Below are positions 1 through 64,000 of a stretch of DNA of 64,000 nt, piece by piece. Source of the DNA: an uncultured Bacilli bacterium (lineage in GTDB: Bacteria; Bacillota_I; Bacilli_A; RFN20; CAG-288); the NCBI GenBank assembly GCA_944371605.1, contig CALVXU010000019.1, positions 20,832 through 84,831 of the forward strand. Reading direction: 5' to 3'. Positions within the stretch are counted from its first letter, which is position 1, and every line of letters starts with the position of its first letter. The translations under genes were made by a program, and so were the position numbers. The notes under the pieces were generated by a model. It searched no databases, was not told the DNA's origin, and saw only the letters and a list, made by a program, of their open reading frames with translations.

Positions 1-250
1 CAATCCCAATGTTGCTAAATTTTATGGTATCGCTATACAACCAGAAAAAGAGATGGTTTTCATCGTCGTCGATGTCACTATCAAAGATAAAGTGATGAAA
101 CAGATTTATGATGAAGCTGGTTTAGAAACCGTCGGTCAAGGCATCATCTTCTCTTTACCTATCACTGATGCGGTCGGCTTTGATCCTTTACCTAATATCG
201 AAGATATTGAGCAAAAGCTGTTGGAAGAAAAAGCAGAAAAAGCTGAATAA
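1..250 (+). CDS. 3' end of a CDS that runs off the window start (or a 65-aa ORF from the ATG at 53); hypothetical small alpha/beta protein
   Basis: The frame containing the ORF track entry 53..250 stays open back to position 2 (NPNVAKFYGIAIQPEKEMVFIVVD...). There are no recognisable catalytic motifs. The C-terminus is acidic. Confidence 0.4.
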   Translation, partial: NPNVAKFYGIAIQPEKEMVFIVVDVTIKDKVMKQIYDEAGLETVGQGIIFSLPITDAVGFDPLPNIEDIEQKLLEEKAEKAE

Positions 251-254
251 ACTG

Positions 255-818
255 ATGAGCAAAAAGGTATTATTTCCATTAGTCTTATCATTAGCTCTTT
301 CGAGTTGTTCACAAGCCTACAACACTAGTTTTACGATTTACTTTGGCAATATGTATATAAGCAAAGATAGTTATAACTATCAAGCGATCAATCAAAAGCT
401 CTGCCAAAATGAATTTAACAAAGATATATCTGAAGAGTATTATGCGAATATCTACTTTTTTTATGATCAAGAAACTTTAGAAGAATTTCAACAGAACGAA
501 TCATATTATGATCATGGTGAAACGATCAGCATTCCATCAGATCATTTTTTGATTTATTTCTTTGCTCAAGCCCCTGCTTCTTATCGCGCTATCAAAAGAG
601 AAAACATTCAGTATATCGATGAAAATGACCGAGAAGTATTAGTCACTGATAATTTTTATCAATTAGCCTCTAGAAAAGATATCGCTTATTGCTTCATCGA
701 TTTAGAATTAGATATCACTATCTCAAGCCCTTATGTCTTTTCATTCTACTATTATGTGTCTAATGTTTACAGAAATAATCTCAACTTTGAAGATATCAGA
801 ATCATTTTGGCAAGTTAA
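255..818 (+). CDS. hypothetical lipoprotein (187 aa)
   Basis: The internal ATG at 255 gives MSKKVLFPLVLSLALSSC, a signal peptide plus lipobox Cys. The annotated ORF start at 168 would overlap the upstream gene. The 3' end overlaps the mfd stop. Confidence 0.6.
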   Translation: MSKKVLFPLVLSLALSSCSQAYNTSFTIYFGNMYISKDSYNYQAINQKLCQNEFNKDISEEYYANIYFFYDQETLEEFQQNESYYDHGETISIPSDHFLIYFFAQAPASYRAIKRENIQYIDENDREVLVTDNFYQLASRKDIAYCFIDLELDITISSPYVFSFYYYVSNVYRNNLNFEDIRIILAS

Positions 819-3800
819 AATAAGCTTTTTTTAAAGACTCTGTTAAAAAAAGTAAATCATTTAGATAATCTTTGGTTTTCGTAAGGATAAATTGAAATTT
901 ATTATTGATTATTTTCACACGCAATTTTATAAGTAATGGTGCAAGTGTTTCTTCTAATTGTTTATACATTAATGGCTTTGAAGAAAATTCTTTTGATGTT
1001 GTTATATCATAAACACCTAGTGCTTCAACGAAATTATCATATAGTGAGGTGTTAAGATTGATTTCAATCTTTCTCTTGACCAAGAGATTAGCGACTTCTT
1101 CAGGATAAGGACCATAGACATCACGTATCTTTTTGGAAAAAGCATTTAAGTCTTCATCATTCAAACAATCCGATAGTTCTCGATACATATTGATTCGCTC
1201 AGCCTCAGAACCATAAGAAGAAGGAATGTGTGCGTCTAATGAAAATGAGAGTTCAAATCTATAGGCCGTCTCTCTATTTTGCAATGCTTCTTGAACAGTT
1301 TGTTTTTCTTTTACGACTTCTTGTAATAATTCCATATAAGCATCATAGCCAAGCGTATCAACAAATCCTGCTTGCTCAGAGCCTAAAATATCACCAGCTC
1401 CTCTGATGTTTAAATCTTGCATAGCAATTTTATATCCGCTTCCCAGTTCAGTAAAATCTTTTAAAGCTTTTAATCTTTTCCTAGCATCATCCGTCATCTT
1501 TCCTTCATTTTTAAAGAAAAAATAGGCATAGGCTAATCTATCGCTTCTACCAACTCTTCCTTTGATTTGATAGAGTTGAGCTAATCCGAAATGATCAGCA
1601 TCTTCAACGATGATTGTATTGACATTTGGAATATCTAATCCTGACTCGATGATAGAAGTACATACCAACACATCGATTCTATTCTCATAAAAATCAGCCA
1701 TCGTCATCTCTATCTCTTCTTCGCTCATCCTAGCGTGTACCCCTTTGATGACAGCATTAGGAAATTTCGCCGCTAGTTTAGAAACAACTGATGCGAGAGA
1801 ACTGATTTTATTATGCAAATAATAAACTTGTCCCTTTCTCAACAATTCTTTTTCGACGACTTCGTAGATCAATTCTTGATCCATCTTAGCCACATAGGTC
1901 TTGACAGGTAAACGATTGATCGGTGGCTCTTCTAAAAGCGAGAGTGAACGTATGTTCAATAACGACATCTGCATCGTGCGTGGGATAGGTGTTGCTGTGA
2001 GCGTTAAGCAGTCGATATTCTTACTTTTTTCTTTGATTTTCTCTTTATGAGTGACTCCAAATTTTTGCTCTTCATCAACGATTAAAAGCCCTAAATCTTT
2101 AAATTGAATTTCATCTGACAGCAATCGATGCGTTCCGATGACAAAATCTATTTTCCCTTCTTTTAACAGATGAATGTTTTGAATTTGTTCTTTTTTTGAA
2201 ACAAAACGAGAAAAGAAGGCTATCTTAATACCGAATGGCTCTAATCTTTGCTTTGCAACTTTATAATGCTGTTGACAAAGGATAGTAGTAGGGCATAACA
2301 AAGCCACTTGTTTATGTGCTAAAACAGCTTTAAATGTCGCAAAAAAGGCTATTTCAGTTTTACCGAAACCGACATCTCCAGCGATTAATCTATCCATCGG
2401 ATGTGAGGATTCCATATCTTTTTTTATAGCTTCAATCGCCTCGGATTGTGAACGCGTATATTGATAGGGGAAAGAATCCAAATATTCTTGTTCTAATTGT
2501 GGATAGGCTGGGAATGAAAAGCCCGGTTTCAAATTTCTTTCTGAATATAAAGCTAATAGTTGATCGGCTAAATATGAAATCCTAGAGCGGATGCGCGCTT
2601 TTTTTCTCGACCAAGTCGACCCTCCTATTTTGTCTAATACCGGTGTATATCCTTCTCTAGACGAATATTTCCTGATCAAACGATATTGCGAAAGCGGTAG
2701 ATAAAACACAGCATCATCAGCATATTTAATCTTTAAATATTCTAGCCCATCCATAATGGCGACACCTAGGTACTTACCGACACCATGAACTTCATGAACG
2801 ACATAATCACCTTCTTTTAAATCTTCATATTTGGAAATGATTTTTGCTTCTTTATATCTAGTTAAAAATCGAGATTTTGTCTCATTGACTCCATATATTT
2901 CTTTCGCTGACAAATAAACATGCTTATATTCCGGTAGTTCAAACCCTCTCGCTATCGTACCATTAAGCAACATCAATTGCGAATGCGTGGGATAAATCGA
3001 AAACGGCATGTCATTACTAGTCAAATAATTTTCGCAGTTAGATAAATTTGGTTCTGGCAAAACTATTCGTACTTTGTATCCTTCATTTAAATATTGTTCA
3101 AACAATTTGTTCGATTCAGCATAAGAGATTGATTTATACGAATTATTTCTGACTATAAACGAATCTCCTTCTAAATAGCAAGCTTTTATAAAGCCGGTAA
3201 AATCAGGCTGCTCACTAATATAGACTTTTTCTCCATCTATCGAGTTGTTTTCTTTTATCGAATGCTTAAAATAAGTTTTTTCTTTATTTTTTATATCTTT
3301 ATATATTTCATAAATTTGTGATGGTTCATAAATGTATTTTTCATAATCTTCCAAGTATGATAATAAAGATGATGTACTTTTAGAAAAGAATGGATAAAAA
3401 CGTTGATTAATATCTGTCAAGTTCAGATTTTTCGCTTCATCTAAAAGTGAATTGATTCTCTCTAATAAATCATCATAATTCCCTCTAGATATTAAACTGA
3501 CCTGTTCTAATCGCTTTAAAATCTCCTCTTTGCCAGCTTGATATTCTTTCTCTGTGAACAGATTCATTGAAAACGGATGGATAACGATTTCTTCAATATG
3601 TTTATAAGAAAGTTCATCTCTCGCTTTAAACAGTCTCAAATCATCAATCTCATCACCAAAAAATTCGATACGTATCGGATCAGGATAACATGAATCAAAG
3701 ACGTCAAGAATTCCACCACGTAAAGAAAACTGACCAGGTGAAGAAACACGATCAACCGCTTTATATCCAGCTCTAATCAATCTGTTTAAAAGATCATCAC

Positions 3801-4242
3801 GGTCGAACAAGTCGTGATTCTTAATCAAAATAATCTGCTCTTTATATGTTTCCTTGGGTGTGATGAGTAATGAACTAGCTGAGAGATGGGAGACTAAGAT
3901 TGATGGCTTAGAAGAAAAAATAGAAGAGAGAGCTAACATCCTTTCATCATGCATTTCTAAAGATACACCGATAGCTGAATTTCGAAATATTTCATCATAC
4001 GGGAATAAATATGAAGAATCTTCATCAATATAATTGTTTAAAAATTGATTAAATGCTTGAGCTTCATATATAGTCGCAAATAAAAAGAAAAGTTTTCTTG
4101 GCTTTTTTAAATATGACAAAGCAGCAAGAAGAGCCAATGCCTCTGGCGAAGAAACATGGACTTCTTGTCCCACATCGAGATTTTTTAATTCTTTATCTTG
4201 TGAGAGATAGTTAAACAAAGAAACTTTATCTAATATAGCCAT
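802..4242 (-). CDS. mfd: transcription-repair coupling factor Mfd (1146 aa)
   Basis: Superfamily-2 helicase motifs are present: Walker A GDVGFGKTEIA and DEEQKFGV. The length and domain order match Mfd. The gene ends with TGA and overlaps the pth stop by ATGA. Confidence 0.95.
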   Translation of the reverse strand: MAILDKVSLFNYLSQDKELKNLDVGQEVHVSSPEALALLAALSYLKKPRKLFFLFATIYEAQAFNQFLNNYIDEDSSYLFPYDEIFRNSAIGVSLEMHDERMLALSSIFSSKPSILVSHLSASSLLITPKETYKEQIILIKNHDLFDRDDLLNRLIRAGYKAVDRVSSPGQFSLRGGILDVFDSCYPDPIRIEFFGDEIDDLRLFKARDELSYKHIEEIVIHPFSMNLFTEKEYQAGKEEILKRLEQVSLISRGNYDDLLERINSLLDEAKNLNLTDINQRFYPFFSKSTSSLLSYLEDYEKYIYEPSQIYEIYKDIKNKEKTYFKHSIKENNSIDGEKVYISEQPDFTGFIKACYLEGDSFIVRNNSYKSISYAESNKLFEQYLNEGYKVRIVLPEPNLSNCENYLTSNDMPFSIYPTHSQLMLLNGTIARGFELPEYKHVYLSAKEIYGVNETKSRFLTRYKEAKIISKYEDLKEGDYVVHEVHGVGKYLGVAIMDGLEYLKIKYADDAVFYLPLSQYRLIRKYSSREGYTPVLDKIGGSTWSRKKARIRSRISYLADQLLALYSERNLKPGFSFPAYPQLEQEYLDSFPYQYTRSQSEAIEAIKKDMESSHPMDRLIAGDVGFGKTEIAFFATFKAVLAHKQVALLCPTTILCQQHYKVAKQRLEPFGIKIAFFSRFVSKKEQIQNIHLLKEGKIDFVIGTHRLLSDEIQFKDLGLLIVDEEQKFGVTHKEKIKEKSKNIDCLTLTATPIPRTMQMSLLNIRSLSLLEEPPINRLPVKTYVAKMDQELIYEVVEKELLRKGQVYYLHNKISSLASVVSKLAAKFPNAVIKGVHARMSEEEIEMTMADFYENRIDVLVCTSIIESGLDIPNVNTIIVEDADHFGLAQLYQIKGRVGRSDRLAYAYFFFKNEGKMTDDARKRLKALKDFTELGSGYKIAMQDLNIRGAGDILGSEQAGFVDTLGYDAYMELLQEVVKEKQTVQEALQNRETAYRFELSFSLDAHIPSSYGSEAERINMYRELSDCLNDEDLNAFSKKIRDVYGPYPEEVANLLVKRKIEINLNTSLYDNFVEALGVYDITTSKEFSSKPLMYKQLEETLAPLLIKLRVKIINNKFQFILTKTKDYLNDLLFLTESLKKAYFNLPK

Positions 4243-4814
4243 CAGTGATTAAATTGATTCATCGCTTTATCAAACGAGTATTTGAGACTGTATTCTAAAG
4301 CAGCACAAGCTTTTGAAATGCCGTCTTTCCAAGCATCATATTCAGCTTGCTCTTTTGGAGCCGAAAGAACGAAATTAGCTAGTCCGGGATGAGTTGGTCT
4401 ACCGATTCCTATACGGATGCGTTTAAATTCCTCAGATCCTAAAACTGAAATGATGCTTTTTAAACCATTATGCCCACCAGCAGCCCCTTTAAATCTGAGA
4501 CGTATCTGTCCAGGTTTTGTATCCAAATCATCGACTAAAATGATAACATCTTCTTTTTGTATCTTATAAAATTGCATTGCTTCTTTTAAAGCCTCTCCAG
4601 AGAGATTTACATATGTCAGTGGCTTTAAAAGCAGAACATCTTCTTCGAAAGCTTTGCCTTTTCCACATAAAGATTTAAATTTCTTTTTGTCAATCGGTAT
4701 ATCTAAATCCAAACTGAAAAGATCTAATGCCTGAAATCCAGAATTATGTCTTGTATCTTCATATAAAGCGCCAAAATTACCTATTCCTAAAATCAGTTTC
4801 ATATCATTCACCAC
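4242..4814 (-). CDS. pth: peptidyl-tRNA hydrolase
   Basis: N-terminal LILGIGNFGALYEDTRHNSGF matches the Pth signature (GLGNPG..Y..TRHN.GF). The protein is 190 aa. Confidence 0.92.
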   Translation of the reverse strand: MVNDMKLILGIGNFGALYEDTRHNSGFQALDLFSLDLDIPIDKKKFKSLCGKGKAFEEDVLLLKPLTYVNLSGEALKEAMQFYKIQKEDVIILVDDLDTKPGQIRLRFKGAAGGHNGLKSIISVLGSEEFKRIRIGIGRPTHPGLANFVLSAPKEQAEYDAWKDGISKACAALEYSLKYSFDKAMNQFNH

Positions 4815-5403
4815 CCTTTAAAAATTTAACGAATTCGGCGATGGCTCTGCCTCGATGTGAAACAGCATTTTTCTCTTCTTCACTCGCTCTTCCAAATGTT
4901 TTTTTCAACTCAATAGAATAAAAAATCGGATCATATCCAAAACCGCCTTTTTGTCCCTCTTCATCAAATTCTCGAATGATCTTACCAGGCACATTTGAAA
5001 CGAATGTTCTATCAATTTTTTTAGCTTTATTGATATAGGTGACAGCACAAGTGAAGTGCGCATCTCTGACATCGATGTCTTCTAACATGTTTAGAATCTC
5101 TTTTTGTTTTTCGATATAAGACTGACCTTCTAAAAATCTCGCTGAAAAAGCACCAGGAAATCCATGAAAAGCATCGATGCATAGCCCAGAATCATCAGCG
5201 ATGACTGGAACATCTGTTTTCTTAGAAATATCCAAGGCTTTGATATGCGAGTTTTCCTCAAACGTGATGCCTGTTTCTTTGCTATCGATATGCAAACCAA
5301 CATCATTCAGCGAAAGAACTTTAACACCAATCGCGATTAACATCTCTTTGACTTCTTGAACTTTATGTTCATTGCTAGTAGCAAAAATAATTTTATCAAT
5401 CAT
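4804..5403 (-). CDS. rdgB: non-canonical purine NTP pyrophosphatase (RdgB/HAM1 family)
   Basis: IIFATSNEHKVQE, FGYDPIF and SHRGRA are characteristic of RdgB/Ham1. The ORF track extends to 5427, but the MIDKIIFATSN start at 5403 fits the family N-terminus better and has a purine-rich region upstream. It overlaps pth by 11 nt. Confidence 0.8.
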   Translation of the reverse strand: MIDKIIFATSNEHKVQEVKEMLIAIGVKVLSLNDVGLHIDSKETGITFEENSHIKALDISKKTDVPVIADDSGLCIDAFHGFPGAFSARFLEGQSYIEKQKEILNMLEDIDVRDAHFTCAVTYINKAKKIDRTFVSNVPGKIIREFDEEGQKGGFGYDPIFYSIELKKTFGRASEEEKNAVSHRGRAIAEFVKFLKGGE

Positions 5404-5612
5404 ACTGCCTATCTTTCTTTCAGTCACTTAATTATAGTTAAAATCAGCTTGCTTTTTGTAGGCTTCGCAAAAAAATATCTTTAAATATTATTTTTTACAT
5501 ATATTTATTTTATTTTTTACGTCATATAATAAATATATAGTAAAAAAACGCAATGTTTTAAAGCAATTTTTGCAATAATAGCGTGAAAGCGCTTTGATAA
5601 AATAATATGAGC

Positions 5613-5630
5613 GCTAGGGCTTTCCCTAGC
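5613..5630 (+). promoter_or_regulatory. short perfect stem-loop (GCTAGGG-CTTT-CCCTAGC) in the 5' leader of the 5673 operon
   Basis: 7-bp inverted repeat with a 4-nt loop, 40 nt upstream of the start codon. Function unknown. Confidence 0.3.
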
Positions 5631-5672
5631 AGTTTGTGTATGGATTGATGCAATTTAAATAAGGAGGAGATT

Positions 5673-8600
5673 ATGAGGAAAAAAGTTTTGCTGTCGGTTT
5701 GTCCGCCTCTTCTTTTATCTCTCAGCATCCTTGGCACAGGTTTTGCCCTAGGAGCTAATGAGGATTCTTCAACATCAACAGGCGAAGAAGAAAATAAAGA
5801 ACCGATCAAAGCTACAATTGCAGATATTTATGAAAACACCCGTCCTGATTATGGCGAGATTTTCGATTACGATTCAGAATATGTCCCATCTGATCCACCG
5901 GATGTCAACAAAGATATCACCCTTACATTAGATTCTAGATCACCTGTCAAATTCAAAAACGGTTCTAATACTCTTGTTAAGAAGCCGACAGAATATTTGA
6001 CAGAAGATGATTTTGATTTAGATGGTATAACAGGTGGTAGAAAATTAGCTGGTATTGCTAATGTCACTGAAGAAGGTATCGGTTCTGGAGTTGCGTTAGA
6101 CTCTTATACAGTCCCATTTGAAAACGCGACTATTCTTCCATATTTCTCTGCTGCTGAAGGCTTCACTTCTATCGATATAGCTAGCGGATCATATAGTCAC
6201 AACATTAATACTGATGGACTCAGTTGGAGTGGTATCACCACAGAGAGAACCACAATCACTAGAAATGTTGTGGTGCCCGGAGGCAGTGATAATTATCCAG
6301 CTATTGGTGCGACTATCGATATCAGCGGAATAGTTGATGCTGGAGATGCGTTTAGAATCGATAATGATGCCGCTGATGTTAATGTCAATGATAAAGAGAA
6401 TGAAACTTTCGCTGTCTATGAATTCAATTATAATTTCTATAACTTTGGTGAAAGTGATCTACATTTAGAATACTATCAAATTTCCAATTCTTCTGAATAT
6501 AAAAATGGCAGCACTGATTATGAAAATCATTATCGTATTGACGTGATTTTAAAACCTGGTGAAGGTTTCTCAACAATGGGTCAATATAAGTTGAAAGACA
6601 ATAACAATTTCTTGACCTATGTCGTTGTTGACAGAACTGTAGAAGACTTTAATTTAGGGTTAGCTATCGAAGCTAAGAAGACTGATTTAGAAGAGCCATC
6701 TACTATCAGTCCTGAGAAACCTAAAGAATATGCTCCTATCAACCTCAATTTACCTGATGGCATCACTTTAAAAGACGATAGTTATGGACAAGGCGTTATC
6801 GGTGAGCCTATCATTCCTCCGACTGACGAACAATTGAACAATACCACAGGTAGAACCATCGAAGGTTGGTATATCGACGGTGATGAACATACCATCATTG
6901 ATGGCACTAGATTGCCAGAAGGTGGTGTCACTATCGCTCCTTACTTCGCTCCTCTTGAAGGACAGCAGCTAGTTCCTGGTGATTCAAAATCCTACCATGC
7001 TGATTATTATTACAATTTAGATGATGAAGCCGCTGCTGAAGAAGATGAAGATTATTATAAAGATGAAACGACCATCAAAACAAAACTCCATTTCATCAAT
7101 AATGAAAAGGGTGTTATCGTTTCTAAAACTGATGGTTTTATCAAGAATGATTTCTTTAGATTACTAACATATTGTGGAGAATCTAAAACTAATCAAGGCA
7201 TCATCGCTAACAATAAATATCGTTTCACTTACAATTTCACCAACCAAGGTAGCGAAACCATAAAATTCCACGTGATTCAAATTCAACAACAGACTGCGAT
7301 CACTGAAGAAGAGGGTGCTGTCATCAGCGAAACAATCACTTTAGAGCCACAACAAAGCAAACAAATTGTTCTAGAGATTGTTTTAACTAATGATAACAAA
7401 AATGCTATGACTGGCTTTGTCATGGAAGATGATGTTTCAGCTTTTGAAATGGCGATGACAATGAACAAGCAAAATCTTACTGCTCCGACGATGTCCAATG
7501 TCACTTTAGTCAATTCTCCAATAACTTTCGCTAACGGAACTAATACTATTTCTAAAGAATTAGGTAAGACTTTAACCTTAGCTGATTTTGATACATCTTC
7601 TATCGCTGATAGTCGCACATTGCTCGGTGTAGCCGAAGTCACAGCTGACGGATATGTCAATCAGACATCTTTAGAAAATGGTGGATCATATGCTTTATCC
7701 AGTAAAGAAGTATCAATAATGCCTTACTTTTCTGAAGCTTCCGGACTCACTAGAGTGGTTGCTGCTGGCGCTAATCATGGCTTTAATTTAGATGGTGTTC
7801 CTGGCACATTAAACGATGACTTATTTGCCACTAATGATGAAGCTTATGCTGATATCTCTTTCTCTTCCAACAAAGTGATTTCTGCTGGCGAAGATAGCTA
7901 TGCACAATTAGGTTTCATAGGCGGAATCAATAAGAAGATAACCACCGGTGACGGAATGAGATGGGATTTTAAAGCCAATGGTGTTAACTCCAGCTCTTCT
8001 GCTGAAGCCGTTTATGAATTCCACTATATCTTTGAAAATATGGGAGATGAAGATTTGCATTTAGATTTCTATCAAATCTCTGCTTCTTCCGAATATAAAG
8101 AGAATAATAAAGCCTATGAAAGCCGCTATCGCATCGATATCGATTTAGCACCTGGTGAAAGCATGACTGCTTTAGGCCAATATAAATTAGGTAGTAATAA
8201 TAACTTCCTATCTTTCGCCATCGCTGATCAAGATATGAACAGCATGTCATTAGGTATTTCTATCACAGCTAAAAAGACTGATTTAAGTGAACCGACCACT
8301 GTTTCTGAACCTGAAGATGAAGAACCAGTCGATCCAGAACCCATTGAAGAACTTGTAAAATTTAATTTGCCTTCTGGTATCACAATCAAAGATACTTATA
8401 CAGCTGGAAATGCTGGAGATAAGTTAATAGTTCCTACAGCTGATCAAATCGAAAACACCACTGGTAGAACTATCGAAGGCTGGTTTATCGATGATGCTGA
8501 CGCTGATATAGTGACTGATTCAACCACTATTCCTGAAGCCGGTGTCACCATCGCACCTTATTTCGCACCTATCAATGATTACAATAAGCTTTGGCTTTGT

Positions 8601-9104
8601 TCTGGAAGTTGGAATGGCAAACCGAATGATTCTAATTATACAGGTATCGATATCGATAGTTTTACACAAAATCCTCATACTGAGGAGGGGGTGACTAATA
8701 CAGACAGACAAAAAATAGTCAGAGGTAAAAATGGTTTTGCTGAATTAGGCGTAGATCTCGAATATACTGGCGGAACTATTAATGCTGGAAACTACTTTAG
8801 ATGCGACAGCAAATACTTACCATCTAACATGACTGCTGGCACTCATAAATTTTCTCTTAATTTTGAAAATAAAGGTACTGCTGAAATCGACTTTACACTC
8901 TATTTGATCAACAGCGGACACGATAAAAATAGTGCAAGTAACAATAGCTTTGTTCTCAAATTAGCTCCAGGAGAATCAACCACCATCTCTATTTCACCGA
9001 CATATGCTGGTAATAATGGAAATTGCTTGCTCTTATTTGAAGCTAATTCCGCATGCTCTGACTTTAATTTAGGCGTCGCTATGTCCGTAAAATATGGTGC
9101 CTAA
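5673..9104 (+). CDS. large secreted repeat protein (1143 aa) with tandem ~390-aa modules, each ending in a Listeria-Bacteroides (Flg_new)-like repeat
   Basis: AAGGAGG ribosome-binding site at 5660-5666 and N-terminal signal peptide (MRKKVLLSVCPPLLLSLSILGTGFALGANE). Two near-collinear repeats (YEFNYNFYNFGESDLHLEYYQIS...TGRTIEGWYIDGD...GVTIAPYFAP and YEFHYIFENMGDEDLHLDFYQIS...TGRTIEGWFIDDADAD...GVTIAPYFAP) plus a truncated third copy at the C-terminus. No C-terminal anchor. Confidence 0.8.
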   Translation: MRKKVLLSVCPPLLLSLSILGTGFALGANEDSSTSTGEEENKEPIKATIADIYENTRPDYGEIFDYDSEYVPSDPPDVNKDITLTLDSRSPVKFKNGSNTLVKKPTEYLTEDDFDLDGITGGRKLAGIANVTEEGIGSGVALDSYTVPFENATILPYFSAAEGFTSIDIASGSYSHNINTDGLSWSGITTERTTITRNVVVPGGSDNYPAIGATIDISGIVDAGDAFRIDNDAADVNVNDKENETFAVYEFNYNFYNFGESDLHLEYYQISNSSEYKNGSTDYENHYRIDVILKPGEGFSTMGQYKLKDNNNFLTYVVVDRTVEDFNLGLAIEAKKTDLEEPSTISPEKPKEYAPINLNLPDGITLKDDSYGQGVIGEPIIPPTDEQLNNTTGRTIEGWYIDGDEHTIIDGTRLPEGGVTIAPYFAPLEGQQLVPGDSKSYHADYYYNLDDEAAAEEDEDYYKDETTIKTKLHFINNEKGVIVSKTDGFIKNDFFRLLTYCGESKTNQGIIANNKYRFTYNFTNQGSETIKFHVIQIQQQTAITEEEGAVISETITLEPQQSKQIVLEIVLTNDNKNAMTGFVMEDDVSAFEMAMTMNKQNLTAPTMSNVTLVNSPITFANGTNTISKELGKTLTLADFDTSSIADSRTLLGVAEVTADGYVNQTSLENGGSYALSSKEVSIMPYFSEASGLTRVVAAGANHGFNLDGVPGTLNDDLFATNDEAYADISFSSNKVISAGEDSYAQLGFIGGINKKITTGDGMRWDFKANGVNSSSSAEAVYEFHYIFENMGDEDLHLDFYQISASSEYKENNKAYESRYRIDIDLAPGESMTALGQYKLGSNNNFLSFAIADQDMNSMSLGISITAKKTDLSEPTTVSEPEDEEPVDPEPIEELVKFNLPSGITIKDTYTAGNAGDKLIVPTADQIENTTGRTIEGWFIDDADADIVTDSTTIPEAGVTIAPYFAPINDYNKLWLCSGSWNGKPNDSNYTGIDIDSFTQNPHTEEGVTNTDRQKIVRGKNGFAELGVDLEYTGGTINAGNYFRCDSKYLPSNMTAGTHKFSLNFENKGTAEIDFTLYLINSGHDKNSASNNSFVLKLAPGESTTISISPTYAGNNGNCLLLFEANSACSDFNLGVAMSVKYGA

Positions 9105-9115
9105 CAGGAGGAAAT

Positions 9116-9655
9116 ATGAGTAATACATTTAGAAATAAAAAAGTAGGGTCTTATTTCGGTGCTTTCTTCGCACTATTAGTCATCGCCTTAGCCATCTATT
9201 ATTTCATCGCAATCGTTCCATTAGCTACAGTTGAAGGAGCTGCTCTTTATAATATTTTGGCTCCTTGGCAGCTCTATACCATCTTCGCCTTATTATTAGC
9301 TGGTGGTGTCCTTTATCTGGTCTCTTTCTTCTTTAATTTAGACAAATTAGGTGCTGGCGTCATGGGTACTTTATGCTTTGTTTCCTTCATTCTTTATATA
9401 ATACCTGTCTTAGCTTATCCGATAAGTCAAATGATGGTCTATCCTATCGACCAATTGTTCCAAATCCCTCATTTAATAACCGTTTTAATAATCCCTATCG
9501 GCGCATTACTTCTAGCTATCATTTGCAACGTCTTAGCTTATTGTCCATTAGTTAAAAGAAATGATACTATCACTTCTGACTATCTCTATAAAATTTTAAC
9601 TGAAGGTTTTGATTTCATCACTCTTAACAAGGAGGCCACACATGAAGAAAAATAA
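9116..9655 (+). CDS. polytopic membrane protein (179 aa, 4-5 TM helices), hypothetical
   Basis: Strong ribosome-binding site (CAGGAGG) 7 nt upstream. Hydrophobic segments run throughout. It lies between the repeat-protein gene and the GH3 gene and overlaps the next gene start. Confidence 0.65.
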   Translation: MSNTFRNKKVGSYFGAFFALLVIALAIYYFIAIVPLATVEGAALYNILAPWQLYTIFALLLAGGVLYLVSFFFNLDKLGAGVMGTLCFVSFILYIIPVLAYPISQMMVYPIDQLFQIPHLITVLIIPIGALLLAIICNVLAYCPLVKRNDTITSDYLYKILTEGFDFITLNKEATHEEK

Positions 9656-12600
9656 TAGAAAACTTTGGAGAGCTTCGACCATCACTTTCAACGTCTGCTT
9701 AGCCGTCGGTGGTTTGGCTTATCTTTTTTCCGCTTTGACAAAACAATATCCTGATATCGCCGGATACGTTTCTAGTTTCTTAAAAGATTCAGGATATACT
9801 GAAACAATCACCACTGGTAAAGAACCGGTCAGATTTAAAACGTGGTATTCTTCTATCGAAGATGTTTTAAACGGTAATGACGATGTCGGCAAAGCCGCTG
9901 AATCCGAAGGTGCTGTTCTTCTAAAGAATGATAATAGTGCTCTGCCTTTAAGCACTTCTGATGATAAGGTTTCTTTGTTTGGAGTCACTGCTTATCAACC
10001 TATTTATTCATTGGATGGCGCTGGTGAAGTTCAAATCAACGCTGATAGACAACAATATTTCTATGATGAGATGGAAGCTGCTGGTCTAACAATGAACAAA
10101 GAATTAGCAGATTGGTATAACAGTGATGATGGCCGAGCATATTGGCATGCTATTCCAAAATATTCTGGTGGTGGAAACAGCCAAAATATGACTTTAAATG
10201 GTGCTAGTTGGGATACTTTACCATCATCTAAAACCGCTAGCGGATATAACACTGCTGTATTTGTTGTCGGTCGTATCACTAATGAAGGTATCGATGTCAT
10301 GCCTTCTAATAATGTCGGTGGTGCACGAGATAGAGATTTCTTAAAATTCACCAATAATGAATTATCAGTTTTACAAGGTTTAAAAGAAGCTAAAGATGCT
10401 GGAACCTTTGATAAGATCGTTGTCTTGATCAATTCTGCCACTGGAATTATGGAAGATTTGCCGACTCTCTTTGATAACTATGGCGTTGATGCTGCTATGT
10501 GGGTGGGTTTGCCAGGCACCTCTGGCATCGAAGCTGTAGCTGATTTATTAGTTGGAAAATCATCTCCTTCTGGTGGTCTATCAGATGCTTGGTACACTTC
10601 CAGAGATGCTCATCCGACCACTCCTTACTATGGAAATGGATCAAACTTATTGATTCAAGAAGATATCTATTATGGTTATAGATATGCTGAGACTAGATAT
10701 GAAGATAGAGTCTTAGGAACAGGCAGCACCGATTCCTATATTTATGACGATAATATCTCTTATCCTTTTGGATATGGTCTATCTTACAGTGAATTCTCAT
10801 ACACTTTCGATAGTCTCGAAATCGATAATGATCCTTTGAAAAACTATTATGATAACACCTATAACGAAGTTGGTGTTGAAGATGAAGAGAAAGCTGGAAA
10901 ACGTCATGAAATCATGATGATTGATGATCCTAACAGACGTAAAGAAGGAGATGATTACATCGCTAATGTCACTGTCACTAACACTGGTGATATGGCTGCT
11001 AAGCAAACAGTTGAAATTTACCTTTCTAAACCATATACAGAGACTGATAAACAACATGGCGTCGAAGATGCCTCTGTCGAATTAGTCGGCTATGGTAAAA
11101 CAGATAAACTTGAACCGGGAACTTCACAAACTTTACAGATCAGAATAGATGCCAACAAATACTTCGCTTCCTACGATGATTCTGTTAAAAATTACACTGT
11201 TGAACCCGGAACATATTATTTGGTCGCTGCCACAAACTCGCATGAAGCTGTTAACAGCCTTTTAAAAGCTAAGGCTGAAGATGGTGTTCAAGTAGATCAA
11301 GGCAAAATGGATGATGAATATGGTGCTGGTGATGCTGATAATGTTCAATCCGTCAATGTCACTAACGAATATTCTGAAAACTATAAATATTGGACTAAAG
11401 GTGGCAATGAAGTGACTAATCTCTTCGACTTTGCTGATCCTAATAAAGTCGGTGATGAGAGTTCACACGTCACTTATATGTCTCGTTCAAATTGGACACA
11501 AACCGCTGATCAAGCTAAAAATCAATCTGTCACTGTCAGCGGCGATATGGGATTCTTAGGTCAGACTAATGGCGGAAGTAATTTCAGTGTTGAAAACGCT
11601 CAAAAATACTATCCAGAAGCAGTCGCTTCCTTCGAAGATAAATATCCGACCTTCAGAGATGAAGATGCTCAAGCTACTATGACACTAGCCGAAATGATCG
11701 GTGTTGAATATGATACTAAACGCGGCGCAACCGAAGAAGATGTTCAAAAATGGGAAGACTTCTTAAATCAGCTCTCTTGGAGTGAATTAGCTACTCTCAC
11801 TGGAACTGGTAGAAGAATGACCGCCGCTATTGAGAGCATCGGTAAACCACAGACAAATGATGTCAACGCTTCTAACGCTATCTCTTGGCATTTCAACATG
11901 GGCGTCGATAGTAATGAGGCCAATGATACCGTAGGTTTTGGCGTCCGTTTCGATCCTGATAATGCTAGAAAATATTATCCTACCGGTTATCCATGCGAAG
12001 GCATCATCGCTTCAACTTTCAATAATGAACTCGCATATGCTATCGGTCAAGCTATCGGCGAAGATGGTTTATGGTCTGGTGCTGCTGGCTTATATGGTTT
12101 CGGTTTAGGCTTACATAGAAATCCATACCATGGTAGAACTGGTGAATACTACTCGGAAGATCCTTTCTTAACCGGTATGATCGGTGGATATTCATCATTA
12201 GGTGCTCAGTCTAAAGGCTTATATGTCTACAATAAACACTTTGTCTTGAATGACCAAGAACAGAATAGAATTAGTTATAATACTTGGTTAAATGAACAAT
12301 CTTTCCGTGAGATTTATTTGAGACCATTCGAAATCGCTATCGAAATCGGTGACGCTATGAATGTTATGAATTCCTTCAATCATATCGGCACTGCTTGGTC
12401 TGGAAACTGCTATAACTTAATGACCGCTTGGTTAAGAGGCGAAGCTGGTATGGCCGGATTTGCTGTCACCGACTGGTATAAATCTGGTGGTATGAATATG
12501 ACTTATGGTATCTTAGCTGGAACTGATTTGCCTGATGGTACTGACGACACTACTATTGAAAATAATGGACCTGCCAAAGGCAATACTGGATTCTATGCTC

Positions 12601-12830
12601 AAGCTGTAAGACAATCAGCTAAGAGAATCCTCTACGTTGTCGCTAATTCCAACGCCATGAACTTCATCGGTGATGACACTAGAATCGTCATTCATGAGCC
12701 TAATTGGTATGCTTGGAGGGATAACATCCAATATGTTGGCTTTGGCTTAATCGGTGCTAGCGCCTTATTCATGATTGCTGCTGGCCTCTACACTTTCGTC
12801 TTCAAAAGAGATGAGACTGTCAATAACTAA
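9642..12830 (+). CDS. glycoside hydrolase family 3 (beta-glucosidase-like) with reversed domain order, N-terminal signal-anchor and C-terminal TM helix
   Basis: Start taken at the ATG 9642, preceded by AAGGAGG at 9629-9635 (ORF track starts at 9609). The first half carries GH3 domain-2 and FN3 motifs (AVLLKNDNSALPL, VGLPGTSG..AVADLLVGKSSPSGGLSDAW, YPFGYGLSYSEF, VTVTNTGDMAAKQTVEIYLSKP). The second half carries domain-1 motifs (GRTGEYYSEDPFL, KHFVLND, REIYLRPFEIAI, GFAVTDW nucleophile region). It ends with a hydrophobic helix then KRDETVNN. Confidence 0.85.
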   Translation: MKKNNRKLWRASTITFNVCLAVGGLAYLFSALTKQYPDIAGYVSSFLKDSGYTETITTGKEPVRFKTWYSSIEDVLNGNDDVGKAAESEGAVLLKNDNSALPLSTSDDKVSLFGVTAYQPIYSLDGAGEVQINADRQQYFYDEMEAAGLTMNKELADWYNSDDGRAYWHAIPKYSGGGNSQNMTLNGASWDTLPSSKTASGYNTAVFVVGRITNEGIDVMPSNNVGGARDRDFLKFTNNELSVLQGLKEAKDAGTFDKIVVLINSATGIMEDLPTLFDNYGVDAAMWVGLPGTSGIEAVADLLVGKSSPSGGLSDAWYTSRDAHPTTPYYGNGSNLLIQEDIYYGYRYAETRYEDRVLGTGSTDSYIYDDNISYPFGYGLSYSEFSYTFDSLEIDNDPLKNYYDNTYNEVGVEDEEKAGKRHEIMMIDDPNRRKEGDDYIANVTVTNTGDMAAKQTVEIYLSKPYTETDKQHGVEDASVELVGYGKTDKLEPGTSQTLQIRIDANKYFASYDDSVKNYTVEPGTYYLVAATNSHEAVNSLLKAKAEDGVQVDQGKMDDEYGAGDADNVQSVNVTNEYSENYKYWTKGGNEVTNLFDFADPNKVGDESSHVTYMSRSNWTQTADQAKNQSVTVSGDMGFLGQTNGGSNFSVENAQKYYPEAVASFEDKYPTFRDEDAQATMTLAEMIGVEYDTKRGATEEDVQKWEDFLNQLSWSELATLTGTGRRMTAAIESIGKPQTNDVNASNAISWHFNMGVDSNEANDTVGFGVRFDPDNARKYYPTGYPCEGIIASTFNNELAYAIGQAIGEDGLWSGAAGLYGFGLGLHRNPYHGRTGEYYSEDPFLTGMIGGYSSLGAQSKGLYVYNKHFVLNDQEQNRISYNTWLNEQSFREIYLRPFEIAIEIGDAMNVMNSFNHIGTAWSGNCYNLMTAWLRGEAGMAGFAVTDWYKSGGMNMTYGILAGTDLPDGTDDTTIENNGPAKGNTGFYAQAVRQSAKRILYVVANSNAMNFIGDDTRIVIHEPNWYAWRDNIQYVGFGLIGASALFMIAAGLYTFVFKRDETVNN

Positions 12831-12863
12831 TAACTAAATTTCTGATTTAAACTCCTTATAAAA

Positions 12864-12900
12864 ACTGCAATTGTCGCAAGGCTATTGCAGTTTTTATTTT
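12864..12900 (+). terminator. rho-independent terminator after the GH3 operon
   Basis: Hairpin ACTGCAAT..ATTGCAGT followed by TTTTTATTTT. Confidence 0.7.
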
Positions 12901-12973
12901 CTTCTAATACCTTTATCAAAACTTATTTTTTTAACAGTCGCTTAGCTTAAATGAATCAGAATGATTTTTACAC

Positions 12974-13417
12974 TTATTTTTTATGGGCTTTTTTCAATAA
13001 AGATTTGATTTTTTTAGGTGTGAGCTTTTCTTTTTTAGCTTCTAAAGCCTTCACACTCCCAAGCTTTTGAGCTGTTTCATAATACCAGCATTTATATTCG
13101 ACCATACATAAAGCTTTCTTCATCGCTGCTATCTTAGCTTTAGTCTTCTCCCTCTGCATCAAAAAGAAATTCAATCTCTTTTCTATTGAACTATCTCCTT
13201 CTTTAGTCCATTCGATAAACTGCTTGATATCTTTCAATTGTAAATCAGCTTTCTTCAAACATTCGATCAGAAAAATAGTTTCGATGTCAGAGTCAGTGAA
13301 TTTTCTGATGCCATTCACTCTTTTGATTTCAGGTAGTAGTCCCTCTTTATCATAAAATCGGATCTGTGAAATCGTGAGATTGAACTTTTTAGCGATTTCT
13401 CCTATCGTATATTCCAT
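12974..13417 (-). CDS. MerR-family transcriptional regulator
   Basis: N-terminal MEYTIGEIAKKFNLTISQIRFYDKEGLL is a classic MerR HTH. It is divergent from the 13528 gene. Confidence 0.85.
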   Translation of the reverse strand: MEYTIGEIAKKFNLTISQIRFYDKEGLLPEIKRVNGIRKFTDSDIETIFLIECLKKADLQLKDIKQFIEWTKEGDSSIEKRLNFFLMQREKTKAKIAAMKKALCMVEYKCWYYETAQKLGSVKALEAKKEKLTPKKIKSLLKKAHKK

Positions 13418-13527
13418 AAAACACCTCCTGTTAAATCATATGTATTGACCTAAAGTTAAGTTTAGGTTATATAATGTGATAGTAAATCATTCTCTGATTT
13501 TTTTCAATAGTAGAAAGGACTAAAAAT

Positions 13528-14214
13528 ATGGATTCAATCAAAGTGATTTGTCATATGTATACGACTATCGATGGAAAGATAGTGACCGATTTAAATAGTT
13601 ATCCTGACTGTTTAGAGGCTGGTGAAATCTATGATAATTTCACTTTTAACACCTCTAACGCTTGGGGATGTGGAAGAGAAACTTTTCAATACTTATCCGA
13701 TAAATCTGTTGATTTGAACGATTATAAGCCTCAAGAAGGACCTCTTAAAGATCACTTTATTAAAGATGAAAGATATTGTTTTGCATTCGATAGAAAAGGT
13801 AAATTATTCTTTAATGGTCCGTATAATGATTACGGTGGAAAAAAGAGTCGATTTGTCTCAGTGTTGACTGAAAACGTGGATAGGAGATTTTTGACTTATT
13901 TAGAAAGCAAAAATATCGCTTATCTCATCTGTGGTAAAACAGATTTGGATCTACCTTTATTTTTAAAGAAGATAAACTCATATGGGATAAATATTTTTAT
14001 GCTCTGTGGTGGTCCTCAGCTAAACGCACTATTTTTCGAACAAGACTTAGTAGATGAAATCAGTTTAGTCATCTGTCCAGGTATTCAAGGCGGAAGAAAA
14101 GAATTAACTTTTGTCGGCACTGAAAATGTCTCTAAATTTCCAAAATTCTTTAAAATAAAAGAAGCAAATATTTTAGATGGCGATACAGTACAATTGATTT
14201 ATTCAAAAGACTGA
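13528..14214 (+). CDS. dihydrofolate-reductase-like (RibD C-terminal domain family) protein
   Basis: N-terminal VICHMYTTIDGKI and the overall ~230-aa size resemble the RibD_C/DHFR-like reductase fold. Assignment is by motif memory only. Confidence 0.45.
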   Translation: MDSIKVICHMYTTIDGKIVTDLNSYPDCLEAGEIYDNFTFNTSNAWGCGRETFQYLSDKSVDLNDYKPQEGPLKDHFIKDERYCFAFDRKGKLFFNGPYNDYGGKKSRFVSVLTENVDRRFLTYLESKNIAYLICGKTDLDLPLFLKKINSYGINIFMLCGGPQLNALFFEQDLVDEISLVICPGIQGGRKELTFVGTENVSKFPKFFKIKEANILDGDTVQLIYSKD

Positions 14215-14238
14215 TATCATACTTTTGTCGGAGGATTA

Positions 14239-15090
14239 ATGATAATGGAAAAGAAAATCATCAATAAATATAAAGGGACTGAAGAAAGAGAAATATTTCG
14301 CAAGCATCATCTTCACATTCAAAACTCTTTGTTCAATGGTCCAGGAGAATCACCGATTAAAGAGTGTAGTGATGTGTTAGTGACTAACACCACTTTTAAT
14401 GCGAGATACGCCGGTTGGGAAGACAAAAATATCACTTTCAAAGATTGTCATTTCACAAGATTATGCCGCGCCCCTTTATGGTATACCAAAAACTTGATAT
14501 TAGACAATTGCCTCATGACTTCACCTAAAGCTTTAAGAGAATGTGATGATGTCACGATTAAAGATACTTCAATAAATGGTATAGAGACCATGTGGCAAAT
14601 CAGAAATTTCAAAATTGATAACTTAAAATTCCAAAGTTATTATCCTTTTTTAGAATGTGTGAAAGGCAAGATCAACAATCTAAGAATGATAGGCAAATAT
14701 TCTTTTCAACATTCGCATGACATCATCATTGAAAATAGTGAATTAGATACTAAAGACGCTTTTTGGCATTCACATGATATCACGATTAAAAACTCTATCA
14801 TCAAAGGCGAATACTTAGCTTGGTATAGCCGTGATTTGACATTTATCAATTGTAAAATTCTCGGAACTCAACCATTTGTCGGCGCACACAATATCATTTT
14901 TGAAAACTGCGAATTCGCTCCTGATACCGATAGGGCATTCGAAGATAGCACCGCCTCTGGTTCTTTAATCAATCTGCCTTATTCGATTTACGATCCAAAA
15001 AACATCAGATTTACTTACCAAAAAGGTAAACTGCCTGAAGTACATTTAGACAAGAAAAATTGTGTCTATGAATTTATAAAAAGTAAATAG
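14239..15090 (+). CDS. right-handed beta-helix repeat protein (DUF3737-like)
   Basis: Repeated ~22-aa units with N/D-rich turns (VTIKDTSINGIE, ITIKNSIIKGEYLAWYSRDLTFINCKILG). This architecture resembles the DUF3737 family that often follows MerR/DHFR-like genes in Firmicutes. Confidence 0.5.
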   Translation: MIMEKKIINKYKGTEEREIFRKHHLHIQNSLFNGPGESPIKECSDVLVTNTTFNARYAGWEDKNITFKDCHFTRLCRAPLWYTKNLILDNCLMTSPKALRECDDVTIKDTSINGIETMWQIRNFKIDNLKFQSYYPFLECVKGKINNLRMIGKYSFQHSHDIIIENSELDTKDAFWHSHDITIKNSIIKGEYLAWYSRDLTFINCKILGTQPFVGAHNIIFENCEFAPDTDRAFEDSTASGSLINLPYSIYDPKNIRFTYQKGKLPEVHLDKKNCVYEFIKSK

Positions 15091-15137
15091 AAACTTTATA
15101 TTTTTAAATAAAAGTTGTTTACATGTTTAGGATTTAA

Positions 15138-15677
15138 TTATCTGTTTTTATACTTTATGAGATACTGACATAGTATAGCGATAGTCTTGCCGTCTTTGAT
15201 TTGACCATTTTTTACCATTTCTATTGCTGTAGAAATCGGTACTTTATAATAATCTAAAGCTTCGTCTTCATCTAGATGTTGTTTTACCTTTGCCAAATCT
15301 TTAGCTAGAAAAAGATAAATAATTTCATCAGTATATGCGACTGAAGGATAATAGACGCCTAGTTCTATCAAATTTTTAGCTTGATATCCGGTCTCTTCTT
15401 CTAATTCTCTTCTCGCTGTATCTATAGGTGCTTCACCTTCATCGCATTTACCAGCTGGAACCTCTTTAATAATCTCATTATACGGATATCTGAATTGATC
15501 TTCTAAGATGATGTTATCGTTATCATCGATGGCCAAAATCGCACTAGCTTTGCAATGCCTGACAACTTCTCGTGTTGACATATGACCATTTGGTAGAAGT
15601 ACTTTATCAACTACAAGATTCAAAATCTTACCATGATAGATTTCTTCACTGCTGATTTTCTTTTCTTCTTTATCCAT
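15138..15677 (-). CDS. NUDIX hydrolase (ADP-ribose pyrophosphatase-like)
   Basis: Nudix box GKCDEGEAPIDTARRELEEETGY. Confidence 0.85.
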   Translation of the reverse strand: MDKEEKKISSEEIYHGKILNLVVDKVLLPNGHMSTREVVRHCKASAILAIDDNDNIILEDQFRYPYNEIIKEVPAGKCDEGEAPIDTARRELEEETGYQAKNLIELGVYYPSVAYTDEIIYLFLAKDLAKVKQHLDEDEALDYYKVPISTAIEMVKNGQIKDGKTIAILCQYLIKYKNR

Positions 15678-15799
15678 AATTTATCCTCTAAAAGTCATAA
15701 CTATCTAACATTATTATACAAACCTAATAATAAGAGATAAAAAACTTAATACTGTTTATTGATTTATATATAATATCTTTTTAGATAGTAATATTTATT

Positions 15800-16099
15800 A
15801 TGAAAAAAAAGACTTTTATTATTCTTGAAAGCGTATTGATAGGCGTTTCCTTATTATGTTTTATTGCCTTTGGTATTTTAAAAGGAATGAACAATAGTTC
15901 AGCTTGGACCAATATCGCTTTAGCTTTCGGTATAATCTCGCTAGTAGTGTTTTTATTTTTATTAATCATGCGGATCTTCACCAATAGTAAACTTCCAGAA
16001 GTAAAACAAGGTATCATTTGTCCGCGATGCCATTATCTCAACGAAGAAGGCGCTGATATTTGTAAACAATGTGGGGCAAATTTAAAACAAAATGAATGA
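15800..16099 (+). CDS. small membrane protein with C-terminal zinc-ribbon (99 aa)
   Basis: Two hydrophobic helices then CPRCHYLNEEGADICKQCGANL (CxxC...CxxC). Its stop overlaps the start of the YfhO-like gene by 8 nt, which suggests translational coupling. Confidence 0.55.
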   Translation: MKKKTFIILESVLIGVSLLCFIAFGILKGMNNSSAWTNIALAFGIISLVVFLFLLIMRIFTNSKLPEVKQGIICPRCHYLNEEGADICKQCGANLKQNE

Positions 16100-18881
16100 A
16101 GTGGTCTATGAAATATTAACAGATGATTTATTAGATCATAAAAAACATGTTCTTAAAATAATCAAAGAAATCTGTTATCCTCTTCTTTCCTTACTCATGC
16201 CTTTATCGCTCTGTTATCTCCTATTTAAAAATAATGATTTCTATCCTTTTGCGTCAGATGGTCACACTATTTTGATGTATGATGCAGCTGGGCAATATAT
16301 TGCTTATTTCCGTTATTTTAAAATGTTATTGGAACAAGGCGACAGTTTTCTTTACACTCTATCTAAAACATTAGGCGGAAATTTTCTTTCACTTTATAGC
16401 TATTATCTAGCCTCGCCGTTAAATTTTTTGATAATTTTCGTATCTGATAACCAAATACCTTTATTTCTTCTTATCATTTCAATAGTCAAAATAGCTTTAG
16501 CAAGTCTCACGATGTATACGATGTTTAGATTCGTGAAAAAGAAAGCTTCTTTTTCATATTTAATATTCGCTATTTCTTATGGTTTATCATCATATTTCTT
16601 CGTTTACATCTTTTCTCCAATGTGGTTAGATGGTGCTTTTATTTTACCTTTGGTTGTCTTAGGTATTCATCAGCTCATACGAAACGAAAACATTTTAGTA
16701 TATCCCTTATCTCTTAGTTACGCACTATTATCGTCTTGGTATATCGGATTTATGATTTGTGTATTTTCAGTGCTATATTTCTTTACTGATTTTTTGTCTA
16801 TTCGAAATAAAAAGTTTCCGAACACCATTGTTATTTATAATAAAAAAATCATCCTACGCTTTTTTGTATTATCTCTATTAGGAGGTCTATTAGCCGCTCC
16901 TGTTTGGTTCTCAGCGTTTTCGCATTTCACTGGTACAAAAGCAGGTGGCATCTCTATTTCATCTGATCAAGGCCTTGCGATGAATATTTCTTCAATCATC
17001 TCTTCTTTTTTGACCAATGGTTATATATCATCGTCTTACATCACTCAGTATTATGGATATATGGCGGTGTTTACATCTATCCCAGCTTTGACTCTAGCGA
17101 TAATCTACTTCTTTTCACAAAAATATGATTTAAGAATCCGAATATCAAGATTCATATTGATCGCTTTTTATATTGTGTGCACTGCTTTTACTTTAACAAA
17201 CACTTTGCTCCATGGAGGATCAACACCGACCTGGTTTCCTACAAGATATGCTTTTATCATCGCCTTTTTAATTTGCTTATATGGTGAAGAAGGCTTTAAA
17301 GGAATTGATAAAACACCTTTGATAAGTTATTTAGTCCCTATTGTTATAGGGGTGATCAGCTGGAGTTTAGTCACTTATTTAGCAAACTCTAATGGTGATA
17401 CATATAGTATTTCAATCGCAGGATTAATCTCATTTATCTTAACGATTCTTATCGCTTTCCTCTGTTCACTATGTTTTAAATATCATGCTAAACACGCGTC
17501 AACCATTTTCAGCCTTTCTTCAGTTTTGATACTCGGGCTCGCTGGATATTCAATCTATCAAGGAGAAGACAATGTCTTAAAAACCAATATTAATAGTGAA
17601 GAATATTTAAGCCAAAGCGAATACTTAGAAGATGAAAGATTTCAATCTGATGTAGACGCATTACGAGCTTATGATAACTCTTTATATCGAATGGAAAACA
17701 CATTTTTAAGGCCCCATTCATTTAATGAAGCTGACAATGATCCCATGTTTTATGGTTTTAATGGCATCTCACATTTCTCATCTGTTGAAAAAAAAGATGT
17801 GATGTCTTATCTAGAAAAAATCGGCTTTCATTATAACGGTTATCACGAAGGGTATGATGGCGGCTCCACAGTCAGTATGAATTCATATTTGGGTATCAAA
17901 TATCTCATTGATGATAACAAGCAAAATGTGATCCATTTCTTACCTAGTTTAACAAAGTTAAATATACCTTCAAACAATGATATGAGTTTCTATGAGAATC
18001 CTTATACACTTCCGCTAGCATTCACCGTGATGCCATCAGACTACACTTATATAAGTGAGGGATATACCAAAGATGACGGCGAGATTTATTGGTATGATCA
18101 TTTTGAATATCAAAATGAAATCTTCAAAAATATGACTGATAAAGTTGTTGATGCAAATGGTGACAAAAAAGATATATTTAAAAAGATAACTCCAAATATT
18201 AATCTATCGTCATCTTTAGAAGCCACAGAAAAAGATGGTGCTTTATATTTAACAGGAGATAAAGGAACTATCACTTATACATTCATAGTCCCCAAAGAAG
18301 CTGAAAACAATAATCTTTATTTCATGTTCAAAGAAAGAGATTCCGATTTGAGAATCACTTTTGATTGGAGATATATCGAGATGATGTCGTATTGGCATGC
18401 AGGAATCAGAGGATTCACAGGCTCAGTAAATAGCACACATAACATTCGAGTCTCAATACCTTTTGCTACCAACAATTATCGATTACAAGCAGAAATCTAC
18501 TATGAAGATTTAGATGTTTTGCAAGAATATATAAATGCGATTAAAGAAGATACTATCTCTGATTTAAAAATCCAATCTTCACCATCTACATATCAAATAA
18601 CTGGTAAATTAAATCTCATCAATGATAATCGTTATCTTCTATTCACTTTACCTTTGGAAGAGGGTATGAGCATCTACATCGATGGTAAAAAGATGGACAC
18701 CGTTAAACGATTCAATATCTTTTCAGCATGTGATATTTCTTCTCTGACAAAAGGTGAGCACATAATCACCTTAAATTTCGTAGACTATGGCTTAGATATA
18801 GGTGTGGTCTTGGCAGCTTTAAGTTTAGTTGGCTTAGTCAACTATTCCATTTTCTTCTTTATCAAAAGAAGAAGAATTTAA
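16092..18881 (+). CDS. YfhO-family polytopic membrane protein (putative GT-C glycosyltransferase), 929 aa
   Basis: About 13 TM helices in the first ~470 aa, then a large soluble C-terminal domain. The N-terminal GHTILMYDAAGQYIAYFRYFK matches the conserved YfhO N-terminal motif (..S.D...QYI.F..YLK). Confidence 0.65.
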   Translation: MNEVVYEILTDDLLDHKKHVLKIIKEICYPLLSLLMPLSLCYLLFKNNDFYPFASDGHTILMYDAAGQYIAYFRYFKMLLEQGDSFLYTLSKTLGGNFLSLYSYYLASPLNFLIIFVSDNQIPLFLLIISIVKIALASLTMYTMFRFVKKKASFSYLIFAISYGLSSYFFVYIFSPMWLDGAFILPLVVLGIHQLIRNENILVYPLSLSYALLSSWYIGFMICVFSVLYFFTDFLSIRNKKFPNTIVIYNKKIILRFFVLSLLGGLLAAPVWFSAFSHFTGTKAGGISISSDQGLAMNISSIISSFLTNGYISSSYITQYYGYMAVFTSIPALTLAIIYFFSQKYDLRIRISRFILIAFYIVCTAFTLTNTLLHGGSTPTWFPTRYAFIIAFLICLYGEEGFKGIDKTPLISYLVPIVIGVISWSLVTYLANSNGDTYSISIAGLISFILTILIAFLCSLCFKYHAKHASTIFSLSSVLILGLAGYSIYQGEDNVLKTNINSEEYLSQSEYLEDERFQSDVDALRAYDNSLYRMENTFLRPHSFNEADNDPMFYGFNGISHFSSVEKKDVMSYLEKIGFHYNGYHEGYDGGSTVSMNSYLGIKYLIDDNKQNVIHFLPSLTKLNIPSNNDMSFYENPYTLPLAFTVMPSDYTYISEGYTKDDGEIYWYDHFEYQNEIFKNMTDKVVDANGDKKDIFKKITPNINLSSSLEATEKDGALYLTGDKGTITYTFIVPKEAENNNLYFMFKERDSDLRITFDWRYIEMMSYWHAGIRGFTGSVNSTHNIRVSIPFATNNYRLQAEIYYEDLDVLQEYINAIKEDTISDLKIQSSPSTYQITGKLNLINDNRYLLFTLPLEEGMSIYIDGKKMDTVKRFNIFSACDISSLTKGEHIITLNFVDYGLDIGVVLAALSLVGLVNYSIFFFIKRRRI

Positions 18882-19850
18882 TTCTTTTTTATCATTCTGT
18901 TTGACCACTCTATCTATGATGAATAAAGGTTGGTTTCTCGTGTTGATCAACACATTATGTAAGTATAAACCGATGATTCCGATGATAAAAATGACGACAG
19001 ATAGAGCGAAGAAAACACTGCTTAGTATAAAGAAAATTGTCAGATGTTGATTATAAGAAAAAGCATCGCCAGTATTGATGACACAATAAGAAATCAAAAG
19101 ACTGATAAAAACTAAAAAAGTCACTATAGAAGAAATCGCTCCAACTTTTAATATCACAAACAGTGGTTGAGATGTCCCGCTAGAAATGATATTAAAAGCA
19201 TGATTGAACAATTTATTGACATTATATTTAGAAGTCCCTGCGGCACGTTTTTGTCTAACAAAATCAACATAACATGTTTTAAAACCGACAAAAGCTGCAT
19301 CATTCAAAAATAGACGATCTTTATTCGGTAATTCATTAAATAATTTAACTACTCTTCTAGAAACCCCTCTAAAAGCGTTCACATTTTCAGGTATGACTTT
19401 CTTTCCTTCAATCGCATTCACAAATTTATAGAACAGTCCTGCTGTCGTTCTCTTAAACCATGTGTCTGACTTGCGATTTGCTCTATGCGGTGAGACGACA
19501 TCATATCCTTCAGAAAATTTTTCAGTGATTGTTTTAATAAGTTCAACTGGATCTTGCAAATCAGCATCCATAACAATAGCAAAATCACTATCACAAACAC
19601 TTAGTCCAGCATAAATGGCTGGATTTTGACCAAAATTACGCGCTAAGTTAACAATCTCTATATCATCTCGTTTCTGATAAAGCTCGTTCATCACCTCGAG
19701 TGTTTTATCCTTAGAGCCATCATTCACTAAAATAAAATTAAAATTGTAATCTTTAATCTCTTTTATGATTGGATCAACATTTTGAAAATATAAAGGGAGA
19801 GCTTCTTCTTCGTTATAGCACGGCAAGATTATTGAAATGCTTTTCATCAA
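18834..19850 (-). CDS. GT2-family glycosyltransferase, CsbB/GtrB-like polyprenyl-phosphate sugar synthase
   Basis: ISIILPCYNEEEAL, LVNDGSKDKT and the DAD motif (VMDADLQDP) match GT2 family proteins. There are two C-terminal TM helices as in GtrB/CsbB. The 3' end overlaps the YfhO-like gene convergently by 48 nt. Confidence 0.8.
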   Translation of the reverse strand: MMKSISIILPCYNEEEALPLYFQNVDPIIKEIKDYNFNFILVNDGSKDKTLEVMNELYQKRDDIEIVNLARNFGQNPAIYAGLSVCDSDFAIVMDADLQDPVELIKTITEKFSEGYDVVSPHRANRKSDTWFKRTTAGLFYKFVNAIEGKKVIPENVNAFRGVSRRVVKLFNELPNKDRLFLNDAAFVGFKTCYVDFVRQKRAAGTSKYNVNKLFNHAFNIISSGTSQPLFVILKVGAISSIVTFLVFISLLISYCVINTGDAFSYNQHLTIFFILSSVFFALSVVIFIIGIIGLYLHNVLINTRNQPLFIIDRVVKQNDKKELNSSSFDKEENGIVD

Positions 19851-20048
19851 TCGTCTCCTTTGATTTCGTCTTTAAAATTATAACAATGTTGTCATGATTA
19901 ATAAATGAAATATCCACATGGTTTTTTATTGATTTGAATATTTAACAAAAGATAAATACCTGTTCTTTGATTTAGTCATACGAAAAGAAAGTTCAATTAG
20001 TCGAAGTCACACTTTTAATTATTACTTATTAAATTCTATAATTTAATT

Positions 20049-22400
20049 ATGACAACAGAGCAACAGATTAAAAAGTTAAGTATTGAAGAAAAATCCGCTC
20101 TTATGAGAGGTATCGGAAATTGGAAAAGCAAAAATAATAAAACAATTGACCTGTGCTCTTTAACTTTTTCTGATGGCCCTATCGGCATCAGAAAAGAATT
20201 AGAAAACTCTAATTATCTACAACAATCTATAATAGCCGTTTGTTTTCCATCAGGCGCTCTCTTAGGTCAAACATTTAATCCGAATATCGTTAATTTGGTT
20301 GCTGCTGAGATTGGCAAAGAGGCCAGATATTACGATATCGATATTCTTCTAGGTCCAGCGATGAATATAAAGCGAAACCCTTTAGGCGGAAGAAATTTCG
20401 AATATTATAGTGAAGATCCTTATCTCACTGCCGAATTAGCTAAAGCTTATGTCATCGGTTTAGAAGGCCAAGGAGTAGGCGCTTGTTTAAAACATTTTTG
20501 TGCTTATTCGCAAGAAACAAATAGAATGACAATAAACGCTGTCATAGATGATAGAACTCTACACGAAATATACTTATCAGCATTTGAAGACGTCATTTTA
20601 GCGACAAATCCGGCATCGATTATGACCAGTTACAACATGGTGAACGGCGTGCATATGTCTGAAAATAAAGCTTTGTTATCTGATTATCTAAGAAAAAAGC
20701 TGAACTATAACGGTTTGATCATCTCTGATTGGTATGCAGTTTCAAATCCTGTCAATTCTCTATTGAATGGTCTTGATTTAGAAATGCCGCAATCAAATGA
20801 AATCAATTATGAAAAAGTATATGAAGCAATAACTAAAGATAAAAGTGTTGAAATATCGTGTGACCAAGCCATTTTATATTTAAAACAAACAAGTGACAAG
20901 TTCCATAAAGAGCATAAACATGTTGATTTAAATTTTGAAGATGGGCACGAAATAGCTAAGCAAGCAGCGTTAGAAGGAATAGTACTTTTAAAAAATGATA
21001 ATCACATCTTACCGATTCATGATTTAAAAGATGTTCTGCTCATCGGTGAATTAGCTACAACTCCACATATCCAGGGAGGAGGAAGTTCGCACATCAACAC
21101 TTATAAATCTACTTCTTTCTTAGAAATGACTAGTGATTTAGATTACATAAGAGGATATAACTTACAAAACGAAAACGATAACACTCATTTACAACAAGCA
21201 ATCGATAAAGCAAAGCACTATAAATCCGTAATTGTTTTTCTTGGATATAATGATTTAGAAGAATGTGAAAGCATTGATAAAACCGATATTTCACTGCCTA
21301 AAAATCAATTAAAACTGATTGAAGAACTGACAAAACTAGACATAAAAATCATTGTCATAATAGAAACAGGTTCTGTATGTGAGATTCCTTTTATCAATGA
21401 GGTAGATGCTGTTTTTTACACTTCTTTAGGAGGTGAAGCTGTCAATGATGCTTTATATGATCTAATCTTAGGAAATAAAAATCCGTGTGGACATCTCGCT
21501 GAAACATTTCCTCTAAAGCTCAAAGATAATCCCTCTTATGAATATTTTCCTGGAGATGGCAACAACGTTCTTTATAAAGAAGCTTTATATGTTGGTTATC
21601 GTTATTATCAAACCTTTGATGTTCCCGTATTATTTCCGTTCGGCTATGGTTTGTCTTATTCAAATTTCCAACTTAAAGCTTGCTCTTTACTTGAAGATGA
21701 AGATATCACAGTCAAAGTGATAATAAAAAACACCAGTTCTATTCCAGGAAAAGCCTGCGTGCAAATTTATATGAGCAAACCAAATGATCATATTTATAAT
21801 CCAAAAAAAGAACTGATAGCTTTTTCTAAACCTTTTTTACAAGCATATGAAGAAAAAGAGATTATCTTGCCGATAGACAAAAGAAAACTATCTTATTTTG
21901 ATATCGAATCAAACAGATATCTACCACTATATGGAGAATACACATTTACAATAGGATTTGATTCTTTGGATGATAGTTTTAAATTAAAATATTCATTCAA
22001 TAATTCACATATTACTACAAAAACATCTTTATATAATATAAATAATATACATAAAATCAATGACGAGCTATTTCAAACTTTATTCAATAAAGAAATGCCT
22101 ATAGTTAAAAAAGCTAAACCTTTCGACATAGAAACGACTTTAACAGAAGCCAAGAGCAAAGGCTCCAAGGGTGCTAGACTATTTATTGCTATAATCAGTA
22201 AAATCAAATCAATCAAAGAAAACAAAATCTATTATAATACCATCCTTAATTCACCTATCAGAGTTCTTATTTATAACATGCCTGTATTAGCTAAAAATAA
22301 TTCAAAAGTCTTCTTGAACGTTTTAAATGATCATCACTATATTTGGAATTTGCTCAAGCTTCTTTTATCAATGGCTAAATATGCTTCAAAATCATTATAA
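20049..22400 (+). CDS. cytoplasmic glycoside hydrolase family 3 beta-glucosidase, canonical domain order, with ~130-aa C-terminal tail
   Basis: GGRNFEYYSEDPYL, KHFCAYSQE, SDW (LIISDWYAV), IVLLKNDNHILPI, FPFGYGLSYSNF and KACVQIYMSKP are all present. There is no signal peptide. Confidence 0.9.
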   Translation: MTTEQQIKKLSIEEKSALMRGIGNWKSKNNKTIDLCSLTFSDGPIGIRKELENSNYLQQSIIAVCFPSGALLGQTFNPNIVNLVAAEIGKEARYYDIDILLGPAMNIKRNPLGGRNFEYYSEDPYLTAELAKAYVIGLEGQGVGACLKHFCAYSQETNRMTINAVIDDRTLHEIYLSAFEDVILATNPASIMTSYNMVNGVHMSENKALLSDYLRKKLNYNGLIISDWYAVSNPVNSLLNGLDLEMPQSNEINYEKVYEAITKDKSVEISCDQAILYLKQTSDKFHKEHKHVDLNFEDGHEIAKQAALEGIVLLKNDNHILPIHDLKDVLLIGELATTPHIQGGGSSHINTYKSTSFLEMTSDLDYIRGYNLQNENDNTHLQQAIDKAKHYKSVIVFLGYNDLEECESIDKTDISLPKNQLKLIEELTKLDIKIIVIIETGSVCEIPFINEVDAVFYTSLGGEAVNDALYDLILGNKNPCGHLAETFPLKLKDNPSYEYFPGDGNNVLYKEALYVGYRYYQTFDVPVLFPFGYGLSYSNFQLKACSLLEDEDITVKVIIKNTSSIPGKACVQIYMSKPNDHIYNPKKELIAFSKPFLQAYEEKEIILPIDKRKLSYFDIESNRYLPLYGEYTFTIGFDSLDDSFKLKYSFNNSHITTKTSLYNINNIHKINDELFQTLFNKEMPIVKKAKPFDIETTLTEAKSKGSKGARLFIAIISKIKSIKENKIYYNTILNSPIRVLIYNMPVLAKNNSKVFLNVLNDHHYIWNLLKLLLSMAKYASKSL

Positions 22401-22438
22401 AAAGTCTGACAAACTATCAGTAATATCAGACTTTTTAT
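22401..22438. terminator. bidirectional rho-independent terminator between convergent genes
   Basis: AAAGTCTGA..TCAGACTTTTT hairpin flanked by A-runs and T-runs. Confidence 0.7.
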
Positions 22439-22453
22439 AAATCAGTAAAATTC

Positions 22454-24145
22454 TTACTTCTTAGTGATTTGAATCATCACACCAGCGCTAAATTCTGTAC
22501 CCGTCTGCGAAAGGGAAGCATAAATGAATTCCAAATTGATATCGTATGTATTTTCACCAACTGTCACTTCTTTAGCAGCGATAAGATTTTCGGAGTCGAT
22601 TTCATATCCACAGTCCATAAACATACTGAAATCGAGATTCAAAATCAAATTGAGATACGTATTGATTTGATCTTGGCTAGTGACTGTAAAATTCGTTCCT
22701 AACATCATGCTACCATCTGTCAATTGTAAAAGACTAGCATTTCCATAATAACAGGGGATAGGGATTTCATGAACGATTTGATCAGCTTCATCATCTGTGC
22801 AATCAGCAAGTCCTAAACCCTCTTTGATTGAATAATAATTGAAGTATTCATCAAATCTGATATAGTCGATCTCTTCAGGTACTTCTACTCCTGAATCTTC
22901 GATTTCCCCAATAGAAGTATAAGAAACAACATACTGGCTAGGAAATTCATATCCGCTATAAGAATAAACAGATTCGGCTGTGAAAGTGATCTCTGTGCTA
23001 GTGATACTCACAGTTAAAGAAGCGATACTATCAGCAGCAAAAGGATCAAACTCAGCTGTAGAAACAGTTAAACTTGAATAAGTCTCTAAATCTAATTCGT
23101 ATTCACCACTATCATTCTTCTTGAAAAAGATAGAAGAGATATCAAAGTCTGGCAGCCCACATCCTGGTAAATAATAGCCGGATTTATAATATGTGCCATT
23201 AGACATTTGAATAACACTATGTAATGAACCATCTCTATCGACCATGATAGTATCATCTAGATCGACTAATACACCGCCAGAAACAGTGCCGCTCAAACTT
23301 GATAAAGGCTGTAACACTCCTGTGTCAGCAACAACTGAGAAAGTTTCTGCCACTTGATAATTACCAGCCTGCAAAGTTTTCATCGCGGTATCAAAATCAT
23401 CGTCTGCCTCACCAGTATATCCTTCTAATGGAGTGATGACATCTTCGCTCAATTCATCAATAGTCGCCATGACAGTGACAGTCATACTGCCTAGTCCTTC
23501 ATAAACATATTCTTCACTAACAAAAGTATAGCCAGTGATTTTAAACCCATCGGTGATGACTTCTAATGATTCCAAAGTGAATCCATAGCCACCGATAGCT
23601 TGAGTTGCGATAGCACTCTTTAAATCGTCAGATAATCCTTCTAAATCCAATGTAAAATGATATTGCGTAGCAGCATTAACAAAATTTTCACTCTTCAACG
23701 AACCAAAGAAATTGCTGAAACTCTCTTGCCAAGTCATATCTGTTAAAGTTTCAGTTTCAACAGTGTTGCTCAACCCGATATAATTATGACCTGCTAAAAC
23801 CAAATCTCCATCTGTCACCGCTTGATAATATTCATCATAATCAATCTCTTCCTTTTGAGGAGTGCCGTCTTGAGAACCCACATAAGCAGTCACATGATAT
23901 GTATCAGCATCAGATTCAACGTCCGCATAAGATTGGAGGCTCGTCGCCTCTTGTCCTGCGATATTGTAGTCAACCTTAACAAGATTTTCAGATGAATAAC
24001 CTTTACCAGCTTGACTCAACATTTCATCAGTCAAAGCATTGACCGCTGTCGGTGTCGAACTAGAATCAGACTCTGTACAAGCTGTCAACCCAGTGCCGAT
24101 CAATAGTGCCGATGACACTAAAATTAAAAACGCTTTTCTCTTCAT
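22454..24145 (-). CDS. hypothetical surface lipoprotein (563 aa)
   Basis: MKRKAFLILVSSALLIGTGLTAC lipobox. Acidic, Thr/Ser-rich extracellular protein. No catalytic motifs recognised. Confidence 0.7.
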   Translation of the reverse strand: MKRKAFLILVSSALLIGTGLTACTESDSSSTPTAVNALTDEMLSQAGKGYSSENLVKVDYNIAGQEATSLQSYADVESDADTYHVTAYVGSQDGTPQKEEIDYDEYYQAVTDGDLVLAGHNYIGLSNTVETETLTDMTWQESFSNFFGSLKSENFVNAATQYHFTLDLEGLSDDLKSAIATQAIGGYGFTLESLEVITDGFKITGYTFVSEEYVYEGLGSMTVTVMATIDELSEDVITPLEGYTGEADDDFDTAMKTLQAGNYQVAETFSVVADTGVLQPLSSLSGTVSGGVLVDLDDTIMVDRDGSLHSVIQMSNGTYYKSGYYLPGCGLPDFDISSIFFKKNDSGEYELDLETYSSLTVSTAEFDPFAADSIASLTVSITSTEITFTAESVYSYSGYEFPSQYVVSYTSIGEIEDSGVEVPEEIDYIRFDEYFNYYSIKEGLGLADCTDDEADQIVHEIPIPCYYGNASLLQLTDGSMMLGTNFTVTSQDQINTYLNLILNLDFSMFMDCGYEIDSENLIAAKEVTVGENTYDINLEFIYASLSQTGTEFSAGVMIQITKK

Positions 24146-24440
24146 ATATATATATTCCTCCTTCTGAAATTAAAATTAATTATAAAAAAGCTCATTAAAT
24201 TAAGATTTAAAAATTCAGAAATTAATATTCTATAATTCGATATAAAAAACATAAAAATGACGCTATTTTGATCAATTTTTTATTAAAAAGATTATTTTCT
24301 ATAGATTTTTGTATTTTTTGAAATGACTAAAGAAACCCCTTACATCGCGCTTGCTTTTCACTGATGCGTAAGGCGATGTTTTTTTAAAATAAGTACAGTT
24401 ATAAAACATCCAACAATCTCCTTCTCAATTGAAGATTTGT

Positions 24441-24488
24441 ATTCAATAAAAAAGAGTTACACAATCTGATCGACTATGTAACTCTTTT
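24441..24488 (-). terminator. rho-independent terminator for the 24505..26397 gene
   Basis: Perfect 12-bp inverted repeat AAAAGAGTTACA / TGTAACTCTTTT, followed on the minus strand by a T-run. Confidence 0.7.
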
Positions 24489-24504
24489 AAGTGCAAATTA
24501 ATTA

Positions 24505-26397
24505 TTATTCTTTAGGCTGTTCAGAAGGATTGTAGGTTGAGAAGAAAGTTTCAATCGCATCATTAAGCGGGTTAGCTGCCTCAGCTTTACCAAAATTAGT
24601 GAATGTAGCTTTTGAAGTTTGATAATATCCATTACCAGACGGCCAACCGAATGAGAAATTAATTTCAGAAAGTGAACCAGCAGATAATACTACATTCATA
24701 CCGAGCAAAGATTCTCCTGTCGGGAACTCAGTATTGATCGGCGCTCCCCAAACTAATTGTTGAGCGATTAAATTTGTCTTATCAGCTTGAGCGATGTGAT
24801 ACTCAGTATCATCTCCTTTCCACAAACCAGAAGCTTCAGGAGTGAATTGGTAGAAGAATGATCTATCTTCAGAATATGCAGCAGTTGCTGTGAAATAATT
24901 TCTGAACATTCCATCAGTTGAAGTGTATAGATCGTAATCACTGAGTTTAGTTCCCTTACCAGTTCCAGCATCCATAGCATTTGTCACTGAAGAACCATCA
25001 GTTTCAAATAAGATGATAGTATTATCTTTATAATATAATCCGGTTCCACCGACAGTGAGTTCTTCCTCAGTGGGACCTTTATATTTATTGTAGTCATTGA
25101 CAAATGTTTCATCATAATATAAGAAAACATAATTGTCAGCAAAATAACAATTATATGATGATTCAGCATACTCGCCTTCAGAGATTTTGAAGAAGCTATA
25201 GATCTTTTGGACATAATTATTGCCTTCAAATCCTTCAGCAGCAGCTTCTAATTCAGAATTGAGTTTAGGAACTACCGTAGTAAATGTTGATAAATCAGTT
25301 TCCAAAGTCGGAAGCATAGTAGAGATATCACTTAAAGCAGTTGTTCCTAACTTATCAATAGTACCGACGACGGTTGCATCTCCGATTGTGAAGGTGACTT
25401 TGAAATTGGTTGTGCCTAACACTTCAATAGATGTGTCATATAATCCGACGACATCTAATAAAGAATACATACCATCACTACCAACCACCTGTTGAACTAA
25501 TGATTGATAAACATCAGGAGCGAAAGCATTTAATAAACCGACTTCAACATACACTGAATTAAACTCTGAGTCAGCATTACTACCAACAATCTCATAAATA
25601 TTATTATTAGATTTTTCACTTGGATAATAGCTCGGATTAATCGCTGATAAAGAGATGAATAAATCACCAGATGTTGGTGAAGATAAACCAGCGCCATCAA
25701 AATTTTCTGAAGTTAAAAATCCGCCTTCACTAGAGATGATTCTTTCAGGAGAATTGACGAAGCCAGAATCAGAATATTGGATGTAACCAGCATAACCATC
25801 AGTATCAACACCGATACCATATAAAGAATTGCCATCCTTTGATTTCCAAATAGCTGCATCTTCGCCACCGATATCTGTATATTGGATGATAGCCTCATCA
25901 GTTAAGACCGTATAATCGTGAGCAACAACGGGATCACCAGCCTCACTAACATATAATCCATCGATTGTAGCTGTCAAAGTGTAGTTATGAGTCTTATTGA
26001 TAGCAGAGAAGACTTCCGGTAAAGTTGGTAAAGCTTCGCCAACAGTTACTGTGCAAGAAGCAGAGATATCTGGATTGACAACAGAAGTAGCAGTGATGGT
26101 GGCTGTTCCCATAGCTTTAGCAGTGAAAGAGACATTAGTTGCCCCACTAGTAGTAGTGGTGAATTCAATGACTTCTGGATTGTCGGTAGTGAAATTGGAC
26201 ATGAAATTATTGATGGATTCAGAAGAGTTAACAGTAGCTCTTAAAGTGTATGATCCGCCAACTTCTGCTTGAATTGTATTACGGTTCAATTCGATAGTGA
26301 CAGCAGGATAATCGGGTTGGCAGGAAACTAATGTGGTAGCACCAGCGCCTGCTAATAAAGCTAGAGCGGTTATACCTAAAATAAATTGTTTTTTCAT
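24505..26397 (-). CDS. surface lipoprotein with N-terminal Ig-like (Big_2-type) domain (630 aa)
   Basis: MKKQFILGITALALLAGAGATTLVSC lipobox. TIQAEVGGSYTLRATV...ATITATSVVNPDISASCTVTV resembles a Big_2 domain. Confidence 0.7.
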   Translation of the reverse strand: MKKQFILGITALALLAGAGATTLVSCQPDYPAVTIELNRNTIQAEVGGSYTLRATVNSSESINNFMSNFTTDNPEVIEFTTTTSGATNVSFTAKAMGTATITATSVVNPDISASCTVTVGEALPTLPEVFSAINKTHNYTLTATIDGLYVSEAGDPVVAHDYTVLTDEAIIQYTDIGGEDAAIWKSKDGNSLYGIGVDTDGYAGYIQYSDSGFVNSPERIISSEGGFLTSENFDGAGLSSPTSGDLFISLSAINPSYYPSEKSNNNIYEIVGSNADSEFNSVYVEVGLLNAFAPDVYQSLVQQVVGSDGMYSLLDVVGLYDTSIEVLGTTNFKVTFTIGDATVVGTIDKLGTTALSDISTMLPTLETDLSTFTTVVPKLNSELEAAAEGFEGNNYVQKIYSFFKISEGEYAESSYNCYFADNYVFLYYDETFVNDYNKYKGPTEEELTVGGTGLYYKDNTIILFETDGSSVTNAMDAGTGKGTKLSDYDLYTSTDGMFRNYFTATAAYSEDRSFFYQFTPEASGLWKGDDTEYHIAQADKTNLIAQQLVWGAPINTEFPTGESLLGMNVVLSAGSLSEINFSFGWPSGNGYYQTSKATFTNFGKAEAANPLNDAIETFFSTYNPSEQPKE

Positions 26398-26622
26398 ATG
26401 ACAAAAAGCCTCCTAAAAAATAGACATTGAAAATCATATCAAAAAAGTGATTGATAAAAAGTGGTTTTAAATTTAACTCTATTTAAAAGTTTACGTTGAT
26501 TTTTTTAAAAAGCGCCGATTTTATCGATATTTTTAGATATTTTTTGCTGATTTGTTTTGTAAATCATTTTTATTATTTTAATGTGAAAGCGCTTTACTTT
26601 TTTCTTTGCGATTATCAACTAA

Positions 26623-26665
26623 AAAAGGCCATATCACTATCTATTAATAGCGATGATAGCCTTTG
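26623..26665 (-). terminator. probable terminator of the opp operon
   Basis: Imperfect hairpin (AAAGGCTAT..ATGGCCTTT) followed by TTTTTTAG on the minus strand, just 3' of the oppF stop. Confidence 0.45.
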
Positions 26666-26669
26666 ATTT

Positions 26670-28025
26670 TTATTCGATACCTAATCGACGATTTTCTTCC
26701 TCTTTTTTAGCATTAGCTTCATCTTCTTCTTTGATAAGTTCTTGATACTTGATCATTTCAGAATCAGAGGCTAAAACAAAGTGACCGGGGATTATTTCTC
26801 TAAACGAAGGTTTTTCGACTGAATAATCATGTTCTTTAGCTGGGTTATAGATGATTCTCTTTCTCTTCTTTTCACTGAGAGGATCTGGTTTAGGAATAGC
26901 TGATAATAAAGCTCTAGTATATGGATGTAAAGGATGCTTGAACAATTCATCCGAAGTAGCTAATTCAACCATTTCACCAAAGTACATAACAGCGATGCGG
27001 TCGCAGAAATACTTGACGACTGAGAGGTCGTGGGCGATGAACATAATCGTCAATCCTCTTTCTTCTTTTAATCTATTCAAGAGATTGATGATCTGAGCTC
27101 TGATAGAGACATCTAATGCTGAGATAGGTTCATCGCAAATCAAGAACTCAGGATTCATGACTAACGCTCTAGCGATACCGATTCTCTGTCTTTGACCACC
27201 AGAGAACTCGTGGGGATAACGCGAACAATAGTCAGAGATCAATCCGACTTCTTCTAGAACTTTAACCGCTTTTTCATGGTTCTGAGTTTTATTTTTAAAA
27301 CCTTGGATTTTTAATCCTTCCTGAATGATATCTTCAACCGTCATTCTCGGATCCAAAGAATCGATAGGATCTTGGAAAATCATTTGCATCCTGCTCATCA
27401 AAGAGCGGCTGACATGACGATTATCGTACTTGATCTGTTTGATCTTTTTATGTTGTTCAGTCCTGATATCAGAAATTCTTGTTTCGACACTATGAATCTC
27501 ATCTTGATATCTTTTTACTACATCTTGAATCTCTTTTTGTGATTCTGGTGTCGGGGAAGAATCCATCTCAGATAATTCGTTCTTGAGATTTTGTCTCAAT
27601 TCTTTAATCTGATTATTTCCTTTGATTTTAGACCACTTGATCTCTTTTTCGTTCCAACGGCTACCCGCATTGATTCTAAAGCCTTTGAAATAGATTGAAC
27701 CAGAAGTGATGTTATACAAACGGATGATGCTTCTACCCGTGGTGGTTTTGCCACATCCCGATTCACCGACCAAACCGAAACATTCTCCTCTTTTGACATC
27801 AAAAGAGATATCATGAACAGCTTTTAATTTTTTTCCTTCGCCTAATGGAAAGAACATCTTTAAATGTCTGACAGATAAAATAGTATCATTAAAAGCTAAA
27901 TCCTTTTTAAAAGAGACTCCATGAGTGTCCATCTTCTTGTCTAAACCTTTGACAAGAATCTGTTCTAAAGGATTTTTTTGATTTTCGAGCTTTCGCTTTT
28001 GTGTTTTACTTGATGTCTTCGACAT
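26670..28025 (-). CDS. oppF: oligopeptide ABC transporter ATP-binding protein OppF with ~90-aa insertion
   Basis: Walker A GESGCGKTT, signature FSGGQRQRIGIARAL, Walker B ICDEPISALD and H-loop IAHD. A charged insertion (KEIKWSKIKGNNQIKELRQ...) lies between Walker A and the signature motif. It overlaps oppD by 20 nt. Confidence 0.9.
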   Translation of the reverse strand: MSKTSSKTQKRKLENQKNPLEQILVKGLDKKMDTHGVSFKKDLAFNDTILSVRHLKMFFPLGEGKKLKAVHDISFDVKRGECFGLVGESGCGKTTTGRSIIRLYNITSGSIYFKGFRINAGSRWNEKEIKWSKIKGNNQIKELRQNLKNELSEMDSSPTPESQKEIQDVVKRYQDEIHSVETRISDIRTEQHKKIKQIKYDNRHVSRSLMSRMQMIFQDPIDSLDPRMTVEDIIQEGLKIQGFKNKTQNHEKAVKVLEEVGLISDYCSRYPHEFSGGQRQRIGIARALVMNPEFLICDEPISALDVSIRAQIINLLNRLKEERGLTIMFIAHDLSVVKYFCDRIAVMYFGEMVELATSDELFKHPLHPYTRALLSAIPKPDPLSEKKRKRIIYNPAKEHDYSVEKPSFREIIPGHFVLASDSEMIKYQELIKEEDEANAKKEEENRRLGIE

Positions 28026-29742
28026 TGTGAATACCTGCCCTTTCTAAAGAGACTTTGATTCTTTGAGAAACAATTTTGGGAAGCTCTGTTTTCGGCGCTC
28101 TTTTATCTAGTAGCCAAGTGGCCGCATAATGGGTGTCAGACACTTTAAAATAAGGTGGCTGTTCTTTGAAATCAATCGCTAAAGCATATTTGTTACGAGT
28201 GGCAAAAGCATCACCGACAGGCGGATTTAAAAGATATGGTGGTGTTCCTGGAATAGCCTCCAATTTTTCCTTTGAATCGATATCAGGAATACTGGATAAC
28301 AAAGCCCAAGTATAAGGATGCTTAGGATTGTAGAAGATTTCATTAGCCGTTCCAACTTCAACGATTTTACCAGCATACATAACAGCGACACGATCAGCCA
28401 TATTCGCGACAACACCCAAATCATGAGTGATGAAAATGATGGACATATGTCTTTCTTCCTTCAGACGATTGATGAGTTCAAGAATCTGAGCTTGAATAGT
28501 GACATCAAGAGCAGTGGTCGGCTCATCACAGATGAGAACATCAGGATTAGCGGTCAAAGCGATAGCGATGACGATTCTCTGTCTCATACCACCAGAAAAC
28601 TCAAATGGATATTGTTTGAAACGCACTTCAGGTTGAGGAATACCAACTTCTCTCATAACCTTTAAAGCGCGTTCTTTAGCCTCATGTTTAGTGATTTTAT
28701 ATTTAGCTTTATGCGAAAGGAGAAGTTTTTCACGTTCATCTGAACGAGCTTTCTTCAAATCAGCTAATTCAATCTCTTTTTGATTGATTTCTTGTTTAGC
28801 TAAAACTATTGAAGAAGAGGTCGAAAGCTTAGCTTTTAACTCGCTGAGCTCATTTTCTTTTTGAGATATAAGTTCAGATGTTTGAGAATCAAAATCGCTT
28901 AACTCTTTCTTATCTTTAGCTTTTTCCTCAATCTCATAATTCTTATTATCAATGCGAGCTTTTTTCTTAGCTTCATTTAATGCTTTAGCTAAAATCGGTC
29001 TTTCTTTATTATAGGTGGATTTAGCTTCTTTGATCGCTTTTTTTACTTCAGCTTTTTTAGATTTGATCTCTTCTTTTTCAAGCTTTCTCAACTCTAAAAC
29101 TTTCGCCTTCGTTTCTTTATAAAGCTTTTCGTAGCTTTCATTAAGTTCTTTGAAGCGAGGATCGTTTTTGCTCACCTCAAACAATTTGGCTTCTTCGCTA
29201 GCTAAATCACTCTCTAAAACATTTATCTTCTCTTGATATTTAGCTGAGATCGAATCTAAAGAGTGTTTCGCTAAAGATATTTCTTCATCTCTTTTAACTT
29301 TAAGATTACGATACGAAGCTAATTCTTTAGAGATGAGGCTTTCAAATCTTGTTTTTAAATGATTGTTATTGATGAGCAAAGCCTCAGTGATCTGTTTACC
29401 CACTTTCATAATGGGGTTCAATGAAGAGAGAGGATCTTGGAAAATCATTCCGATTTTCTTTCCTCTGATACGATGGAATTCAGCTTCGGAAATCTTAGTC
29501 AAATCTTCACCTTCATACATAACCTCACCGCTTTCGATGATAGCGGAAGCAGGAAGGATACCCATGATGGTTTTAGAAGTCACTGACTTACCAGAGCCAG
29601 ATTCGCCGACAATACATAAAGTCTCTCCTTTATTCAAATCAAAAGAGACTCCTCTGACAGCATGAATGATTCCTTCATCAGTTTTAAAAGAAACTTTCAA
29701 ATCCTTCACAGAAAGGATCTTTTCATCATATTTATAAGCCAT
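28006..29742 (-). CDS. oppD: oligopeptide ABC transporter ATP-binding protein OppD with ~200-aa coiled-coil insertion
   Basis: GESGSGKSVT, FSGGMRQRIVIAIAL, ICDEPTTALD and ITHD are present. A long Lys/Glu-rich helical insert (KELASYRNLKVKRDEEISLAK...ELADLKKARSDEREKLL) sits within the helical subdomain. Confidence 0.9.
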   Translation of the reverse strand: MAYKYDEKILSVKDLKVSFKTDEGIIHAVRGVSFDLNKGETLCIVGESGSGKSVTSKTIMGILPASAIIESGEVMYEGEDLTKISEAEFHRIRGKKIGMIFQDPLSSLNPIMKVGKQITEALLINNNHLKTRFESLISKELASYRNLKVKRDEEISLAKHSLDSISAKYQEKINVLESDLASEEAKLFEVSKNDPRFKELNESYEKLYKETKAKVLELRKLEKEEIKSKKAEVKKAIKEAKSTYNKERPILAKALNEAKKKARIDNKNYEIEEKAKDKKELSDFDSQTSELISQKENELSELKAKLSTSSSIVLAKQEINQKEIELADLKKARSDEREKLLLSHKAKYKITKHEAKERALKVMREVGIPQPEVRFKQYPFEFSGGMRQRIVIAIALTANPDVLICDEPTTALDVTIQAQILELINRLKEERHMSIIFITHDLGVVANMADRVAVMYAGKIVEVGTANEIFYNPKHPYTWALLSSIPDIDSKEKLEAIPGTPPYLLNPPVGDAFATRNKYALAIDFKEQPPYFKVSDTHYAATWLLDKRAPKTELPKIVSQRIKVSLERAGIHNVEDIK

Positions 29743-29743
29743 A

Positions 29744-31810
29744 TTAATCCGATCCTTTCAGAGATGGGTTAAATGCATCTCTCAAGCCATTACCGAAAAG
29801 ATTGAAGCAGATCATCAACAAAGAGATGATGACAGCAGGAACAATCAATTGATATGGATATTGATTCAACAGATTTTGATTATCAGATAAGATGACGCCT
29901 AATGAATCAAGACCTTGTAAACCTAACCCCAAATAAGAGATGGTCGCTTCGTTAAAGATGACAGATGGCACCATCAATATCGAATTGGTGACGATAGTGC
30001 CGATAGCGTTAGGCAAGATGTGTCTAAAAATCAATCTTGGCGCTCTAGCACCTAGAGTTCTAGAAGCTAAAACATATTCTCGGCCTTTGTATCGATAGAA
30101 TTGTGATCTAGTGACGGATTCTGTTCCAATCCAGCCTGTCAAACATAAAGCTAAAGCGAAGACAAAGAATGTTTGGCCCATTTTGATACAGAGAACAGTC
30201 ATCAAAACAATCCAAGGTATACCGGCTAAAATATCGACAAATCTCTCCATGATCAAATCGACTTTACCGCCGAAGTAACCAGAGATAGAACCCCAGATTA
30301 CACCGATGAAAATGTTGATGGCAGCGACTATAAGACCAAGTAATAAAGAGGTTCTTAAACCTGAGAAAACATATTTGAGCAAATCACGACCTTTGCTATC
30401 AGTGCCAAAAATGTGTTTAGGCATATGATCATAGCCCAAATACTTCCACATGATGACATTAGCACTTAGTGTGCTGCCGTTATCTTGTGAGATGGACTCG
30501 ACATAAACATCGTTATTAGCTTCTCCTAACTCCGTCTTTCTATATGATGCTGGATTTCCATCAGTATATTCGACTAAACCTTGGCTCACCCAATTATCCA
30601 AAACGGATTGAGCAATGGTAATACTATTTAATCCATATCTCACTTGATACATATCATAGATGATATCGCATCTAGAAGTTCTAGCATCAGTAGGATTGAA
30701 CTGTGTAGAAGAGTTATTTGTCCAATATCTCGGATTCGGTTGATTATTGATTGTCATAGGTTGACCGACCAATTCATTAGCATCATCAAATGAACGATTG
30801 GCTAATTGCGCTTGTTCACGAGAGCTCTCATTGGTGGAAGATAAAGTAGCATCATGAACATAAATCGCTGTTCTAGAATTAGAGTCAGCTTTAAAAATCA
30901 AACCGACTGATCCTGTGATAGTGGTAGCATCAGGAAAATCTTCTTGAATTGCAGCGTTATTTTTCAAAAGAGTCGTGAGATTGACTTCTTGAGTTTCATA
31001 AGGATAAACAGTGGCATCATTATCTGCTTTTTCACCGATAGTACCATATTCTAAGCTGTAATCAGTGAGAGGATAGTATGTGTTATTCGCATAGAATAAG
31101 ACATCGAATTCCGGCTGCACATAATCTTCAGCATTAGCCCAGCCTAATGTGAAAGAGAAGGTGTAATCGTATTGGCTGATATCATACTCATAAGAGACCG
31201 AATACATCCAACCGATTCCAGTGTTTTCTTCACTCGAATCCACATTTCTTGTGACAGTAGCATATCCGCCTTCACCATCAGAGCTATAAACATTAGAATA
31301 ACCAGTGTAAACATCACCGATACCGACGATACACTCTTCAGAAGCACCGAGACCGATATAATTACCATTGTTATCTATCGGATATGGTTGATTCTTCATC
31401 TCTAAAGTGCCGTCTAAAAATCCTGTTCCAGTATCAAAAATCTTAGGTGGTAAATTCGTCTCATAATTAAGAATATTAACTTCACCACCGCTGCTACCGA
31501 TAGTAGTATTAAATGGAATGACACCATCTATCGGTAAGATGATAGCGAGTATGAAAAGAATGCCTAAAATAATACCTCCGACGACCGAAGATTTATTTTT
31601 AGCAAAACGACGCATAGCATCTCTGAAAAATGTTGTTGGCTTAGTGCTGAACTTAACATCATGAATGCTTTTATCTTGTTGAACAAACTTGAAATCATCA
31701 CTAGAAACCTCTTGCCCATCCGCAGATTTGGCTTCAGTGAAAGCATCGATGAGCTCAAAACCCTGAGTTTCTTCAGGTGATGTATTTTTATTTTCTAATT
31801 GATCGTTCAT
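29744..31810 (-). CDS. oppC: oligopeptide ABC permease OppC with ~400-aa extracytoplasmic insertion (688 aa)
   Basis: The C-terminal half carries the OppC permease core (ASRTLGARAPRLIFRHILPN, EATISYLGLGLQ). A large soluble insert lies after TM1. It overlaps oppB with ATGA. Confidence 0.85.
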   Translation of the reverse strand: MNDQLENKNTSPEETQGFELIDAFTEAKSADGQEVSSDDFKFVQQDKSIHDVKFSTKPTTFFRDAMRRFAKNKSSVVGGIILGILFILAIILPIDGVIPFNTTIGSSGGEVNILNYETNLPPKIFDTGTGFLDGTLEMKNQPYPIDNNGNYIGLGASEECIVGIGDVYTGYSNVYSSDGEGGYATVTRNVDSSEENTGIGWMYSVSYEYDISQYDYTFSFTLGWANAEDYVQPEFDVLFYANNTYYPLTDYSLEYGTIGEKADNDATVYPYETQEVNLTTLLKNNAAIQEDFPDATTITGSVGLIFKADSNSRTAIYVHDATLSSTNESSREQAQLANRSFDDANELVGQPMTINNQPNPRYWTNNSSTQFNPTDARTSRCDIIYDMYQVRYGLNSITIAQSVLDNWVSQGLVEYTDGNPASYRKTELGEANNDVYVESISQDNGSTLSANVIMWKYLGYDHMPKHIFGTDSKGRDLLKYVFSGLRTSLLLGLIVAAINIFIGVIWGSISGYFGGKVDLIMERFVDILAGIPWIVLMTVLCIKMGQTFFVFALALCLTGWIGTESVTRSQFYRYKGREYVLASRTLGARAPRLIFRHILPNAIGTIVTNSILMVPSVIFNEATISYLGLGLQGLDSLGVILSDNQNLLNQYPYQLIVPAVIISLLMICFNLFGNGLRDAFNPSLKGSD

Positions 31811-32859
31811 GAGGCTTTAGCTCCCATTCTAATACGAGGATCAACAATACCATAGCTCAAATCAACAAGGAGAGAAGCAGCTAAGCTGATCATAGTGAAG
31901 ACCGCCATATCGACTAACAAAACATTATAATCACGGGCGTTGATAGCTTCGACAAATAATCTACCAATACCTTGAATACCATATAATTGTTCCAAAACGA
32001 CCGAGCCTCCTAAGATACCGATGAATTGACCGATGATCATCGGAACTAACGGGACAAGTGAATTTCTCAAAGCGTGTCTAACAACACATTGGCTCTTAGT
32101 CAATCCTTTAGTTCTAGCTAATAATAAGAACTCACTAGACATAACTTCACAGAGTTCAGCTCTTGTATATCTAGTGAAAGCCGCGATTGTACCAAAACAT
32201 AGCGCTAGAACAGGGATCACCATCGCTCTTGCATAAGCAGATATAGGTGAACCATTTATCGGCCAAGAAGAGGGTAACCAGCCGGTATCATAAGATAACC
32301 ACAACATCAATAAAGAGATGATGACAAACGAAGGGACAGATATAAAAATCATGACAACTGTAGAAATGACATGATCTGTCGGTTTATTTTTCTTTAAAGC
32401 AGCGATGATACCAAAGATAAAACCTAAAGGAAGCGAAATGATCAACGCAAAGATATTGATAGTGATAGTGGGGACTAATCTTTGACCGATGATGTATATC
32501 GCATCAGCTTGACGTTGGATAACAGAAGAAGTTCCCCATTCCCAACGAGTAAAAATACCGGTTAGCCATGAGAAATATTGGTCGATGAGAGGACGACGAT
32601 AATAGAAGAAAGTCGCTCCAGTCGGATCAGTATACGGAGGGATAATCGTGCTCCCTAATCCCGTCTGCTCAGTGTGAAAGACCAAGTAATAGCCTTGGCT
32701 GACTTGGTCTTGACAATATGCATTTTGAGCAACATTGTTTCCACTGATAGGCGGGTCAGGAAGCATTTTCATCAAGAAGAAAGTGATCGTCAATATCACA
32801 AAAGTTGTGAATATTAATAAGACGATACGCTTAAGAGAATACTTTAATAAGTAAGGCAT
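31807..32859 (-). CDS. oppB: oligopeptide ABC permease OppB
   Basis: Six-TM BPD permease with the C-terminal DPRIRM motif typical of OppB/DppB. Confidence 0.88.
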   Translation of the reverse strand: MPYLLKYSLKRIVLLIFTTFVILTITFFLMKMLPDPPISGNNVAQNAYCQDQVSQGYYLVFHTEQTGLGSTIIPPYTDPTGATFFYYRRPLIDQYFSWLTGIFTRWEWGTSSVIQRQADAIYIIGQRLVPTITINIFALIISLPLGFIFGIIAALKKNKPTDHVISTVVMIFISVPSFVIISLLMLWLSYDTGWLPSSWPINGSPISAYARAMVIPVLALCFGTIAAFTRYTRAELCEVMSSEFLLLARTKGLTKSQCVVRHALRNSLVPLVPMIIGQFIGILGGSVVLEQLYGIQGIGRLFVEAINARDYNVLLVDMAVFTMISLAASLLVDLSYGIVDPRIRMGAKAS

Positions 32860-32873
32860 GTGATCACCTTGGA

Positions 32874-35816
32874 TTACTGATTCACACCAGTGTAAGACAA
32901 TAGACCGATAGTGGAAGAAGTTTCAGTGGTGAGAGGGCCGTCAGCACCATTGATAGTGATTTCAAAACTCACACGTAATGTGACAGATCTTGTTTTATTT
33001 AAGGTGTTATCAACAACGATACTAGCGACATAATTGCTATCCCAAAGTTCTTCTAATTGTTCATTGGTATAAGCGATAGTAGCATCACCATTAGAGAGAG
33101 ATAATGAGAGTTCTTTAGCGCCAGCATCCACTAATTGTTTGAAAGAGATACGATAAGTGACTGACTGACTCTTAGAATCGATAGATTCATATTTGATGCT
33201 GCCAGAACCGTTAGTAGAAACGTTGGAAGCTACAGCAAAAGTTCCATCATTATTCAATAATGCAGCAGAATCAGCGGCTTGCCATAAACCATCGAATGAC
33301 CACTTCTTTCCGTCATAGATGATTGGATCTTCAGAATCGATCTTGCTGGTATCTGGTCCCCAGTTTAAAGTGAATCCAGAAGAGTTATCACCTTTCATAA
33401 CCTCAAAGAAGTTGAGAGGGTTAAGATCATTACCAGAAACAGCACCGAAGCCTAAGTCGAATTCACCTCGCTTCATCAAATCATAGACTGCATTAAAATC
33501 AGAAGTTCCATCTATTGGATTGATGTGAAGTTTATAACACCCGCCATATACTTCATTGATCAATTCATCAAAAATCCTATAGATAGAATCAAACACATCA
33601 CCATAGTCTTTTTCATCAGTCGGGTTCATCCAGTTCATATCGATTGTGATCAACCAAGGATTAGTCGGAATTCCACCTTGACCACTGCCATTAGCGACTA
33701 ATTTACCATCTTCGCCCATCGGAATAATCGTTTCTTCCATAGCGGTTTCAAGAGCTCTCTTCGCCGCATCTGGGCTATAACCATAGCTCTCATTATAACG
33801 ATCAGCTAAAACAGCAGCATGAGCATCAGTGGAATTATAGGAAATACCGGTTTCAGGATCGATCAAATAGTTATCAGAGAAGTAGTTTTGTGTCGGCGTC
33901 ATACCACGAGAGGTACAAATAGTTTCACGATCAAGAGCAAAGCTTAAGAAGTCCAAGAAATTCTTGTCGCTCAAATAAGCTCTGTCTTCTCTTTGGTTCA
34001 CCCATCTACTAGTCTCACTGCTATCATGCGCATAGACAGTACCAGAAGTACCAAAGCGTCTTCTCCACTCTTCAGGTGTTAAAGAGTTGACATTGATTTT
34101 AAAGTTGGAATCACCTTTAGTTTGATAACGAGTCCATTTGACACCTTGAGCACTTGTGCCAGTCGTAGTGTTATATGGAGTGACTAAAGTATCTTTAGTC
34201 GGTGCATAAGAATCTATCGCTCCAGTTTCAAACTCGCTTTGTAATGATTTTTGAGAATATTGTTGGAATTCAAAACCTGGGATCTGATAAACATCACGAT
34301 GATTACCATCGCTCATGGTGAATCCTTCTTTATATTCATAGAAATCATCATTTCTAGTCAGCTTGATATATTGACCATTCTGCCATTGTTCAACATAGTA
34401 AGGACCAGTATATAGGAAAGTATCCACTGGACTATATCCGGTAGGGAATTGACCCAAATTTGAAGGCGTTACAGCTTCAACAAAATCAATTGGTAATGGC
34501 GAATATAAAGAGCTAGAGAGATAATACATCGCATAAAATTGAGTGCACGGATATAAAAGATTGAATTCGATATAATCTCCTTCTTCATCTTTGCCGACGA
34601 TGATGTTACCACGTGAGCCATCGGGAAGTTGGCCGTTTTCATCGCCCATCAAATTATCCCAAGCTTCTTCATCAACAACTGATCCATCATTAGGATTAGT
34701 TGAAGTAGCATTGAAATAAGAAGCAGCACCAGTGAAACCAGAAACACCATCGGTTAATTCAGAACCACGATATTGACCATTCCAAGAAGTCAACATGATT
34801 TTAAATGGTGTTAAATAATCCTCTAAAGCTACTGATCTTTTATTGAATGTTGATAAATTTGTTCCGTTCATAGTTGCGGTAGAAGCGGTTCTATAAACAG
34901 GAGCTTTATCACCTGTACGAACGTGAATTCTCCAACGGCGATTATAATCGCTTTGAATTTGATTACCTAATTCATCGACAGCGATAGGTCTTTCATCTAA
35001 AGCTAAACTCGGATACCATTCATAACCGTTATTGCTAGCGTTTAATCTAGTAGAATAATAGGCGGTTGTATAATAGCTGGCGATATCAGAGACATCAGAG
35101 CCAGAAGCATCCATAGCATTAGCATGACCAGCTACAGATACTGTACCGATTTGATAATATGATGGATCGTGATTTTCTGGGACGTTGGTTAAATCGCTAT
35201 CCAATTTACCTTCTTTCATAGTTCCCCAACCATAACCAGAAACATATTCTCTAGGAAGAGGTTTATAACGATTGTTATAAACGACATATCCGCCATTAGA
35301 AAACAAAGTGATACCTGTCAAATAATTATCGACCGCATATTTCTCCAAAGCGCCTAAAATATTAGCTTTTTCATCATAATCAACTGTTGAATAAGATTGA
35401 ACACCGCTAGCGATAGAAGATTCAGAAACCACAAAATGAACAGTGCAAGAAAAATCTTTTTCACTAGCATTAGTGATGGTGACATCTGCTTCACCAGCTT
35501 TTAATGGAGTGATCAAACCGTTAGAGATAGACAAAACAGTATCATCACTAGAGGTAAAAGTCGCTAGATGAGTGATATCTTCATTATTGTCGTTGGCATG
35601 ACAAGCTAAACGGATATTCTTTTCACCAACGTTGATATTAAAAGTATCACCGTTATTGACATCTTGACCTTTATATGTGACATAAAACGCTCTTAAACCA
35701 GAGACAACGCCTGAACCACTTCCGCCGCCAGTGATTCCAGAGTGATTAGTACAAGATGCTAATAAACCTACGCATCCGATAGCGAATAAAGAGATTAATC
35801 TAACTGATTTTTTCAT
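32874..35816 (-). CDS. oppA: oligopeptide-binding lipoprotein OppA, enlarged (980 aa) with N-terminal Big_2-like domain
   Basis: MKKSVRLISLFAIGCVGLLASC lipobox, an Ig-like segment (GEADVTITNASEKDFSCTVHFVV), then a family-5 solute-binding-protein-like body. It heads the oppABCDF cluster. Confidence 0.75.
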   Translation of the reverse strand: MKKSVRLISLFAIGCVGLLASCTNHSGITGGGSGSGVVSGLRAFYVTYKGQDVNNGDTFNINVGEKNIRLACHANDNNEDITHLATFTSSDDTVLSISNGLITPLKAGEADVTITNASEKDFSCTVHFVVSESSIASGVQSYSTVDYDEKANILGALEKYAVDNYLTGITLFSNGGYVVYNNRYKPLPREYVSGYGWGTMKEGKLDSDLTNVPENHDPSYYQIGTVSVAGHANAMDASGSDVSDIASYYTTAYYSTRLNASNNGYEWYPSLALDERPIAVDELGNQIQSDYNRRWRIHVRTGDKAPVYRTASTATMNGTNLSTFNKRSVALEDYLTPFKIMLTSWNGQYRGSELTDGVSGFTGAASYFNATSTNPNDGSVVDEEAWDNLMGDENGQLPDGSRGNIIVGKDEEGDYIEFNLLYPCTQFYAMYYLSSSLYSPLPIDFVEAVTPSNLGQFPTGYSPVDTFLYTGPYYVEQWQNGQYIKLTRNDDFYEYKEGFTMSDGNHRDVYQIPGFEFQQYSQKSLQSEFETGAIDSYAPTKDTLVTPYNTTTGTSAQGVKWTRYQTKGDSNFKINVNSLTPEEWRRRFGTSGTVYAHDSSETSRWVNQREDRAYLSDKNFLDFLSFALDRETICTSRGMTPTQNYFSDNYLIDPETGISYNSTDAHAAVLADRYNESYGYSPDAAKRALETAMEETIIPMGEDGKLVANGSGQGGIPTNPWLITIDMNWMNPTDEKDYGDVFDSIYRIFDELINEVYGGCYKLHINPIDGTSDFNAVYDLMKRGEFDLGFGAVSGNDLNPLNFFEVMKGDNSSGFTLNWGPDTSKIDSEDPIIYDGKKWSFDGLWQAADSAALLNNDGTFAVASNVSTNGSGSIKYESIDSKSQSVTYRISFKQLVDAGAKELSLSLSNGDATIAYTNEQLEELWDSNYVASIVVDNTLNKTRSVTLRVSFEITINGADGPLTTETSSTIGLLSYTGVNQ

Positions 35817-35844
35817 AATTTTTACCTCCTTTTATCAGGAATAA

Positions 35845-36228
35845 TCAAATCAAATAATATGCGAGAATGATCGATAGAATAATAAGAACAGCTCCGACTA
35901 GAAGAAACGGCAACCAAATGAATTGTGTCGTGCGTCTCTTCTCTTTTTTGATCTCTTTATAAGTATAAATATCTTTGTACTTTTTAGGAGCCCCTTTTCT
36001 AAAAGAAGAAATCCAATTAGCACATTGATAACCGAAGAGATCGAAGAACCCTTGTCTTGCGACAAACAACAATCCTAAGACTCCTAAATAAATAACACCG
36101 ATGATAACACAGCAATTACTCAAATAGAAGTCAGTACACAGATAGACAGGTGGAATAACGATTAAAGGTAGAGCTAGTGCGATTATCCAGCAAGCTATTG
36201 TCTTTTTGGTCTCAGGTAATAATAACAT
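35845..36228 (-). CDS. small membrane protein (127 aa, 3 TM), hypothetical
   Basis: Three hydrophobic helices. No motifs. Confidence 0.5.
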   Translation of the reverse strand: MLLLPETKKTIACWIIALALPLIVIPPVYLCTDFYLSNCCVIIGVIYLGVLGLLFVARQGFFDLFGYQCANWISSFRKGAPKKYKDIYTYKEIKKEKRRTTQFIWLPFLLVGAVLIILSIILAYYLI

Positions 36229-36259
36229 CTAACAAAACTTTTTTCTATATCATTATAAC

Positions 36260-36291
36260 GCAAAAGCCTCGGCCTTTCCCGGGGCTTTTGC
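36260..36291. terminator. GC-rich hairpin downstream of the protease gene
   Basis: GCAAAAGCC..TCGGCCTTTCCCGG..GGCTTTTGC nested inverted repeats. Confidence 0.5.
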
Positions 36292-36311
36292 ATTATTTTC
36301 AAAACTTATTC

Positions 36312-39300
36312 TTATTTAGCTTTCTTCTTTTTAAGAAAGAAAATAGTTAAGAACGCAGCACCGCCAACAACGATGACACCGCCGACAGCGATCAAAGCGA
36401 TATGCCATGCTTGTAAACCGCCAGAAGGAGTTGATGGATCAACAGGTGTGGTTCCAGGAGCGATGACTTGTCTGTTCAAGCTGATAGAGGCAAAGCCATC
36501 AGTGAATTGAACGTTATGGATTGTTAAATATCCGCTAGCGCTATCATAAGACATATTCTCAGCCGCTTGACCGTTGACAGAAGCTGTGATAGTAGAAGCA
36601 TCAAGACCAGTACCGACATAAAGAGTTAAAGAAGCGACGCCATCATAATCTAAATCAGCACCATCAGCATCGGTTAAGTTCACATCATAGGAATAATTTC
36701 CAGCAGAGATATTAGTCGGCGATAAGACAAAGTCAGAATCATCAGGGATGTCACTAGCGGAGACAAAGGCGTTGAGAGAATTCAAGTGAACGATGACCGA
36801 GATGGAGTTATAAGCGGTATCAGTGATAGTGATGTTCAAACGTCCATCATTTTCTTCAAGGATAGTATCAGTCAAAGTTAAAGTGGCTTGATATAAATCA
36901 TCACTTCCTTCAACTTTTACAGGGATTGCAGCACGACCAGCATAACTGATAGCGCTGTCTCCACCTTTAGTTGTAACCACTAATTGTTGTCTACCAGTAG
37001 AAGAGGTTTGAGACACAGCAGAGACGAATTCAGGAACCGTTTTATCGATGATAAGTTTATATGAACTGGTTTGAGTAGTGTTAGTTCCTCTCAATGTGAA
37101 GTTATAAGATAAGGTATATTCACCTTCATCTAAAGAACTGATATCGATGCAAGCATAACCATGGTGCATCAAATATGACGTAGTACCAGGGACAAATAAT
37201 GATTTAGCAAGACCCATACCAGTAGCTGAAGCCCAACCACTGCTATATTCATATAAGTCACCGATTTGACCTGATTTATTAACACCACTGCCGGAGATGC
37301 TCCAGGTGGCTTCAGAGACAGATCTATTCACATAGAAGACACTGACCAAATGATCAGAAACACCATTAGCACCAGCCTTCAAATACAAGTCTCCATTTTC
37401 ATCATAACGAGCGATATCTAAATATTTAGTACCATTAGGATAAGCAGATGTTGATAAATCACCGATTCTGCCGATTTCAGAACTTGTAGGAGTAGAACCA
37501 GTAGCGGCGAGAGTAGATCCAGTATAAGCGTTTCTCTTAGCAGCTGTTCCGCTTAAATTTTTGATATAAGCATCAGCTAATTCAGAGTTATAAAGATGTC
37601 CTTTTTCTTTTTCAAATTGGAATGGTTCAACCGCTTTACCAACCGTGTAATCACCATAGAAGCCGAGATAAGGCATTGTCAAAGTATGAGAAACACCATT
37701 TTCATTATCTTCAGAAGTGGTGCTATCCTTTTCAGTTAAGTATAAATAACCTTCGACATAGCTGCCGCCAGCTGATTTGAAATATTGATTGAAGTATTCT
37801 CTTAAAGTTCCGTGGAAATCAGGAACATCTTTTTCACCATCGCCATCAACATCAGCATCAAAAACCTTATCTAATTCGATATTATCGATACGAACTCTAA
37901 CTTTGCCAGTAGCAGTAGAATTAGCAGCGACTTCAACATCACCTTTTCCTTCAGCCCAATTAGCATCGGGAATAGTTAAAGCTTGATCATTGATAGAAGT
38001 AGTGATCGAGCCGGGTAAATTTTCAGCGACATCAGCGACAGTAGTCGGATCATTTTCTTTACTATTTTCGTATTCGGAAGTGGTTAATTGGATTCTCAAA
38101 TCTGGAATCATCAAACTGAGAGAAGGAGTATAAGTTCTAGTTTTAGAGCTATCATTATGGATGGTATAACTGAATTCGATATATGCTTCTTCATCAGTAG
38201 CTAAATCAGTATTCAATGTACCTCTGTTCTTCAATTCAACTTTTGAAACTTCCGTGCTTTCAGTCTTCAAAGCATCAGAGCTAGATACAGCCTCGGAATC
38301 AGATACAGAAGGAGAAGTGACATAAGCGTTATTTCCTAACATATCAGCGACATTGATGATGCCAGAGCCTTGAAGTCTGATCGAGCCGATATTATTAGCA
38401 GTACTATCTACTAATTGATTAGCAGTAGACATAGCTATGTTAGAAATCTTTTTCTTATAAGCAGCGAATGCTTCATCATCCTCTAGTGCTAAACTGCCGC
38501 CATTTTCAGGTTTCTTTTCACTTAAAACAGAAGCTAAAGCGCCAGAAAAATTAGGAGAAGCCATCGAAGTTCCTGACATATTATCGTAGCCAGCTAACTT
38601 AGAAGTGGCACCGACGACAGAAGCATCGATAGCGCCGATGACTTGTCCGCCTGGAGCGGAGATAGTCGGAGAGATATCTAAGTTATAAGAAGGTCCATCA
38701 GAGGAGAAGGAAGAAGTGATGTTACCATCAGGAGCGACAACAGCTTGATTAGTGGATAAAGTCAATTCACCAACAGTATTATCTTCGCCAAAGGTTGGAC
38801 CCATATTTTGGAAGACCAAAATAACAGGGATTTCTGGGTTATAAGAACCATAATCGAAATTGAAATTGAAAGTGACAGAGGCATCATTATTGATGACGAT
38901 CAACGCATCAGCACCAGCTGCTTGAGCAGCAAGAGTTTTTTCTGTAAAGGTTGTTTCACCACGGTCGATAACAGCGATGACTTTTGAATCTTTACCTAAT
39001 TGTTCTTTCAATCCAGCAAAACTCGAGATCGCAGTTTCGTATTCTTGATTATATGAATCATAGAAGGATTGATAATCGCTATCAGCACCGACACCACCGA
39101 TACGGACATAATTAAATGTTCCTTCTTGTTGATCACCTAACAATTGAGTGAAAGGATGTTCGATGTTGAATTCGATTGTAGATCCTTCACGGTTGATGAC
39201 TTGATCGTAGTATGAAACAGCTGTGCCATTGACGAGTAAAATTGATTCATAGAACGCTTTGTCAGGGTTAGAAGAAGCGACGATATTGACATTTTCATCA

Positions 39301-40475
39301 TTTAAAGTTTCACCGCCCAAATAAGAAGACTCAACAGTATCTGTGGTCCAATCAGAATATCCTTGATTACCGGAGAAACTCGATTTACCAGAGTTTCCAG
39401 CAGCATAGTTGACGATCACACCAGCCTCAATAGCCCCTTGAATCGCTTGATATGTGAGAGATGAAGCATCATCATCGTAATCGGTCAAATCAGTTCCTAA
39501 AGAAAGGTTTATGACATCGAGTCCGAGCTTAGCAGCATCATTGATAGCAGCGATGATATCAGAATCACCAGCTCCTCCATCTCCATCAGGGAAAACTTTC
39601 AAAATCGCTAATTGAGCATTAGGAGCGATACCAGTGAAGTCATCACCATTAGCAGCTGCTAGCGAAGCGACGTGAGTTCCGTGATCAGCAGTAGATGGAT
39701 TAACATTATTATCATTTCCTTGATAATCGTATGCGAAAGCGATCTTTTTGTTGATTCTAACACCTTCTTGTCCAACAAATTCAGGATCTCTCTTAGCAGC
39801 GTTTACAACGCTTTCAGAAAGAACATCTTCGACATTTGTGGTGTCTTTGAAAGCAGCTGCGTTATATTCGTCAGCAGTAGCTTCTAACTCACTTCTTTGA
39901 CTGGTTCCCTCGACCTGATTTAAGAACAAACCAGTATCGATAATACCGATAGTGATTCCCTTACCCAATTGAGCTTCACCTTCAGTACCAGTGACATCTT
40001 TGATCGCTTTAGAGATATCTGTAGATGTTGCAGACATCGTCTCTGCAGAATAGTTGGCTAATTTATCTCTCTTGATATCTTCAGCTGAAGAAGCGAAAGT
40101 ACTGGCACCGCTAGAAAGGGTCGAAGCTGTAGGACGAGCATAGGTGTGTGAAACCTCAACACTAGCAACACCAGGGATTTCAGCAACATAATCTTTCAAA
40201 GAAGAATCCATGGTGATAGAGAAGCCATTTAAAACTTCATCATAAACATGATCGATATGATAGAGTTCTTCTGGTAAGCGATAAGCGAGTTCATTTAACA
40301 CTTTATTTCTAGCAACATCTGCTTTGCTAGATTTCACGCCCTGATCAATAGTGACGATAAAAGTTTCCTCTCCCGCTTTTTCTACTCCAGGCATATTGAC
40401 TGGAGAAGCAGAGGCTAAAAGGCCACCAAAGCCAAGGCAAGTTAATAATGAAACTAAAGAAAATAGTTTTTTCAT
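36312..40475 (-). CDS. membrane-anchored subtilisin-like serine protease (S8 family, cell-envelope proteinase-like), 1388 aa
   Basis: Start taken at MKKLFSLVSLL (ATG at 40475, GGAGG ribosome-binding site 10 nt upstream). Catalytic triad contexts IGIIDTG, HGTHVAS and GTSMASP. There is a large insert between His and Ser, as in lactocepin/C5a peptidase. The C-terminus is a hydrophobic helix plus KKKKAK, not LPXTG. Confidence 0.9.
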   Translation of the reverse strand: MKKLFSLVSLLTCLGFGGLLASASPVNMPGVEKAGEETFIVTIDQGVKSSKADVARNKVLNELAYRLPEELYHIDHVYDEVLNGFSITMDSSLKDYVAEIPGVASVEVSHTYARPTASTLSSGASTFASSAEDIKRDKLANYSAETMSATSTDISKAIKDVTGTEGEAQLGKGITIGIIDTGLFLNQVEGTSQRSELEATADEYNAAAFKDTTNVEDVLSESVVNAAKRDPEFVGQEGVRINKKIAFAYDYQGNDNNVNPSTADHGTHVASLAAANGDDFTGIAPNAQLAILKVFPDGDGGAGDSDIIAAINDAAKLGLDVINLSLGTDLTDYDDDASSLTYQAIQGAIEAGVIVNYAAGNSGKSSFSGNQGYSDWTTDTVESSYLGGETLNDENVNIVASSNPDKAFYESILLVNGTAVSYYDQVINREGSTIEFNIEHPFTQLLGDQQEGTFNYVRIGGVGADSDYQSFYDSYNQEYETAISSFAGLKEQLGKDSKVIAVIDRGETTFTEKTLAAQAAGADALIVINNDASVTFNFNFDYGSYNPEIPVILVFQNMGPTFGEDNTVGELTLSTNQAVVAPDGNITSSFSSDGPSYNLDISPTISAPGGQVIGAIDASVVGATSKLAGYDNMSGTSMASPNFSGALASVLSEKKPENGGSLALEDDEAFAAYKKKISNIAMSTANQLVDSTANNIGSIRLQGSGIINVADMLGNNAYVTSPSVSDSEAVSSSDALKTESTEVSKVELKNRGTLNTDLATDEEAYIEFSYTIHNDSSKTRTYTPSLSLMIPDLRIQLTTSEYENSKENDPTTVADVAENLPGSITTSINDQALTIPDANWAEGKGDVEVAANSTATGKVRVRIDNIELDKVFDADVDGDGEKDVPDFHGTLREYFNQYFKSAGGSYVEGYLYLTEKDSTTSEDNENGVSHTLTMPYLGFYGDYTVGKAVEPFQFEKEKGHLYNSELADAYIKNLSGTAAKRNAYTGSTLAATGSTPTSSEIGRIGDLSTSAYPNGTKYLDIARYDENGDLYLKAGANGVSDHLVSVFYVNRSVSEATWSISGSGVNKSGQIGDLYEYSSGWASATGMGLAKSLFVPGTTSYLMHHGYACIDISSLDEGEYTLSYNFTLRGTNTTQTSSYKLIIDKTVPEFVSAVSQTSSTGRQQLVVTTKGGDSAISYAGRAAIPVKVEGSDDLYQATLTLTDTILEENDGRLNITITDTAYNSISVIVHLNSLNAFVSASDIPDDSDFVLSPTNISAGNYSYDVNLTDADGADLDYDGVASLTLYVGTGLDASTITASVNGQAAENMSYDSASGYLTIHNVQFTDGFASISLNRQVIAPGTTPVDPSTPSGGLQAWHIALIAVGGVIVVGGAAFLTIFFLKKKKAK

Positions 40476-40780
40476 CAAAATAACCTCCGAAAAATATGCA
40501 AAATCAATTTTATTGAGATTGTTTATCAATGCAAGTGAAAAATCGATTAGCTTTTTTCAGGTCACATAGCTATTTCTTTGCTGTTTTTATAAATTTTGTA
40601 GTTTTCAACGCTATAAATTGTCAATAAATAATTATTCAAACCTTCGTTTGTTTTGTTTGTAAGTGCTTACATTTGAGGGTAATTTATTTTTATAATTATG
40701 TTTATATTTATAAATAATAATATCGATTGTGTTTTTTATCGATTTTCAGTTTTAAAGAAGAAGTTTATGAAAGTGCTTTC

Positions 40781-41971
40781 TCAAGCTGACATGAGTTCTT
40801 TAACCACCTTGACCATCTCTTCCATTTCAAAGAGGTCAACATATTCATATTTTCCGTGGCAATTATAATCGCCAGTTCCTAAATTAGGACATGGTAAACC
40901 TTTAAAGGAAAGTTGTGAACCTGTTGTACCGCCTCTGATGGCTTCGTATTCATATTCGATGTTGAGCTTTTTATAAACACTTTCCATCTCTTCTTGAATT
41001 TGTGGATATTTATCTAGCACTTGTTTCATGTTGTGATATTGAGGTTTGATATCAAGAAGGATAGCATCATAACCGAGCTTTTCATTCATTCTCTTCGCGG
41101 TGAATTGGGCTAATTTGATCAAATACCCAACCTCTTCTTCAGAAAAACTTCTGATGATAAAATTTGCCTCCGCTTCATCTTCACTGCCTTTGATATCACA
41201 AAGATGATAGAAAGGCTCTTTTCCCGCAGTATCTTCAGGTCTTAAGAAAGTTGGTAACGCTTCTGTGAATTTAAAAAGCGTTGTTGCAGCATTGACCAGT
41301 TTATTTTTAGCCGAACCAGGATGAATAGATTTGCCTCGAACTTTGACTTTCATACCATATGCAGTGAATGATTCAACAGAGATGAGACGGTAGTCTCCAC
41401 CATCGATAGTGTATCCATACTTCGAATCGACGATTTCCATTGAAACGTGTTCAGCATCCGCGCCTATCTCTTCATCAGTAGTGAAAATAATTTCTAATGG
41501 ACGATGATTTTTGGTTTTTAAAACCTCTTTTAAAGCAGTCATGATGATGGCGATTCCAGCTTTGTCATCACCGCCTAAAAGGGTAGTGCCATCTGTCGTG
41601 ATGATCTTATGACCGATTGAATGATTTAGTGAAGGAAAATCTGTAGCAGACAAAATCAAAGAATCACCTAGCTTTACATCTTTTCCATCATAATCGATCA
41701 GCTGTGGTTTTACATCCTTTCCAGACGCTTGATTGGAAGTATCCATATGCGCTAAAAAAGCGACTTTTTCCTTAGAATTATCTCCGTAAAACTTAGCATC
41801 GATAACACCGAATCTATTGATTGAAATCTCATTTGGCTCAAGTTCGAATAGTTCCTTTAATAAAGCATCAGCTAAAACAAGCATCTTTTCATTAGAACAA
41901 GAAGTGGGCTTTTCTTCTAAAGCGGTTGTTTCATAACTGACATATTTTAAAAATCTCTCTAAAACCGTCAT
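40781..41971 (-). CDS. pepT: peptidase T (tripeptide aminopeptidase, M20B)
   Basis: FLAHMDT, GGDDKAGIAIIM and TTDEEIG metal-ligand motifs match PepT. Confidence 0.88.
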   Translation of the reverse strand: MTVLERFLKYVSYETTALEEKPTSCSNEKMLVLADALLKELFELEPNEISINRFGVIDAKFYGDNSKEKVAFLAHMDTSNQASGKDVKPQLIDYDGKDVKLGDSLILSATDFPSLNHSIGHKIITTDGTTLLGGDDKAGIAIIMTALKEVLKTKNHRPLEIIFTTDEEIGADAEHVSMEIVDSKYGYTIDGGDYRLISVESFTAYGMKVKVRGKSIHPGSAKNKLVNAATTLFKFTEALPTFLRPEDTAGKEPFYHLCDIKGSEDEAEANFIIRSFSEEEVGYLIKLAQFTAKRMNEKLGYDAILLDIKPQYHNMKQVLDKYPQIQEEMESVYKKLNIEYEYEAIRGGTTGSQLSFKGLPCPNLGTGDYNCHGKYEYVDLFEMEEMVKVVKELMSA

Positions 41972-42008
41972 ATTAATACTCCTTTATAAATTTATATTTC
42001 ACGTGAAA

Positions 42009-45000
42009 TTAATTTGAATTCTCAGCTCTTCTTCGCAGATTATAAATAAGATTGAGCTCATCATAGCTATAATGGTTGTGATACACTTCAGCAAACTCAC
42101 CTTTAGCTAGAGTTGAATTTCGTAAACTATTCTGATATTCGCCGATTTTCTCTTTTATCTGCTTACCGACATGTATCGTTCTTTTGATTGTAGAATTTAT
42201 AATTTTATGCATCAAATCATATTTGATGACCACTAATCCTTGATCATCTATTCTGTTGATCAACTCTTTAAACGTGATATGTCTCAGTGTGTATGGCACT
42301 TCAATTTCATCTAAAATAATGATGGCGTTCAACATGTTTAAGTCATAGAAATTTCGACGATATGAATTGACTAAAATAGCATATTCAGTCGCCTCTTTAT
42401 AAGCTTCGTCATTTTCACCATCAAAAATGATTGAAATATAATCCATACTATCATCGATGTTGACATTCATATCTATAAATGATTTAGGACAACATTTCTT
42501 CGCTGTCTTATCGATGATATCGACAAATTTATAAACATTATTTTTATCAACAATCGATAAAGAAGCGCCGATCAAACGAATGAAAATATAAATCAGATGT
42601 CCTTTTTGTTTGATTTGATTCTCACTGACTTGTAAAGCCTGTGAAAAGTTATAAGGATCAGTGACAAAATCTCGACTAGTGATACAATTTTTACCATCTA
42701 TCTCAGTCATCACAAAACTATGACCATTAGTTATAAAACTTGTGTCTCTCTTAAAATCGGCCAGAGATTTGATATTTGCGATTAAAACATTTTCGGAGTT
42801 CTCTTCTTTCTTTTCATCATATAAAACATACTTCCAACCGAATTTAGATGTTTCATCGCCATAAGCATCAAATTTTATCTCGCGTCCCGAGAAATCGACG
42901 ACATCATCTTTAGATCCGAACAGATCAACATATAATTCTTTGGCTTTAATTGATTTTTGTTTTCTGAGCGATATTGATGTTAAATCCTCTTCTAAAACCA
43001 CGCTATCAGCTTCGACTTCATAAAATTGTTGATCGTCTTTTTTAGCCTCTGGATGCTCTTGTAAATACTCTTGTAAATCTTTTTGGCAAAATGATAATCC
43101 ATTTTCATCTAACCATGATTTGACTTCCGAATATCTATCTAGAGATATCTGTTCTTCAGCTAATGATAGATATTCTTTATTCTTATTTAATTCATCATAG
43201 AGATTTTGTTTGTAATTTTGTAAAGCTATATTATCCTGTTGAAGCTTTTCTATTCTCTTTGATAATTCTTCTTTTTCAGTAATTGAAGCGGAATATTTGC
43301 TTTGCACATCATTAAAACTATTATTTAAATCGATATATTTCGATTTTAAATCATCGTTGCTTTTTTGAACTTCAGCAAGAGCTATATCGAGCTTTTCTTT
43401 ATCATCAGCAGAAAGCTGTTTAGTCCTAATCAAATCTTCATTCTCTTGTTTCAATCGGTCATTTTCAACGTTTAACGATGTGATCTTTAGCTGTAATTCA
43501 TTGATCACATTTTCTTTTTCATTGTTAACCTTAGACAAATCTTCAATTTGATTTTGATATTCTAAAAGATTAGCATCGCTTTCTTTTTTTTGTTCAACTA
43601 TTTGATCTAAATTTTTCTCGTCAGTAATTTTTTTGAGCTTTAATTCTTCAATCGTTTTGTTGAGCTCCGCTTCTTCTTTTAATAGTTGATTAATTTTGTT
43701 CTCTTTACTCAAAACATCTCGATTCACTAAATCAATCGCCGAATTCAAATCAGCAATCTTAGCTTTTAGAGGTGCAGTCTCTTGGAATCTATTCTTTAAA
43801 TCATTCAGCTCATCTGCAATTTTTTGATATTTTTCATTTTCTGAGCTGTTGATTTCTAACTGCTCATTTAATTTATCATCGGCTTCTAGTTTTTCGTTTT
43901 TAATTTTATTTAATTCTTCATCTTTTTGAGCATTGATATTTTCTAACTCAATAATTTTCCTTTTGAGTTCTTCTAATGTGCTAGCATTTTGTGCTTTTTC
44001 TTCCGCCAATATTTCTAATCTTTTCTCAACATCAGCTTTTTCTAAATAAATGTTTTGAATTTGATTTTCTAGCTCTGCTTTTTGAGCGTTTATATCTAAA
44101 AATCTCTTCTGAGAATCTGTCTCTTTTTGAAGAATTTCATTCTTATATTCGTTCAATTCAACGTTATCTTTTTTAAGTTGCTCCAAACTATTTAATAGTT
44201 CTTGAACTCGTGAATTTAAACTAGCTTCAACTTCTTTATATTTTTGTAATTGTGCAGTGAGTTCATCGATTTGATATTGCTTGTTTTTAGAACCATTTTC
44301 TAATTCTGCTTTTTGAGATTCTAGTTCACATATTTTTTTAGATGTTTCATTTCTTTCATCTTCAATTTGCTTAAGCTTATCATTTGATAAAGTTATTTCT
44401 TTTTTTAGAGAATTGATTTCTATACCTTTTTGTTCAGCGATGATCTTATATGATTCAAGAGTCTTTTTATCATCTTCAAAAGCGGCTATTTTACCTTTTA
44501 AATTTCCGTTTTCATTTTCAATAAGTGATTGAGTTTCTTGAAGTTGATTGAGTTTATTCACTGTCGAATAAAGGGTGGTATTTATCCTTTCAATCTCTTT
44601 TTCTTTCTCAGAGATATCATTCTTTAATCGCTCATTCTCTTCTTTTAATCTTTCATTTTCTTCATCATTTATAACGATTTCAGAGATTTCTTCTTCACGA
44701 GTCATCTCTTGTGGTAAATCACCGCTTTGCTCTTTTTCTTCAACTTTATTATCTAAAGCTAATAAGCGATCATTCAATTCTGCGATATCGTGCTCTTTAT
44801 CTGAAAGTTCTATCTTTAAATCTGTGATCTGTTTTTTTAAGTTCTCTATCTCTGAAGTTTGGGGGTTAGCGATATTTTCGTTAACATTCTCCGAATTTAA
44901 ATTTTTATCTTCATAAACCTCACCATTCGCCTCGATAGTCGCCTCTGCTGAGATCTCTTTTAATTTTTCGATTTGCTCATCGGGGATAGGAGTCTTTTCT

Positions 45001-45482
45001 TGAATAGGTGGATTGATACCAAAATCGACTGAATGATTACGGAATGCATATAAATCTTTAGCATAGTCGATGTTTTTTTCTTCTTTTCTCGCCAATGATT
45101 TTTGTAATCTTTCTTGATTATATGTCGAATCTTGATTTTGATTATTCGGTTCCATATCAACTGGACGACTTCGATCTGTTACATCAAAAATATGGAAACT
45201 CCCATATTGAGTTCCTTTACGAACCTCATATAAGAAATTTCCAATTTTAAAAACTGTTCTTTCATTTCTGAGAGCTTTAGTCAAAATACTAGTCGGGATG
45301 AAGTTATACATCGAAGTGTTGCCGTTTTTTGAAAGTGGCTGTTTATAATCAACATCCCATCCGCCATCAGATTCTGAATTTCTAAAATCATTTTTATACA
45401 TCGGATGCGATGCATAATCATAGGCGATGTCTCTATCACCATAGAGCATTTCCCATAGTCTAAGGGCCTGTTCCTTCTCCAT
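42009..45482 (-). CDS. 1157-aa protein: a ~650-aa coiled coil flanked by two mutually homologous N- and C-terminal HNH-like domains that lack the catalytic His
   Basis: The N-terminal domain reads LYGDRDIAYDYASHPMYKNDF..SDGGWDVDYKQPLSKNGN. The C-terminal domain reads LFGSKDDVVDFSGREIKFDAYGDETSKFGWKYVLYDEKKEENSEN. Both follow the HNH (beta-beta-alpha-Me) layout (YG...GW.(I/V)D(H).P..KGG..N), with Tyr in place of the first His. The centre is heptad-rich E/K/L/N sequence with recurring AQKAELEN units. No signal peptide. The gene starts 20 nt after the dnaN stop. Confidence 0.75.
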   Translation of the reverse strand: MEKEQALRLWEMLYGDRDIAYDYASHPMYKNDFRNSESDGGWDVDYKQPLSKNGNTSMYNFIPTSILTKALRNERTVFKIGNFLYEVRKGTQYGSFHIFDVTDRSRPVDMEPNNQNQDSTYNQERLQKSLARKEEKNIDYAKDLYAFRNHSVDFGINPPIQEKTPIPDEQIEKLKEISAEATIEANGEVYEDKNLNSENVNENIANPQTSEIENLKKQITDLKIELSDKEHDIAELNDRLLALDNKVEEKEQSGDLPQEMTREEEISEIVINDEENERLKEENERLKNDISEKEKEIERINTTLYSTVNKLNQLQETQSLIENENGNLKGKIAAFEDDKKTLESYKIIAEQKGIEINSLKKEITLSNDKLKQIEDERNETSKKICELESQKAELENGSKNKQYQIDELTAQLQKYKEVEASLNSRVQELLNSLEQLKKDNVELNEYKNEILQKETDSQKRFLDINAQKAELENQIQNIYLEKADVEKRLEILAEEKAQNASTLEELKRKIIELENINAQKDEELNKIKNEKLEADDKLNEQLEINSSENEKYQKIADELNDLKNRFQETAPLKAKIADLNSAIDLVNRDVLSKENKINQLLKEEAELNKTIEELKLKKITDEKNLDQIVEQKKESDANLLEYQNQIEDLSKVNNEKENVINELQLKITSLNVENDRLKQENEDLIRTKQLSADDKEKLDIALAEVQKSNDDLKSKYIDLNNSFNDVQSKYSASITEKEELSKRIEKLQQDNIALQNYKQNLYDELNKNKEYLSLAEEQISLDRYSEVKSWLDENGLSFCQKDLQEYLQEHPEAKKDDQQFYEVEADSVVLEEDLTSISLRKQKSIKAKELYVDLFGSKDDVVDFSGREIKFDAYGDETSKFGWKYVLYDEKKEENSENVLIANIKSLADFKRDTSFITNGHSFVMTEIDGKNCITSRDFVTDPYNFSQALQVSENQIKQKGHLIYIFIRLIGASLSIVDKNNVYKFVDIIDKTAKKCCPKSFIDMNVNIDDSMDYISIIFDGENDEAYKEATEYAILVNSYRRNFYDLNMLNAIIILDEIEVPYTLRHITFKELINRIDDQGLVVIKYDLMHKIINSTIKRTIHVGKQIKEKIGEYQNSLRNSTLAKGEFAEVYHNHYSYDELNLIYNLRRRAENSN

Positions 45483-45502
45483 AGTTTTTTTGCCTTTTTA
45501 TA

Positions 45503-46660
45503 TCATGCGTTAAATGATGAAATTCTGATAGGTGTGATGATTTGAATATTTTCAGGATCATCATTCTTAACCATGAACATTTGGACAGCTGAGGCGAAAA
45601 CAAAGGTGATATTTTCGCTCTTGAGAGCTTTGACAGCTTCGATTGCGAAGTCAACATTAAATCCTATTTCAAATACATATTCAGAATCAGGCAGTGTGAA
45701 TGTGGCTTTTTTAATGACTTCTTGGGAATTACCATAATTTGTCGAACGAGCTGAAAGAATAACTCCATTTTCGTTAGAAATAGTCAAACGAACTTGAGAA
45801 TTTCGATCCTCAGCTGAAGAGATGATTCTGACTCTTTCTGCGGCAGCTAAAAACTCATTCGTATCAAACGTGATTGAATATGGAAATTTAGTCGGAATCA
45901 ATCTGTCTGGTGAAGGAAAATCACCAGGTAATAATCTTGTGGTGATGATGGCGTTAGAAGTTTTAAAAACCGCGCGTTTATCATCAAAATAAATAGTACA
46001 ATCGTCATCTTCGTTTAAAACAGTCACCATATTAATCGCTTTGACTTTACAAGTGAAATTAAATTCAGCAGTCGAACCTTCCTCTGGTAAAGATAGACGC
46101 GCCATTCTATAAGAGTCGGTTGTCAAAAAATAAAGGCGTCCATTTCTAGCGCTGATGTTAATGCCATAATAAAGATCACGAGGACCTTTGGTAGCCACAG
46201 CAAAAGCAGTGGCATCAAACAAAGTTTTGATATCTTTAACTTTGGTTTTAAATCCTTCACTATTTTCTGGTTCGCTCAAGTTTATTTCAGGATACTCTTC
46301 AGCCGCTTTAGTGACGAGATTAAAATCTGAATTATCATCTGAAATATTCAAGAAATTAGTGTCAACCATATTTAACGTGATGATATCACCACCTAATTTA
46401 CTGACGATATCATAAAGATATTTAGCAGGTGCTTGAATGACGCCAGTTTCTACAGCGATGATGACCTCTTCATCACCATCATTTTTTAACTGAGTGACTT
46501 TTGTAGATATATCGCCATCAGAAGCGATGACTGAAACTTTATCATCACTGACTTCAATCAAAAAGTTCATGAACTGCGTCTCTGCAGATTTTGCAGGGAT
46601 AGCGCTCATCGCTAATGTTAATAATTTAAGAAAGTTTTGTCTTTTTATAGTTAATTTCAT
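45503..46660 (-). CDS. dnaN: DNA polymerase III beta sliding clamp
   Basis: MKLTIKRQNFLKLL...SAETQFMNFLIEV, the three-domain size (385 aa) and the position near dnaA support the call. Confidence 0.9.
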   Translation of the reverse strand: MKLTIKRQNFLKLLTLAMSAIPAKSAETQFMNFLIEVSDDKVSVIASDGDISTKVTQLKNDGDEEVIIAVETGVIQAPAKYLYDIVSKLGGDIITLNMVDTNFLNISDDNSDFNLVTKAAEEYPEINLSEPENSEGFKTKVKDIKTLFDATAFAVATKGPRDLYYGINISARNGRLYFLTTDSYRMARLSLPEEGSTAEFNFTCKVKAINMVTVLNEDDDCTIYFDDKRAVFKTSNAIITTRLLPGDFPSPDRLIPTKFPYSITFDTNEFLAAAERVRIISSAEDRNSQVRLTISNENGVILSARSTNYGNSQEVIKKATFTLPDSEYVFEIGFNVDFAIEAVKALKSENITFVFASAVQMFMVKNDDPENIQIITPIRISSFNA

Positions 46661-46772
46661 AGTGGTTTTTGCTCCTATAATAAATATCTAGATTAAACTA
46701 ATATAAATATTATATAAGCTGAAAATAACTAATAAAAGAATAACAAATCAAATTTATTTTTTTATTATGAAT

Positions 46773-47336
46773 TTATTTTAATGTGTAAGTAAAGACTATA
46801 GATAATTCAGCACCGATTGAATTGCTATCATCTATATCCATATCCATCTCAGCATTCATATTGGTCAACAAACCATCAGCATTGATTTGAACAGTCATAG
46901 TCATCTCATTGATTGTAGATCCAGTAGTAGGTAATTCCATATCACCAGTTTGTCCTTGTTCTAAATCTTCTGCGGTCAATTTAGCACCGATTGATAATGC
47001 ATTTCCATCAGCATAAAAATGAACATCATCAGTAGCATCAGTGAAATCGAGTTGAACAACAGTCGCAGTGACATCTGTTGCTTTTTCATCAAGCAGTTTG
47101 TCTCCTACATCAAAAGCGGCATCAGCAGCCTTACCTTCTACTTTGGTGATGACCATCTCAATTGTTCCAGTGCCTGTAGGTTCATATTTTGCATCAACAT
47201 TTGCTTGAGAATAACTTTCAACTATTTTTTGTGCTTCTTCTTTGCTGATCTCTTTACCTGGCAAACCGAATTCGTTACTACAACTGACTAAAAAAACTAA
47301 AGGTAAAGCGATAGCTGTTAATAGATGTTTTTTCAT
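46773..47336 (-). CDS. hypothetical lipoprotein (187 aa) between dnaA and dnaN
   Basis: MKKHLLTAIALPLVFLVSC lipobox. Acidic Thr/Asp-rich mature protein. Confidence 0.7.
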   Translation of the reverse strand: MKKHLLTAIALPLVFLVSCSNEFGLPGKEISKEEAQKIVESYSQANVDAKYEPTGTGTIEMVITKVEGKAADAAFDVGDKLLDEKATDVTATVVQLDFTDATDDVHFYADGNALSIGAKLTAEDLEQGQTGDMELPTTGSTINEMTMTVQINADGLLTNMNAEMDMDIDDSNSIGAELSIVFTYTLK

Positions 47337-47455
47337 AAAATAATTCCTCCGAGTAAAAATAGTTTATCATATCATTCTTTGTTTTTTAAAAGTCAAATCG
47401 ATTTTTCTTTTTATTTATTAATAATAAAAAAATAATAATGATAATAATAAAGGGC

Positions 47456-47636
47456 TGTGGAAATGTGGATAATTCAGGCATTATCATTTGTTGAGTAAAA
47501 ACAATGTATGAGAAAACATCAATGAATATGCTGCTTTTTTAATAATTACACCTATTGTTTTATACGAATTGTTTGTTAAAATTTATCAACATTGTCAGTT
47601 AGTAAATCAATAGATATCAACCATAGTTGTGGATAA
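47456..47636. promoter_or_regulatory. oriC segment downstream of dnaA: DnaA boxes plus an AT-rich candidate unwinding element
   Basis: TGTGGATAA (reverse complement of TTATCCACA) is perfect at about 47464-47472 and 47628-47636. TGTGGAAA at 47456-47463 and TTATCAACA at 47583-47591 are near-matches. A run of (ATAATAA)n lies at about 47411-47450. Confidence 0.75.
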
Positions 47637-47719
47637 CTTTTCTCAATCTATTGAATAAAGAAAAAAAAGCCATGAAACTAATTCATAGCTTTTACTAATT
47701 TTGTTGCTGCTTTTTTGTA

Positions 47720-49087
47720 TTAATCTGTCTTTTTAATTTTAGAAGTCAAAGTATCTATGGCGTTTTTTAAATTTGAATCATCTTGTAGACCATCAACGAT
47801 CGTTTGAACATTTGACATAACAGTGGTGTGATCCTTACCGAACTCTCTTCCAATCACTTGATATGGTAAAGATAAAAGCGAACGGCATAAGTACATGGCT
47901 ATTTTTCTCGCGTAGGCGATTTGAGAAGTCCTGACTTTACTCTTCAATTGTGATTCTGTCAATGAATAGTGTTCAGCGACAGTTTTGATGATTTTTCCCA
48001 TATCGATTTTACCGCTATTGGCTCTTTTTCTTTCATCATCTTCAAAAACATTCTTAGCAAATTTCAGCGTGACTTTGCCATCGGGCTTATGAACAGTCAC
48101 AGCAAATAATAATTTAGTAAAGGCACCTTCTAGCTCACGGACATTGCGACTATAATTGAGTGCTAAATATTCTAAGACATCATTATCAAAGAAATCTAAA
48201 GGTAAAGAATTAACTTTGATTTTGAGCTTTAATATCTCAATCAAAGTGCTTTTATCAGGACAAGATATTTGAATTGATAAACCACCCGAAAATCTAGAAA
48301 CTAATCTATCTTGTAATCCTTTTAATTCGCTAGGAGACCTATCAGAAGTCAAGATGATCTGCTTATGTTGGCTGACCAAGAGATTGAACACGTTAAAAAA
48401 CATGATTTGAGTATCTTCTTTACCAGCTAAAAACTGAATATCATCCACCATCAAGATATCGACAGTATTAAAAAAATCTTTTAAATTTTCGCTGTCTTTA
48501 TTCCCTTTGATAAAACGAACAAATTCAGATATGAAATCATCTGTCGTGATGTATAAAACCTTGCTATTAGGATATTTTATTTTGTATTCGTTTCCGATCG
48601 CATTGAGCAAATGGGTTTTACCTAAGCCAGATTTAGAATATAAAAATATCGGGTTGTTAGCACCTGGGTTAGAAATCGCAAACAAAGAGGCTACATAAGC
48701 ATCTCGATTAGATGGGCCAGTGACAAAATTATCAAAAGAATATTGGGACTGGAGATAAGAGTTTTTAAAGAATTTTGTTTCGACCTGTTCGACCGCTTGT
48801 CTCTTTCGCGAGTAGCTGACTTTATCGACTATTTCAATCTCATAATGAGTTTCAGCGATAGCATCTAGCTCTTTGCTGAGCAATGTTAAATAAGTTGTTT
48901 TGATGATGGTAGCAACGGCTGATGACTCAGCGACAAACACCGCTTTGTTATTATCTAAGCTTTTTAATTCAAAGATATCTTCATCGAAAAGATTTTCAAA
49001 AAGGCGAGGAGCAATCGCCATAGAGAGACGTTCGAGTAATTTTTTATAGATATTTGCTATCTGTCGATCTTTAGAAGTTTCAGGCAT
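47720..49087 (-). CDS. dnaA: chromosomal replication initiator DnaA
   Basis: AAA+ Walker A GLGKTHLLNAIGNEY, VDDIQFLAGKE, and a C-terminal DnaA-box-binding domain (IAMYLCRSLLSLPYQVIGREFG..DHTTV). 455 aa. Confidence 0.95.
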   Translation of the reverse strand: MPETSKDRQIANIYKKLLERLSMAIAPRLFENLFDEDIFELKSLDNNKAVFVAESSAVATIIKTTYLTLLSKELDAIAETHYEIEIVDKVSYSRKRQAVEQVETKFFKNSYLQSQYSFDNFVTGPSNRDAYVASLFAISNPGANNPIFLYSKSGLGKTHLLNAIGNEYKIKYPNSKVLYITTDDFISEFVRFIKGNKDSENLKDFFNTVDILMVDDIQFLAGKEDTQIMFFNVFNLLVSQHKQIILTSDRSPSELKGLQDRLVSRFSGGLSIQISCPDKSTLIEILKLKIKVNSLPLDFFDNDVLEYLALNYSRNVRELEGAFTKLLFAVTVHKPDGKVTLKFAKNVFEDDERKRANSGKIDMGKIIKTVAEHYSLTESQLKSKVRTSQIAYARKIAMYLCRSLLSLPYQVIGREFGKDHTTVMSNVQTIVDGLQDDSNLKNAIDTLTSKIKKTD

Positions 49088-49166
49088 GATTCACCTCGTG
49101 TTAAAGCAAAAAAGATTATATAACAAAATATCTGTGAACAAAGCTATAAATTTATGGTTGAAAAAG

Positions 49167-49454
49167 TTATCCACCAAAACAATTCGGTCGTTTTCTTCTT
49201 ATATTCAGTGATAAAAAAAGAGTTATCCACCGTGATGTGATTGTGGATAACTTGTGGATAAAGTGTCGGAGGATAAATGAATTGTGGATAAGTGGATAAC
49301 AATCCACAAAACAGATAGTTATCAACAATAAGAAAAGTAAGTATTTATCGTAAAAAACAAAGAAACTAACCGAAATAAATATTCGTTATCCACTATATGT
49401 GTATTGTGTCTAAAATTGTGGATAAGATGTGGATAACTAGCATTATTATCCACA
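49167..49454. promoter_or_regulatory. oriC segment upstream of dnaA: dense DnaA-box cluster
   Basis: At least nine TTATCCACA-type 9-mers in both orientations. Perfect or one-mismatch copies lie near 49167, 49224, 49242, 49253, 49283, 49291, 49386, 49417, 49428 and 49446. The first gene to the right starts at 49698. Confidence 0.9.
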
Positions 49455-49697
49455 ATTAATAAAAACATCAAAAAAAACTTAATAACATATTGACAAGATT
49501 TTAGATGATAGTAAAAATAACCGCCTAGAAGACTAATATCTTTAGAATAAAAACATCGGTGGAAAACATTAAATGATATTTGATTTTTAATACATATGTT
49601 TCACATTGATCAAATCATCGTATGAGCTATCATAGTAATATTTGCGATATCAATATCATATATATATAATTTTCTTATCTTTTTTTGAGGTTAAAAT

Positions 49698-50729
49698 ATG
49701 GAAGAAAAAAACAGCGATGAAAAAGAAGTGTTTGTTCAAGCAGATAAGAGTCCATTAGATAAATATACTAGCAAAGGTTGGGTGAAGAGTTTTATCTTCG
49801 GCATCTTTTTAGGTCTAGCGATTGTTGTCCCTGGAATCTCAGGAGCAGCTGTCGCTATCATCTTTAAACTTTATGATAAGCTGATTTATGCTTTTGCTAA
49901 TATTCTGAAACAATTTAAAGCTTGTTTTGCTTTTTTATTACCGATTGTCTTGGGATTGATCATCGGTTTTTTGGTCGGATTTTTAGCAGTTCAACAACTC
50001 ATCTCTTTAGTCCCATTCGGTATGATTTGTTTTTTTGCTGGTTTGATGATCGGTGCTTTGCCAAGCGTCTTTTGTGAAGTCAAAACAGCCAAAATTGATG
50101 GTAAGACAATCGCTTTATTTGTAGGTGGAATATTAATCCCAATCATCATCGGATTAATATCAGTTTTGTTAGAAGATAATCCTACTGGCTATTATGGAGT
50201 CCAACTTGGAGAAGAGGTTAACACTGATAGTGGTGCTATCGCAGAGAGTTTGTTCGGTGATTTCCCTTGGTGGACATATGTAGCTAGCATACCTATCGGT
50301 TTCATGTTGGGATTCACCCAAGTTTTGCCAGGCCTCAGCGCTACAGCCTTTTTGATGATGATCGGGTATTTCAGACCTCTAGTTGATACAGTTCATTTTT
50401 CATATTTTGCCAAATATCCACAAATTTTTGCCATTTATGTTTTGATGGTCATCGGTTTGATCGCTGGTTTTATTGTCACCTCTAAAATATTAGATAAGCT
50501 GTTCAAATGGAACAGATTAGCAGTTTATAAAGTTATTGTAGGTATGTCGGTCGGTTCCATTATCGGTATGTTTTTAAATCCAGATGCTTATGGCATCTAT
50601 CTCAGTTGGGGACAAGGATTCGGCAGCACCTCTATGATCATCGATGTCTCTATAGCCGCTCCGCTATTTGTCATCGGTGGATTAGGAGCTTATCTTTTAG
50701 TCAGATACGGGAACAAACATCAAGCTTAA
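49698..50729 (+). CDS. DUF368-family polytopic membrane protein (PopT-like, candidate undecaprenyl-phosphate translocase)
   Basis: Two copies of the DUF368 motif (VPGISGAAVAIIFKLYDKL and LPGLSATAFLMMIGYF). About 8 TM helices. Confidence 0.7.
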   Translation: MEEKNSDEKEVFVQADKSPLDKYTSKGWVKSFIFGIFLGLAIVVPGISGAAVAIIFKLYDKLIYAFANILKQFKACFAFLLPIVLGLIIGFLVGFLAVQQLISLVPFGMICFFAGLMIGALPSVFCEVKTAKIDGKTIALFVGGILIPIIIGLISVLLEDNPTGYYGVQLGEEVNTDSGAIAESLFGDFPWWTYVASIPIGFMLGFTQVLPGLSATAFLMMIGYFRPLVDTVHFSYFAKYPQIFAIYVLMVIGLIAGFIVTSKILDKLFKWNRLAVYKVIVGMSVGSIIGMFLNPDAYGIYLSWGQGFGSTSMIIDVSIAAPLFVIGGLGAYLLVRYGNKHQA

Positions 50730-50884
50730 TATTTTTGCTGATTGTAATCATTAATCGCCGCAATAAAAAAGCAGCTGCTTTTGTTGATTAGATATCATCT
50801 AAACCTGTTGATTTTTATGATGGATTTTAAAACAGGAATAAAGATGATAAAAATTCAATAGAACAGCTGCTAAAAATATCTTTA

Positions 50885-51388
50885 TTATAGTTCGGTATTA
50901 GAGTGTGGTTTGGAGATTAAGCTATATAAGAAATTGGTTAATGTTTCACAATTGATGTTATCGGATGATAAGAATTTTATCATTTGATTTGTTAACATTT
51001 CGGCATAAGCTTGCATCATTTCTTTTTTGGTTTCGTTAGAGGGATAATATTTTCCTAAATTTTCTGCAAGAAAATTGATGTTTTTCTTTTTAGGGGAGTT
51101 ATGATCAACAGAATTGAAAGAATTGACTAAAGATTTTCGGTATTTAAAACATAAAGAGACATAACTGTCTAAAAAAGCTTTTAAACTCTTTTCCTCAGGT
51201 ATTTTAGAAAAGATAAAACTTTCTAAAGCTGAATTGAACAGATCATATTTATCGATGAAATACTTATAAAAAGTTTTTTTACAAATACCAGATGTCGATA
51301 GTATCTGCGTGACAAAAACATGATCGATATTATTCGCTTCGGTCAAATTAAAAATGGTCTGTTGTAAATATTCTTTAACTTTCATCAA
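50885..51388 (-). CDS. TetR/AcrR-like transcriptional regulator (167 aa)
   Basis: N-terminal ..ANNIDHVFVTQILSTSGICKKTFYKYFIDKYDLF resembles the TetR HTH (..T...IA...G.S.GT.Y.YF..K..L). The start overlaps the stop of the GH5 gene (operonic). Confidence 0.55.
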   Translation of the reverse strand: MMKVKEYLQQTIFNLTEANNIDHVFVTQILSTSGICKKTFYKYFIDKYDLFNSALESFIFSKIPEEKSLKAFLDSYVSLCFKYRKSLVNSFNSVDHNSPKKKNINFLAENLGKYYPSNETKKEMMQAYAEMLTNQMIKFLSSDNINCETLTNFLYSLISKPHSNTEL

Positions 51389-53058
51389 TCTATTTCCTCA
51401 AAGTTGATCAATAAAGCATTTTCGCCCGTGATATCATCAGCGTTGACTTGATCGCTATATGATAGATAACGGCCAGCGTTATAAGAGCTTAAAACATAAG
51501 CGTCGCCGCGTTTATAAATGTAGAATTTTTCCCAAGTAGAAGCTGAGGTTGATGAGTTGTCGATAGGATTACTATTATCGCCTGTATTACAGCGCCAATA
51601 TTTGCCTTCATTAGTTCTTATCGAATATGTCCCATCATCGTTATAGATGAGAGAAAACACTTCAGCATCAGGATTAACAGTCAGTTTTCCATCGTTAAAA
51701 AACAGATAACCATCATCTGTAGTGATTCGGCAATTCATATTTTCTAGATAATCAACAGGTGCAGATAATTTTTCTTGGGTGACACTATCTTTCATAACAT
51801 CAAATAGTGTCTTTCCTGAATTGAATTTATGAAGCGTTGCTTTTGATGTGTCGACACCGCTCATCTTCTCTCTGATTGTGTCGATATCATCAAGAGTTGG
51901 TTCGATTTTTTCAGGTGATAAGTTATATATTCCCCAAGCGCTAGAGCCATCGATTTTATATGTCCAAGAAGTATAATGCCAACCCTCTTCGTTATATCTT
52001 CGCATGACATAATTCCAAGTTTCTTCGTCTTCATAGCAATTGAATTCACCCATATAATTCGGGACTTTATAATCAGCTTTTTTAGCACCGCTAAATTTGC
52101 TGTTATAAGATGGGGCTTGTTGGGTTATCGCTGTTCCAGAAGAAGTTCCAGCATAGTTGTGATAAGAATACATGCAATTTTCCCAACCATAAGTGCTCGG
52201 GTCAGGGAGATTGACTGCATCCCAACAACTTTCAAAGATGACGATTCTATCTTGGTCAACCTCACGAATCTTATCATAGATTCGATCAAAAACCTTCCAG
52301 TGTCTTTCACTGGTGGAACCGGCTAGTTCACCTGGTTCATTTAAAATATCAAAAGCGGCGATAGTAGGATCACCCAAGTAATGTTCTGTTAAAGCTTCCC
52401 ACAAATCGATAGTCTTTCCTATCTTTTCTTCATTAGTATAAAAATCGATATCTTCGATATTATCGATTATTTGACCGCTGTGGTCTTTTCCGTTTTGCGA
52501 ACCATATGCGCCATGCAAATCTAAGATAACATAAAGATTATGTTCTCTAGCTAAATCGACAAAATCATCTAATTGGGTGAAGTCGTATTCACCATCGATG
52601 TCGACATTCATATAAGTGAAAGGAAGACGAATGACATTCATCCCCATATCAGCGATGTTTTGAAAATCGACTTCTTTCCAAAAATATGAGCGGTATAAAG
52701 CCCATAGCTCTTGCATTGTTTGATAGCCAAAACGATCGGTGAAAATATCACTGATACGCTTGTGATCTAAATAAGGTCCTACTTGATTAGTAAACGGAGC
52801 CATCCATTGCTCGATGAGTAAATAGTCACCGGCATTAATACCTCGCAAATAGACGGTTTCTCCAGTCCCTGATTGGTTTTTGACTAATTCGCCATCGACT
52901 TTTAAATAATCTTCATCAGTGATAACACCATCTTCACTCGGTTTTAAAGAGTTTGAACCATTTGTGCTTGTGGGGGGGGTGGAAATAGAATTGGAAATCG
53001 TTGGATCACATGATGTTAATAGAAGTGGTAATACAATCCATAAAAATTTTTTCTTCAT
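51385..53058 (-). CDS. glycoside hydrolase family 5 lipoprotein (exo/endo-beta-glucanase-like) with C-terminal beta-trefoil-like domain
   Basis: MKKKFLWIVLPLLLTSC lipobox. VIRLPFTYMN and ILNEPGE (catalytic acid NEP motif) match GH5. The C-terminal ~130 aa carry ricin/fascin-like repeats (YSIRTNEGKYWRCN, YVLSSYNAGRYLSYS). Confidence 0.8.
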   Translation of the reverse strand: MKKKFLWIVLPLLLTSCDPTISNSISTPPTSTNGSNSLKPSEDGVITDEDYLKVDGELVKNQSGTGETVYLRGINAGDYLLIEQWMAPFTNQVGPYLDHKRISDIFTDRFGYQTMQELWALYRSYFWKEVDFQNIADMGMNVIRLPFTYMNVDIDGEYDFTQLDDFVDLAREHNLYVILDLHGAYGSQNGKDHSGQIIDNIEDIDFYTNEEKIGKTIDLWEALTEHYLGDPTIAAFDILNEPGELAGSTSERHWKVFDRIYDKIREVDQDRIVIFESCWDAVNLPDPSTYGWENCMYSYHNYAGTSSGTAITQQAPSYNSKFSGAKKADYKVPNYMGEFNCYEDEETWNYVMRRYNEEGWHYTSWTYKIDGSSAWGIYNLSPEKIEPTLDDIDTIREKMSGVDTSKATLHKFNSGKTLFDVMKDSVTQEKLSAPVDYLENMNCRITTDDGYLFFNDGKLTVNPDAEVFSLIYNDDGTYSIRTNEGKYWRCNTGDNSNPIDNSSTSASTWEKFYIYKRGDAYVLSSYNAGRYLSYSDQVNADDITGENALLINFEEID

Positions 53059-53228
53059 AATTCTTCAATACTCATTTCCCTTTTTATAGTGATAAATCGA
53101 CATTTATATTTTAAAGAAAAATATATTTATTAGATATCAAAATATCACTATCAAAAATATTTAAATAAGTTAACGCTTACTTGTTAATACACGATAACAC
53201 AAGTTAAGAATTTAGATACATAACTTAT

Positions 53229-53819
53229 TTATTGTTTGTTGATTTGAGGGTTGTATTTTTTAACAGCATCGATAAATTTTTTTCTACGAGTTTGTGAGAT
53301 GACCAAGTTTTTCCCATTGACATCAACAAGATAACCATCGATTTTTTTAACATAGTTTAAATTTACTAAATAGCAATAATTACATCTGACAAAGCGTTTA
53401 TCATCAAGATTTCTCTCGACTTGTTTAAGTGAACCAGTGGCGTTTATAATCTCACCATTAGATAAAAAGAAATATAATTTATGTCTCATAATTTCCACAT
53501 AAGCGATATTAGTTTTAAGGATAGTTTTTATACCTTTTTTATTTTTAATAGTAAAAGTTAGTTGTTCTGATTGAAAATTAGATGATTGATCATTTAATTC
53601 TTTGAGGTTGACGGATTTGATCGTAAAACAATTTAAATTATCAGGAGAAAACTCTTTGCTGCAAGCAGAAAGTATTAAAAAATTAAGCCCTTCATCAACT
53701 TCACATTTATTTTTACCATAATAAAAATTAGCGCCTTTAGGGAAGAGAGGGGTCAAATAAGTTTTAATTTTATTAAAATGTTTTTTTGATGAAATAATAT
53801 ATATATTTATTTTAGACAT
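53229..53819 (-). CDS. LytTR DNA-binding domain protein lacking a receiver domain (196 aa)
   Basis: The C-terminal IAYVEIMRHKLYFFLSNGEIINATGSLKQVERNLDDKRFVRCNYCYLVNLNYVKKI...ISQTRRKKF matches the LytTR domain (F.R.HRSYIVN..I). The N-terminal ~100 aa are unassigned. Confidence 0.7.
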   Translation of the reverse strand: MSKINIYIISSKKHFNKIKTYLTPLFPKGANFYYGKNKCEVDEGLNFLILSACSKEFSPDNLNCFTIKSVNLKELNDQSSNFQSEQLTFTIKNKKGIKTILKTNIAYVEIMRHKLYFFLSNGEIINATGSLKQVERNLDDKRFVRCNYCYLVNLNYVKKIDGYLVDVNGKNLVISQTRRKKFIDAVKKYNPQINKQ

Positions 53820-53985
53820 AACAATATTTTTGGTTATTTTAAAACGAAAAAGAAGATAAAATGTAAGCGCTTATAAAATATGTATGATTTATTCCACTTT
53901 TTTAAAAAAGTGTCTCTTTAAAAGCGCTTATACAAGCAACTAAAATTTTCATGGTAAGAGTAGAACACTAAAAAGGAGCTTTAGT

Positions 53986-56900
53986 ATGAAATTAAAAAAA
54001 GTTCTATCAATCGTAGGCATCTCTGCGATTATGGCAGTGGTTCTAGCTGTTAATATCGCCTGTGGTATTTTGGCTGATCAGATAAATACTTGGGTGGTTG
54101 GTGTCGATGTTCAAGTTGATAAAGACACTTTGACTAACACTGCTCAAGGAAACAAAGAGCTTGCCGAACAAGTCGTTAGAGAAGGATCTGTTTTAGTTCA
54201 AAACAATGATGATGTCATCCCTCTTGATAAAGATGTGGATACTAAAGTCAATGTTTTCGGATGGGCTAGCACCGCGTGGGTGATTGGCGGTTCTGGTTCT
54301 GGCCAAGTTAAAAACGCTGATGACAATACTTATAAAGCAGATACTGACTTCTTACAAGCTCTTGAGGACTATGGTATTGAGTACAATACTGAACTCACAG
54401 ATATGTATCGTGATTTCAAATCCGAAAGAGACTATGCTGGAAGTGGGTCTTTGCATTCGAGCGCAGCTCAATTCACACGTTTATTCGAACCGAGCATCAG
54501 TGATACCAACTATTATAGCGATGAGATATTAGCTAATGCTGAAAACTTCTCTGATACTGCTATCGTTGTATTAGGAAGAACTGGCGGTGAAAGTAACGAT
54601 GAACCGAGAATTCAATACAAGCAAACAGAGAAGAATGGTGGTATTGACCAAGATGATAGTAGAACATATCTTCAAATCTCTACTGAAGAAGAAGAGCTAT
54701 TAAGCTTTGTGGGTGCTAATTATGATAAGGTTGTCGTTTTAATCAATTCGACTAACGCCATGCAGCTCGACTTTTTGGAGACTATCGACGGCTTAGATGC
54801 TTGTTTTGTTGTCGGTGGAACTGGTGTTGATGGTGCATCAGCTATTCCGGAATTACTATATGGAGACATCGCTCCTAGCGGTAGACTTTCGGATACTTAT
54901 CCGTATGATCATGCCTCTAATCCTTCATTTGCTATTTCTGGTGAAGCTGGATCTGGAGCCTACACTAACGGACGTGGATTATATCCGTATGATGGAACAA
55001 CTTGTGGTAATTTTGCCTCACCTCAACCTTATACACAAGTCTCTTATATGGACTATGTAGAAGGTATCTATGTCGGTTATAGATATTACGAAACAGCAGA
55101 TGCTGAAGGCTATTTTGATGATGTTGATAACGAATATGGACAAGGCTATGATGGGGTTGTTCAATACCCGTTTGGATATGGCTTATCAACAACTACTTTC
55201 AGTCATGAAATCATGAATGTCAGCGTTCCTGAAAACACTGCACTGACAGCAGATAGTGAAATCACCATTTCTATCAATGTTAAAAACACTGGTGATATTC
55301 CAGGTATGGAAGTTGTCCAACTTTACTACACTCCAGAATATTATGCTGGTGGCATTGAAAAGAGTGCGATCAATTTAGCTGATTTTGCTAAAACTTCATT
55401 ATTGCAACCTGGTGAAGAAGCCGGTATCACTTTGACGATTAAAGCTAGAGATATGGCCTCTTACGATTATGATGATGCTAATCAAAATAATCATGAAGGC
55501 TATGAATTAGAGCACGGTTCATATCAATTGAAGTTGATGTCTAATTCTCATGAGGCTTTAACACTAAGCACTGAAAGTGGTGTCGGTTATAATAATCCGA
55601 CATTAAACTATACTGTTGCTGAAGACATCTTCTATGATACAGATGAATATTCAGGAAATGAAATCTATAATCATTTCACTGGTTCTTCTGCTGAAGATGG
55701 AATTTCTATCGATGGTTCTGGAACAGATCAAGATATCAACTACATGAGCAGAGTCGACTTCCCTGAAACATTCCCATACGAAAGACCTGAAGATAGAGCG
55801 ATGCCGGATAATGTTAAAGAGTTAAACTTATTCACTAGTGAACAAGCTAATGCTTGGGTTTCTGATAATAGCGATGTTGAAATGCCGACTACAAGCTCTG
55901 GCGGAGATGTTAAAATTTGGGATTCTTCAGCTAACACTTATACAGCTGAAGGTGAAATATTAGCCCAACCTGAAAACTTTGATGATCCGCTTTGGGATAC
56001 TGTTCTAGATCAAGTTTCAATCTCTGAGATGAGAAATCTCACTTTGCACGGCTATACTAAGACAGCTGCTATCGCTTCAATCGGTAAACCTGCGACTCGT
56101 GATTTAGATGGACCTAATCAAGTCGGTTCCTTCGCAAGCACTAATAATGTTACAACTGGCTTCCCGATGGAAACAGTCGTCGCACAAACCTTCAATAAAC
56201 AATTAGCTTTTGAAGTCGGTACCGGTTTAGGTCGTGATGCCAATAATAATGGTATCAAAGGCTTATATGGGCCAGCAGCTAACATTCATCGTTCTGAATA
56301 TTGCGGTAGAAACTATGAATACTATTCTGAAGATCCGTATCTCTCTGGTATCATGGCTGCTAATACTATCAAAGGATTAAAGAATGCTGGTGTCTTCTGC
56401 TATATGAAACACTTTGTTCTTTATGAAGCTGAATCAAATAGAGATGGTATGTATACATGGTTGACTGAACAAGCTCTGAGAGAAATTTATCTTGAACCAT
56501 TCCATATTGCTATCAATGAAGGTGGTTTAACTGGATTGATGTCTTCTTATGGTAGAGTTGGCGCTGTTTGGAGTGGTGGTTCTTCAGCTTTGTTGACCGG
56601 ATTATTAAGAGATGAATGGGATTTCAAAGGCGCTGTTATCACTGACTATTCTGATCATCACCAATATATGGATGGAGATTTGATGATCGTTGCTGGTGGA
56701 GACTTATTCATGGATGGTTGGACTGATAATGGCTCATATGATTATTTTGGCAATAACCCAGCCCCGTTCGTTGATAAATTACGTTTAGCTACTAAACACA
56801 TCGTCTATATGTTCTTAAATGCTGAATATACTCGTTTGCACCCAGTTGAATCTTCTGTCATCCAAGAGACCTATATCACAACACCTAGATTCCCATGGTG

Positions 56901-57024
56901 GATTCCTGTGTTAGTCGCAGTTGATGTCATCGCGGTTGGTGGATGTGGTTTCTGGGCATTTACCTTAATCAGAGGCGACAAGAAGAAAAAGCAAGCCGAA
57001 GAAGCAGAACAAACACAAAACTAA
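53986..57024 (+). CDS. second domain-permuted GH3 glycosidase with N-terminal signal-anchor and C-terminal TM/K-rich anchor (1012 aa)
   Basis: Ribosome-binding site AAAGGAG at about 53971. Domain-2/FN3 motifs come first (SVLVQNNDDVIPL, YPFGYGLSTTTF, EVVQLYYTPE). Domain-1 motifs come second (GRNYEYYSEDPYL, KHFVLYEAESNR, REIYLEPFHIAI, GAVITDYSD). It ends WWIPVLVAVDVIAVGGCGFWAFTLIRGDKKKKQ. Confidence 0.85.
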   Translation: MKLKKVLSIVGISAIMAVVLAVNIACGILADQINTWVVGVDVQVDKDTLTNTAQGNKELAEQVVREGSVLVQNNDDVIPLDKDVDTKVNVFGWASTAWVIGGSGSGQVKNADDNTYKADTDFLQALEDYGIEYNTELTDMYRDFKSERDYAGSGSLHSSAAQFTRLFEPSISDTNYYSDEILANAENFSDTAIVVLGRTGGESNDEPRIQYKQTEKNGGIDQDDSRTYLQISTEEEELLSFVGANYDKVVVLINSTNAMQLDFLETIDGLDACFVVGGTGVDGASAIPELLYGDIAPSGRLSDTYPYDHASNPSFAISGEAGSGAYTNGRGLYPYDGTTCGNFASPQPYTQVSYMDYVEGIYVGYRYYETADAEGYFDDVDNEYGQGYDGVVQYPFGYGLSTTTFSHEIMNVSVPENTALTADSEITISINVKNTGDIPGMEVVQLYYTPEYYAGGIEKSAINLADFAKTSLLQPGEEAGITLTIKARDMASYDYDDANQNNHEGYELEHGSYQLKLMSNSHEALTLSTESGVGYNNPTLNYTVAEDIFYDTDEYSGNEIYNHFTGSSAEDGISIDGSGTDQDINYMSRVDFPETFPYERPEDRAMPDNVKELNLFTSEQANAWVSDNSDVEMPTTSSGGDVKIWDSSANTYTAEGEILAQPENFDDPLWDTVLDQVSISEMRNLTLHGYTKTAAIASIGKPATRDLDGPNQVGSFASTNNVTTGFPMETVVAQTFNKQLAFEVGTGLGRDANNNGIKGLYGPAANIHRSEYCGRNYEYYSEDPYLSGIMAANTIKGLKNAGVFCYMKHFVLYEAESNRDGMYTWLTEQALREIYLEPFHIAINEGGLTGLMSSYGRVGAVWSGGSSALLTGLLRDEWDFKGAVITDYSDHHQYMDGDLMIVAGGDLFMDGWTDNGSYDYFGNNPAPFVDKLRLATKHIVYMFLNAEYTRLHPVESSVIQETYITTPRFPWWIPVLVAVDVIAVGGCGFWAFTLIRGDKKKKQAEEAEQTQN

Positions 57025-57053
57025 ACTCTTCTAACACAAAAATTTGATAGATA

Positions 57054-57095
57054 AAAACTGTAGTTTTCGTTGAAGATGACTACAGTTTTTATTTG
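57054..57095 (+). terminator. rho-independent terminator after the second permuted GH3 gene
   Basis: AAAACTGTAGT..ACTACAGTTTTTATTT hairpin plus T-run. Confidence 0.7.
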
Positions 57096-57300
57096 ATAAA
57101 TGTTAGCGGTTTAAAATCATTGTAACTTTATAAAGCATGTTAATCTTATAGCTTTTATTTATTTATAACTTTATAAGTTATCCATTTATATTTAGAAGGT
57201 AAAATATTTACACTTTTAAACAATTTAGTGGATTGAAAGCGAAAATAATCAAATAAATAATAGAAAGGGGTTTCATAAAAACCCGAAAGGAGATTTTAAA

Positions 57301-59439
57301 ATGAAGAAACGTATTGTTCTTCCGCTGTTATTATTACTATCGTTGTCAACAGGTGCTGTGTTGAGCTCTTGTGATTCTAACACTAGCAATAGTAATTCTA
57401 GTGTTACAGAGAAAAAAGAAGATTATACTGTTACTTGGAACGTTGCTGAGCATGCGACTGTCAAAGTGGTCGGTCAAGATTCTTTACCACAGACAGTGGT
57501 TTCAGGAACTAAAATCGAATTCACCATCACCTGTGATGCTGGTTATGCAGTAGATCGTGTCAGCAGCGGATCTAGAACGCTTTATGCTGATGATGGCACT
57601 TATTCTGTGACTGTTAGATCTAATACGACAATTAACGTTACTGTTGAAAAAGTTGTTAAATCTATCGAAATCACTACTGCTCCAAATAAATTAACTTATT
57701 TTGATGGAGAGGCTGTTGATACAACTGGTATGGTAGTGACTGCCACATATGAAAATGGTGATGTAGAAGCTATCACTGATTACACTATTGAACCTGAAAC
57801 CTTGTCCGCTGGCGATACTTCTTTCACTGTTGTTTATCAAGATAAAGAAGCTGTTGTCAATTTAGAAGACACAGTTGAATACACTGTCACTATCGATCCT
57901 AATGGAGGTACTATCTCCTCAGAAGTGTTAGCCACCTATGAGACTCAAAACAATTATAAAGTTGAAGAAGATGGAACTATTTTCTTCTCCTATTATGATA
58001 ATTTAGATACTCCATTAGCATTACCTACCGCTGATCAAATCACAAGAGATAACTATGCATTCTTAAATTGGAGCGATAATATAACTCAAATCACTAACAA
58101 TTCTAAGAATGTTGATACCACGGCTAATTGGTCGCCAGAATTAGTTGATATTTCTCGCGTTTATTTAACCGTTGAACAAGAAGAGGGAGAAGATGTTCCT
58201 TATCTCTATATTGAAGGTACATTTAAAGCTGCTGATTCAGCTATGCTTTATTTATATGAAGGCAATCAACATTTCTCATTAGAGGGTGATACTTATCAAA
58301 AACCATCCGATAGTGATGAAATGTCTGTCAAATTTGATTTGCGCAGATTAGCTGATGCTAGAACTCAAGGTGATGATGGCACAGAAAAATCATTCAAAGG
58401 TGCTTGGATGGATATCCGTTTTGTTGCGACTTTGGGTGAAGATGAGCTTGAACAAGAGATTTTTGTCAATAGTGGAGATTTAGAAGTCGATGTTAATCAA
58501 TCCATTCACGCTGGTGTTTATTCATATGCTTTTGCCACTTATAACAATGGACGCGGCGATGCTTTAAAGGTTTATTATAGTGATTTCTTTGGAACTTATA
58601 CAATTGAAACATCTACTGCTGATAATGCAGCGACATTAAATCTCAATTTCGATGTTGCTGAGGCTTACTATGATAAACAGATTACAGTCAGCTGGTGGCA
58701 ATCTTCTGAATTCCCGTCCGATACTGCTACTATCAGTGCTGATGGTAAAGCCACAGTCTCAATTGATCTCAATGATTTCAGCGCTGGTTTAGCTTATGCA
58801 CATGTCACTATCAGTGATGAAGATGGAACAACATTATTTGGTGGAACAAGCACTAACTTACCTCTCAACGCTTGTGAAACTGACTTACCAACCGCTCCTT
58901 CTGGTGTTGATAATCGATTAAAGAATTCAATCGTCGTACAAAATCCTGCTAATAATATGGCTTATTATATCGGAAGAAGTGACAGCGATGGTTTGACTAT
59001 CTTTACACGTGATGAAGGCTTCATCATTAAGGATTCATATGTCACTGTTGTAGATAATAAAGCAAAATTCATCTTTGAAGCTCAAACAAGATATGAAGAA
59101 GCTGATTTTGAAGAAGGCGGAGCGATGGCTGATTTTGCTATCGATGTTCAAAATACTGCTTGGGCATATTCACTTTTGACAAGAGAAAGTGTAGCCGTTG
59201 AAGAAGGCGTTGTCACTCTCACTTATGATTTATCCACTTTAGCTGTTGATAGTTATTTCTTCCATTATCATTTATCAGCTGTTGATCCTAGCAACATTGG
59301 CACTGGAGCAACCAATCTCACAACAGCAACAGCGACTGAAGTTGAGACTGATACTCTTTCTTATAACTATAGAATGGCTGATCCACAAGGCTGGGGATTC
59401 GAAATGGCTTATCTCACCATTACTGAAAAAGCCGCTTAA
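57301..59439 (+). CDS. surface lipoprotein (712 aa) with Ig-like and Listeria-Bacteroides-repeat-like segments
   Basis: MKKRIVLPLLLLLSLSTGAVLSSC lipobox. A Big-like beta segment (TVTVRSNTTINVTVEKVV) and an Flg_new-like repeat (RDNYAFLNWSDNITQITNNSKNVDTTANWSP) are present. Ribosome-binding site GAAAGGAG upstream. Confidence 0.7.
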   Translation: MKKRIVLPLLLLLSLSTGAVLSSCDSNTSNSNSSVTEKKEDYTVTWNVAEHATVKVVGQDSLPQTVVSGTKIEFTITCDAGYAVDRVSSGSRTLYADDGTYSVTVRSNTTINVTVEKVVKSIEITTAPNKLTYFDGEAVDTTGMVVTATYENGDVEAITDYTIEPETLSAGDTSFTVVYQDKEAVVNLEDTVEYTVTIDPNGGTISSEVLATYETQNNYKVEEDGTIFFSYYDNLDTPLALPTADQITRDNYAFLNWSDNITQITNNSKNVDTTANWSPELVDISRVYLTVEQEEGEDVPYLYIEGTFKAADSAMLYLYEGNQHFSLEGDTYQKPSDSDEMSVKFDLRRLADARTQGDDGTEKSFKGAWMDIRFVATLGEDELEQEIFVNSGDLEVDVNQSIHAGVYSYAFATYNNGRGDALKVYYSDFFGTYTIETSTADNAATLNLNFDVAEAYYDKQITVSWWQSSEFPSDTATISADGKATVSIDLNDFSAGLAYAHVTISDEDGTTLFGGTSTNLPLNACETDLPTAPSGVDNRLKNSIVVQNPANNMAYYIGRSDSDGLTIFTRDEGFIIKDSYVTVVDNKAKFIFEAQTRYEEADFEEGGAMADFAIDVQNTAWAYSLLTRESVAVEEGVVTLTYDLSTLAVDSYFFHYHLSAVDPSNIGTGATNLTTATATEVETDTLSYNYRMADPQGWGFEMAYLTITEKAA

Positions 59440-59465
59440 TAGTTATAGAGTAATGTAGGTAAATA

Positions 59466-59498
59466 AAAACTAGCATCTTCGTGATGCTAGTTTTTTTG
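59466..59498 (+). terminator. rho-independent terminator
   Basis: CTAGCATC-TTCG-TGATGCTAG followed by TTTTTTT. Confidence 0.8.
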
Positions 59499-59701
59499 TG
59501 GTCAGAAGTAATCTATTTAAAATAGTTATAAAAGTTTACGATAAATTATCTACATAGATGATTGATAGTAGTGATGTTTGAGTAAAAAAATTGGCACATA
59601 CTTAAAGTAATAGAAAGAAAGATATCATCTATCAAGTTCTATAATTAGCCCTATAAACCGATCAAAGAGTAGAAAAGCAAAAATGCAGTCTATAAAAATG
59701 T

Positions 59702-60682
59702 TTATCGTATCATCTCTTCTTGATTCTTGTGTAGTTCATCATTTGGCTCTGCGATGACATAGACACTTTTTAAATCATCGAAATCATTCATCAGCTGTGC
59801 TTTGATTTTATCAGAAATCTCATCCACATCTTTTAAGGTTGTTTCACAGTCTTCTAAAATAAATATTTCTAAATAAAATTTTTCAGAGAAAATACGAGAA
59901 CGGATTAATTTGACCTTATTTAAATCATATATTTTACTTAATGATTCTTTTACTTTTTTCATTTTATCGTCATCAATGGCATGATCAGTGAGTTCTTTTG
60001 AAGATTTCTTAAACACTTCTACAGCGATTAGAATCACCATGATCGCAATCGGATAAGAAAGTATCGGATCTAAAATATTATTCTCAGGAAGCCAATAATA
60101 TCCGCAGAGAGCGATGATAGCAGCGATAGAAGACAAAGCGTCGATTCTTTGGTGCCAAGCATCAGCTTTCATAGCAGTGGAATGGGCTTTTTTAGCAGCG
60201 AAGTAAGTGATATTAAACATGATCTCTTTTAAAACAACCGAAGCGATAGATAGGCCCATTGAAGTCCAAAATAAAGGTGAACCAGCGACTGTTTCAGGAA
60301 TATCAGCATGTCTTGATTGGATAGCTGATACTTGCTCTATCAGTGATGTTGTTGATTCACTGATGATGGTTATCGCTGTCATAAATAGAATGATTGATAA
60401 AATCAAGGAAGCAATAGAAGCCCATCTTTCATGCCCGTAATTGTATTTGTGATTCTTTTTCACCGCTGCAATCCAAACTGCGATCAAAGCGATGATGGTA
60501 GTTAAAACATCACCTGTAGAGTGAACCCCATCAGAAAAGACGGAATCAAATCCCATTATTTTTCCGATTGTGATTTTTGAGATACCTAACAAAAGATTTA
60601 AGATGATGGAGATGATGGAGACGATGGTAGCAACTTTAACAGGTTCTTTTTCTTTTTCTTCGAGGATATTTTCTTTTTTCAT
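59702..60682 (-). CDS. cation diffusion facilitator (CDF) family metal efflux transporter
   Basis: Six TM helices with HSTGDVLTTIIALIAVW and ADAWHQRIDALSS motifs, plus a C-terminal cytoplasmic domain, typical of CzcD/FieF-type transporters. Confidence 0.8.
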   Translation of the reverse strand: MKKENILEEKEKEPVKVATIVSIISIILNLLLGISKITIGKIMGFDSVFSDGVHSTGDVLTTIIALIAVWIAAVKKNHKYNYGHERWASIASLILSIILFMTAITIISESTTSLIEQVSAIQSRHADIPETVAGSPLFWTSMGLSIASVVLKEIMFNITYFAAKKAHSTAMKADAWHQRIDALSSIAAIIALCGYYWLPENNILDPILSYPIAIMVILIAVEVFKKSSKELTDHAIDDDKMKKVKESLSKIYDLNKVKLIRSRIFSEKFYLEIFILEDCETTLKDVDEISDKIKAQLMNDFDDLKSVYVIAEPNDELHKNQEEMIR

Positions 60683-61305
60683 AAATTTTTAATGTTCGTG
60701 ATAATGATTAATATACCATTTTTCACCCTGATAATAGCTTTTTTATTGATGAATTCATTCGATACACCTAACGGTTCTAGATTTGTCAATGTGTGATTAT
60801 TCAATGGATATTTGAGATTTATCTCATCGACTCCGACGGATTTATCTGTGAAAGAGAAGACCGAAATCATCCCGCTTGCTTCTTGTTTAAAACACACTTC
60901 TGAATCATGTAGAGGGAAGATGATGTCATCCTTATATAAAGCGCTGATTTTAATATTTTTCATGCGGGCTTTTGCTAGTAAAGCGATAGTTGTTAAAGTC
61001 ATATCTAACCGACCACCGATCGCACCTAGAATTTTGATTTCATCAAATCCTTTATCTATTAAATAATTCAACGCATATTCGGTATCAGTCACATCTTTGA
61101 TAGGGTTAAGTTTTATTTGGGGGATGTTTTCATTTAAGAATTCTTTTGGTAAAGAGTCAAAATCTCCAATCAATAAATCAGGCTGTAAACCAGCGTTTAA
61201 AAAATTTAAATAACCAGCATCGCACGCGATAGTATAATGTGATTTTTCTTTATTTAAGAAACTTAAATCGCAAGTTAATTTTGAAACAATAATCGCAGTT
61301 TTCAT
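60679..61305 (-). CDS. thiamine pyrophosphokinase
   Basis: CDAGYLNFLNAGLQPDLLIGDFDSL plus a C-terminal thiamine-binding beta domain. Overlaps the CDF gene by 4 nt. Confidence 0.8.
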   Translation of the reverse strand: MKTAIIVSKLTCDLSFLNKEKSHYTIACDAGYLNFLNAGLQPDLLIGDFDSLPKEFLNENIPQIKLNPIKDVTDTEYALNYLIDKGFDEIKILGAIGGRLDMTLTTIALLAKARMKNIKISALYKDDIIFPLHDSEVCFKQEASGMISVFSFTDKSVGVDEINLKYPLNNHTLTNLEPLGVSNEFINKKAIIRVKNGILIIITNIKNL

Positions 61306-61862
61306 TCTACTTTACCAGGTAAATCAATTTTCTTTGTTGCAGCTTTTCGATAAATCATATCTTCGGTTTCTTTGTCATCATGTTTTTTAGCTAAGAGGAC
61401 ACCTCTGATATAAGCATCAATTTCATTATTATCCATCGCTTTTAGATAATATTTCATCGCTTTGTTATCATCTTTTTTAAATATATCACCAGATTCATAT
61501 TCTTTAGCTAACGCTAGTAAAGCTGGACCATAATTCAATTCACAAATCACTTGTAAACCAGCTCTTGCTTTTACTTTGTCAGTTTTTTTATATAAAAGAT
61601 ATTGGTAATAATAAGCGATATCGCAATGTTCAGAGAGGGCGATGTCTAACTGTTGAACCGCTTTATCATAATCTATATAAAATAGTCTTGTATCATTTTC
61701 TAAATAACAAGCCACAAGATATAAATGATTTAATCCATCAAAACGATGCGAAGTCTCTAAAATATGTTTGATATCTTGAATTGTTTCGCTAGTGGTAAAA
61801 GGGCTAAAAGCTTTTGCAATCAATCCTTTTAAAAGATCATATTTAGTTAATTTCTTTTCCAT
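61302..61862 (-). CDS. hypothetical protein with Sel1/TPR-like helical repeats (186 aa)
   Basis: ALLALAKEYESGDIFKKDDNKAMKYYLKAMDNNEIDAYIRG resembles a Sel1 repeat. Overlaps the TPK gene by 4 nt. Confidence 0.4.
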   Translation of the reverse strand: MEKKLTKYDLLKGLIAKAFSPFTTSETIQDIKHILETSHRFDGLNHLYLVACYLENDTRLFYIDYDKAVQQLDIALSEHCDIAYYYQYLLYKKTDKVKARAGLQVICELNYGPALLALAKEYESGDIFKKDDNKAMKYYLKAMDNNEIDAYIRGVLLAKKHDDKETEDMIYRKAATKKIDLPGKVE

Positions 61863-62037
61863 CTTCAGTTTTAAAGGTAAGACATATCATTATCTTATCA
61901 CAAGATAGTATTTAGTCATCTGATAAAATTTGTGGAACTTTAACATGATAAGAAAAATAGCAACCTCTTGAAGAATATCACGATAAATGTTTTATTATGC
62001 TAGAATAATGATGATATAAAACGGTTAATAAAAAGAT

Positions 62038-62907
62038 ATGAACACTATAGTTATTAGAGCTTTAGCTAAAATCAATTTGGCCATAGACGTATTAGATAAA
62101 AGAGCAGATGGATATCACGATATCGATATGATAACTATTCCTTTAAAACTTCATGATTCTGTAGAGATCACACCTTTAGGACCTAATTATGACACTTATC
62201 TTTTTTGTGATGATCCGACCATTGTTTGTGATGAATCTAATCTCGCCTATAAAGCTTTAGATAAGATGAAAGAAAACTTCGATATCAACGGAGAATATCG
62301 AATGTTCATCTATAAAAAAATTCCTGTGGAAGCTGGGTTAGGTGGTGGTTCTGCTAATGCTGCTGCTATCATCAAAGCCTTGAGCAATTATTTACCAAAA
62401 GAACAAGTTGATGATAAGAAGCTTTATGATATCGCCTTATCTATCGGATCTGATGTCCCGTTTTGTTTGTTTAACAAACCGGCGAGAATCAAAGGACGAG
62501 GTGAGATTATCGAGCCTATCAAAGTCGCCTATCCGTATTATGTTTTGATTGTAAAACCACAATTAGGATTAGCTACTAAAACCGTTTATGCCGGATTTGA
62601 TCAAATCAAAGAAAAGATTCGTCGCCCTGATATCAATAGATTGATCAAAGCCTTAGAAAAAGATGATCAAGAAGAGATGAAAAAGTCGATGGCTAATGTT
62701 TTATCAGTCCCAGCCATCAAAGCATTACCCTTGATCAGCACGCTTTTAGAAGAAATGGAAATGATGAACTTAGTATTAAATGGCATGTCGGGAACTGGTT
62801 CGGCTTGTTTCGCTCTATCTAAAGATAAGAAGCTTTTAGAGAGAGCTTCTCATGTTTTTAATGGAGAAGGATATAGCACATATATCACTCAGTTTTATTT
62901 AGGCTAA
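62038..62907 (+). CDS. ispE: 4-diphosphocytidyl-2-C-methyl-D-erythritol kinase
   Basis: KINLAIDVLDKRADGYHDI and the GHMP kinase motif PVEAGLGGGSANAAA. Confidence 0.9.
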   Translation: MNTIVIRALAKINLAIDVLDKRADGYHDIDMITIPLKLHDSVEITPLGPNYDTYLFCDDPTIVCDESNLAYKALDKMKENFDINGEYRMFIYKKIPVEAGLGGGSANAAAIIKALSNYLPKEQVDDKKLYDIALSIGSDVPFCLFNKPARIKGRGEIIEPIKVAYPYYVLIVKPQLGLATKTVYAGFDQIKEKIRRPDINRLIKALEKDDQEEMKKSMANVLSVPAIKALPLISTLLEEMEMMNLVLNGMSGTGSACFALSKDKKLLERASHVFNGEGYSTYITQFYLG

Positions 62908-62911
62908 CAAC

Positions 62912-63844
62912 ATGGATTGTTTTTATCGTTCAGCTTTTCGCTTGGTTTTTGCTATCACAGGTCACAAAGATAAAAAAACCCATAGAAAAAATCCATCTAT
63001 AAATACAGTTAAAGTAGAGGCGTTTAGATATTTAGATGACGGCGATGATAATCATTCTTTTAATTTGATATCACCGAAAGAAAACAAAGACAAAAAACCG
63101 CTGCTATTTGATATTCATGGCGGTGGCTGGATGTATGGCGATAAAGATCTCAACTTAGATTTTGGCAAATATTTAGCTAATAATGGTTTTATAGTCGCCT
63201 TGCCTAGTTATACCTTGGCTTTTAAAGGCGGCTTGCAACATATGATAACAGAATTGTTTTCATCACTACGTTTTTTGTTAAAAAATGCTGAGAAATATAA
63301 TATCGATACTGAAAACATCTTTTTATTAGGTGATAGTGCTGGAGCTCATTTATCATTATTGATGACAGCTATCATCAACAGTGATGAATTAGCATCTATA
63401 TTTAATATCGATAGAAAAGTAATGTGTGAAGTTAAAGGCTTAGCATTGTTGAATCCTGTTCCTTATATCGATAGTTTTAAATTTGTCGGAAAGCCGTTAT
63501 GGATGGAAAGAGGAGCTAGAAAAGCATTTGATAGAATGATGTATGGTAAAGAATACTTTAAATCTGATATTTATAATCACGCATCATTTGCACAATTTGC
63601 TTCTAAGATAAGTGCTTATCCGCCGATTCTCATAACAACTTCAACCGGTGATACTTATATGGGAGAGCAAGCGATTAGACTCGATAAAGATTTATCGAAT
63701 CGAAACATCGATCACATTTATTTTTGCTTAGAAGATCAAACCGTTCCTCATGTATATAATGTTTTGGCTCCTCAAGATGAAAGAAGCATGAAAATCAATG
63801 AAAAAATAGTCGACTTTTTTAAATCACATTCTTCTATAAATTAA
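62912..63844 (+). CDS. alpha/beta hydrolase, HSL-family esterase/lipase
   Basis: Oxyanion-hole HGGGW and nucleophile elbow GDSAG (LLGDSAGAHLS). Confidence 0.8.
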   Translation: MDCFYRSAFRLVFAITGHKDKKTHRKNPSINTVKVEAFRYLDDGDDNHSFNLISPKENKDKKPLLFDIHGGGWMYGDKDLNLDFGKYLANNGFIVALPSYTLAFKGGLQHMITELFSSLRFLLKNAEKYNIDTENIFLLGDSAGAHLSLLMTAIINSDELASIFNIDRKVMCEVKGLALLNPVPYIDSFKFVGKPLWMERGARKAFDRMMYGKEYFKSDIYNHASFAQFASKISAYPPILITTSTGDTYMGEQAIRLDKDLSNRNIDHIYFCLEDQTVPHVYNVLAPQDERSMKINEKIVDFFKSHSSIN

Positions 63845-63942
63845 TATATGAAAAATGACTGATTAATAGCTTTATTATCTAGATTTATATTTATAAAACT
63901 ATATTTTTGGTGTAAAATTTTATTATTACTTGGAGGGCGTTA

Positions 63943-64000
63943 TGAGATTAAAAAATAATGCTGTCATTTATGCACTCTCAGCTAATCAAGATTTAGCTAA
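63943..64000 (+). CDS. 5' end of a CDS continuing beyond the window (MRLKNNAVIYALSANQDLA...)
   Basis: ATG preceded by GGAGGG. The frame stays open to the window end. Confidence 0.4.

Follow-up and report, generated by a model that had tools for sequence, protein, structure and literature searches.

The palindrome AAGCGCTT, which recurs in the 64-kb window (the whole stretch of DNA that was analyzed, with about 35% GC), is a real, conserved and non-random element, and the sites built around it are probably cre boxes, i.e. 14-bp pseudo-palindromic operators of the LacI/GalR-family regulator CcpA. As judged from the sequence, we assign this reading a probability of roughly 0.75. The sites precede genes for secreted and lipid-anchored proteins, among them two permuted GH3 glycosidases, a GH5 enzyme, an S8 protease and several lipoproteins, which would place these genes under a common carbon catabolite control.

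Occurrence and Enrichment of the Palindrome

Exactly four copies of AAGCGCTT are present in the window when coding DNA is included, and the preliminary description was thus correct in reporting no other site of this type. Three of the palindromes lie where that description had placed them, i.e. GTGAAAGCGCTTTG at 5583-5596, GTGAAAGCGCTTTAC at 26583-26597 and TGTAAGCGCTTAT at 53862-53874; the fourth one, AAAAGCGCTTAT, is also present but at 53920-53931 rather than at 53914-53925, a slip of 6 nt. The reported gene distances hold as well, with 77 nt between the end of the first site and the ATG at 5673. The second site is 187 nt from the lipoprotein ATG at 26397 (minus strand), and the third and fourth sites fall within the 166 nt that separate the divergent genes of LytTR and the second permuted GH3.

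When the whole window was shuffled preserving dinucleotides, 1.04 copies of AAGCGCTT were expected versus the 4 seen, and 2 of 100 shuffles reached 4. All four copies are located in the non-coding part, i.e. the 4,654 nt (7.3% of the window) not covered by open reading frames. In this intergenic DNA 0.022 copies are expected from its base composition (Poisson P = 1e-8, or 2.6e-6 once corrected for all 256 8-mer palindromes), and AAGCGCTT shows the top enrichment among the 256 possible 8-mer palindromes.

Similarity of the Sites to cre Boxes

The 14-mers around the core read TGAAAGCGCTTTGA (S1), TGAAAGCGCTTTAC (S2), TGTAAGCGCTTATA (S3) and TAAAAGCGCTTATA (S4), and they show 1, 2, 1 and 2 mismatches, respectively, to the Firmicute cre consensus TGWAANCGNTNWCA. 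They display the features by which a cre box is recognized, that is, a pseudo-palindrome of 14-16 bp resembling TGWAANCGNTNWCA or WTGNNARCGNWWWCAW, a G at position 2 and a central CpG. The central CG is found in all four sites and the G in S1-S3, with an A at position 2 of S4. The sites and their scores with the matrix described below are as follows.

5584-5597, plus strand: probable cre site S1, TGAAAGCGCTTTGA; 15.33 bits, rank 4; one mismatch to TGWAANCGNTNWCA
26584-26597, minus strand: probable cre site S2, GTAAAGCGCTTTCA in gene orientation; 15.99 bits, rank 1 in the window
53862-53875, plus strand: probable cre site S3, TGTAAGCGCTTATA; 15.23 bits, rank 5; in the divergent spacer between the LytTR gene and GH3-2
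53919-53932, plus strand: cre-like site S4, TAAAAGCGCTTATA; 11.14 bits, rank 16; within the predicted GH3-2 promoter spacer

The weight matrix, for which 69 B. subtilis cre boxes served as the sole input (Marciniak et al. 2012, PMC3463425), is independent of the window. When both strands of the whole window were ranked with it, S2 was the best match, S1 the fourth and S3 the fifth, and six of the seven best matches were intergenic. The scores of S1, S2 and S3 correspond to the 32nd-48th percentile of genuine B. subtilis boxes, and that of S4 to the 1st percentile. Nine intergenic matches reached at least 10 bits, compared with 0.62 in dinucleotide shuffles (none of 300 shuffles reached nine), and matches were ten times denser in intergenic DNA (2.15 per kb) than in coding DNA (0.22 per kb). 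Likewise, the window holds 17 matches to TGWAANCGNTNWCA with at most one mismatch versus 5.8 expected. Three of the sites differ by a single base from a B. subtilis cre box, namely S1 from that of xynP (TGAAAGCGCTTTTA), S2 from that of acoR (TGAAAGCGCTTTAT) and S4 from that of xsa (TAAAAGCGCTTACA) (PMC3463425), and S3 differs by two bases from its closest counterpart. The GCGC core has been associated with high-affinity cre boxes (Marciniak et al. 2012, PMC3463425).

The agreement is looser in the right half-site, which is degenerate in every site and mostly lacks the expected CA at positions 13-14. Moreover, several conserved sites have a centre other than CG, i.e. TG at the protease gene and GG at the gene of a 563-aa lipoprotein; such centres are rare among B. 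subtilis boxes, where the central CG is nearly invariant, and they could mean that a second, related regulator is at work. A Rex box (TTGTGAA-N4-6-TTCACAA) was discarded, as S3 and the protease-gene sites read TGTAAG with another spacing and only the left halves of S1 and S2 resemble GTGAA. The preliminary description had proposed operator-type sites for a dimeric helix-turn-helix regulator that define a regulon; the sites are indeed promoter-proximal, enriched and conserved, and what had been missed is that they look like the classical cre box.

Conservation of the Sites in Related Loci

The related loci were drawn from uncultured genomes. In the pooled alignments 67 of 71 site columns were identical, compared with 701 of 1,164 columns elsewhere in the aligned spacers (Fisher P = 1.3e-10), and the best matrix match within a coding region (at 39803, with a similar score) was not conserved. 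Footprinting in relatives, which had been put forward as a check, thus favored three of the four palindromes, since S1, S2 and S3 are conserved but S4 is not conserved in the sister species. Selection acting on orthologous sites was apparent for S1, S2, S3 and both sites at the protease gene, and not for S4.

These results bear on whether the palindromes have any regulatory function. They might have arisen by chance or represent restriction or methylation targets (AGCGCT or RGCGCY) tolerated only outside genes, and the recognition sequences of AfeI/Eco47III and HaeII are indeed contained in the sites; furthermore, the shuffle test of the whole window, taken by itself, is only marginal. Nevertheless, genes do not avoid AGCGCT, holding 10 of its 15 copies in the window, and therefore restriction-site avoidance does not account for the pattern. 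The intergenic enrichment (P = 1e-8), the conservation of the full 14-mer with its TGWAAG arms instead of the 6-mer alone, and a conservation of site columns far above that of the flanks all speak for function, and a non-functional origin is effectively refuted. A shared mobile element or repeat was also rejected because the flanks of the sites are unrelated.

Site S1 Lies in the Putative Core Promoter of the First GH3 Operon

The elements around S1, all of them on the plus strand, are the following.

5571-5579, plus strand: extended -10-like element TGCAATAAT, conserved, flanking S1
5595-5603, plus strand: extended -10-like element TGATAAAAT, conserved, overlapping S1
5613-5630, plus strand: leader stem-loop GCTAGGGCTTTCCCTAGC, from the terminator scan
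5673-12830, plus strand: operon 1, encoding a 1143-aa secreted repeat protein, a 179-aa membrane protein and the permuted GH3-1 (Pfam, signal peptide)

The gene order of operon 1 is the same in two related loci (L011 and L012). At the orthologous locus L012, whose protein is 70% identical, S1 is kept as TGAAAGCGCTTTTT while the rest of the spacer is about 54% identical. TTTTTGCAAT and TAAAAT are conserved there beside S1, and a T-tract plus TGCAAT is retained together with the site. A simple sigma-70 scan found no canonical -35/-10 pair around S1, and such promoter and terminator scans of three regions gave no usable promoter for S1 or S2 and a weak one near S4. From the two conserved extended -10-like elements we infer a core promoter region at 5571-5603. 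S1 sits between them and overlaps them, so that it covers either positions -27 to -14 or the transcription start.

The leader stem-loop is also kept in L012, the locus of the sister species B, where GGG:CCC is changed to AAA:TTT in a compensatory manner. Within window 5613-5656 it is followed by an invariant GTATGGATTGATGCAATT that is able to form a second small hairpin. An Rfam scan of the whole window gave no match, the leaders thus not being known RNA elements, and the leader of the S1 operon could be a 5' mRNA stabilizer or a regulatory leader. Judging from a conserved ribosome-binding site and ATG, GH3-1 probably starts at 9642 rather than at the TTG at 9609 of the mechanically called reading frame, and the 179-aa protein (9116-9655) is a weak match to the Mycoplasma MAG0110 membrane-protein family.

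Site S2 and the Distance from Box to Lipoprotein Start

S2 is located just past the oppF terminator and 187 nt upstream of the gene of the 630-aa lipoprotein, in a region that includes the following features.

22454-26397, minus strand: genes of the 630-aa and 563-aa lipoproteins (lipoboxes LVSC and LTAC), each with its own upstream cre-like site
24331-24344, minus strand: cre-like site with a GG centre, TGTAAGGGGTTTCT; 14.05 bits, rank 6; 186 nt upstream of the 563-aa lipoprotein gene

The two lipoprotein genes are separated by a terminator. At S2 the block T-W-AAGCGCTTTCA is invariant in four other lineages (L007, L008, L009 and L021), whose downstream lipoproteins are 96%, 49%, 46% and 38% identical, respectively. 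The more distant locus L020 (lipoprotein 32% identical) carries three tandem paralogues after oppF, each of them preceded by a consensus cre 190-213 nt upstream (regions 3235-3498, 5404-5681 and 7542-7790). In agreement with this arrangement, the orthologue of the 563-aa lipoprotein in L009 (41% identical) has TGAAAGGGCTTTTA 171 nt upstream of its gene. The distance from box to start codon is therefore nearly constant, about 170-213 nt, for this family of 560-670-aa lipoproteins in five lineages, which suggests that these genes have either a long conserved leader or a control region farther upstream.

Of the -10-like hexamers, TATGAT is the best conserved and is found near the lipoprotein gene; S2 lies about 160 nt upstream of this hexamer, a distance that is unusual for direct action of CcpA. 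The position of TATGAT implies that boxes of the S2 type either accompany an unrecognized promoter of a long leader or would act from upstream. Several conserved AT-rich blocks are present between the box and the gene (window 26398-26583 and its equivalents in L008, L009 and L021), and a small hairpin plus a T-run is found at 26507-26529 and also in L021.

Pfam and NCBIfam returned nothing useful for the 1143-, 630-, 563- and 712-aa proteins. For the 630-aa lipoprotein, AlphaFold2 yielded a poor model (pLDDT 66, pTM 0.41), of which only the N-terminal Ig-like domain had a PDB match. The neighboring Opp-type ABC transporter (26670-35816) is unusual in the large size of its components (980 aa for the binding lipoprotein, 688 aa for OppC and 578 aa for OppD), which, together with the MAG0110 match, hints at a relationship with Mollicutes-like Bacilli. 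Farther along, DnaA boxes (TTATCCACA), both exact and near-exact, crowd on either side of dnaA (47720-49087, minus strand), at 47464-47636 and 49167-49454; dnaN is downstream and the GC skew reaches its minimum nearby, so that the window includes the origin of chromosome replication.

Sites S3 and S4 in the Region of the Second GH3

The second GH3 gene belongs to the following region, in which an additional weak site was detected.

50885-57024: operon of a GH5 lipoprotein and a TetR regulator (minus strand), LytTR gene (minus strand) and permuted GH3-2 (plus strand) (Pfam, NCBIfam, lipobox)
53168-53181, minus strand: weak cre-like site AGTAAGCGTTAACT; 12.1 bits, rank 13; about 110 nt upstream of the GH5-TetR operon

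S3 is conserved at all 14 positions in the sister species B (L002 and L016), despite differing flanks and a degraded LytTR gene in that species. It lies about 85 nt upstream of the predicted start of the GH3-2 promoter and 43 nt upstream of the LytTR start codon. S4 overlaps a predicted promoter, TTTAAA-18-TAAAAT, which is a weak call, and in species B it is replaced by TAAAACCATTATTA, with six substitutions in 10 nt of an otherwise identical block. Between S3 and S4 there is a perfect AT-rich inverted repeat, CCACTTTTTTAAAAAAGTG (53895-53913), with one change in species B; this repeat could serve as a further operator or form a hairpin in the leader. The part of the spacer proximal to the GH5 gene, including the box at 53168, is missing in species B, and the LytTR-domain gene beside GH3-2 (window 53229-53819 versus L002 9524-10000) is degraded or absent there.

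The two circularly permuted GH3 proteins (9642-12830 and 53986-57024) carry the C-terminal domain ahead of the N-terminal catalytic domain and share only 29% identity. At E <= 1e-100 over 7,000 homologues of the GH3-2 type were counted, mostly from Clostridia. For this lineage the protein collection contained no GH3-2 orthologue of intermediate distance, the identity jumping from at least 90% to about 52%, a gap that suggests lateral acquisition. Because such intermediates are missing, S3 could be compared with a single sister species. No cre was found upstream of the GH3 genes of an Erysipelotrichales metagenome-assembled genome (L015) with a GH3 homologue of about 48% identity, and the link between this enzyme family and cre is thus not general.

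Further cre-like Sites at a Protease Gene and a Third Lipoprotein Gene

The matrix also identified sites outside the four palindromes.

36312-40475, minus strand: S8 subtilase with a PA domain (Pfam), N-terminal sequence MKKLFSLVSLLTC
40658-40671, minus strand: cre-like site with a TG/CA centre, TGTAAGCACTTACA in gene orientation; 13.77 bits, rank 7
40768-40781, minus strand: second cre-like site of the S8 protease gene, TG centre, AGAAAGCACTTTCA in gene orientation; 15.82 bits, rank 2
57101-57114, plus strand: weak cre-like site TGTTAGCGGTTTAA; 10.96 bits; upstream of the 712-aa lipoprotein gene
57301-59439, plus strand: 712-aa lipoprotein gene (lipobox LSSC) with upstream cre-like sites

The site at 40658 is about 40 nt upstream of the TTGACA -35 hexamer of the S8 protease gene, and that at 40768 directly follows the stop codon of an M20 peptidase gene. 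Both are conserved at 14 of 14 positions in species B (L018), where they form islands in diverged sequence. The same alignment shows a conserved ribosome-binding site and ATG, which place the start of the protease at 40475 instead of the TTG at 40529.

Upstream of the 712-aa lipoprotein gene there is, in addition to the weak site, a TGAAAGCG half-site at 57234-57241. The corresponding spacer of species B has a strong TGAAAGCGTTTAAA (16.75 bits) at another place, a difference suggestive of site turnover. Directly before the ribosome-binding site of this gene, AGAAAGGGGTTTCATAAAAACCC (57262-57285) is nearly identical in species B; it scores 12.3 bits with the cre matrix and can form a GGGTTT/AAACCC hairpin, and it more probably represents an RNA structure than a cre.

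The Proposed Regulon

The preliminary description had spoken of a surface-protein/GH3 regulon. Surface proteins and GH3 enzymes are indeed among the targets, but this view is too narrow, since the S8 protease gene and another lipoprotein gene have conserved cre-like sites upstream too. Weak candidate sites precede the GH5-TetR operon and a third lipoprotein gene as well. Within the window the regulon would comprise the two permuted GH3s, the GH5, the S8 protease and three or four lipoproteins of unknown function. With the exception of TetR and LytTR, the products of all genes adjoining a site have a signal peptide, a lipobox or an N-terminal membrane anchor. None of these is present in the cytoplasmic GH3 (20049-22400), the gene of which has no site upstream.

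The sites are accordingly located where cre boxes are expected, i.e. in promoters, leaders or 5' regions of genes for catabolism or for extracellular enzymes. Such degradative enzymes, like the lipoproteins, belong to a class that CcpA typically controls. The regulon therefore looks like global catabolite control of extracellular nutrient-harvesting genes rather than a surface-protein-specific one. The B. subtilis cre list includes xynP, abnA, amyE, bglP and wprA (PMC3463425). For an uncultured Firmicute of the gut or the environment, this provides a regulatory annotation in which the secreted GH3s, the GH5, the S8 protease and the lipoproteins are probably co-regulated by carbon catabolite control, and such co-regulation points to a nutrient-harvesting role for the uncharacterized lipoproteins.

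Candidate Binding Proteins

The window encodes three regulators, MerR (12974-13417), TetR (50885-51388) and LytTR (53229-53819), each of them adjoining an operon that bears a site, and any of these could in principle bind the palindrome. Moreover, S1 lies between a -35-like TTGCAA and a -10-like TAAAAT, superficially as in MerR promoters. However, the spacer between these hexamers is 22 nt long (23 nt in L012) versus the 19-20 nt of MerR promoters, the dyad of S1 is displaced from the centre by 4 nt, and no such hexamer pair is found at S2 or S3; a MerR-type promoter operator was rejected on these grounds. LytTR domains recognize direct repeats, whereas the sites are inverted repeats, and S3 is perfectly kept in species B, where the LytTR gene is degraded to the point of lacking an open reading frame; a LytTR response-regulator site was discarded as well. 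In addition, the S2 loci of other lineages keep the site with no MerR or LytTR gene nearby, and the sequence bears the specific signature of a cre box. The statement of the preliminary description that none of the three regulators is clearly linked to the palindrome is borne out: the geometry expected of MerR and LytTR is absent, nothing supports TetR, and all three are very unlikely binders.

The binding protein that we infer is a CcpA orthologue acting with HPr-Ser-P. Neither ccpA nor ptsH or hprK was found in the window or the related loci, and a tblastn search with an approximate B. subtilis CcpA sequence as query detected no LacI-family gene in the window or in 14 related loci. Nearly all Firmicutes possess CcpA, and a homologue that controls a carbohydrate regulon is present even in the genome-reduced Acholeplasmatales (PMC5138195).

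The same boxes might instead be read by a dedicated regulator encoded elsewhere, either a LacI/GalR-family paralogue of CcpA or an unrelated dimeric helix-turn-helix protein, which would control a specialized surface nutrient-acquisition regulon and not global catabolite repression. A central CG and TG...CA arms are common to LacI-family operators in general, and therefore the motif alone cannot tell CcpA from a paralogue. Furthermore, every target is secreted or lipid-anchored, the TG and GG centres, being conserved, may reflect a second specificity, and the window and related loci contain no CcpA gene. Against this, the arms and core are within one base of CcpA boxes, the unrelated substrates (those of beta-glycosidases, GH5, protease and lipoproteins) suit a global regulator better, and no gene for a dedicated regulator stands beside the operons in five lineages. 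Taken together, we consider such a regulator unlikely. A particular form of this idea, which we regard as quite improbable, is that the lineage lacks a canonical CcpA or possesses a second cre-reading paralogue, the boxes constituting a dedicated lipoprotein/glycosidase/protease switch. It would account for the TG/GG centres and for the 170-210-nt spacing at the lipoprotein genes, and the spacing would then point to a long conserved leader or to regulation from afar, neither of which, to our knowledge, has been described for CcpA.

Proposed Mechanism

If the boxes are cre sites of CcpA, the established Firmicute model would apply, according to which HPr kinase would phosphorylate HPr on Ser46 when a preferred sugar is abundant, HPr-Ser-P would join the CcpA dimer, and the complex would then bind cre. 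At S1, which appears to be inside the core promoter, binding should block RNA polymerase, and the secreted-protein/GH3-1 operon would be repressed. In B. subtilis, boxes with this geometry repress bglP, acuA and amyE by excluding the polymerase (PMC3463425). S3, together with the species-specific S4, would repress GH3-2 and probably also the divergent LytTR gene. S2 and the protease sites are upstream of the likely promoters, and they might mediate distant repression, interference with an activator, or activation.

Comparison with Known Systems

The sites resemble the operators of LacI/GalR regulators (GalR, PurR, RbsR, MalR) in being even-length palindromes with a central CG step, which in those operators is contacted by the hinge helices of the dimer. 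Sugar-specific members of the family are usually encoded beside the one or two operons under their control; here, in contrast, at least seven dispersed transcription units carry sites, with no adjacent LacI-type gene.

The CcpA regulon of Acholeplasma laidlawii and other Acholeplasmatales (Fisunov et al. 2016, PMC5138195) is a parallel in being small and made up of carbohydrate-related operons, although the targets described here also include a protease and lipoproteins of unknown function. Acholeplasmatales are genome-reduced, lipoprotein-rich, low-GC bacteria with a standard genetic code (PMC5138195). The MAG0110 match, the enlarged Opp proteins and the many lipoproteins of the window are only suggestive of a taxonomic link to this group.

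With the cre boxes that CcpA/HPr-Ser46-P recognizes in B. subtilis the sites share the 14-bp pseudo-palindrome with a TGWAAG arm and a GCGC core, their location in promoters or leaders of genes for extracellular enzymes degrading polysaccharides or proteins, and their mixed positions, either overlapping the promoter or upstream of it. They differ from them by a more degenerate right arm, by some conserved TG/GG centres, and by the location of several boxes about 170-210 nt before lipoprotein starts, at a nearly constant distance; moreover, the host is here an uncultured low-GC Firmicute with a putative CcpA. The cre box is a well-known element by which low-GC Gram-positive bacteria shut off genes for secreted sugar- and protein-degrading enzymes while a preferred sugar is at hand, so that the novelty of the finding is low and it adds no new regulatory principle. 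Only the fixed long distance from box to lipoprotein start and the conserved boxes lacking a CG centre are mildly unusual when compared with the classical system.

What the first reader, a model, noticed from the sequence alone, without database searches (positions are those of the whole stretch)
5673..12830. Three-gene surface module: giant tandem-repeat secreted protein, small polytopic membrane protein, permuted GH3
The genes are tightly linked, each with a strong ribosome-binding site, and the module ends in one terminator. The 1143-aa first product consists of two ~390-aa near-collinear repeats, each ending in a Listeria-Bacteroides (Flg_new)-like repeat (TGRTIEGW(Y/F)IDxD...GVTIAPYFAP), plus a truncated third copy. 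It has a signal peptide but no anchor, so it may rely on the membrane protein or the GH3 for retention. A second locus pairs the same two protein types in the opposite order: permuted GH3 at 53986 and an Flg_new-bearing lipoprotein at 57301. The recurring pairing suggests a dedicated glycan capture and hydrolysis system in an organism whose surface proteins lack sortase/LPXTG signals.
Basis: partly seen in the sequence, partly recalled or inferred. Interest (0 to 1): 0.6.

Follow-up and report, generated by a model that had tools for sequence, protein, structure and literature searches.

The report
Conserved membrane-tethered glycosidase cassette with partners
Three co-transcribed genes encode a sugar-cleaving enzyme pinned to the outside of the cell membrane by both ends, a small four-helix membrane partner and a long modular surface protein; the same trio recurs in about two dozen uncultured gut-bacterial species and is sometimes fused into one protein, so it is a real, previously undescribed functional unit, probably for harvesting sugars at the cell surface.

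Summary
The three genes are real and form one operon: 5673-9104, 9116-9655 and 9642-12830, with strong ribosome-binding sites, an 11-nt gap, a 14-nt overlap and one strong terminator.

The GH3 is circularly permuted, keeps its catalytic Asp and Glu, and carries a membrane helix at each end.

It is (B-D)x4. B is a ~80-aa remote relative of the InlB B-repeat (Flg_new). D is a ~175-aa jelly-roll domain with no Pfam family and only 365 cluster representatives among 1.84 billion proteins.

Comparative evidence is strong:
- All 33 closely related GH3 genes found in other genomes have the four-helix protein immediately upstream, and 30 have a D-domain protein before it.
- The flanking genes differ between loci.
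- Several genomes carry 2-4 copies.
- Four protein lineages fuse the GH3 and B-D modules into one polypeptide.

Most relatives of the first protein are lipoproteins; this one has lost the lipobox.

The second locus (53986/57301) has a permuted GH3, but its lipoprotein is not homologous and a terminator separates the genes.

Glycan binding, complex formation and substrate are inferred, not shown. This is a new variant of surface glycan-harvesting systems.

The parts
5584..5597 (.). cre-like palindrome TGAAAGCGCTTTGA, 89 nt upstream of ORF1 (candidate CcpA operator)
   Evidence: 13 of 14 match to TGWAANCGNTNWCA on both strands. It is not conserved upstream of other cassettes (2 of 47), so it is organism-specific at best.
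5661..5667 (+). Shine-Dalgarno AAGGAGG of ORF1
   Evidence: Read directly from the sequence.
5673..9104 (+). ORF1, a 1143-aa secreted modular protein (B-D)x4 with no Pfam family
   Evidence: AF2 model with mean pLDDT 76.7, all-beta.
5673..5759 (+). ORF1 signal sequence (aa 1-29): MRKK followed by a ~22-residue hydrophobic stretch, no lipobox. It is either cleaved by signal peptidase I or kept as a signal anchor.
   Evidence: Sequence. At least 20 of 28 close relatives carry a lipobox Cys at about residue 24, while this lineage (window, L001, L008) does not.
5814..5834 (+). Conserved N-terminal motif TIADIYE (family consensus TI.DAY[DE]) in a low-confidence, probably extended segment
   Evidence: Present in 23 of 28 close family members. 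Residues 1-72 have pLDDT below 50. Function unknown; a docking role is speculative.
5904..6152 (+). B1 module (aa 78-160), remote InlB B-repeat-like
6156..6689 (+). D1 module (aa 162-339), jelly-roll beta-sandwich
   Evidence: AF2 domain model with pLDDT 92.7 and pTM 0.89. Foldseek matches CBM4, CBM16, CBM22, CBM35, SGBP-B and Eph ligand-binding domains at E 4e-5 and weaker, TM 0.35-0.46.
6720..6953 (+). B2 module (aa 350-427) with the TGRTIEGWYID...APYFAP motif
6957..7484 (+). D2 module (aa 429-604), a divergent copy
7482..7736 (+). B3 module (aa 604-688), paralogue of B1
7740..8285 (+). D3 module (aa 690-871), paralogue of D1 (41% identity)
8340..8570 (+). B4 module (aa 890-966), paralogue of B2 (58% identity)
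8574..9101 (+). D4 module (aa 968-1143), the C-terminal domain (a full copy, not a truncated one)
9116..9655 (+). ORF2, a 179-aa membrane protein with four TM helices, predicted N-in/C-in; unannotated family
   Evidence: TM scan and alignment. No Pfam family; database relatives are all 'hypothetical'. Found immediately upstream of all 33 closely related GH3 genes.
9642..12830 (+). Permuted GH3 glycosidase, 1062 aa, predicted to sit outside the membrane with a TM helix at each end
9681..9737 (+). GH3 N-terminal TM helix containing the conserved I-x-F-N-V motif (Asn17)
   Evidence: The motif is present in 34 of 52 GH3s with a 4TM partner and in 1 of 37 without one.
9915..10787 (+). GH3 (alpha/beta)6-sandwich domain (Pfam Glyco_hydro_3_C), holding the acid/base Glu215 (nt 10284-10286)
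   Evidence: Glu215 aligns with GlyA1 Glu-143 (PMC5104943) and is conserved in all close relatives.
11007..11240 (+). Fn3-like domain of the GH3
11982..12494 (+). Core of the GH3 (beta/alpha)8 barrel (Pfam Glyco_hydro_3), holding the nucleophile Asp944 (nt 12471-12473)
   Evidence: Asp944 aligns with GlyA1 Asp-709. R832, K865, H866 and R876 are also conserved.
12726..12782 (+). GH3 C-terminal TM helix followed by a short cytoplasmic tail beginning KR (KRDETVNN, not net basic)
12858..12897 (+). Intrinsic terminator of the operon
   Evidence: dG -19.4 kcal/mol, z -7.0, followed by a U-run.
53986..57024 (+). Second permuted GH3 with a TM helix at each end (30% identical to the first); no 4TM partner
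57301..59439 (+). Lipoprotein (lipobox LSSC) of a different family, with Big_3-like and possibly one B-repeat-like segment; probably a separate transcript

Best explanation
The locus is one operon. It most likely encodes a surface glycoside-harvesting unit of a wall-poor or sortase-poor gut Firmicute (an uncultured 'Bacilli/Firmicutes' MAG lineage).

The enzyme is a circularly permuted GH3 exo-beta-glycosidase. Its whole catalytic body (about 990 aa) lies outside the cell. It is held on the membrane by an uncleaved N-terminal helix and a C-terminal helix, with both ends inside. Permutation may bring the two termini close together, which would let them anchor side by side; this was not checked in a structure.

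The translationally coupled 179-aa four-helix protein is proposed to be its obligate membrane partner. It would pack against the enzyme's anchor helices, using the conserved Asn in the GH3 N-terminal helix and the conserved N-V-x-A-W in partner helix 4.

The 1143-aa protein is proposed to be the non-catalytic capture or spacer subunit. It is a string of four jelly-roll (CBM-like) D domains separated by InlB-B-repeat-like B domains, which would reach away from the membrane and hold glycans or glycosides near the enzyme.

In most relatives this subunit is lipid-anchored. Here the lipobox is lost, so it must be retained by an uncleaved signal anchor, by binding to the GH3/4TM pair, or released.

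Status of each step:
- Shown: gene structure, permuted domain order, intact catalytic residues, conserved cassette, fusions.
- Inferred: topology, physical complex, carbohydrate binding, substrate.
For: Operon structure: strong ribosome-binding sites, an 11-nt gap, a 14-nt overlap and a single strong terminator.

Enzyme:
- The GH3 is permuted.
- Asp944 and Glu215 align with GlyA1 Asp-709 and Glu-143 (PMC5104943).
- Asp944 and the other -1 subsite residues checked are invariant in the 56 GH3s scoring >=700 bits and in 36-37 of the 37 weaker ones; Glu215 is invariant in the 56 and present in 33 of the 37.
- All six cassette-type GH3s first examined have hydrophobic helices at both ends; N-termini are basic and, in most relatives, so are the C-terminal tails.

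Conservation of the cassette:
- Of 33 distinct GH3s scoring >=1100 bits, 33 have the 4TM gene abutting upstream and 30 have a D-domain protein before it.
- The association fades with GH3 divergence: 17 of 22 and then 9 of 28 retain the 4TM gene.
- Flanking genes differ completely between loci.
- Several MAGs carry 2-4 paralogous cassettes.

Rosetta-stone fusions: P0161, P0168, P0144 and P0146 are single polypeptides consisting of TM, permuted GH3, TM, loop, TM and (B-D)2-3. In L093 a 4TM gene lies 3 nt upstream of P0161.

Partner coupling: the GH3 N-terminal TM motif [ILV]xFN[ILV] tracks presence of the 4TM partner, 34 of 52 against 1 of 37.

Evolutionary rates: the GH3s are 55-58% identical where the ORF1 relatives are 29-36% and the 4TM proteins 29-32%. 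This is the pattern of a conserved enzyme with a fast-evolving, module-shuffling binding partner.

D domain:
- The model is confident (pLDDT 92.7), and its best PDB matches are carbohydrate-binding modules and a Bacteroides surface glycan-binding protein.
- D is also found fused to an SGNH/GDSL esterase (P0177).

Catabolic links: 4TM-GH3 pairs sit next to GH2, MFS_2 (GPH) transporters and UxuA/UxuB/UxaC genes in L003, L090-92, L050, L071 and L081.
Against: - There is no experimental or transcript evidence.
- D-domain similarity to CBMs is at fold-class level only (TM 0.35-0.46, about 10% identity). There is no significant sequence hit to any CBM family or PDB chain.
- The 4TM protein has few conserved polar residues and no known relatives, so its role is guessed from position and covariation.
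- The N-terminal helix of the GH3 could be a cleaved signal peptide.
- The window operon has no linked transporter or catabolic genes, so the substrate is unknown.
- The cre-like site is not conserved in other cassettes.
- ORF1 may simply be released into the medium, since it has no anchor.
Confidence: 0.6

Rival explanations
1. The enzyme and 4TM protein form the functional pair, but the B-D protein does not bind glycans. It would be a surface coat, spacer or adhesin (for host mucus, plant particles or other cells) that is merely co-expressed, or that shields or positions the enzyme.
For: - D domains give weak sequence hits only to generic Ig-like/E-set families such as CARDB, ASH, fn3_5 and DUF1573.
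- The structural matches also include non-carbohydrate binders such as Eph receptor ligand-binding domains, MAM domains and viral capsids.
- InlB-type B repeats occur in adhesins and invasins.
- The first-gene slot can be filled by unrelated Ig-like proteins: Big_2 in L082 and a Big_3/Flg_new_2 protein in L033.
- ORF1 evolves fast and shuffles modules, as exposed antigens do.
Against: - Fusion to the GH3 and to an SGNH esterase is the typical behaviour of substrate-targeting modules.
- The top structural hits are dominated by CBMs and SGBP-B.
- The D-protein tracks the GH3 clade closely, 30 of 33.
Confidence: 0.2
2. The cassette remodels the cell's own envelope glycans (capsule, glycolipid or exopolysaccharide trimming or turnover) rather than harvesting nutrients.
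For: - In the window and in L001 the operon sits among housekeeping genes (mfd, pth, ham1), with a YfhO-family gene nearby in L001.
- In L087-89 it is next to lgt.
- The enzyme is permanently tethered to its own membrane.
- Many cassettes have no transporter or regulator linked to them.
Against: - The cassette is repeatedly embedded in catabolic clusters containing GH2, GPH transporters, an AraC regulator and UxuA/UxuB/UxaC/KDG genes.
- A cre-like operator lies upstream in this organism.
- The GH3 belongs to the beta-glucosidase/xylosidase clade, with the acid/base Glu in the sandwich domain. This differs from NagZ-type cell-wall recycling enzymes (PMC5104943).
- Multiple divergent paralogues per genome suggest substrate diversification.
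Confidence: 0.12
3. The four-helix protein is a small permease or channel that imports the sugar released by the GH3, not a structural partner.
For: - It is always directly coupled to the enzyme gene.
- The window operon otherwise lacks any transporter.
- It is polytopic.
Against: - It has only four helices in about 150 aa and no conserved charged residues within them.
- It has no similarity to any transporter family.
- Loci such as L050, L071 and L090 carry a dedicated MFS_2 transporter as well as the 4TM gene.
- It covaries with a polar motif in the enzyme's own anchor helix.
Confidence: 0.06

Closest known systems
GlyA1 / BrGH3A subfamily of GH3 with permuted domain topology (PDB 5K6L-5K6O; PMC5104943, PMC11233000)
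   Same: - Same domain order: (alpha/beta)6-sandwich, FnIII-like, long linker, (beta/alpha)8 barrel.
- The nucleophile Asp and acid/base Glu are aligned and conserved.
- Same ecological association with Firmicutes of animal guts.
   Different: - Only a distant relative (E 3e-45).
- Here the enzyme has a predicted TM helix at each end, whereas 'transmembrane' and 'signal peptide' do not occur in the GlyA1 paper.
- It lacks GlyA1's extra C-terminal domain.
- GlyA1 Tyr-677 is Phe here.
- It comes with a dedicated 4TM partner and a B-D protein, neither of which is described for that subfamily.
Surface glycan-binding proteins (SusE/F-type, e.g. B. thetaiotaomicron SGBP-B, PDB 7KWB) encoded in Bacteroidetes polysaccharide utilisation loci
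   Same: - A lipoprotein made of tandem beta-sandwich domains, encoded next to a glycoside hydrolase.
- It evolves fast while the enzyme is conserved.
- SGBP-B is among the best structural matches of the D domain.
   Different: - No sequence homology.
- These are monoderm organisms, with no SusC/SusD pair.
- The anchor is the cytoplasmic membrane.
- The window protein has lost its lipid anchor.
- Binding is untested.
Gram-positive PULs (gpPULs) of Roseburia / Eubacterium rectale (PMC5320581)
   Same: A Firmicute locus built around a glycoside hydrolase. Some cassette copies (L003, L090, L050, L071) sit with GPH transporters and AraC regulators, as gpPULs do.
   Different: - The window operon has no transporter and no regulator inside it, so it fails the gpPUL definition.
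- gpPUL enzymes carry their own CBMs or are sortase- or signal-peptide-targeted. They do not have a separate binding subunit plus a 4TM partner.
InlB B-repeat / Listeria-Bacteroides repeat (Pfam Flg_new PF09479, Flg_new_2 PF18998; PDB 2Y5P)
   Same: - About 70-80 aa in length.
- A G-W-Y core motif and a C-terminal aromatic strand that align in register.
- Some relatives' copies reach Pfam significance.
   Different: - The window copies do not match the Pfam models at all.
- Half of them (B1, B3) have lost the GW motif.
- Each is followed by a D domain rather than occurring in pure tandem arrays.
Jelly-roll carbohydrate-binding modules (CBM4, CBM16, CBM22, CBM35; porphyran-binding CBM 8XMZ)
   Same: Beta-jelly-roll fold of similar size. 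D is appended to or associated with carbohydrate-active enzymes.
   Different: - TM-scores of only 0.35-0.49 and about 10% identity.
- No sequence membership in any CBM family.
- The C-terminal half looks like a CARDB/ASH-type Ig sandwich by sequence.

Membership tests
GH3, permuted-topology subfamily (GlyA1-like) | Domain order: (alpha/beta)6-sandwich, then FnIII-like, then (beta/alpha)8 barrel | tested here: met
   Pfam GH3_C at 103-393, Fn3-like at 467-544 and GH3_N at 792-962 of the ORF. The second GH3 has the same order.
GH3, permuted-topology subfamily (GlyA1-like) | Catalytic nucleophile Asp in the barrel and acid/base Glu in the sandwich domain | tested here: met
   Asp944 aligns with GlyA1 Asp-709 and Glu215 with Glu-143 in the phmmer alignment to 5k6l_A (residues named in PMC5104943). 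Both are conserved across relatives.
GH3, permuted-topology subfamily (GlyA1-like) | Exo-beta-glycosidase activity | not testable with these tools
   Only sub-threshold NCBIfam matches to arabinopyranosidase, glucosidase and xylosidase equivalogs. Specificity is unknown.
Listeria-Bacteroides repeat / InlB B-repeat (Flg_new, Flg_new_2) | Match to PF09479 or PF18998 at or above the gathering score | tested here: not met
   No hit in ORF1 even at E<=10. Window B2 alone matches no family at E<=1. The 57301 lipoprotein gives only E 0.4 and 0.12.
Listeria-Bacteroides repeat / InlB B-repeat (Flg_new, Flg_new_2) | Remote homology at profile level | tested here: inconclusive
   The B profile finds only InlB B-repeat chains in the PDB, but at E 0.013-0.55. 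Of 40 relatives' B copies, 8 hit Flg_new (best 7.8e-7) and 4 hit Flg_new_2.
Carbohydrate-binding module (any CAZy CBM family) | Beta-sandwich/jelly-roll fold shared with known CBMs | tested here: inconclusive
Carbohydrate-binding module (any CAZy CBM family) | Sequence membership in a CBM family | tested here: not met
   No significant PDB sequence hit. One of 40 D copies hits CBM_4_9 at E 0.0015; the rest give only weak Ig-like families.
Carbohydrate-binding module (any CAZy CBM family) | Demonstrated carbohydrate binding | not testable with these tools
   Needs recombinant protein.
Gram-positive PUL (gpPUL; PMC5320581) | [quoted passage not shown] | tested here: not met
   The enzyme is present. 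No recognisable transporter lies in or next to the operon. The only regulator is a convergent MerR gene at 12974-13417. Some relatives' cassettes (L090, L050, L071) do sit with MFS_2 and AraC genes.
Bacteroidetes PUL | SusC-like TonB-dependent transporter plus SusD-like lipoprotein pair | tested here: not met
   Pfam scans of the cassette proteins found no such domains.
Bacterial lipoprotein (for ORF1) | Lipobox [LVI][ASTVI][GAS]C at the end of the signal peptide | tested here: not met
   Window ORF1 reads ...LGTGFALGA/NE, with no Cys at that position. At least 20 of 28 close relatives do have a lipobox.
Sortase-anchored surface protein (for ORF1) | C-terminal LPxTG followed by a hydrophobic stretch and a basic tail | tested here: not met
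   No LPxTG in ORF1, and no such tail among window ORFs of at least 150 aa.

The most novel reading that the evidence does not exclude
The 4TM protein, the GH3 anchored at both ends and the (B-D)n lipoprotein assemble into a stoichiometric, utilisome-like membrane complex. This would be a widespread, modular glycan-harvesting device of uncultured monoderm gut lineages (Christensenellales, Borkfalkia/Coproplasma-type Clostridia, RF39-like Bacilli, Acholeplasmataceae). Paralogous cassettes would be tuned to different glycosides, some feeding glucuronide/hexuronate catabolism. The D domain would be a new carbohydrate-binding module family, and the 4TM protein a new class of dedicated membrane chaperone or anchor for an exo-enzyme.
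Probability: 0.4. Interest if true: 0.75.

Novelty: new variant of a known kind. Interest (0 to 1): 0.6.

Why it matters
Surface glycan capture is well understood for Bacteroidetes (Sus-like systems) and for cellulosomal or sortase-dependent Firmicutes. It is not understood for the small-genome, wall-poor or sortase-poor gut lineages known almost only from metagenomes, some of them (Christensenellaceae) repeatedly linked to host health.

This cassette offers a concrete, testable three-component device for those organisms. It comprises an enzyme family of known chemistry in an unreported membrane topology with an anchor at each end, plus two protein families with no annotation at all. One is a 4TM partner. 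The other is a ~175-aa jelly-roll domain with only 365 cluster representatives among 1.84 billion.

The gene fusions and strict gene order give unusually strong genomic evidence for a physical complex.

If the D domain binds carbohydrate, it would define a new CBM family. The variable (B-D)n arrays and multiple paralogues per genome would then become markers for predicting substrate range in uncultured gut bacteria.

Tried and rejected
- **Self-BLAST of the whole ORF1.** It returned only the identity hit because contained HSPs are culled. Splitting the protein solved this.
- **Full-length ORF1 family alignment as a genome-scan query.** It was too divergent to use. The GH3 alignment A4 was used instead.
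- **Foldseek with the full-length ORF1 model.** It gave only smeared multi-domain matches (TM about 0.1), which were uninformative. A single-domain model was made instead.
- **Hypothesis that the 57301 lipoprotein is a paralogue of ORF1.** Rejected on BLAST, HMM and hhalign evidence.
- **Hypothesis that P0212 (712 aa) is the 57301 protein.** Rejected: the two share only a Big_3-like segment.
- **Hypothesis that the cre-like operator is a conserved feature of the cassette.** Rejected: 2 of 47 cassettes against a background of 1.9%.
- **Hypothesis that Phe912 (Tyr in GlyA1) marks the cassette clade.** Rejected: Phe is also common in unpartnered GH3s.
- **Word-indexed protein searches.** They returned few hits (11 and 8) and no names. 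The exhaustive profile search was more informative.
- **Cluster look-up.** It gave no names for any of the four proteins.

Full report
**What is in the sequence**

The region holds three ORFs on the + strand: 5673-9104 (1143 aa), 9116-9655 (179 aa), and a GH3 whose longest ORF starts at TTG 9609. The GH3 almost certainly starts at ATG 9642. An AAGGAGG lies 6 nt upstream, and the 1062-aa product is on record in the protein collection with exactly this sequence.

ORF1 and ORF2 also have strong Shine-Dalgarno sequences. ORF2 starts 11 nt after the ORF1 stop, and the GH3 start overlaps the end of ORF2 by 14 nt.

The consensus scan found no convincing internal terminator. It also missed the hairpin 28 nt after the GH3 stop. 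Folded, that hairpin (12858-12897) has dG -19.4 kcal/mol and z -7.0 against shuffles, and it runs into a U-tract.

**The GH3**

- Pfam places GH3_C first, then Fn3-like, then GH3_N, so the enzyme is circularly permuted.
- This topology is already known. The ruminal enzyme GlyA1 (PDB 5K6L) defined a GH3 subfamily with this order, found mostly in gut Firmicutes (PMC5104943). BrGH3A is a second example (PMC11233000).
- In the alignment to 5k6l_A, Asp944 matches the GlyA1 nucleophile Asp-709 and Glu215 matches the acid/base Glu-143.
- These two residues, with R832, K865, H866 and R876, are conserved in essentially all relatives collected. The enzyme should therefore be active.
- Specificity cannot be read from sequence. 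The best solved relatives are beta-glucosidases (8idz, E 1e-61), and NCBIfam gives only far sub-threshold hits to arabinopyranosidase, glucosidase and xylosidase models.
- What has not been described for this subfamily is the topology. Every cassette-type GH3 first examined has a ~20-residue hydrophobic helix after a basic N-terminus, and a second helix about 15-35 residues from the C-terminus, in most relatives followed by a basic tail (the window's tail is KRDETVNN).
- By the positive-inside rule, the ~990-aa catalytic body is outside the cell and both ends are inside. This is a prediction. Cleavage of the N-terminal helix is not excluded.

**The 1143-aa protein**

Piecewise self-comparison shows that residues 90-428 match 615-967 at 43% identity (E 2e-85). 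It also reveals a ~175-aa unit present four times. Iterated HMMs and alignments resolve the architecture as (B-D)x4:

| Module | Copy 1 | Copy 2 | Copy 3 | Copy 4 |
|---|---|---|---|---|
| B | 78-160 | 350-427 | 604-688 | 890-966 |
| D | 162-339 | 429-604 | 690-871 | 968-1143 |

- B1 resembles B3, B2 resembles B4 and D1 resembles D3, while D2 and D4 have diverged. The protein is therefore a duplicated B-D-B-D block.
- The full-length AlphaFold model is all-beta with mean pLDDT 76.7. Its first 72 residues are disordered.

B modules:
- No window copy matches Pfam Flg_new or Flg_new_2.
- A profile of 40 B copies from the family finds only InlB B-repeat chains in the PDB, aligned in register through the G-W-Y motif, at marginal E-values (0.013).
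- Of those 40 copies, 8 hit Flg_new (best 7.8e-7) and 4 hit Flg_new_2.
- B is therefore a remote, partly degenerate relative of that repeat.

D modules:
- There is no significant sequence match to any PDB chain or Pfam family. Only weak Ig-like hits appear.
- A single-domain model is confident (pLDDT 92.7, pTM 0.89).
- Foldseek places it among jelly-roll domains: CBM4, CBM16, CBM22, CBM35, a porphyran-binding CBM, B. thetaiotaomicron SGBP-B, and also Eph and MAM domains. TM-scores are only 0.35-0.49.
- An exhaustive profile search finds 365 cluster representatives among 1.84 billion proteins, so the family is small and unnamed.

**The small protein**

- It has four hydrophobic helices, a basic N-terminus and a basic stretch after helix 4.
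- It has no Pfam family. NCBIfam gives only a far sub-threshold hit (E 3e-4, 20 bits against a cut-off of 98) to a Mycoplasma membrane-protein family.
- All database relatives are unnamed or 'hypothetical'.
- Across 49 relatives, conservation is limited to the following:
  - an N-terminal FFK.R..AFY segment;
  - a G-A-x-x-M turn;
  - Y-x-Y...Q-x-M after helix 3;
  - N-V-x-A-W in helix 4.
- This does not look like a transporter.

**Comparative genomics**

ORF1 has few detectable relatives. Wherever the downstream DNA is available, the same three genes follow in the same order, in different neighbourhoods:
- mfd-pth-ham1 on one side and MerR on the other (L001/2);
- inside an MFS_2-GH2 ... UxuA-SDR-UxaC-aldolase-kinase operon (L003);
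- after a cation ATPase (L005);
- between a transposase and thioredoxin/LeuRS (L006/7);
- between leuA and lgt/shikimate genes (L087-89).

A scan of one genome per species with the cassette GH3 alignment returned 79 loci, nearly all from gut MAGs. The record titles name Christensenella and Christensenellaceae, Borkfalkia, Coproplasma, Onthomonas, 'Bacilli', Acholeplasmataceae, Gemmiger and Lachnospiraceae. HMM searches of all ORFs in these loci gave a graded pattern:

| GH3 score to cassette profile | Distinct GH3s | 4TM gene abutting upstream | D-domain protein |
|---|---|---|---|
| >=1100 bits | 33 | 33 | 30 upstream (25 of 27 where >=5 kb upstream exists) |
| 700-1100 bits | 22 | 17 | 8 upstream |
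| 450-700 bits | 28 | 9 | 0 upstream, 3 downstream |

- The full cassette occurs in about 24 species-level genomes. Several carry 2-4 paralogues, for example CAAGME01, CAJUPB01 and CASEMM01.
- The family's architecture is freely modular: one to five B modules per D, and two to six D per protein, nearly always ending in a D.
- Between the same loci the GH3s are 55-58% identical, the ORF1 relatives 29-36% and the 4TM proteins 29-32%.

**Fusions**

Among the D-domain hits, four mutually distant proteins are single polypeptides. They are P0161 (2102 aa), P0168, P0144 and P0146. Each consists of an N-terminal TM helix, a permuted GH3, a TM helix, a ~35-70-aa (about 43-91 residues between the scanned helices) charged loop, another TM helix, and then two or three D modules; B modules were detected before them in P0161 and P0144 only.

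In the P0161 locus a 150-aa 4TM gene lies 3 nt upstream and a further Dx3 protein lies downstream. Another D protein, P0177, carries a GDSL/SGNH esterase domain.

These Rosetta-stone fusions are the strongest evidence that the B-D protein and the GH3 work together on the same face of the membrane.

**Link between the GH3 and the 4TM protein**

- The GH3 N-terminal helix contains a conserved [ILV]-x-F-N-[ILV] motif, ITFNV in the window.
- The motif is present in 34 of 52 GH3s that have a 4TM gene upstream and in 1 of 37 that do not. The one exception (L039) has an unrecognised 148-aa three-helix ORF upstream.
- The juxtamembrane segment before the C-terminal helix also differs between the groups: W-[YF]-x-x-R-D in partnered GH3s and T-P-W-W-Q in unpartnered ones.
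- Polar Asn residues in TM helices are well known to drive helix association. That is general knowledge and was not tested here.
- Together with the translational coupling, this supports a physical GH3-4TM complex.

**Anchoring of ORF1**

- At least 20 of 28 close relatives have a lipobox (…AGC, …AAC, …TGC) around residue 24.
- In 23 of 28, a conserved TI.DAY[DE] motif follows about 17-25 residues later.
- The window protein and its two closest relatives keep the motif (TIADIYE, aa 48-54) but lack the Cys.
- Retention by an uncleaved signal anchor or by the partner proteins is plausible but untested.

**Hints about substrate**

- Directly upstream of the 4TM gene, some loci carry a 57301-like Flg_new_2/Big_3 lipoprotein (L033) or a Big_2 protein (L082).
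- Other loci carry no surface protein there. Instead they have MFS_2 and GH2 followed by a further 607-aa ORF (L050, Borkfalkia), GH2 plus MFS_2 (L071, Acholeplasmataceae), or UxuA plus an SDR (L081).
- L003 and L090-92 also link the cassette to GH2, a GPH transporter and hexuronate catabolism.
- In some organisms the device therefore seems to feed glycoside or glucuronide utilisation.
- In the window itself nothing catabolic is linked, so the substrate remains open.

**The second locus**

- The GH3 at 53986-57024 is permuted and has a TM helix at each end, but it is only 30% identical to the first and has no 4TM gene.
- The 57301 lipoprotein has a good lipobox.
- It has no D domain (hhalign probability 0.06%). 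It shows only a 24-column B-like motif and sub-threshold Pfam hits.
- A strong hairpin plus U-run at 57048-57095 (dG -24.7, z -7.0) and a promoter-like site separate it from the GH3.
- Its relatives do sit beside permuted GH3 genes elsewhere: L075 upstream (E 4e-33), L033 in the first-gene slot, and L053 downstream.
- The general theme of a permuted, tethered GH3 beside a large Ig-like surface lipoprotein therefore recurs, but with non-homologous partners.

**Verdict**

The interpretation as a dedicated surface capture-and-hydrolysis module is supported by gene order, paralogy and fusions.

Carbohydrate binding by D domains, the physical complex, the membrane topology and the substrate are all inferences. 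The kind of system, a tethered glycosidase with a non-catalytic binding partner, is known from Sus-like systems and gpPULs (PMC5320581). This implementation meets neither definition, and it uses two unannotated protein families. I rate it a new variant of a known kind.

Noticed in passing
window 5584-5597 and 53862-53875 (also 57101-57114): Palindromic cre-like sites (TGAAAGCGCTTTGA, TGTAAGCGCTTATA) lie 89 nt upstream of ORF1 and 111 nt upstream of the second permuted GH3. The window holds 17 one-mismatch matches to TGWAANCGNTNWCA against 5.8 expected by chance. This suggests CcpA-type catabolite control of both loci in this organism.
   Followed up: partly
window 5613-5630: A GC-rich stem-loop (GCTAGGG-CTTT-CCCTAGC) sits in the leader between the cre-like site and the ORF1 ribosome-binding site. 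It may be an attenuator or a processing element.
   Followed up: no
window 12858-12897 and 57048-57095: The two terminators after the two permuted GH3 genes share the same outline (AAAAACTG[C/T]A...T[G/A]CAGTTTTTATTT). Both have z of about -7.
   Followed up: partly
window 20049-22400 (+): A third GH3 (783 aa) has the canonical domain order (GH3_N, GH3_C, Fn3-like) and no hydrophobic helices, so it is presumably cytoplasmic. The organism thus has two tethered permuted GH3s outside and a classical one inside.
   Followed up: partly
window 26670-35816 (-): An Opp-type ABC operon has unusually large components: a 979-aa family-5 binding protein, a 687-aa OppC-like permease, and ATPases of 450 and 577 aa with insertions. 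This is reminiscent of Mollicutes-like Bacilli.
   Followed up: no
window 36312-40529 (-): A 1404-aa subtilase with a PA domain and an I9 propeptide, another large exported enzyme.
   Followed up: no
window 51385-53058 (-) and 53229-53819 (-): A GH5 lipoprotein with a C-terminal fascin-like (beta-trefoil-type) domain lies directly upstream of the second permuted GH3, on the opposite strand. Next to it is a LytTR-domain protein lacking a receiver domain.
   Followed up: no
window 22454-24145 (-), 24505-26397 (-), 42009-45482 (-): Three large ORFs (562, 629 and 1156 aa) have no significant Pfam family.
   Followed up: no
window 12974-13417 (-): A MerR-family regulator lies convergent to the operon. 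A MerR gene is also present at the same place in the syntenic relative L001, but not next to other cassettes.
   Followed up: partly
L093 6001-12309 (P0161); also P0168, P0144, P0146: Giant fusion proteins have the layout TM, permuted GH3, TM, charged loop, TM, an uncharacterised region of roughly 300-400 aa (containing the sequence FEAE...), then B-D modules. That uncharacterised region was not analysed.
   Followed up: partly
L090-L092 (1-13808) and L025: Two cassettes lie in tandem, the first with a Big_3 protein in the first-gene slot. They are followed by a divergent GH2 gene, an AraC regulator, MFS_2 and UxuA/SDR genes.
   Followed up: partly
window GH3 residue 912 (nt 12375-12377): The subsite -1 Tyr of GlyA1 (Tyr-677; Tyr also in 8idz and 2x40) is Phe in all 34 closely related cassette GH3s. 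Phe, Leu and Met also occur in unpartnered relatives, so this does not mark the cassette clade.
   Followed up: yes
window ORF1 aa 48-54 (nt 5814-5834) and relatives: The motif TI.DAY[DE], about 20 residues after the lipobox, is conserved in 23 of 28 close family members. It is absent from D proteins encoded downstream of the GH3. The fusion proteins were not scanned for it; only the start of the post-TM3 segment of P0161 was inspected by eye. Its role is unexplained.
   Followed up: partly

Follow-up and report, generated by a model that had tools for sequence, protein, structure and literature searches.

A permuted GH3 glycosidase with a transmembrane helix at each end in an uncultured Bacilli bacterium

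The gene at 9642..12830 of a 64,000-nucleotide stretch of DNA from an uncultured Bacilli bacterium (the window) encodes a glycoside hydrolase family 3 (GH3) protein of 1062 amino acids, which has a permuted domain order and a transmembrane (TM) helix at each end. It is likely to be a surface-displayed exo-glycosidase of the GlyA1 type, mounted by a hairpin of two helices and acting jointly with a secreted protein and a four-helix (tetraspan) membrane protein. It is a member of a large gut-bacterial family and not a one-off. This gene with its features, the two operon partners and the other GH3 genes described below are all on the forward strand.

Domain order and catalytic residues

The open reading frame starts with ATG at 9642, preceded by the Shine-Dalgarno sequence AAGGAGG at 9629-9635, and its TAA stop codon ends at 12830. 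Judged by its Pfam domains and by the alignment of its catalytic residues, the product belongs to GH3. An (alpha/beta)6 sandwich (about aa 62-390; 9825..10811) holds the Glyco_hydro_3_C match (PF01915; aa 92-382, 86 bits against a gathering threshold of 31). It is followed by an Fn3-like domain (about aa 430-533; 10929..11240), which is defined by PF14310 (aa 456-533, 41.2 bits against 25) and by the strands and pLDDT of the AlphaFold2 (AF2) model. The (beta/alpha)8 barrel (about aa 701-1018; 11742..12695) comes last; it contains the Glyco_hydro_3 N-terminal barrel domain (PF00933; aa 781-951, 48.5 bits against 27) and aligns to 8IDZ, 2X40, 5WUG and 5K6L. The AF2 model has a pLDDT of 90.7 and a pTM of 0.90, and its only low-confidence part is a loop at aa 406-423, preceding the Fn3-like domain. 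The stretch between the Fn3-like domain and the barrel (aa 534-700; 11241..11741; pLDDT 87-97) is family-specific and mostly helical. It has no Pfam match, contains conserved residues (A536, N538, G563, R615, W618 and T621), and, according to phmmer coordinates, exceeds its counterparts in 5WUG and GlyA1 by about 80-90 aa.

This order of sandwich, FnIII and barrel is that of the GlyA1-type permuted subfamily (ABS-FLD-ABB), which is published and structurally characterised (GlyA1/5K6L, 5WUG and BrGH3A; PMC5104943, PMC11233000). The first-pass annotation had described a reversed order known from a minority of GH3 enzymes, and both the literature and Foldseek agree. The best structural match is 5WUG (E 1.8e-51, 1009 columns, collinear), and 5K6L-5K6O are collinear as well, over about 980-1000 columns, with a TM-score of 0.77-0.80 on the target. 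For canonical GH3s, this sequence-order-dependent comparison yields an alignment of only about 470 columns. The order is also reversed relative to a canonical paralog in the window at 20049..22400 (Pfam N 64-265, C 311-537, Fn3 571-639), as had been proposed. Pfam places GH3_C, Fn3-like and GH3_N in that order in the permuted protein, and BLASTP, used for the pairwise alignment suggested as a check, returns two HSPs whose order is swapped (query 766-963 pairs with paralog 45-244, and 81-511 with 301-628). No hydrophobic segment, TM helix or signal peptide is found in the paralog. Like the canonical enzymes 2X40 and 8IDZ, it has the same three domains and catalytic machinery, ordered barrel, sandwich, Fn3. 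In sequence, the canonical TnBgl3B (2X40) and BglPcC1 (8IDZ) are the most similar structures (E 1e-61 and 2e-53).

Characterised GH3s with the permuted order are soluble proteins, one of them proposed to be intracellular. GlyA1 (rumen metagenome, PDB 5K6L-5K6O; PMC5104943) shares the ABS-FnIII-barrel order at 21% identity in the structural alignment; its family is mainly from Firmicutes and gut-associated. GlyA1 has an extra C-terminal domain which is absent here, its FnIII-barrel linker is about 90 aa shorter, and neither a TM helix nor a signal peptide is mentioned in the GlyA1 paper (PMC5104943). The beta-glucosidase of Paenibacillus barengoltzii (5WUG/5WVP) is permuted too, with the barrel at chain residues 471-750, and has an additional C-terminal domain (PMC11233000) where the present protein has a TM helix. 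BrGH3A (bovine rumen; PMC11233000) is a three-domain permuted enzyme with the same catalytic residue set and without extra domains. It has 814 aa and no signal peptide and is proposed to be intracellular (PMC11233000), whereas the longer protein described here has helices at both ends and most likely lies outside.

The first-pass annotation had placed the motifs KHF and SDW in the C-terminal half. KHF is indeed found there (aa 865-867), but the nucleophile motif (aa 943-945) reads TDW and not SDW. Asp944 (nt 12471-12473) aligns with the GlyA1 nucleophile Asp709 (residue roles from PMC11233000). The putative acid/base is Glu215 (nt 10284-10286). In the alignment to 2X40 it falls on the Glu of SGEGYD, which is residue Glu458 in TnBgl3B and corresponds to Glu143 of GlyA1 (PMC11233000). 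D944, E215, K865, H866, R832 and R876 are kept in 114/114 homologs. Seven of the nine subsite -1 residues of GlyA1/BrGH3A map and are conserved (E215, R832, K865, H866, R876, D944 and W945); besides the two catalytic residues, these include the counterparts of GlyA1 Lys630/His631, Arg641, Arg597 and Trp710. The other two positions differ. Tyr677 of GlyA1 is replaced by Phe912 (nt 12375-12377; 112/114 homologs), at a site where other GH3s have Tyr, and the equivalent of Asp532 is uncertain because the canonical DGP motif reads NAS; D740 and N742 are conserved. The Paenibacillus enzyme retains both the Tyr (TSYN) and the canonical DGP.

These residues suggest a putative retaining exo-glycosidase of the GlyA1-type permuted branch, in which the nucleophile Asp944 would be supplied by the C-terminal barrel and the acid/base Glu215 by the N-terminal sandwich. 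Given the changes to Phe912 and NAS, activity on common substrates is not guaranteed. None of the named NCBIfam GH3 equivalogs (exo-alpha-(1->6)-L-arabinopyranosidase, BglX, Xyl3A and others) reaches its cut-off; the best, NF041610, scores 203 bits against 1300 and the others score lower, so that no specific activity can be assigned.

Terminal helices and membrane topology

A Kyte-Doolittle hydropathy scan (19-aa window, threshold 1.6) gives exactly two segments at or above the threshold, starting at aa 14 and at aa 1029-1037. This bears out the earlier reading, in which the protein begins with a helix resembling a signal anchor and finishes with a hydrophobic helix and a charged tail. TM1 (aa 11-34; 9672..9743) follows the basic N-terminus MKKNNRKLWR and is part of an AF2 helix at 2-35. 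TM2 (aa 1029-1053) and the short tail FKRDETVNN, together at 12726..12827, are covered by an AF2 helix at 1021-1061. An interfacial Trp just before TM2 (Trp1022, nt 12705-12707) is conserved in 111/114 homologs.

Both helices are present in 114/116 full-length close homologs, in 82/86 complete ORFs of species-representative genomes and in 121/125 standard-length representatives (50% identity clustering). The trait is thus not due to chance. At least 591 loci in species-representative genomes encode relatives, and about 95% of those checked have both helices. The combination of permutation and double anchoring had been called uncommon; in this clade it is the norm, and the window itself contains a second example at 53986..57024. 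The product of this gene (1012 aa) is 29% identical to the first, with the Pfam order GH3_C 69-365, Fn3 442-519, GH3_N 721-889 and TM peaks at aa 6 and 973.

The distribution of charge follows the positive-inside rule. Net charge in the family (n=114) is +3.36 before TM1 and -1.40 after it, and -0.16 before TM2 and +2.26 after it; K/R is enriched on the terminal side of TM1 in 113/114 homologs and of TM2 in 98/114. Tails after TM2 are K/R-rich in the family. The tail of the query is itself charge-neutral (KR and DE), so the TM2 part of the argument rests on the family-level bias. Natural tandem fusions place the termini on the same side of the membrane. The representative P0320 has the arrangement TM-GH3-TM-loop-TM-GH3-TM in a single chain, and in 19 further long representatives TM2 is followed by a third TM helix and then another large region. 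Charge bias and fusions both point to an N-in/C-in hairpin with the enzyme outside, and the cell-surface orientation given in the first-pass annotation fits them. Most likely the two terminal helices fix the protein to the outside of the cell membrane: the N-terminal helix would run from in to out, the body of about 1000 aa would lie outside, and the C-terminal helix would run from out to in.

The opposite topology would put the catalytic body in the cytoplasm, attached to the inner face of the membrane, and the two short ends outside. It would suit the characterised permuted GH3s, which have no signal peptides and of which BrGH3A is proposed to be intracellular (PMC11233000). This topology is highly improbable, as K/R is strongly enriched on the terminal side of each helix; in addition, the operon partners of GH3 are a secreted protein or a lipoprotein, and the fusion extensions homologous to the secreted protein at 5673..9104 share the membrane side of the GH3 body.

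TM1 could also be a cleavable Sec signal peptide, in which case the mature enzyme would be a type I membrane protein held by its C-terminal helix only. The N-terminus does have an n-region/h-region layout, with a candidate small-residue site after the helix (between ALT and K), and this organism has other surface proteins, such as the S8 protease at 36312..40529, that carry a signal at the N-terminus and, at the C-terminus, a TM helix and a K-rich tail. However, the hydrophobic stretch of TM1 is about 22 residues long within a single AF2 helix, and an AXA-type cleavage site is not conserved after it in the family. Asn17 in TM1 (nt 9690-9692) is as conserved as the catalytic residues (110/114; G24, 90/114), and the equivalent of TM1 is internal in the tandem GH3-GH3 protein and in fusions of GH3 with the four-TM partner described below. 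The last two observations argue that TM1 is no throw-away signal, and cleavage seems rather unlikely. Conservation of Asn17 does not track with the presence of the four-TM partner.

At the other end, a conserved P-x-W-x-x-x-R-D, a hydrophobic helix and a basic tail resemble the three-part layout of a sorting signal. If such a signal were cut by a sortase- or exosortase-like enzyme, GH3 would become wall-linked or be released. This is very unlikely: LPXTG is absent from the protein, NCBIfam sorting-signal models give no match at E<=0.01, and in 20 long representatives TM2 is an internal membrane pass followed by a further TM helix and a second region. The family is also found in genomes labelled Anaeroplasmataceae, Acholeplasmatales and Mollicutes, which are wall-less lineages.

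Alignment to canonical enzymes locates the cut of the permutation. Query aa 61-65 align to residues 310-311 of the canonical 8IDZ and 2X40, and the envelope of the barrel match (query aa 705-963) extends to residue 306 of 8IDZ; the two query termini thus map to residues that are neighbours in the linker between the domains of canonical enzymes. AF2 strands at 52-57 and 1013-1018 lie next to the terminal helices. The cut of the circular permutation lies at the old linker between barrel and sandwich, so both ends of the body emerge at one point, and TM1 and TM2 could pair as a hairpin that keeps the enzyme lying flat against the cytoplasmic membrane on its outer side. This suggests a simple structural explanation for the fit between permutation and double anchoring, since the two ends leave the body where the domains were once linked.

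Operon partners and genomic context

The GH3 gene is putatively co-operonic with genes for a secreted protein and a four-TM partner, an association that is new here; the first-pass annotation missed this conserved cassette. The first gene (5673..9104) encodes a 1143-aa protein with a signal peptide. After a 12-nt gap it is followed by the gene for the 179-aa partner (9116..9655), the end of which overlaps the start of GH3 by 14 nt.

The partner has four TM peaks, an AF2 model of four long helices (pLDDT 80) and no Pfam match, and its conserved residues suggest no function. At least 290 proteins belong to its family, every one of them named 'hypothetical'. A homolog is directly upstream of the GH3 gene in 34/85 loci (40%), look-ups begun from partner homologs lead to a permuted GH3 as the following gene in 5/5 cases, and the partner is fused to the GH3 N-terminus in L038, L041, L043, P0311, P0318 and P0324. 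This newly recognised family, which is without annotation, is probably a dedicated partner of the anchored permuted GH3s. The secreted protein has an internal duplication (aa 90-539 against 615-1081, 38% identity, E 9e-87) and only weak Ig-like matches in Pfam. Its homologs are directly upstream in loci L001-L008, and its C-terminal part matches C-terminal extensions of the GH3 fusions P0297, P0306 and P0307.

The operon would yield the GH3, the tetraspan protein of the membrane and a large beta-sandwich protein that is secreted. Together they probably act as a single unit at the surface, trimming extracellular glycosides or oligosaccharides for uptake, and GH3 may form a physical complex with its cassette partners. 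That the TM helices, the tetraspan and the secreted protein make up a dedicated three-part membrane-integral glycosidase machine is a more tentative proposal, somewhat short of even odds. It draws on the fusion of both neighbours to GH3 elsewhere, on the occurrence of the partner only beside GH3 in the cases checked, and on the near-invariant Asn of TM1. Gram-positive surface glycosidases are also held by lipoprotein lipid anchors or by LPXTG/sortase wall anchoring. The presumed purpose is the same, namely that neither the enzyme nor what it releases is lost from the cell surface, but here the enzyme uses its own two TM helices and a dedicated tetraspan partner. Within the literature library searched, no description was found of anchoring by two TM helices with a tetraspan partner for any glycoside hydrolase.

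Family loci often contain a LytTR two-component system (39/80), a GH2 gene (38/80) or a GPH symporter gene (33/80), and lipoprotein-type GH3 and GH5 genes are present in the same loci. Near this window's copy, however, there is neither the GH2 nor the GPH gene from which a pathway might be read. GH3 might also be mainly a membrane-bound glycan sensor, rather than an enzyme for nutrition, which signals through its helices to the nearby LytTR-type system: the regulator is within 10 kb in the 39 loci and its multi-TM kinase in 31/80, a LytTR-domain gene adjoins the second window copy at 53986..57024, and the polar Asn conserved in TM1 is otherwise unexplained. We give this little credence, since all catalytic residues are invariant, as expected of a working enzyme. 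No LytTR-type gene is beside the 9642 copy, where the adjoining regulator is of the MerR type and on the other strand, and co-location with regulators is ordinary for sugar-utilisation loci.

Significance for gut bacteria

In gut bacteria, GH3 is one of the commonest kinds of glycosidase, and the location of these enzymes decides whether the sugars they free go to the community or stay with the cell. The family described here is probably a surface-exposed, membrane-integral sister group of the characterised permuted enzymes, spread over hundreds of species of Clostridia, Anaeroplasmataceae/Acholeplasmatales and Coriobacteriia. The substrate may be something other than a simple beta-glucoside, as hinted by the altered residues at subsite -1 and also by the glucuronidase-like GH2 and GPH-symporter genes that are often close by. 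Ideas about the anchored GH3s are testable, as there are cultured carriers: Pseudoflavonifractor sp. CLA-AP-H29, Thermophilibacter provencensis and Olsenella sp. SW781. If the three-part machine is real, it would be an undescribed way of mounting a glycan-processing enzyme in the membrane of Gram-positive and wall-less gut bacteria, and it might link hydrolysis at the surface with uptake or with the LytTR sensor system encoded nearby.

Domain order, fold and catalytic residues

The GH3 gene (9642..12830, + strand) occupies a reading frame spanning 9609..12830 in the ORF list. It has AAGGAGG at 9629-9635, six bases 5' of the ATG at 9642, and ends in TAA. Its 1062-aa product carries, all above the Pfam gathering score, Glyco_hydro_3_C (aa 92-382), Fn3-like (aa 456-533) and the GH3 barrel domain PF00933 (aa 781-951). 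The canonical paralog at 20049..22400 (+) has the barrel at 64-265, the sandwich at 311-537 and Fn3 at 571-639, and BLASTP aligns the two proteins in two HSPs whose order is swapped. The first-pass annotation's reading of a reversed domain order relative to this paralog is borne out by both comparisons. It also placed the catalytic motifs in the C-terminal half; this holds for both, with KHF at aa 865-867 and the nucleophile motif, which reads TDW and not SDW, at 943-945. Past its Fn3-like domain the canonical paralog continues into a C-terminal stretch of about 130 aa (aa 650-783) that has no Pfam match.

The AlphaFold2 model of the GH3 protein (43 homologs as input; pLDDT 90.7, pTM 0.90) begins with a long helix (2-35) and a strand (52-57), continues through three domains, and ends with a last strand (1013-1018) and a single helix (1021-1061). 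The region 534-700 is well ordered and mainly helical; the loop 406-423 is the sole unreliable part. The top PDB matches found by Foldseek are solved permuted GH3s: 5WUG/5WVP (E 1.8e-51 over 1009 columns) and GlyA1 (5K6L-5K6O, TM-score 0.77-0.80 on the target). Alignments to canonical GH3s span no more than about 470 columns, which is what a circular permutation should give. By domain order and fold, the protein is a member of the GlyA1-type permuted GH3 subfamily. The ABS-FnIII-barrel topology of this subfamily goes back to structural work on GlyA1 in 2016, which described it as coming mostly from Firmicutes but also from Actinobacteria, and from animal guts (PMC5104943). BrGH3A, which has no signal peptide and for which an intracellular role was proposed, was added in 2024 (PMC11233000).

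Residue-level alignments locate in the GH3 protein the counterparts of the catalytic and subsite -1 residues listed in PMC11233000. In GlyA1 numbering, Asp709 corresponds to D944, Trp710 to W945, Lys630/His631 to K865/H866, Arg641 to R876, Arg597 to R832, and Glu143 (Glu458 of the canonical TnBgl3B) to E215. With the exception of W945, these residues are invariant among 114 homologs. Judged by them, the GH3 protein looks like an active retaining glycosidase. NCBIfam offers no equivalog near its cut-off (best 203 bits versus 1300).

Two subsite -1 positions are unlike every characterised GH3 beta-glucosidase compared. Tyr677 of GlyA1 is replaced by Phe912 (12375..12377), which is kept in 112/114 clade members, whereas Tyr is also found in canonical 8IDZ and 2X40, in permuted 5WUG and in both other GH3s of the window. 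The canonical DGP motif is NAS; within the clade N742 is invariant and D740 nearly invariant (Asp740-Val-Asn742, 11859..11867). A second permuted copy in the window (53986..57024) differs in retaining both Tyr and DGP.

Membrane topology and the permutation cut

A hydrophobic helix had been proposed at each end of the protein, and a Kyte-Doolittle scan of the whole sequence agrees, giving two TM-strength segments only, with starts at aa 14 and aa 1029-1037. No such segment occurs in the canonical paralog. In 114 homologs, the 15-residue flanks of the helices carry mean net charges of +3.36 before TM1 (aa 11-34) and -1.40 after it, and of -0.16 before TM2 (aa 1029-1053) and +2.26 after it. K+R is greater on the terminal side of TM1 in 113 of the 114, and of TM2 in 98. 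By the positive-inside rule, this charge bias predicts that the GH3 body is outside and both ends are in the cytoplasm. An inverted topology would run against the bias at both helices and is very unlikely.

Natural concatenations bear on the same question. In 20 long representatives of the family (1382-2342 aa), the chain runs on beyond TM2 through a short loop into a third TM helix and then another large region. P0320, one of these, consists of two complete permuted GH3 modules laid out as TM-GH3-TM-loop-TM-GH3-TM, so both ends of each unit must lie on one side of the membrane. A C-terminal helix could instead belong to a sorting signal that is cleaved off. These concatenations argue for TM2 as a genuine transmembrane segment and not a removable signal; LPXTG is absent from the GH3 protein and sorting-signal models give no match, and cleavage at this end is very unlikely. 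The long relatives (P0320, P0297, P0302, P0306, P0307, P0373 and others) cross the membrane three or four times, with either one or two GH3 ectodomains or a single GH3 and a second large region on the outside; the extension of one has a weak CBM_6 match.

The N-terminal helix could likewise be a cleaved signal peptide, leaving the C-terminal anchor alone. The hydrophobic stretch of TM1 is about 22 residues long, and Asn17 (9690..9692), a polar residue in mid-TM1, is kept in 110/114 homologs, a level of conservation close to that of the catalytic residues; Trp1022, where TM2 begins, is kept in 111/114. TM1 thus behaves like a functional helix, and its removal as a signal peptide is rated unlikely, though less so than cleavage at the C-terminus. 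Retention of both helices is the preferred reading.

The permutation cut fits this arrangement. Query residues 61-65 align to residues 310-311 of canonical 8IDZ and 2X40, and the barrel match envelope extends to residue 306 of 8IDZ; the new N- and C-termini therefore correspond to neighbouring residues of the former inter-domain linker. We infer that TM1 and TM2 leave the GH3 body side by side, where they could form a hairpin, and that the permuted order makes double anchoring geometrically easy.

Other surface proteins of the organism are lipoproteins, or combine a signal peptide with a C-terminal TM helix followed by a K-rich tail. One of them, an S8 subtilase of 1405 aa that includes PA and I9 domains (36312..40529, - strand), has an N-terminal signal, a C-terminal TM helix and a KKKKAK tail; lipoprotein-type signals are found on many other ORFs of the window. 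The organism seems to anchor its surface proteins through lipid or TM helices.

A three-gene cassette

The GH3 gene is the last of three closely packed + strand genes (5673..9104, 9116..9655, 9642..12830), with a gap of 12 nt between the first two genes and an overlap of 14 nt between the last two. A scan of 5300-13600 gives 29 promoter-like sites (28.7 in shuffled sequence) and 8 terminator-like sites (4.7 in shuffled sequence, sd 2.3), and lists none at the junctions of the three genes. Both counts are near those of shuffled sequence, and the operon call therefore rests on gene spacing and conservation.

The product of the first gene, 1143 aa long, has a signal peptide, is internally duplicated (aa 90-539 versus 615-1081, 38% identity, E 9e-87) and gives weak Ig-like Pfam matches only; no relatedness to other lipoproteins of the window was found. 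Each of the eight closest loci has a homolog of it immediately 5' of the GH3 gene. A single upstream family throughout was considered and rejected, as other clades have different surface lipoproteins in this position, including a lipoprotein-type canonical GH3 (loci L010 and L016) and a Big_2-repeat lipoprotein (L037).

The second gene encodes the partner, a 179-aa protein with four TM helices. Its family has at least 290 members of 133-180 aa, without a Pfam domain; wherever a member carries a name, it is 'hypothetical' or 'uncharacterized'. The family is too divergent for tblastn, which found no homolog in the loci with the 179-aa query; members were recovered by position, hydropathy and HMM. 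A four-TM ORF of this kind ends beside the GH3 start in 34/85 cases and, conversely, the next gene downstream of five independent partner homologs is a 1013-1027-aa permuted GH3 in all five. The family has no conserved polar residues, and Foldseek finds no significant match to the partner model (best E 0.37, generic tetraspans); scaffolding therefore seems a more likely role than transport or catalysis. Asn17 of TM1 was tried as a marker of partner contact and is unsupported (18/33 with the partner versus 19/54 without).

Natural fusions tie both neighbours to the GH3 in the Rosetta-stone sense. The GH3 ORF begins with the four-TM module in loci L038, L041 and L043 (HMM E 1e-17 to 1e-19), as do representatives P0318, P0311 and P0324 (E 4e-31 to 7e-11). 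In P0297, P0306 and P0307 a homolog of aa 787-1139 of the 1143-aa protein makes up the C-terminal extension (E 4e-10 to 1e-7). Because of these fusions, we propose that the GH3, the partner and the 1143-aa protein would form a three-part surface unit in physical contact. In Pseudoflavonifractor-like loci, a 247-269-aa protein without Pfam or NCBIfam match recurs between the canonical GH3 and four-TM partner genes (L081, 6144-6911; L087, 3612-4421; L088, 3670-4413; L089, 3653-4417); it may be an additional cassette member.

Gene neighbourhood and distribution of the family

Neighbours were counted within 10 kb of family members in 80 loci. A LytTR response regulator is found in 39 loci and its multi-TM kinase in 31; a primarily sensory role for the GH3, with its conserved catalytic residues, is nonetheless given very little credence. 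A GH2 of about 640 aa is present in 38/80 and a GPH-family symporter in 33-34/80. The closest models to these GH2s are beta-glucuronidase, with scores under the cut-offs, and uxaC also occurs in the locus of the cultured Pseudoflavonifractor sp. CLA-AP-H29. This suggests that, in many members, the anchored GH3 trims at the surface and the remaining glycoside is imported and then cleaved in the cytoplasm. None of the LytTR, kinase, GH2 and GPH genes adjoins the 9642 copy, which has housekeeping genes and a MerR regulator around it, so the pathway inference is weaker for this gene.

Elsewhere in the window, a 929-aa YfhO/PgfM-like multi-TM glycosyltransferase and a convergent GT2 gene with overlapping 3' ends (16092..19850), together with an undecaprenyl-phosphate-translocase-like gene (49698..50729), suggest surface-polymer glycosylation. 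The chromosomal replication origin is probably also within the window (45503..49087, ~49100..49700): dnaN (45503..46660) and dnaA (47720..49087) lie within 45503..49087 (-), and cumulative GC skew has its minimum at about 46-48 kb. Rfam and tRNA scans across the window give no matches.

The second copy (53986..57024, +) is a 1012-aa protein, 29% identical to the GH3 protein, with the same domain order and with helices at aa 6 and 973. It has no four-TM partner gene 5' of it. It is flanked by a lipoprotein-type GH5 (51385..53058, -), a LytTR-domain protein (53229..53819, -) and a lipoprotein of 712 aa whose match to Big_3 is weak (57301..59439, +).

The combination of permutation and double anchoring had been called uncommon. 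This second copy and the survey of the family do not bear that out, double anchoring being the rule in this clade: both terminal helices are present in 114/116 full-length homologs (36-99% identity), the other two resembling truncated start calls; in 82/86 complete ORFs from the 80 loci of species-representative genomes; and in 121/125 standard-length representatives from an exhaustive search at 50% clustering. The first-pass observation on 9642..12830 is thus confirmed and its interpretation supported in part. A scan of reference genomes gives at least 591 related loci, carried by Lachnospiraceae, Oscillospiraceae, Christensenellales, Gemmiger, Faecalibacterium, Anaeroplasmataceae, Acholeplasmatales, Olsenella and Thermophilibacter; the GH3 protein is only 52-55% identical to the best of these genomes.

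Neither the GlyA1 paper (PMC5104943) nor the BrGH3A paper (PMC11233000) mentions transmembrane segments. Searches of literature open without subscription gave nothing relevant on TM helices at both termini, whether of a GH3 or of another glycoside hydrolase, and no paper searched describes hairpin anchoring, a dedicated tetraspan partner or the fused variants. The GH3 protein belongs to a large, uncharacterised, probably membrane-integral branch of the GlyA1-type subfamily. This branch is no genomic rarity; it marks a gap, widespread and open to testing, in the understanding of glycosidase placement in gut Firmicutes.

Follow-up and report, generated by a model that had tools for sequence, protein, structure and literature searches.

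A dnaN-linked rod-shaped protein family with degenerate HNH-like and cyclase-like modules in gut and rumen Bacilli

Analysis of the window, a stretch of 64,000 nt from an uncultured Bacilli bacterium, reveals an origin-proximal gene (42009..45482, (-) strand, ATG start) for a protein of 1157 aa in which a long coiled-coil rod separates a degenerate HNH nuclease-like domain from a second such domain and an adjoining nucleotidyl-cyclase-like domain. This anatomy is well supported, and as to function we infer, as a leading but tentative reading, a non-enzymatic rod-shaped scaffold built of pseudoenzyme modules, which may serve as a structural, nuclease-dead tether connected with replication or with the chromosome. 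An earlier note on this DNA had not recognized the protein as a described family, and this still stands, with no match in Pfam, NCBIfam, PADLOC, PDB sequences or the full-text literature. Whatever its function, the protein represents a family lacking annotation, with about 45 clusters at 50% identity, accompanied by a short sister family of tandem HNH proteins that reaches the Mollicutes, and annotators gain new definitions for three domains that escape the present Pfam and NCBIfam models.

Genomic setting and inheritance of the rod gene

The rod gene is preceded immediately by dnaN (DNA polymerase III beta clamp; 45503..46660, (-); Pfam PF00712, PF02767 and PF02768). The location directly downstream of dnaN, with a gap of 20 nt, had been pointed out previously and was confirmed from the ORF coordinates. 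No terminator-like site was found in this gap, and the two genes are probably co-transcribed. On the other side, 37 nt past the stop codon of the rod gene, lies an M20 peptidase gene (PepT-like; 40781..41971, (-); Pfam PF01546 and PF07687), which is the conserved downstream neighbour. Two DnaA-box clusters flank dnaA (47720..49087, (-); Pfam PF00308 and PF08299), namely oriC part 1 upstream of the gene (49167..49454; six perfect TTATCCACA boxes and six with one mismatch) and oriC part 2 downstream of it (47464..47636; two perfect boxes and one with one mismatch). Together with a cumulative GC-skew minimum at about 46-48 kb, these clusters place the rod gene near the origin. Further downstream, a surface S8 protease and an Opp transporter form, with pepT, a peptide-uptake cluster unrelated to replication. 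An Rfam search of the window returned zero RNA families.

Synteny with dnaN, which the earlier note had named as a check, was found in every relative examined: the order dnaN, rod gene and M20 peptidase occurs at 13 of 13 loci, across which dnaN identity falls from 95% to 44%. The rod gene is single-copy in all 13 of these divergent genomes and follows dnaN by 4-175 nt at all loci except one (12/13), and the orientation and spacing of dnaA vary among the 13 loci. Compared with the L003 orthologue, identity is 79-91% in the globular parts, 65% in the rod and 51% in the linker, with dN/dS at 0.06-0.18 across all parts (0.18 in the rod). The rod gene is real, vertically inherited and specific to one lineage. 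Its family is known solely from metagenomes of an uncultured gut and rumen Bacilli clade, and an exhaustive search of the 50% representative library was required to recover it (72 matches, of which about 45 are full-length); a word-index homologue search returned no match for the C-terminal part and P0001 as the single match for the N-terminal part. Cluster names are carried by none of the family members. One lineage retains only a truncated N-domain protein of 167 aa, so the full-length protein may be dispensable. A phage or plasmid origin of the gene was rejected: no phage homologues were found for the rod protein or the relatives searched, and the plasmid-database matches are limited to two Mollicutes records (844 and 987 kb) reached through the short relative P0051, which are listed as non-mobilizable plasmids and which we regard as chromosomes within the plasmid set.

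Three globular modules derived from enzyme folds

The first globular module, the N-domain (aa 1-128; 45099..45482, (-)), is a degenerate HNH (beta-beta-alpha-Me) domain, and a second degenerate HNH-like domain (aa 843-940; 42663..42956, (-)) was delimited by profile alignment, phmmer and the order of elements in AF2 models. The proposal that two segments of about 90 aa are homologous is borne out by the alignment of their family profiles (hhalign probability 99.0%, E=3e-18, 86 columns) and by AF2 models in which both domains have an identical order of secondary-structure elements, although pairwise BLASTP of the two segments is not significant (13.5 bits, E=3.6). The search against Pfam HNH profiles suggested in the earlier note yielded no direct match for either domain in Pfam or NCBIfam, even at E<10, and neither the N-domain profile nor that of the C-terminal 318 aa retrieved anything meaningful from PDB sequences. 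Both domain profiles match proteins that pass the Pfam HNH_4 threshold (P0051, P0064, P0071 and P0065), at 1e-14 to 1e-24, and phmmer matches of the second domain include the HNH_4-positive P0051, P0054, P0064 and P0071. Both domains thus have a predicted HNH fold, assigned through a transitive and structural link.

The note had also read both domains as following the HNH template with a degenerate catalytic core, and as being nuclease-derived; this reading holds and extends throughout the whole family. Specifically, the N-domain keeps D45 and N60, with the general-base His replaced by Tyr46 (D-H having become D-Y) and the helix Asn by Lys69, and the second domain has lost both the D-H segment and the P-x-S-x-G-G loop and carries Leu in place of the helix Asn. 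Across 43 family members, position 46 of the N-domain is variable (Y, M, F, E, L, V, K and others), which indicates that there is no catalytic constraint at the general-base position; the D45 position is D or E in 93% of the family, and N60 is conserved in 100%. Intact relatives bear T-N-x-E-K on the alpha helix, at the metal-ligand Asn/His position. The nearest known domain is the Cas9-type HNH (HNH_4, PF13395). In contrast to it, the domains of the rod protein lack the general-base His and the helix Asn, which we take to be H840 and N863 in SpCas9 numbering, the second domain additionally lacks the P-x-S-x-G-G loop, and neither a guide RNA nor a RuvC context accompanies them.

The description of the protein as capped at both ends by such domains, and as two heads joined by a rod, had to be revised. 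The second HNH-like domain is followed by an overlooked conserved C-domain of 217 aa (aa 941-1157; 42012..42662, (-)), a third module with a predicted class III nucleotidyl-cyclase-like fold of the beta-alpha-beta-beta-alpha-beta palm type. Its conserved motifs are YIF-[VI]-[KR]-x-x-G, F-D-G, L-L-N-S-Y-R and I-K-R-T-I-H-x-G-P. N-S-Y-R, at N1039 to R1042, is invariant, and the R-H and H-x-G-P motifs are conserved, with R-H at R1067-H1068 and the basic residues of the last motif at K1100, R1101 and H1104. Class III cyclases carry two metal-binding Asp residues, one on strand beta1 and one in the beta2-beta3 turn. In the C-domain, strand beta1 (aa 960-971, GHLIYIFIRLIG) contains zero acidic residues and an invariant K/R at aa 969, the beta2-beta3 hairpin varies in length and sequence, and the only strongly conserved acids, D1021 and E1030, lie outside the cyclase metal-Asp positions, a correspondence taken from the order of secondary-structure elements and not from residue-level superposition. 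The model places the C-domain in the cyclase (CHD) fold, minus the strand-1 metal-binding Asp. At the sequence level PF00211 matches none of 30 family members at E<1, nor the C-domain of the rod protein on its own. Set beside adenylyl, guanylyl and PycC-type class III cyclases and the pseudo-cyclase PDB 6yii, the protein shares the CHD-type fold but has K/R instead of Asp at beta1, no PF00211 sequence match, and an HNH-like domain that separates the coiled coil from the cyclase-like domain. Most of the conserved basic residues of the rod protein sit in the C-domain, and those residues are the likeliest candidate for a ligand site, binding nucleic acid or a nucleotide.

Retention of D45 and N60 in the N-domain, together with the invariant N-S-Y-R and the conserved R-H and H-x-G-P of the C-domain, might be taken to mean that the protein has remained enzymatic, acting as a nuclease or nucleotidyl transferase through non-canonical residues (D45/N60 in the N-domain; R/K, H and D/E in the C-domain). 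We consider this very improbable, given that the residue at the general-base position varies freely, the second domain is missing its whole D-H and P-x-S-x-G-G segment, and strand 1 of the C-domain is non-acidic, with the invariant K/R where cyclases bear the metal Asp. A sensor for conflict or defence, in which the HNH modules would act on invading DNA and a nucleotide signal would be bound or produced by the cyclase-like domain (compare CBASS Cap5, Pycsar and Septu), also appears improbable. The lower-ranked structural neighbours do include Cap5, PtuB, retron HNH proteins and PycC-type cUMP/cCMP cyclases, short relatives with an intact HNH occupy variable non-origin contexts, and the PADLOC Cas9 and PtuB models weakly match short relatives. 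However, both HNH domains of the rod protein are without the general-base His and helix Asn, the cyclase strand-1 Asp is absent, PADLOC on the rod protein itself gives coiled-coil noise only, the single-copy gene is fixed beside dnaN, and phage or plasmid homologues are absent apart from the Mollicutes records of the short relative.

Coiled-coil rod and short relatives

Heptad analysis supports the claim that a long coiled coil, probably extended, lies between the two HNH-like domains, although the rod (aa 208-790; 43113..44861, (-)) measures about 583 aa and not the approximately 650 aa proposed. Ahead of the rod runs an acidic linker of about 80 aa. This Pro-containing linker (aa 129-207; 44862..45098, (-); pI 4.5) is the segment with 51% identity to the L003 orthologue, and its counterparts in homologues are Pro-rich and 100-400 aa long. 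A second, short acidic linker (aa 791-842; 42957..43112, (-)), recognized by heptad and charge analysis, follows the rod. Prolines occur in the rod only at positions 257 and 571, and its length would be about 85 nm if fully extended.

Uninterrupted heptad registers span residues 345-558 and 565-774 in the rod protein and 489-854 in the homologue P0017, and the runs cross the rod midpoint in the rod protein and its homologues, which argues against an antiparallel hairpin. Proteins of the SMC, Rad50 and MukB type have chromosome-related roles, and the rod protein is of comparable size with a long coiled coil; in contrast to them, it has no ABC ATPase head, hinge, zinc hook or mid-rod apex. An SMC/Rad50-like hairpin with an apex was rejected on the continuity of the heptads over the midpoint and on the absence of both a Walker A motif and CxxC from the protein. 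SMC, Rad50 and GAS models gave only coiled-coil-type noise, with the SMC and Rad50 matches confined to the coiled-coil region and far below their cut-offs, and Pfam, NCBIfam and PADLOC searches with the whole protein and with each domain likewise gave coiled-coil noise or no match. An antiparallel homodimer with three-module heads at both ends was not favoured either: the register breaks (about 261, 344, 388, 456 and 562) are asymmetric, with no symmetry about the rod centre at about 496.

The absence of a signal peptide, as previously observed, was upheld and extends to transmembrane segments, the highest KD19 value (1.46) belonging to a beta strand of the C-domain. This bears on the idea of a secreted or surface fibrillar protein resembling M-protein adhesins, for which the long acidic coiled coil and the surface S8 protease among the neighbours could be cited. 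Such a protein is barely credible here, as signal peptide, transmembrane segment and sorting motif are all absent, the N-terminus is hydrophilic, and the terminal domains are enzyme folds of cytoplasmic type.

A plausible evolutionary route to the giant form, the insertion of a coiled coil between two adjacent domains, is provided by its short relatives (P0049-P0073, 200-900 aa). These share all three globular modules, in unchanged order, but have no coiled coil, with modules 1 and 2 only 5-15 aa apart, and lie at variable, non-origin genomic positions; their first HNH domain is often catalytically intact. Both HNH modules of these proteins are matched by the HMMs at 1e-14 to 1e-24. Moreover, in most short-family members the lower E-value on domain 1 comes from the N-domain HMM, in nearly all of them the lower one on domain 2 comes from the second-domain HMM, and the C-domain profile aligns with their C-terminal regions (hhalign probability 96.4%, E=1.4e-9, 195 columns). 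As an example, WP_129720803.1 of Mycoplasmopsis cynos, named in RefSeq as an HNH endonuclease domain-containing protein, has an intact HNH domain followed by a C-terminal region that shares the L-x-N-T-Y motif. Because shorter relatives hold the same modules side by side without the rod, the giant form appears from sequence comparison to have arisen by insertion of the linker and coiled coil between HNH modules 1 and 2, with loss of catalysis.

Proposed role beside the replication origin

The chromosome-tethering role suggested in the earlier note depends on the position of the gene, and this argument weakens on closer comparison. Synteny in the clade covers the entire origin region and takes in a VCA0040-like gene that lies upstream of dnaA both in the window and in L015, so that position becomes weaker evidence of function and the adjacency to dnaN may be historical rather than functional. 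The proposed DNA-binding heads fare no better: the protein has a net charge of -70 and a pI of 4.8, the second HNH-like domain is acidic family-wide, with a median pI of 5.0, and the N-domain is close to neutral. This acidity, the absence of a canonical beta-clamp motif (QL[SD]LF type) from the protein and the peptide-uptake neighbours all count against a chromosomal role.

One alternative is a cytoskeletal or cell-architecture scaffold unrelated to DNA, in which the protein would form filaments or span the envelope and the dead domains would serve as protein-protein adaptors. The dominant feature of the protein is its coiled coil of about 580 aa, its globular domains are acidic or neutral, unlike typical DNA binders, and its position may only mirror the conserved origin synteny. 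We regard this scaffold as possible but rather doubtful, since the rod is under much weaker constraint than the globular ends, all three globular modules come from nucleic-acid or nucleotide enzyme folds, membrane anchor and signal peptide are lacking, and the rod gene has stayed tightly joined to dnaN, often almost overlapping it, with greater fidelity than dnaA and dnaN have stayed adjacent.

It is the operon-like arrangement of dnaN, the rod gene and pepT beside oriC, kept throughout a deep clade, combined with modules from nucleic-acid enzymes, that makes a tether role the most likely. Judged from heptad continuity, the coiled coil would be an extended, in-register parallel dimer. Cyclase catalytic domains are normally paired, and such a dimer would bring its two cyclase-like domains together at one end and leave the two N-domains far away, on flexible leashes about 85 nm from the cyclase-like end. 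The rod could then act as a tether or spacer on the chromosome or replisome, its ends bridging DNA or a DNA-bound partner. A more specific version, which we put forward as speculative and on balance unlikely, is an ATP-independent organizer of about 85 nm made of pseudoenzymes only, co-expressed with the clamp and physically connecting origin-region DNA, or DNA loaded with the clamp, to another site, where a nucleotide in the pseudo-cyclase pocket might act as the gate. Should the function prove chromosomal, an entire clade of gut and rumen Bacilli would encode in its dnaN operon a structural component that is neither SMC nor ParB, and the protein would clearly exemplify the conversion of nuclease and cyclase folds into a scaffold.

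In concept, though by analogy only, RacA and WhiA offer precedents, as an origin-anchoring coiled coil and a nuclease fold minus catalysis, respectively; the rod protein has no sequence or fold relationship to either. RacA of Bacillus subtilis is a coiled-coil origin tether. WhiA stems from LAGLIDADG homing endonucleases, and PMC3781837 describes its kinship with homing endonucleases.

A moderately conserved peptide lies just after the N-domain, at about aa 138-160, and also occurs in the stand-alone N-domain protein P0001. In many members the peptide that follows the N-domain approximates F-x-L-P-x3-I-x2-N and differs from the clamp-motif type.

Pseudoenzyme modules and their ancestry

The 1157-aa protein encoded after dnaN is a conserved cytoplasmic rod built from three pseudoenzyme modules. 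No curated family, solved structure or literature source describes it, and no source names any family member; the folds of the modules are familiar while the architecture and the family were not previously known, and we regard the protein as a coiled-coil scaffold that carries pseudo-nuclease and pseudo-cyclase modules. Pairwise BLASTP between the ~90-aa segments of its N-domain (aa 1-128) and second domain (aa 843-940) was not significant (13.5 bits, E=3.6). The homology of these segments proposed in the earlier note is upheld by family profiles of the two domains (99.0% probability, E=3e-18, 86 aligned columns) and by AF2 models of both regions (pLDDT 96.1 and 91.9), in which helices and strands come in the same order with the same spacing. 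The internal repeat is real, a point settled by relatives rather than by the target's own pairwise comparison.

Searching exhaustively with aa 840-1157, phmmer recovered 72 representatives; some 45 of them share the overall layout at 830-1330 aa. The search also returned shorter proteins (P0049-P0073) matching the second domain only. The proposed HNH origin stands through these short proteins and not through direct matching: curated HNH models gave zero matches to either target domain even at E<10, whereas several short proteins (P0051, P0064, P0071 and P0065) exceed the Pfam HNH_4 threshold over exactly the region that matches the second domain, and the N-domain and second-domain HMMs both match HNH_4-positive short proteins at 1e-14 to 1e-24. 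Both domains are linked to HNH by two independent lines, the sequence line running through this short family. The aligned core reads G-W-N-I-D-H-I-x-P-K-S-x-G-G ... N-L-I ... T-N-D-E-K in intact relatives, G-W-D-V-D-Y-K-Q-P-L-S-K-N-G ... N-F-I ... T-K-A-L-R in the N-domain and G-W-K-(gap)-Y-V-L-Y-D-E ... N-V-L ... S-L-A-D-F in the second domain. The general-base His, described earlier as Tyr or absent, is indeed so in the target and across 43 family members, which carry Y, M, F, E, L, V, K and other residues there; a D-H pair is absent from all 43, and one of them, P0014, has S-H.

The protein had been described as capped at both ends by HNH-like domains, which requires correction: the second domain is not C-terminal, and a conserved 217-aa domain (aa 941-1157) comes after it. 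AF2 is confident for this C-domain (beta-alpha-beta-beta-alpha-beta plus a small helical subdomain), for which Foldseek ranked nucleotidyl-cyclase catalytic domains first, weakly (E ~3e-3, target-normalised TM ~0.5); the class III cyclase model PF00211 matched none of 30 family members at E<1. Strand beta1, GHLIYIFIRLIG, has no acidic residue, position 969 is an invariant K/R where cyclases put a metal-binding Asp, and the beta2-beta3 hairpin varies across the family; we read the region as a pseudo-cyclase domain. Most of the target's conserved basic and polar residues sit in the C-domain (R969, D-[KR]-T-x-[KR]-[KR], N-S-Y-R, R-H and K-R-T-I-H-x-G-P).

Short relatives and truncated forms

In the short relatives a first module (often an intact HNH), a degenerate second module and a C-domain like that of the target lie directly adjacent. 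The target-family C-domain profile aligned with their C-terminal regions by hhalign at 96.4% probability (E=1.4e-9, 195 columns); module 1 obtained a lower E-value from the N-domain HMM in most members, and module 2 from the second-domain HMM in nearly all. Given this module-by-module preference and the shared C-domain, the giant architecture is the short one into which a linker and a coiled coil were inserted, separating module 1 from module 2. Genomic contexts of the short proteins are ordinary and non-origin. One relative in Mycoplasmopsis cynos (L019, 6001-6858; 285 aa), annotated just "HNH endonuclease domain-containing protein", has an intact HNH domain and the C-terminal L-x-N-T-Y family motif; a transposase gene lies nearby, and its 986-kb record (NZ_LR214986.1) is filed as 'plasmid 13' in the plasmid database.

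A 167-aa stand-alone protein, P0001 (L001 706-1209 and L002 170-673), consists only of the N-domain and the conserved peptide that follows it. A GH2-like glycosidase gene immediately precedes its gene, with a histidine kinase gene converging from the opposite side, and the same kind of GH2 gene lies directly upstream of a full-length 1288-aa homologue at L010; P0001 thus resembles what a truncation would leave, a hint that a lineage can lose the rod together with the C-terminal modules.

The coiled-coil rod and its linker

By heptad analysis the coiled coil spans ~aa 208-790, with long uninterrupted registers at 345-558 and 565-774 and prolines at 257 and 571 only. In homologues, 100-400 aa of Pro-rich acidic linker separate the N-domain from a coiled coil of 250-650 aa that is free of proline and, in P0017 for example, unbroken at 489-854. 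Taking 0.148 nm per residue, the 583 residues correspond to a rod of ~85 nm. An SMC/Rad50-type hairpin is unlikely, because the midpoint lacks a conserved break in the target and its homologues; we infer an extended in-register parallel dimer as the simplest reading. The target has no signal peptide, as the earlier note had stated, nor does it contain a TM segment, a CxxC or a Walker A motif.

Within the otherwise variable acidic linker, a moderately conserved peptide (~aa 138-160, window ~45003-45071) reads roughly F-x-L-P-x3-I-x2-N-x-hydrophobic in many homologues and D-Y-A-K-D-L-Y-A-F-R-N in the target, and is retained in P0001. We take it to be loosely similar, in sequence likeness only, to MutL-type Q-x-h-L-x-P clamp motifs, and it is a candidate partner-binding element. 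The net charge of -70 (pI 4.8), the acidic second domain (pI 5.0), the neutral N-domain and the lack of a canonical clamp motif in the target argue against a simple picture of DNA-binding heads.

Origin linkage and proposed role

The gene (42009..45482, minus strand, ATG start) lies downstream of dnaN (45503..46660, minus strand; Pfam PF00712, PF02767 and PF02768) across a 20-nt gap in which no terminator-like site was found. Further upstream, dnaA (47720..49087) is flanked by DnaA-box clusters at 49167-49454 (six perfect boxes) and 47464-47636 (two); counting up to one mismatch, the whole window has 43 boxes against 19 expected, and the minimum of the cumulative GC skew lies at 46-48 kb. These features place the gene close to the origin, as had been proposed. 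The suggested synteny was found at 13 of 13 loci, the order dnaN, target gene, M20 peptidase recurring at all nine species-level MAG loci recovered by scanning genomes (with dnaN identities between 95% and 44%) and again in four additional members of greater divergence. In 12 of the 13, dnaN and the gene are 4-175 nt apart; at L010, the exception, an insertion of a transporter gene and a GH2 gene separates them. Since dnaA is inverted or variably spaced at some loci (L011, L017), linkage of the gene to dnaN is at least as stable as that of dnaA to dnaN. As a caveat, other origin-region genes, such as a VCA0040-like gene, are syntenic too, and the downstream pepT, S8 protease and Opp transporter genes form a peptide-uptake cluster (28006-41971, minus strand; M20 PepT-like peptidase, S8-type protease-like ORF, Opp-like ABC transporter). 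Overall identity to the closest orthologue, at L003, is 72% for the protein and 95% for dnaN; dN/dS in this comparison is 0.09 in the N-domain, 0.18 in the rod and 0.06 in the second domain. Searches of phage and plasmid collections yielded no homologues, except in Mollicutes chromosomes stored in the plasmid set.

In the mechanism we propose, the protein would form a parallel dimer, so that its cyclase-like C-domains would pair as cyclase catalytic domains do, with two leashed N-domains at the far end of the rod. It may act as a structural tether or spacer tied to replication or the chromosome, a role we infer because of the operon-like dnaN linkage and because all three modules descend from nucleic-acid and nucleotide enzymes. 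Less likely rival readings are a cytoskeletal scaffold independent of DNA, a defence-type sensor, a cryptic enzyme and a surface fibril. We give a modest chance to the family being a chromosome organiser of a new type.

The 187-aa lipoprotein-like ORF between dnaA and dnaN (46773-47336, minus strand; signal peptide and lipobox ...LVSC), just downstream of the second DnaA-box cluster, has no Pfam match and is 95% conserved at L003 only, being undetected at other loci. Two other ORFs near the origin, of 712 aa (57301-59439, plus strand) and 167 aa (50885-51388, minus strand), lack Pfam matches at E<1e-5. In the peptide-uptake cluster, the S8-type ORF (1405 aa) carries a signal at its N-terminus and a TM anchor at its C-terminus, and the Opp-like transporter includes an unusually large SBP_bac_5 protein (980 aa) and a 688-aa permease. 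Downstream of the M20 peptidase gene at the locus of one divergent member (L016, 6093-8086) lie an Endonuclease_1 (PF04231) gene and an ORF of 106 aa whose match to the Rad50 zinc hook is faint.
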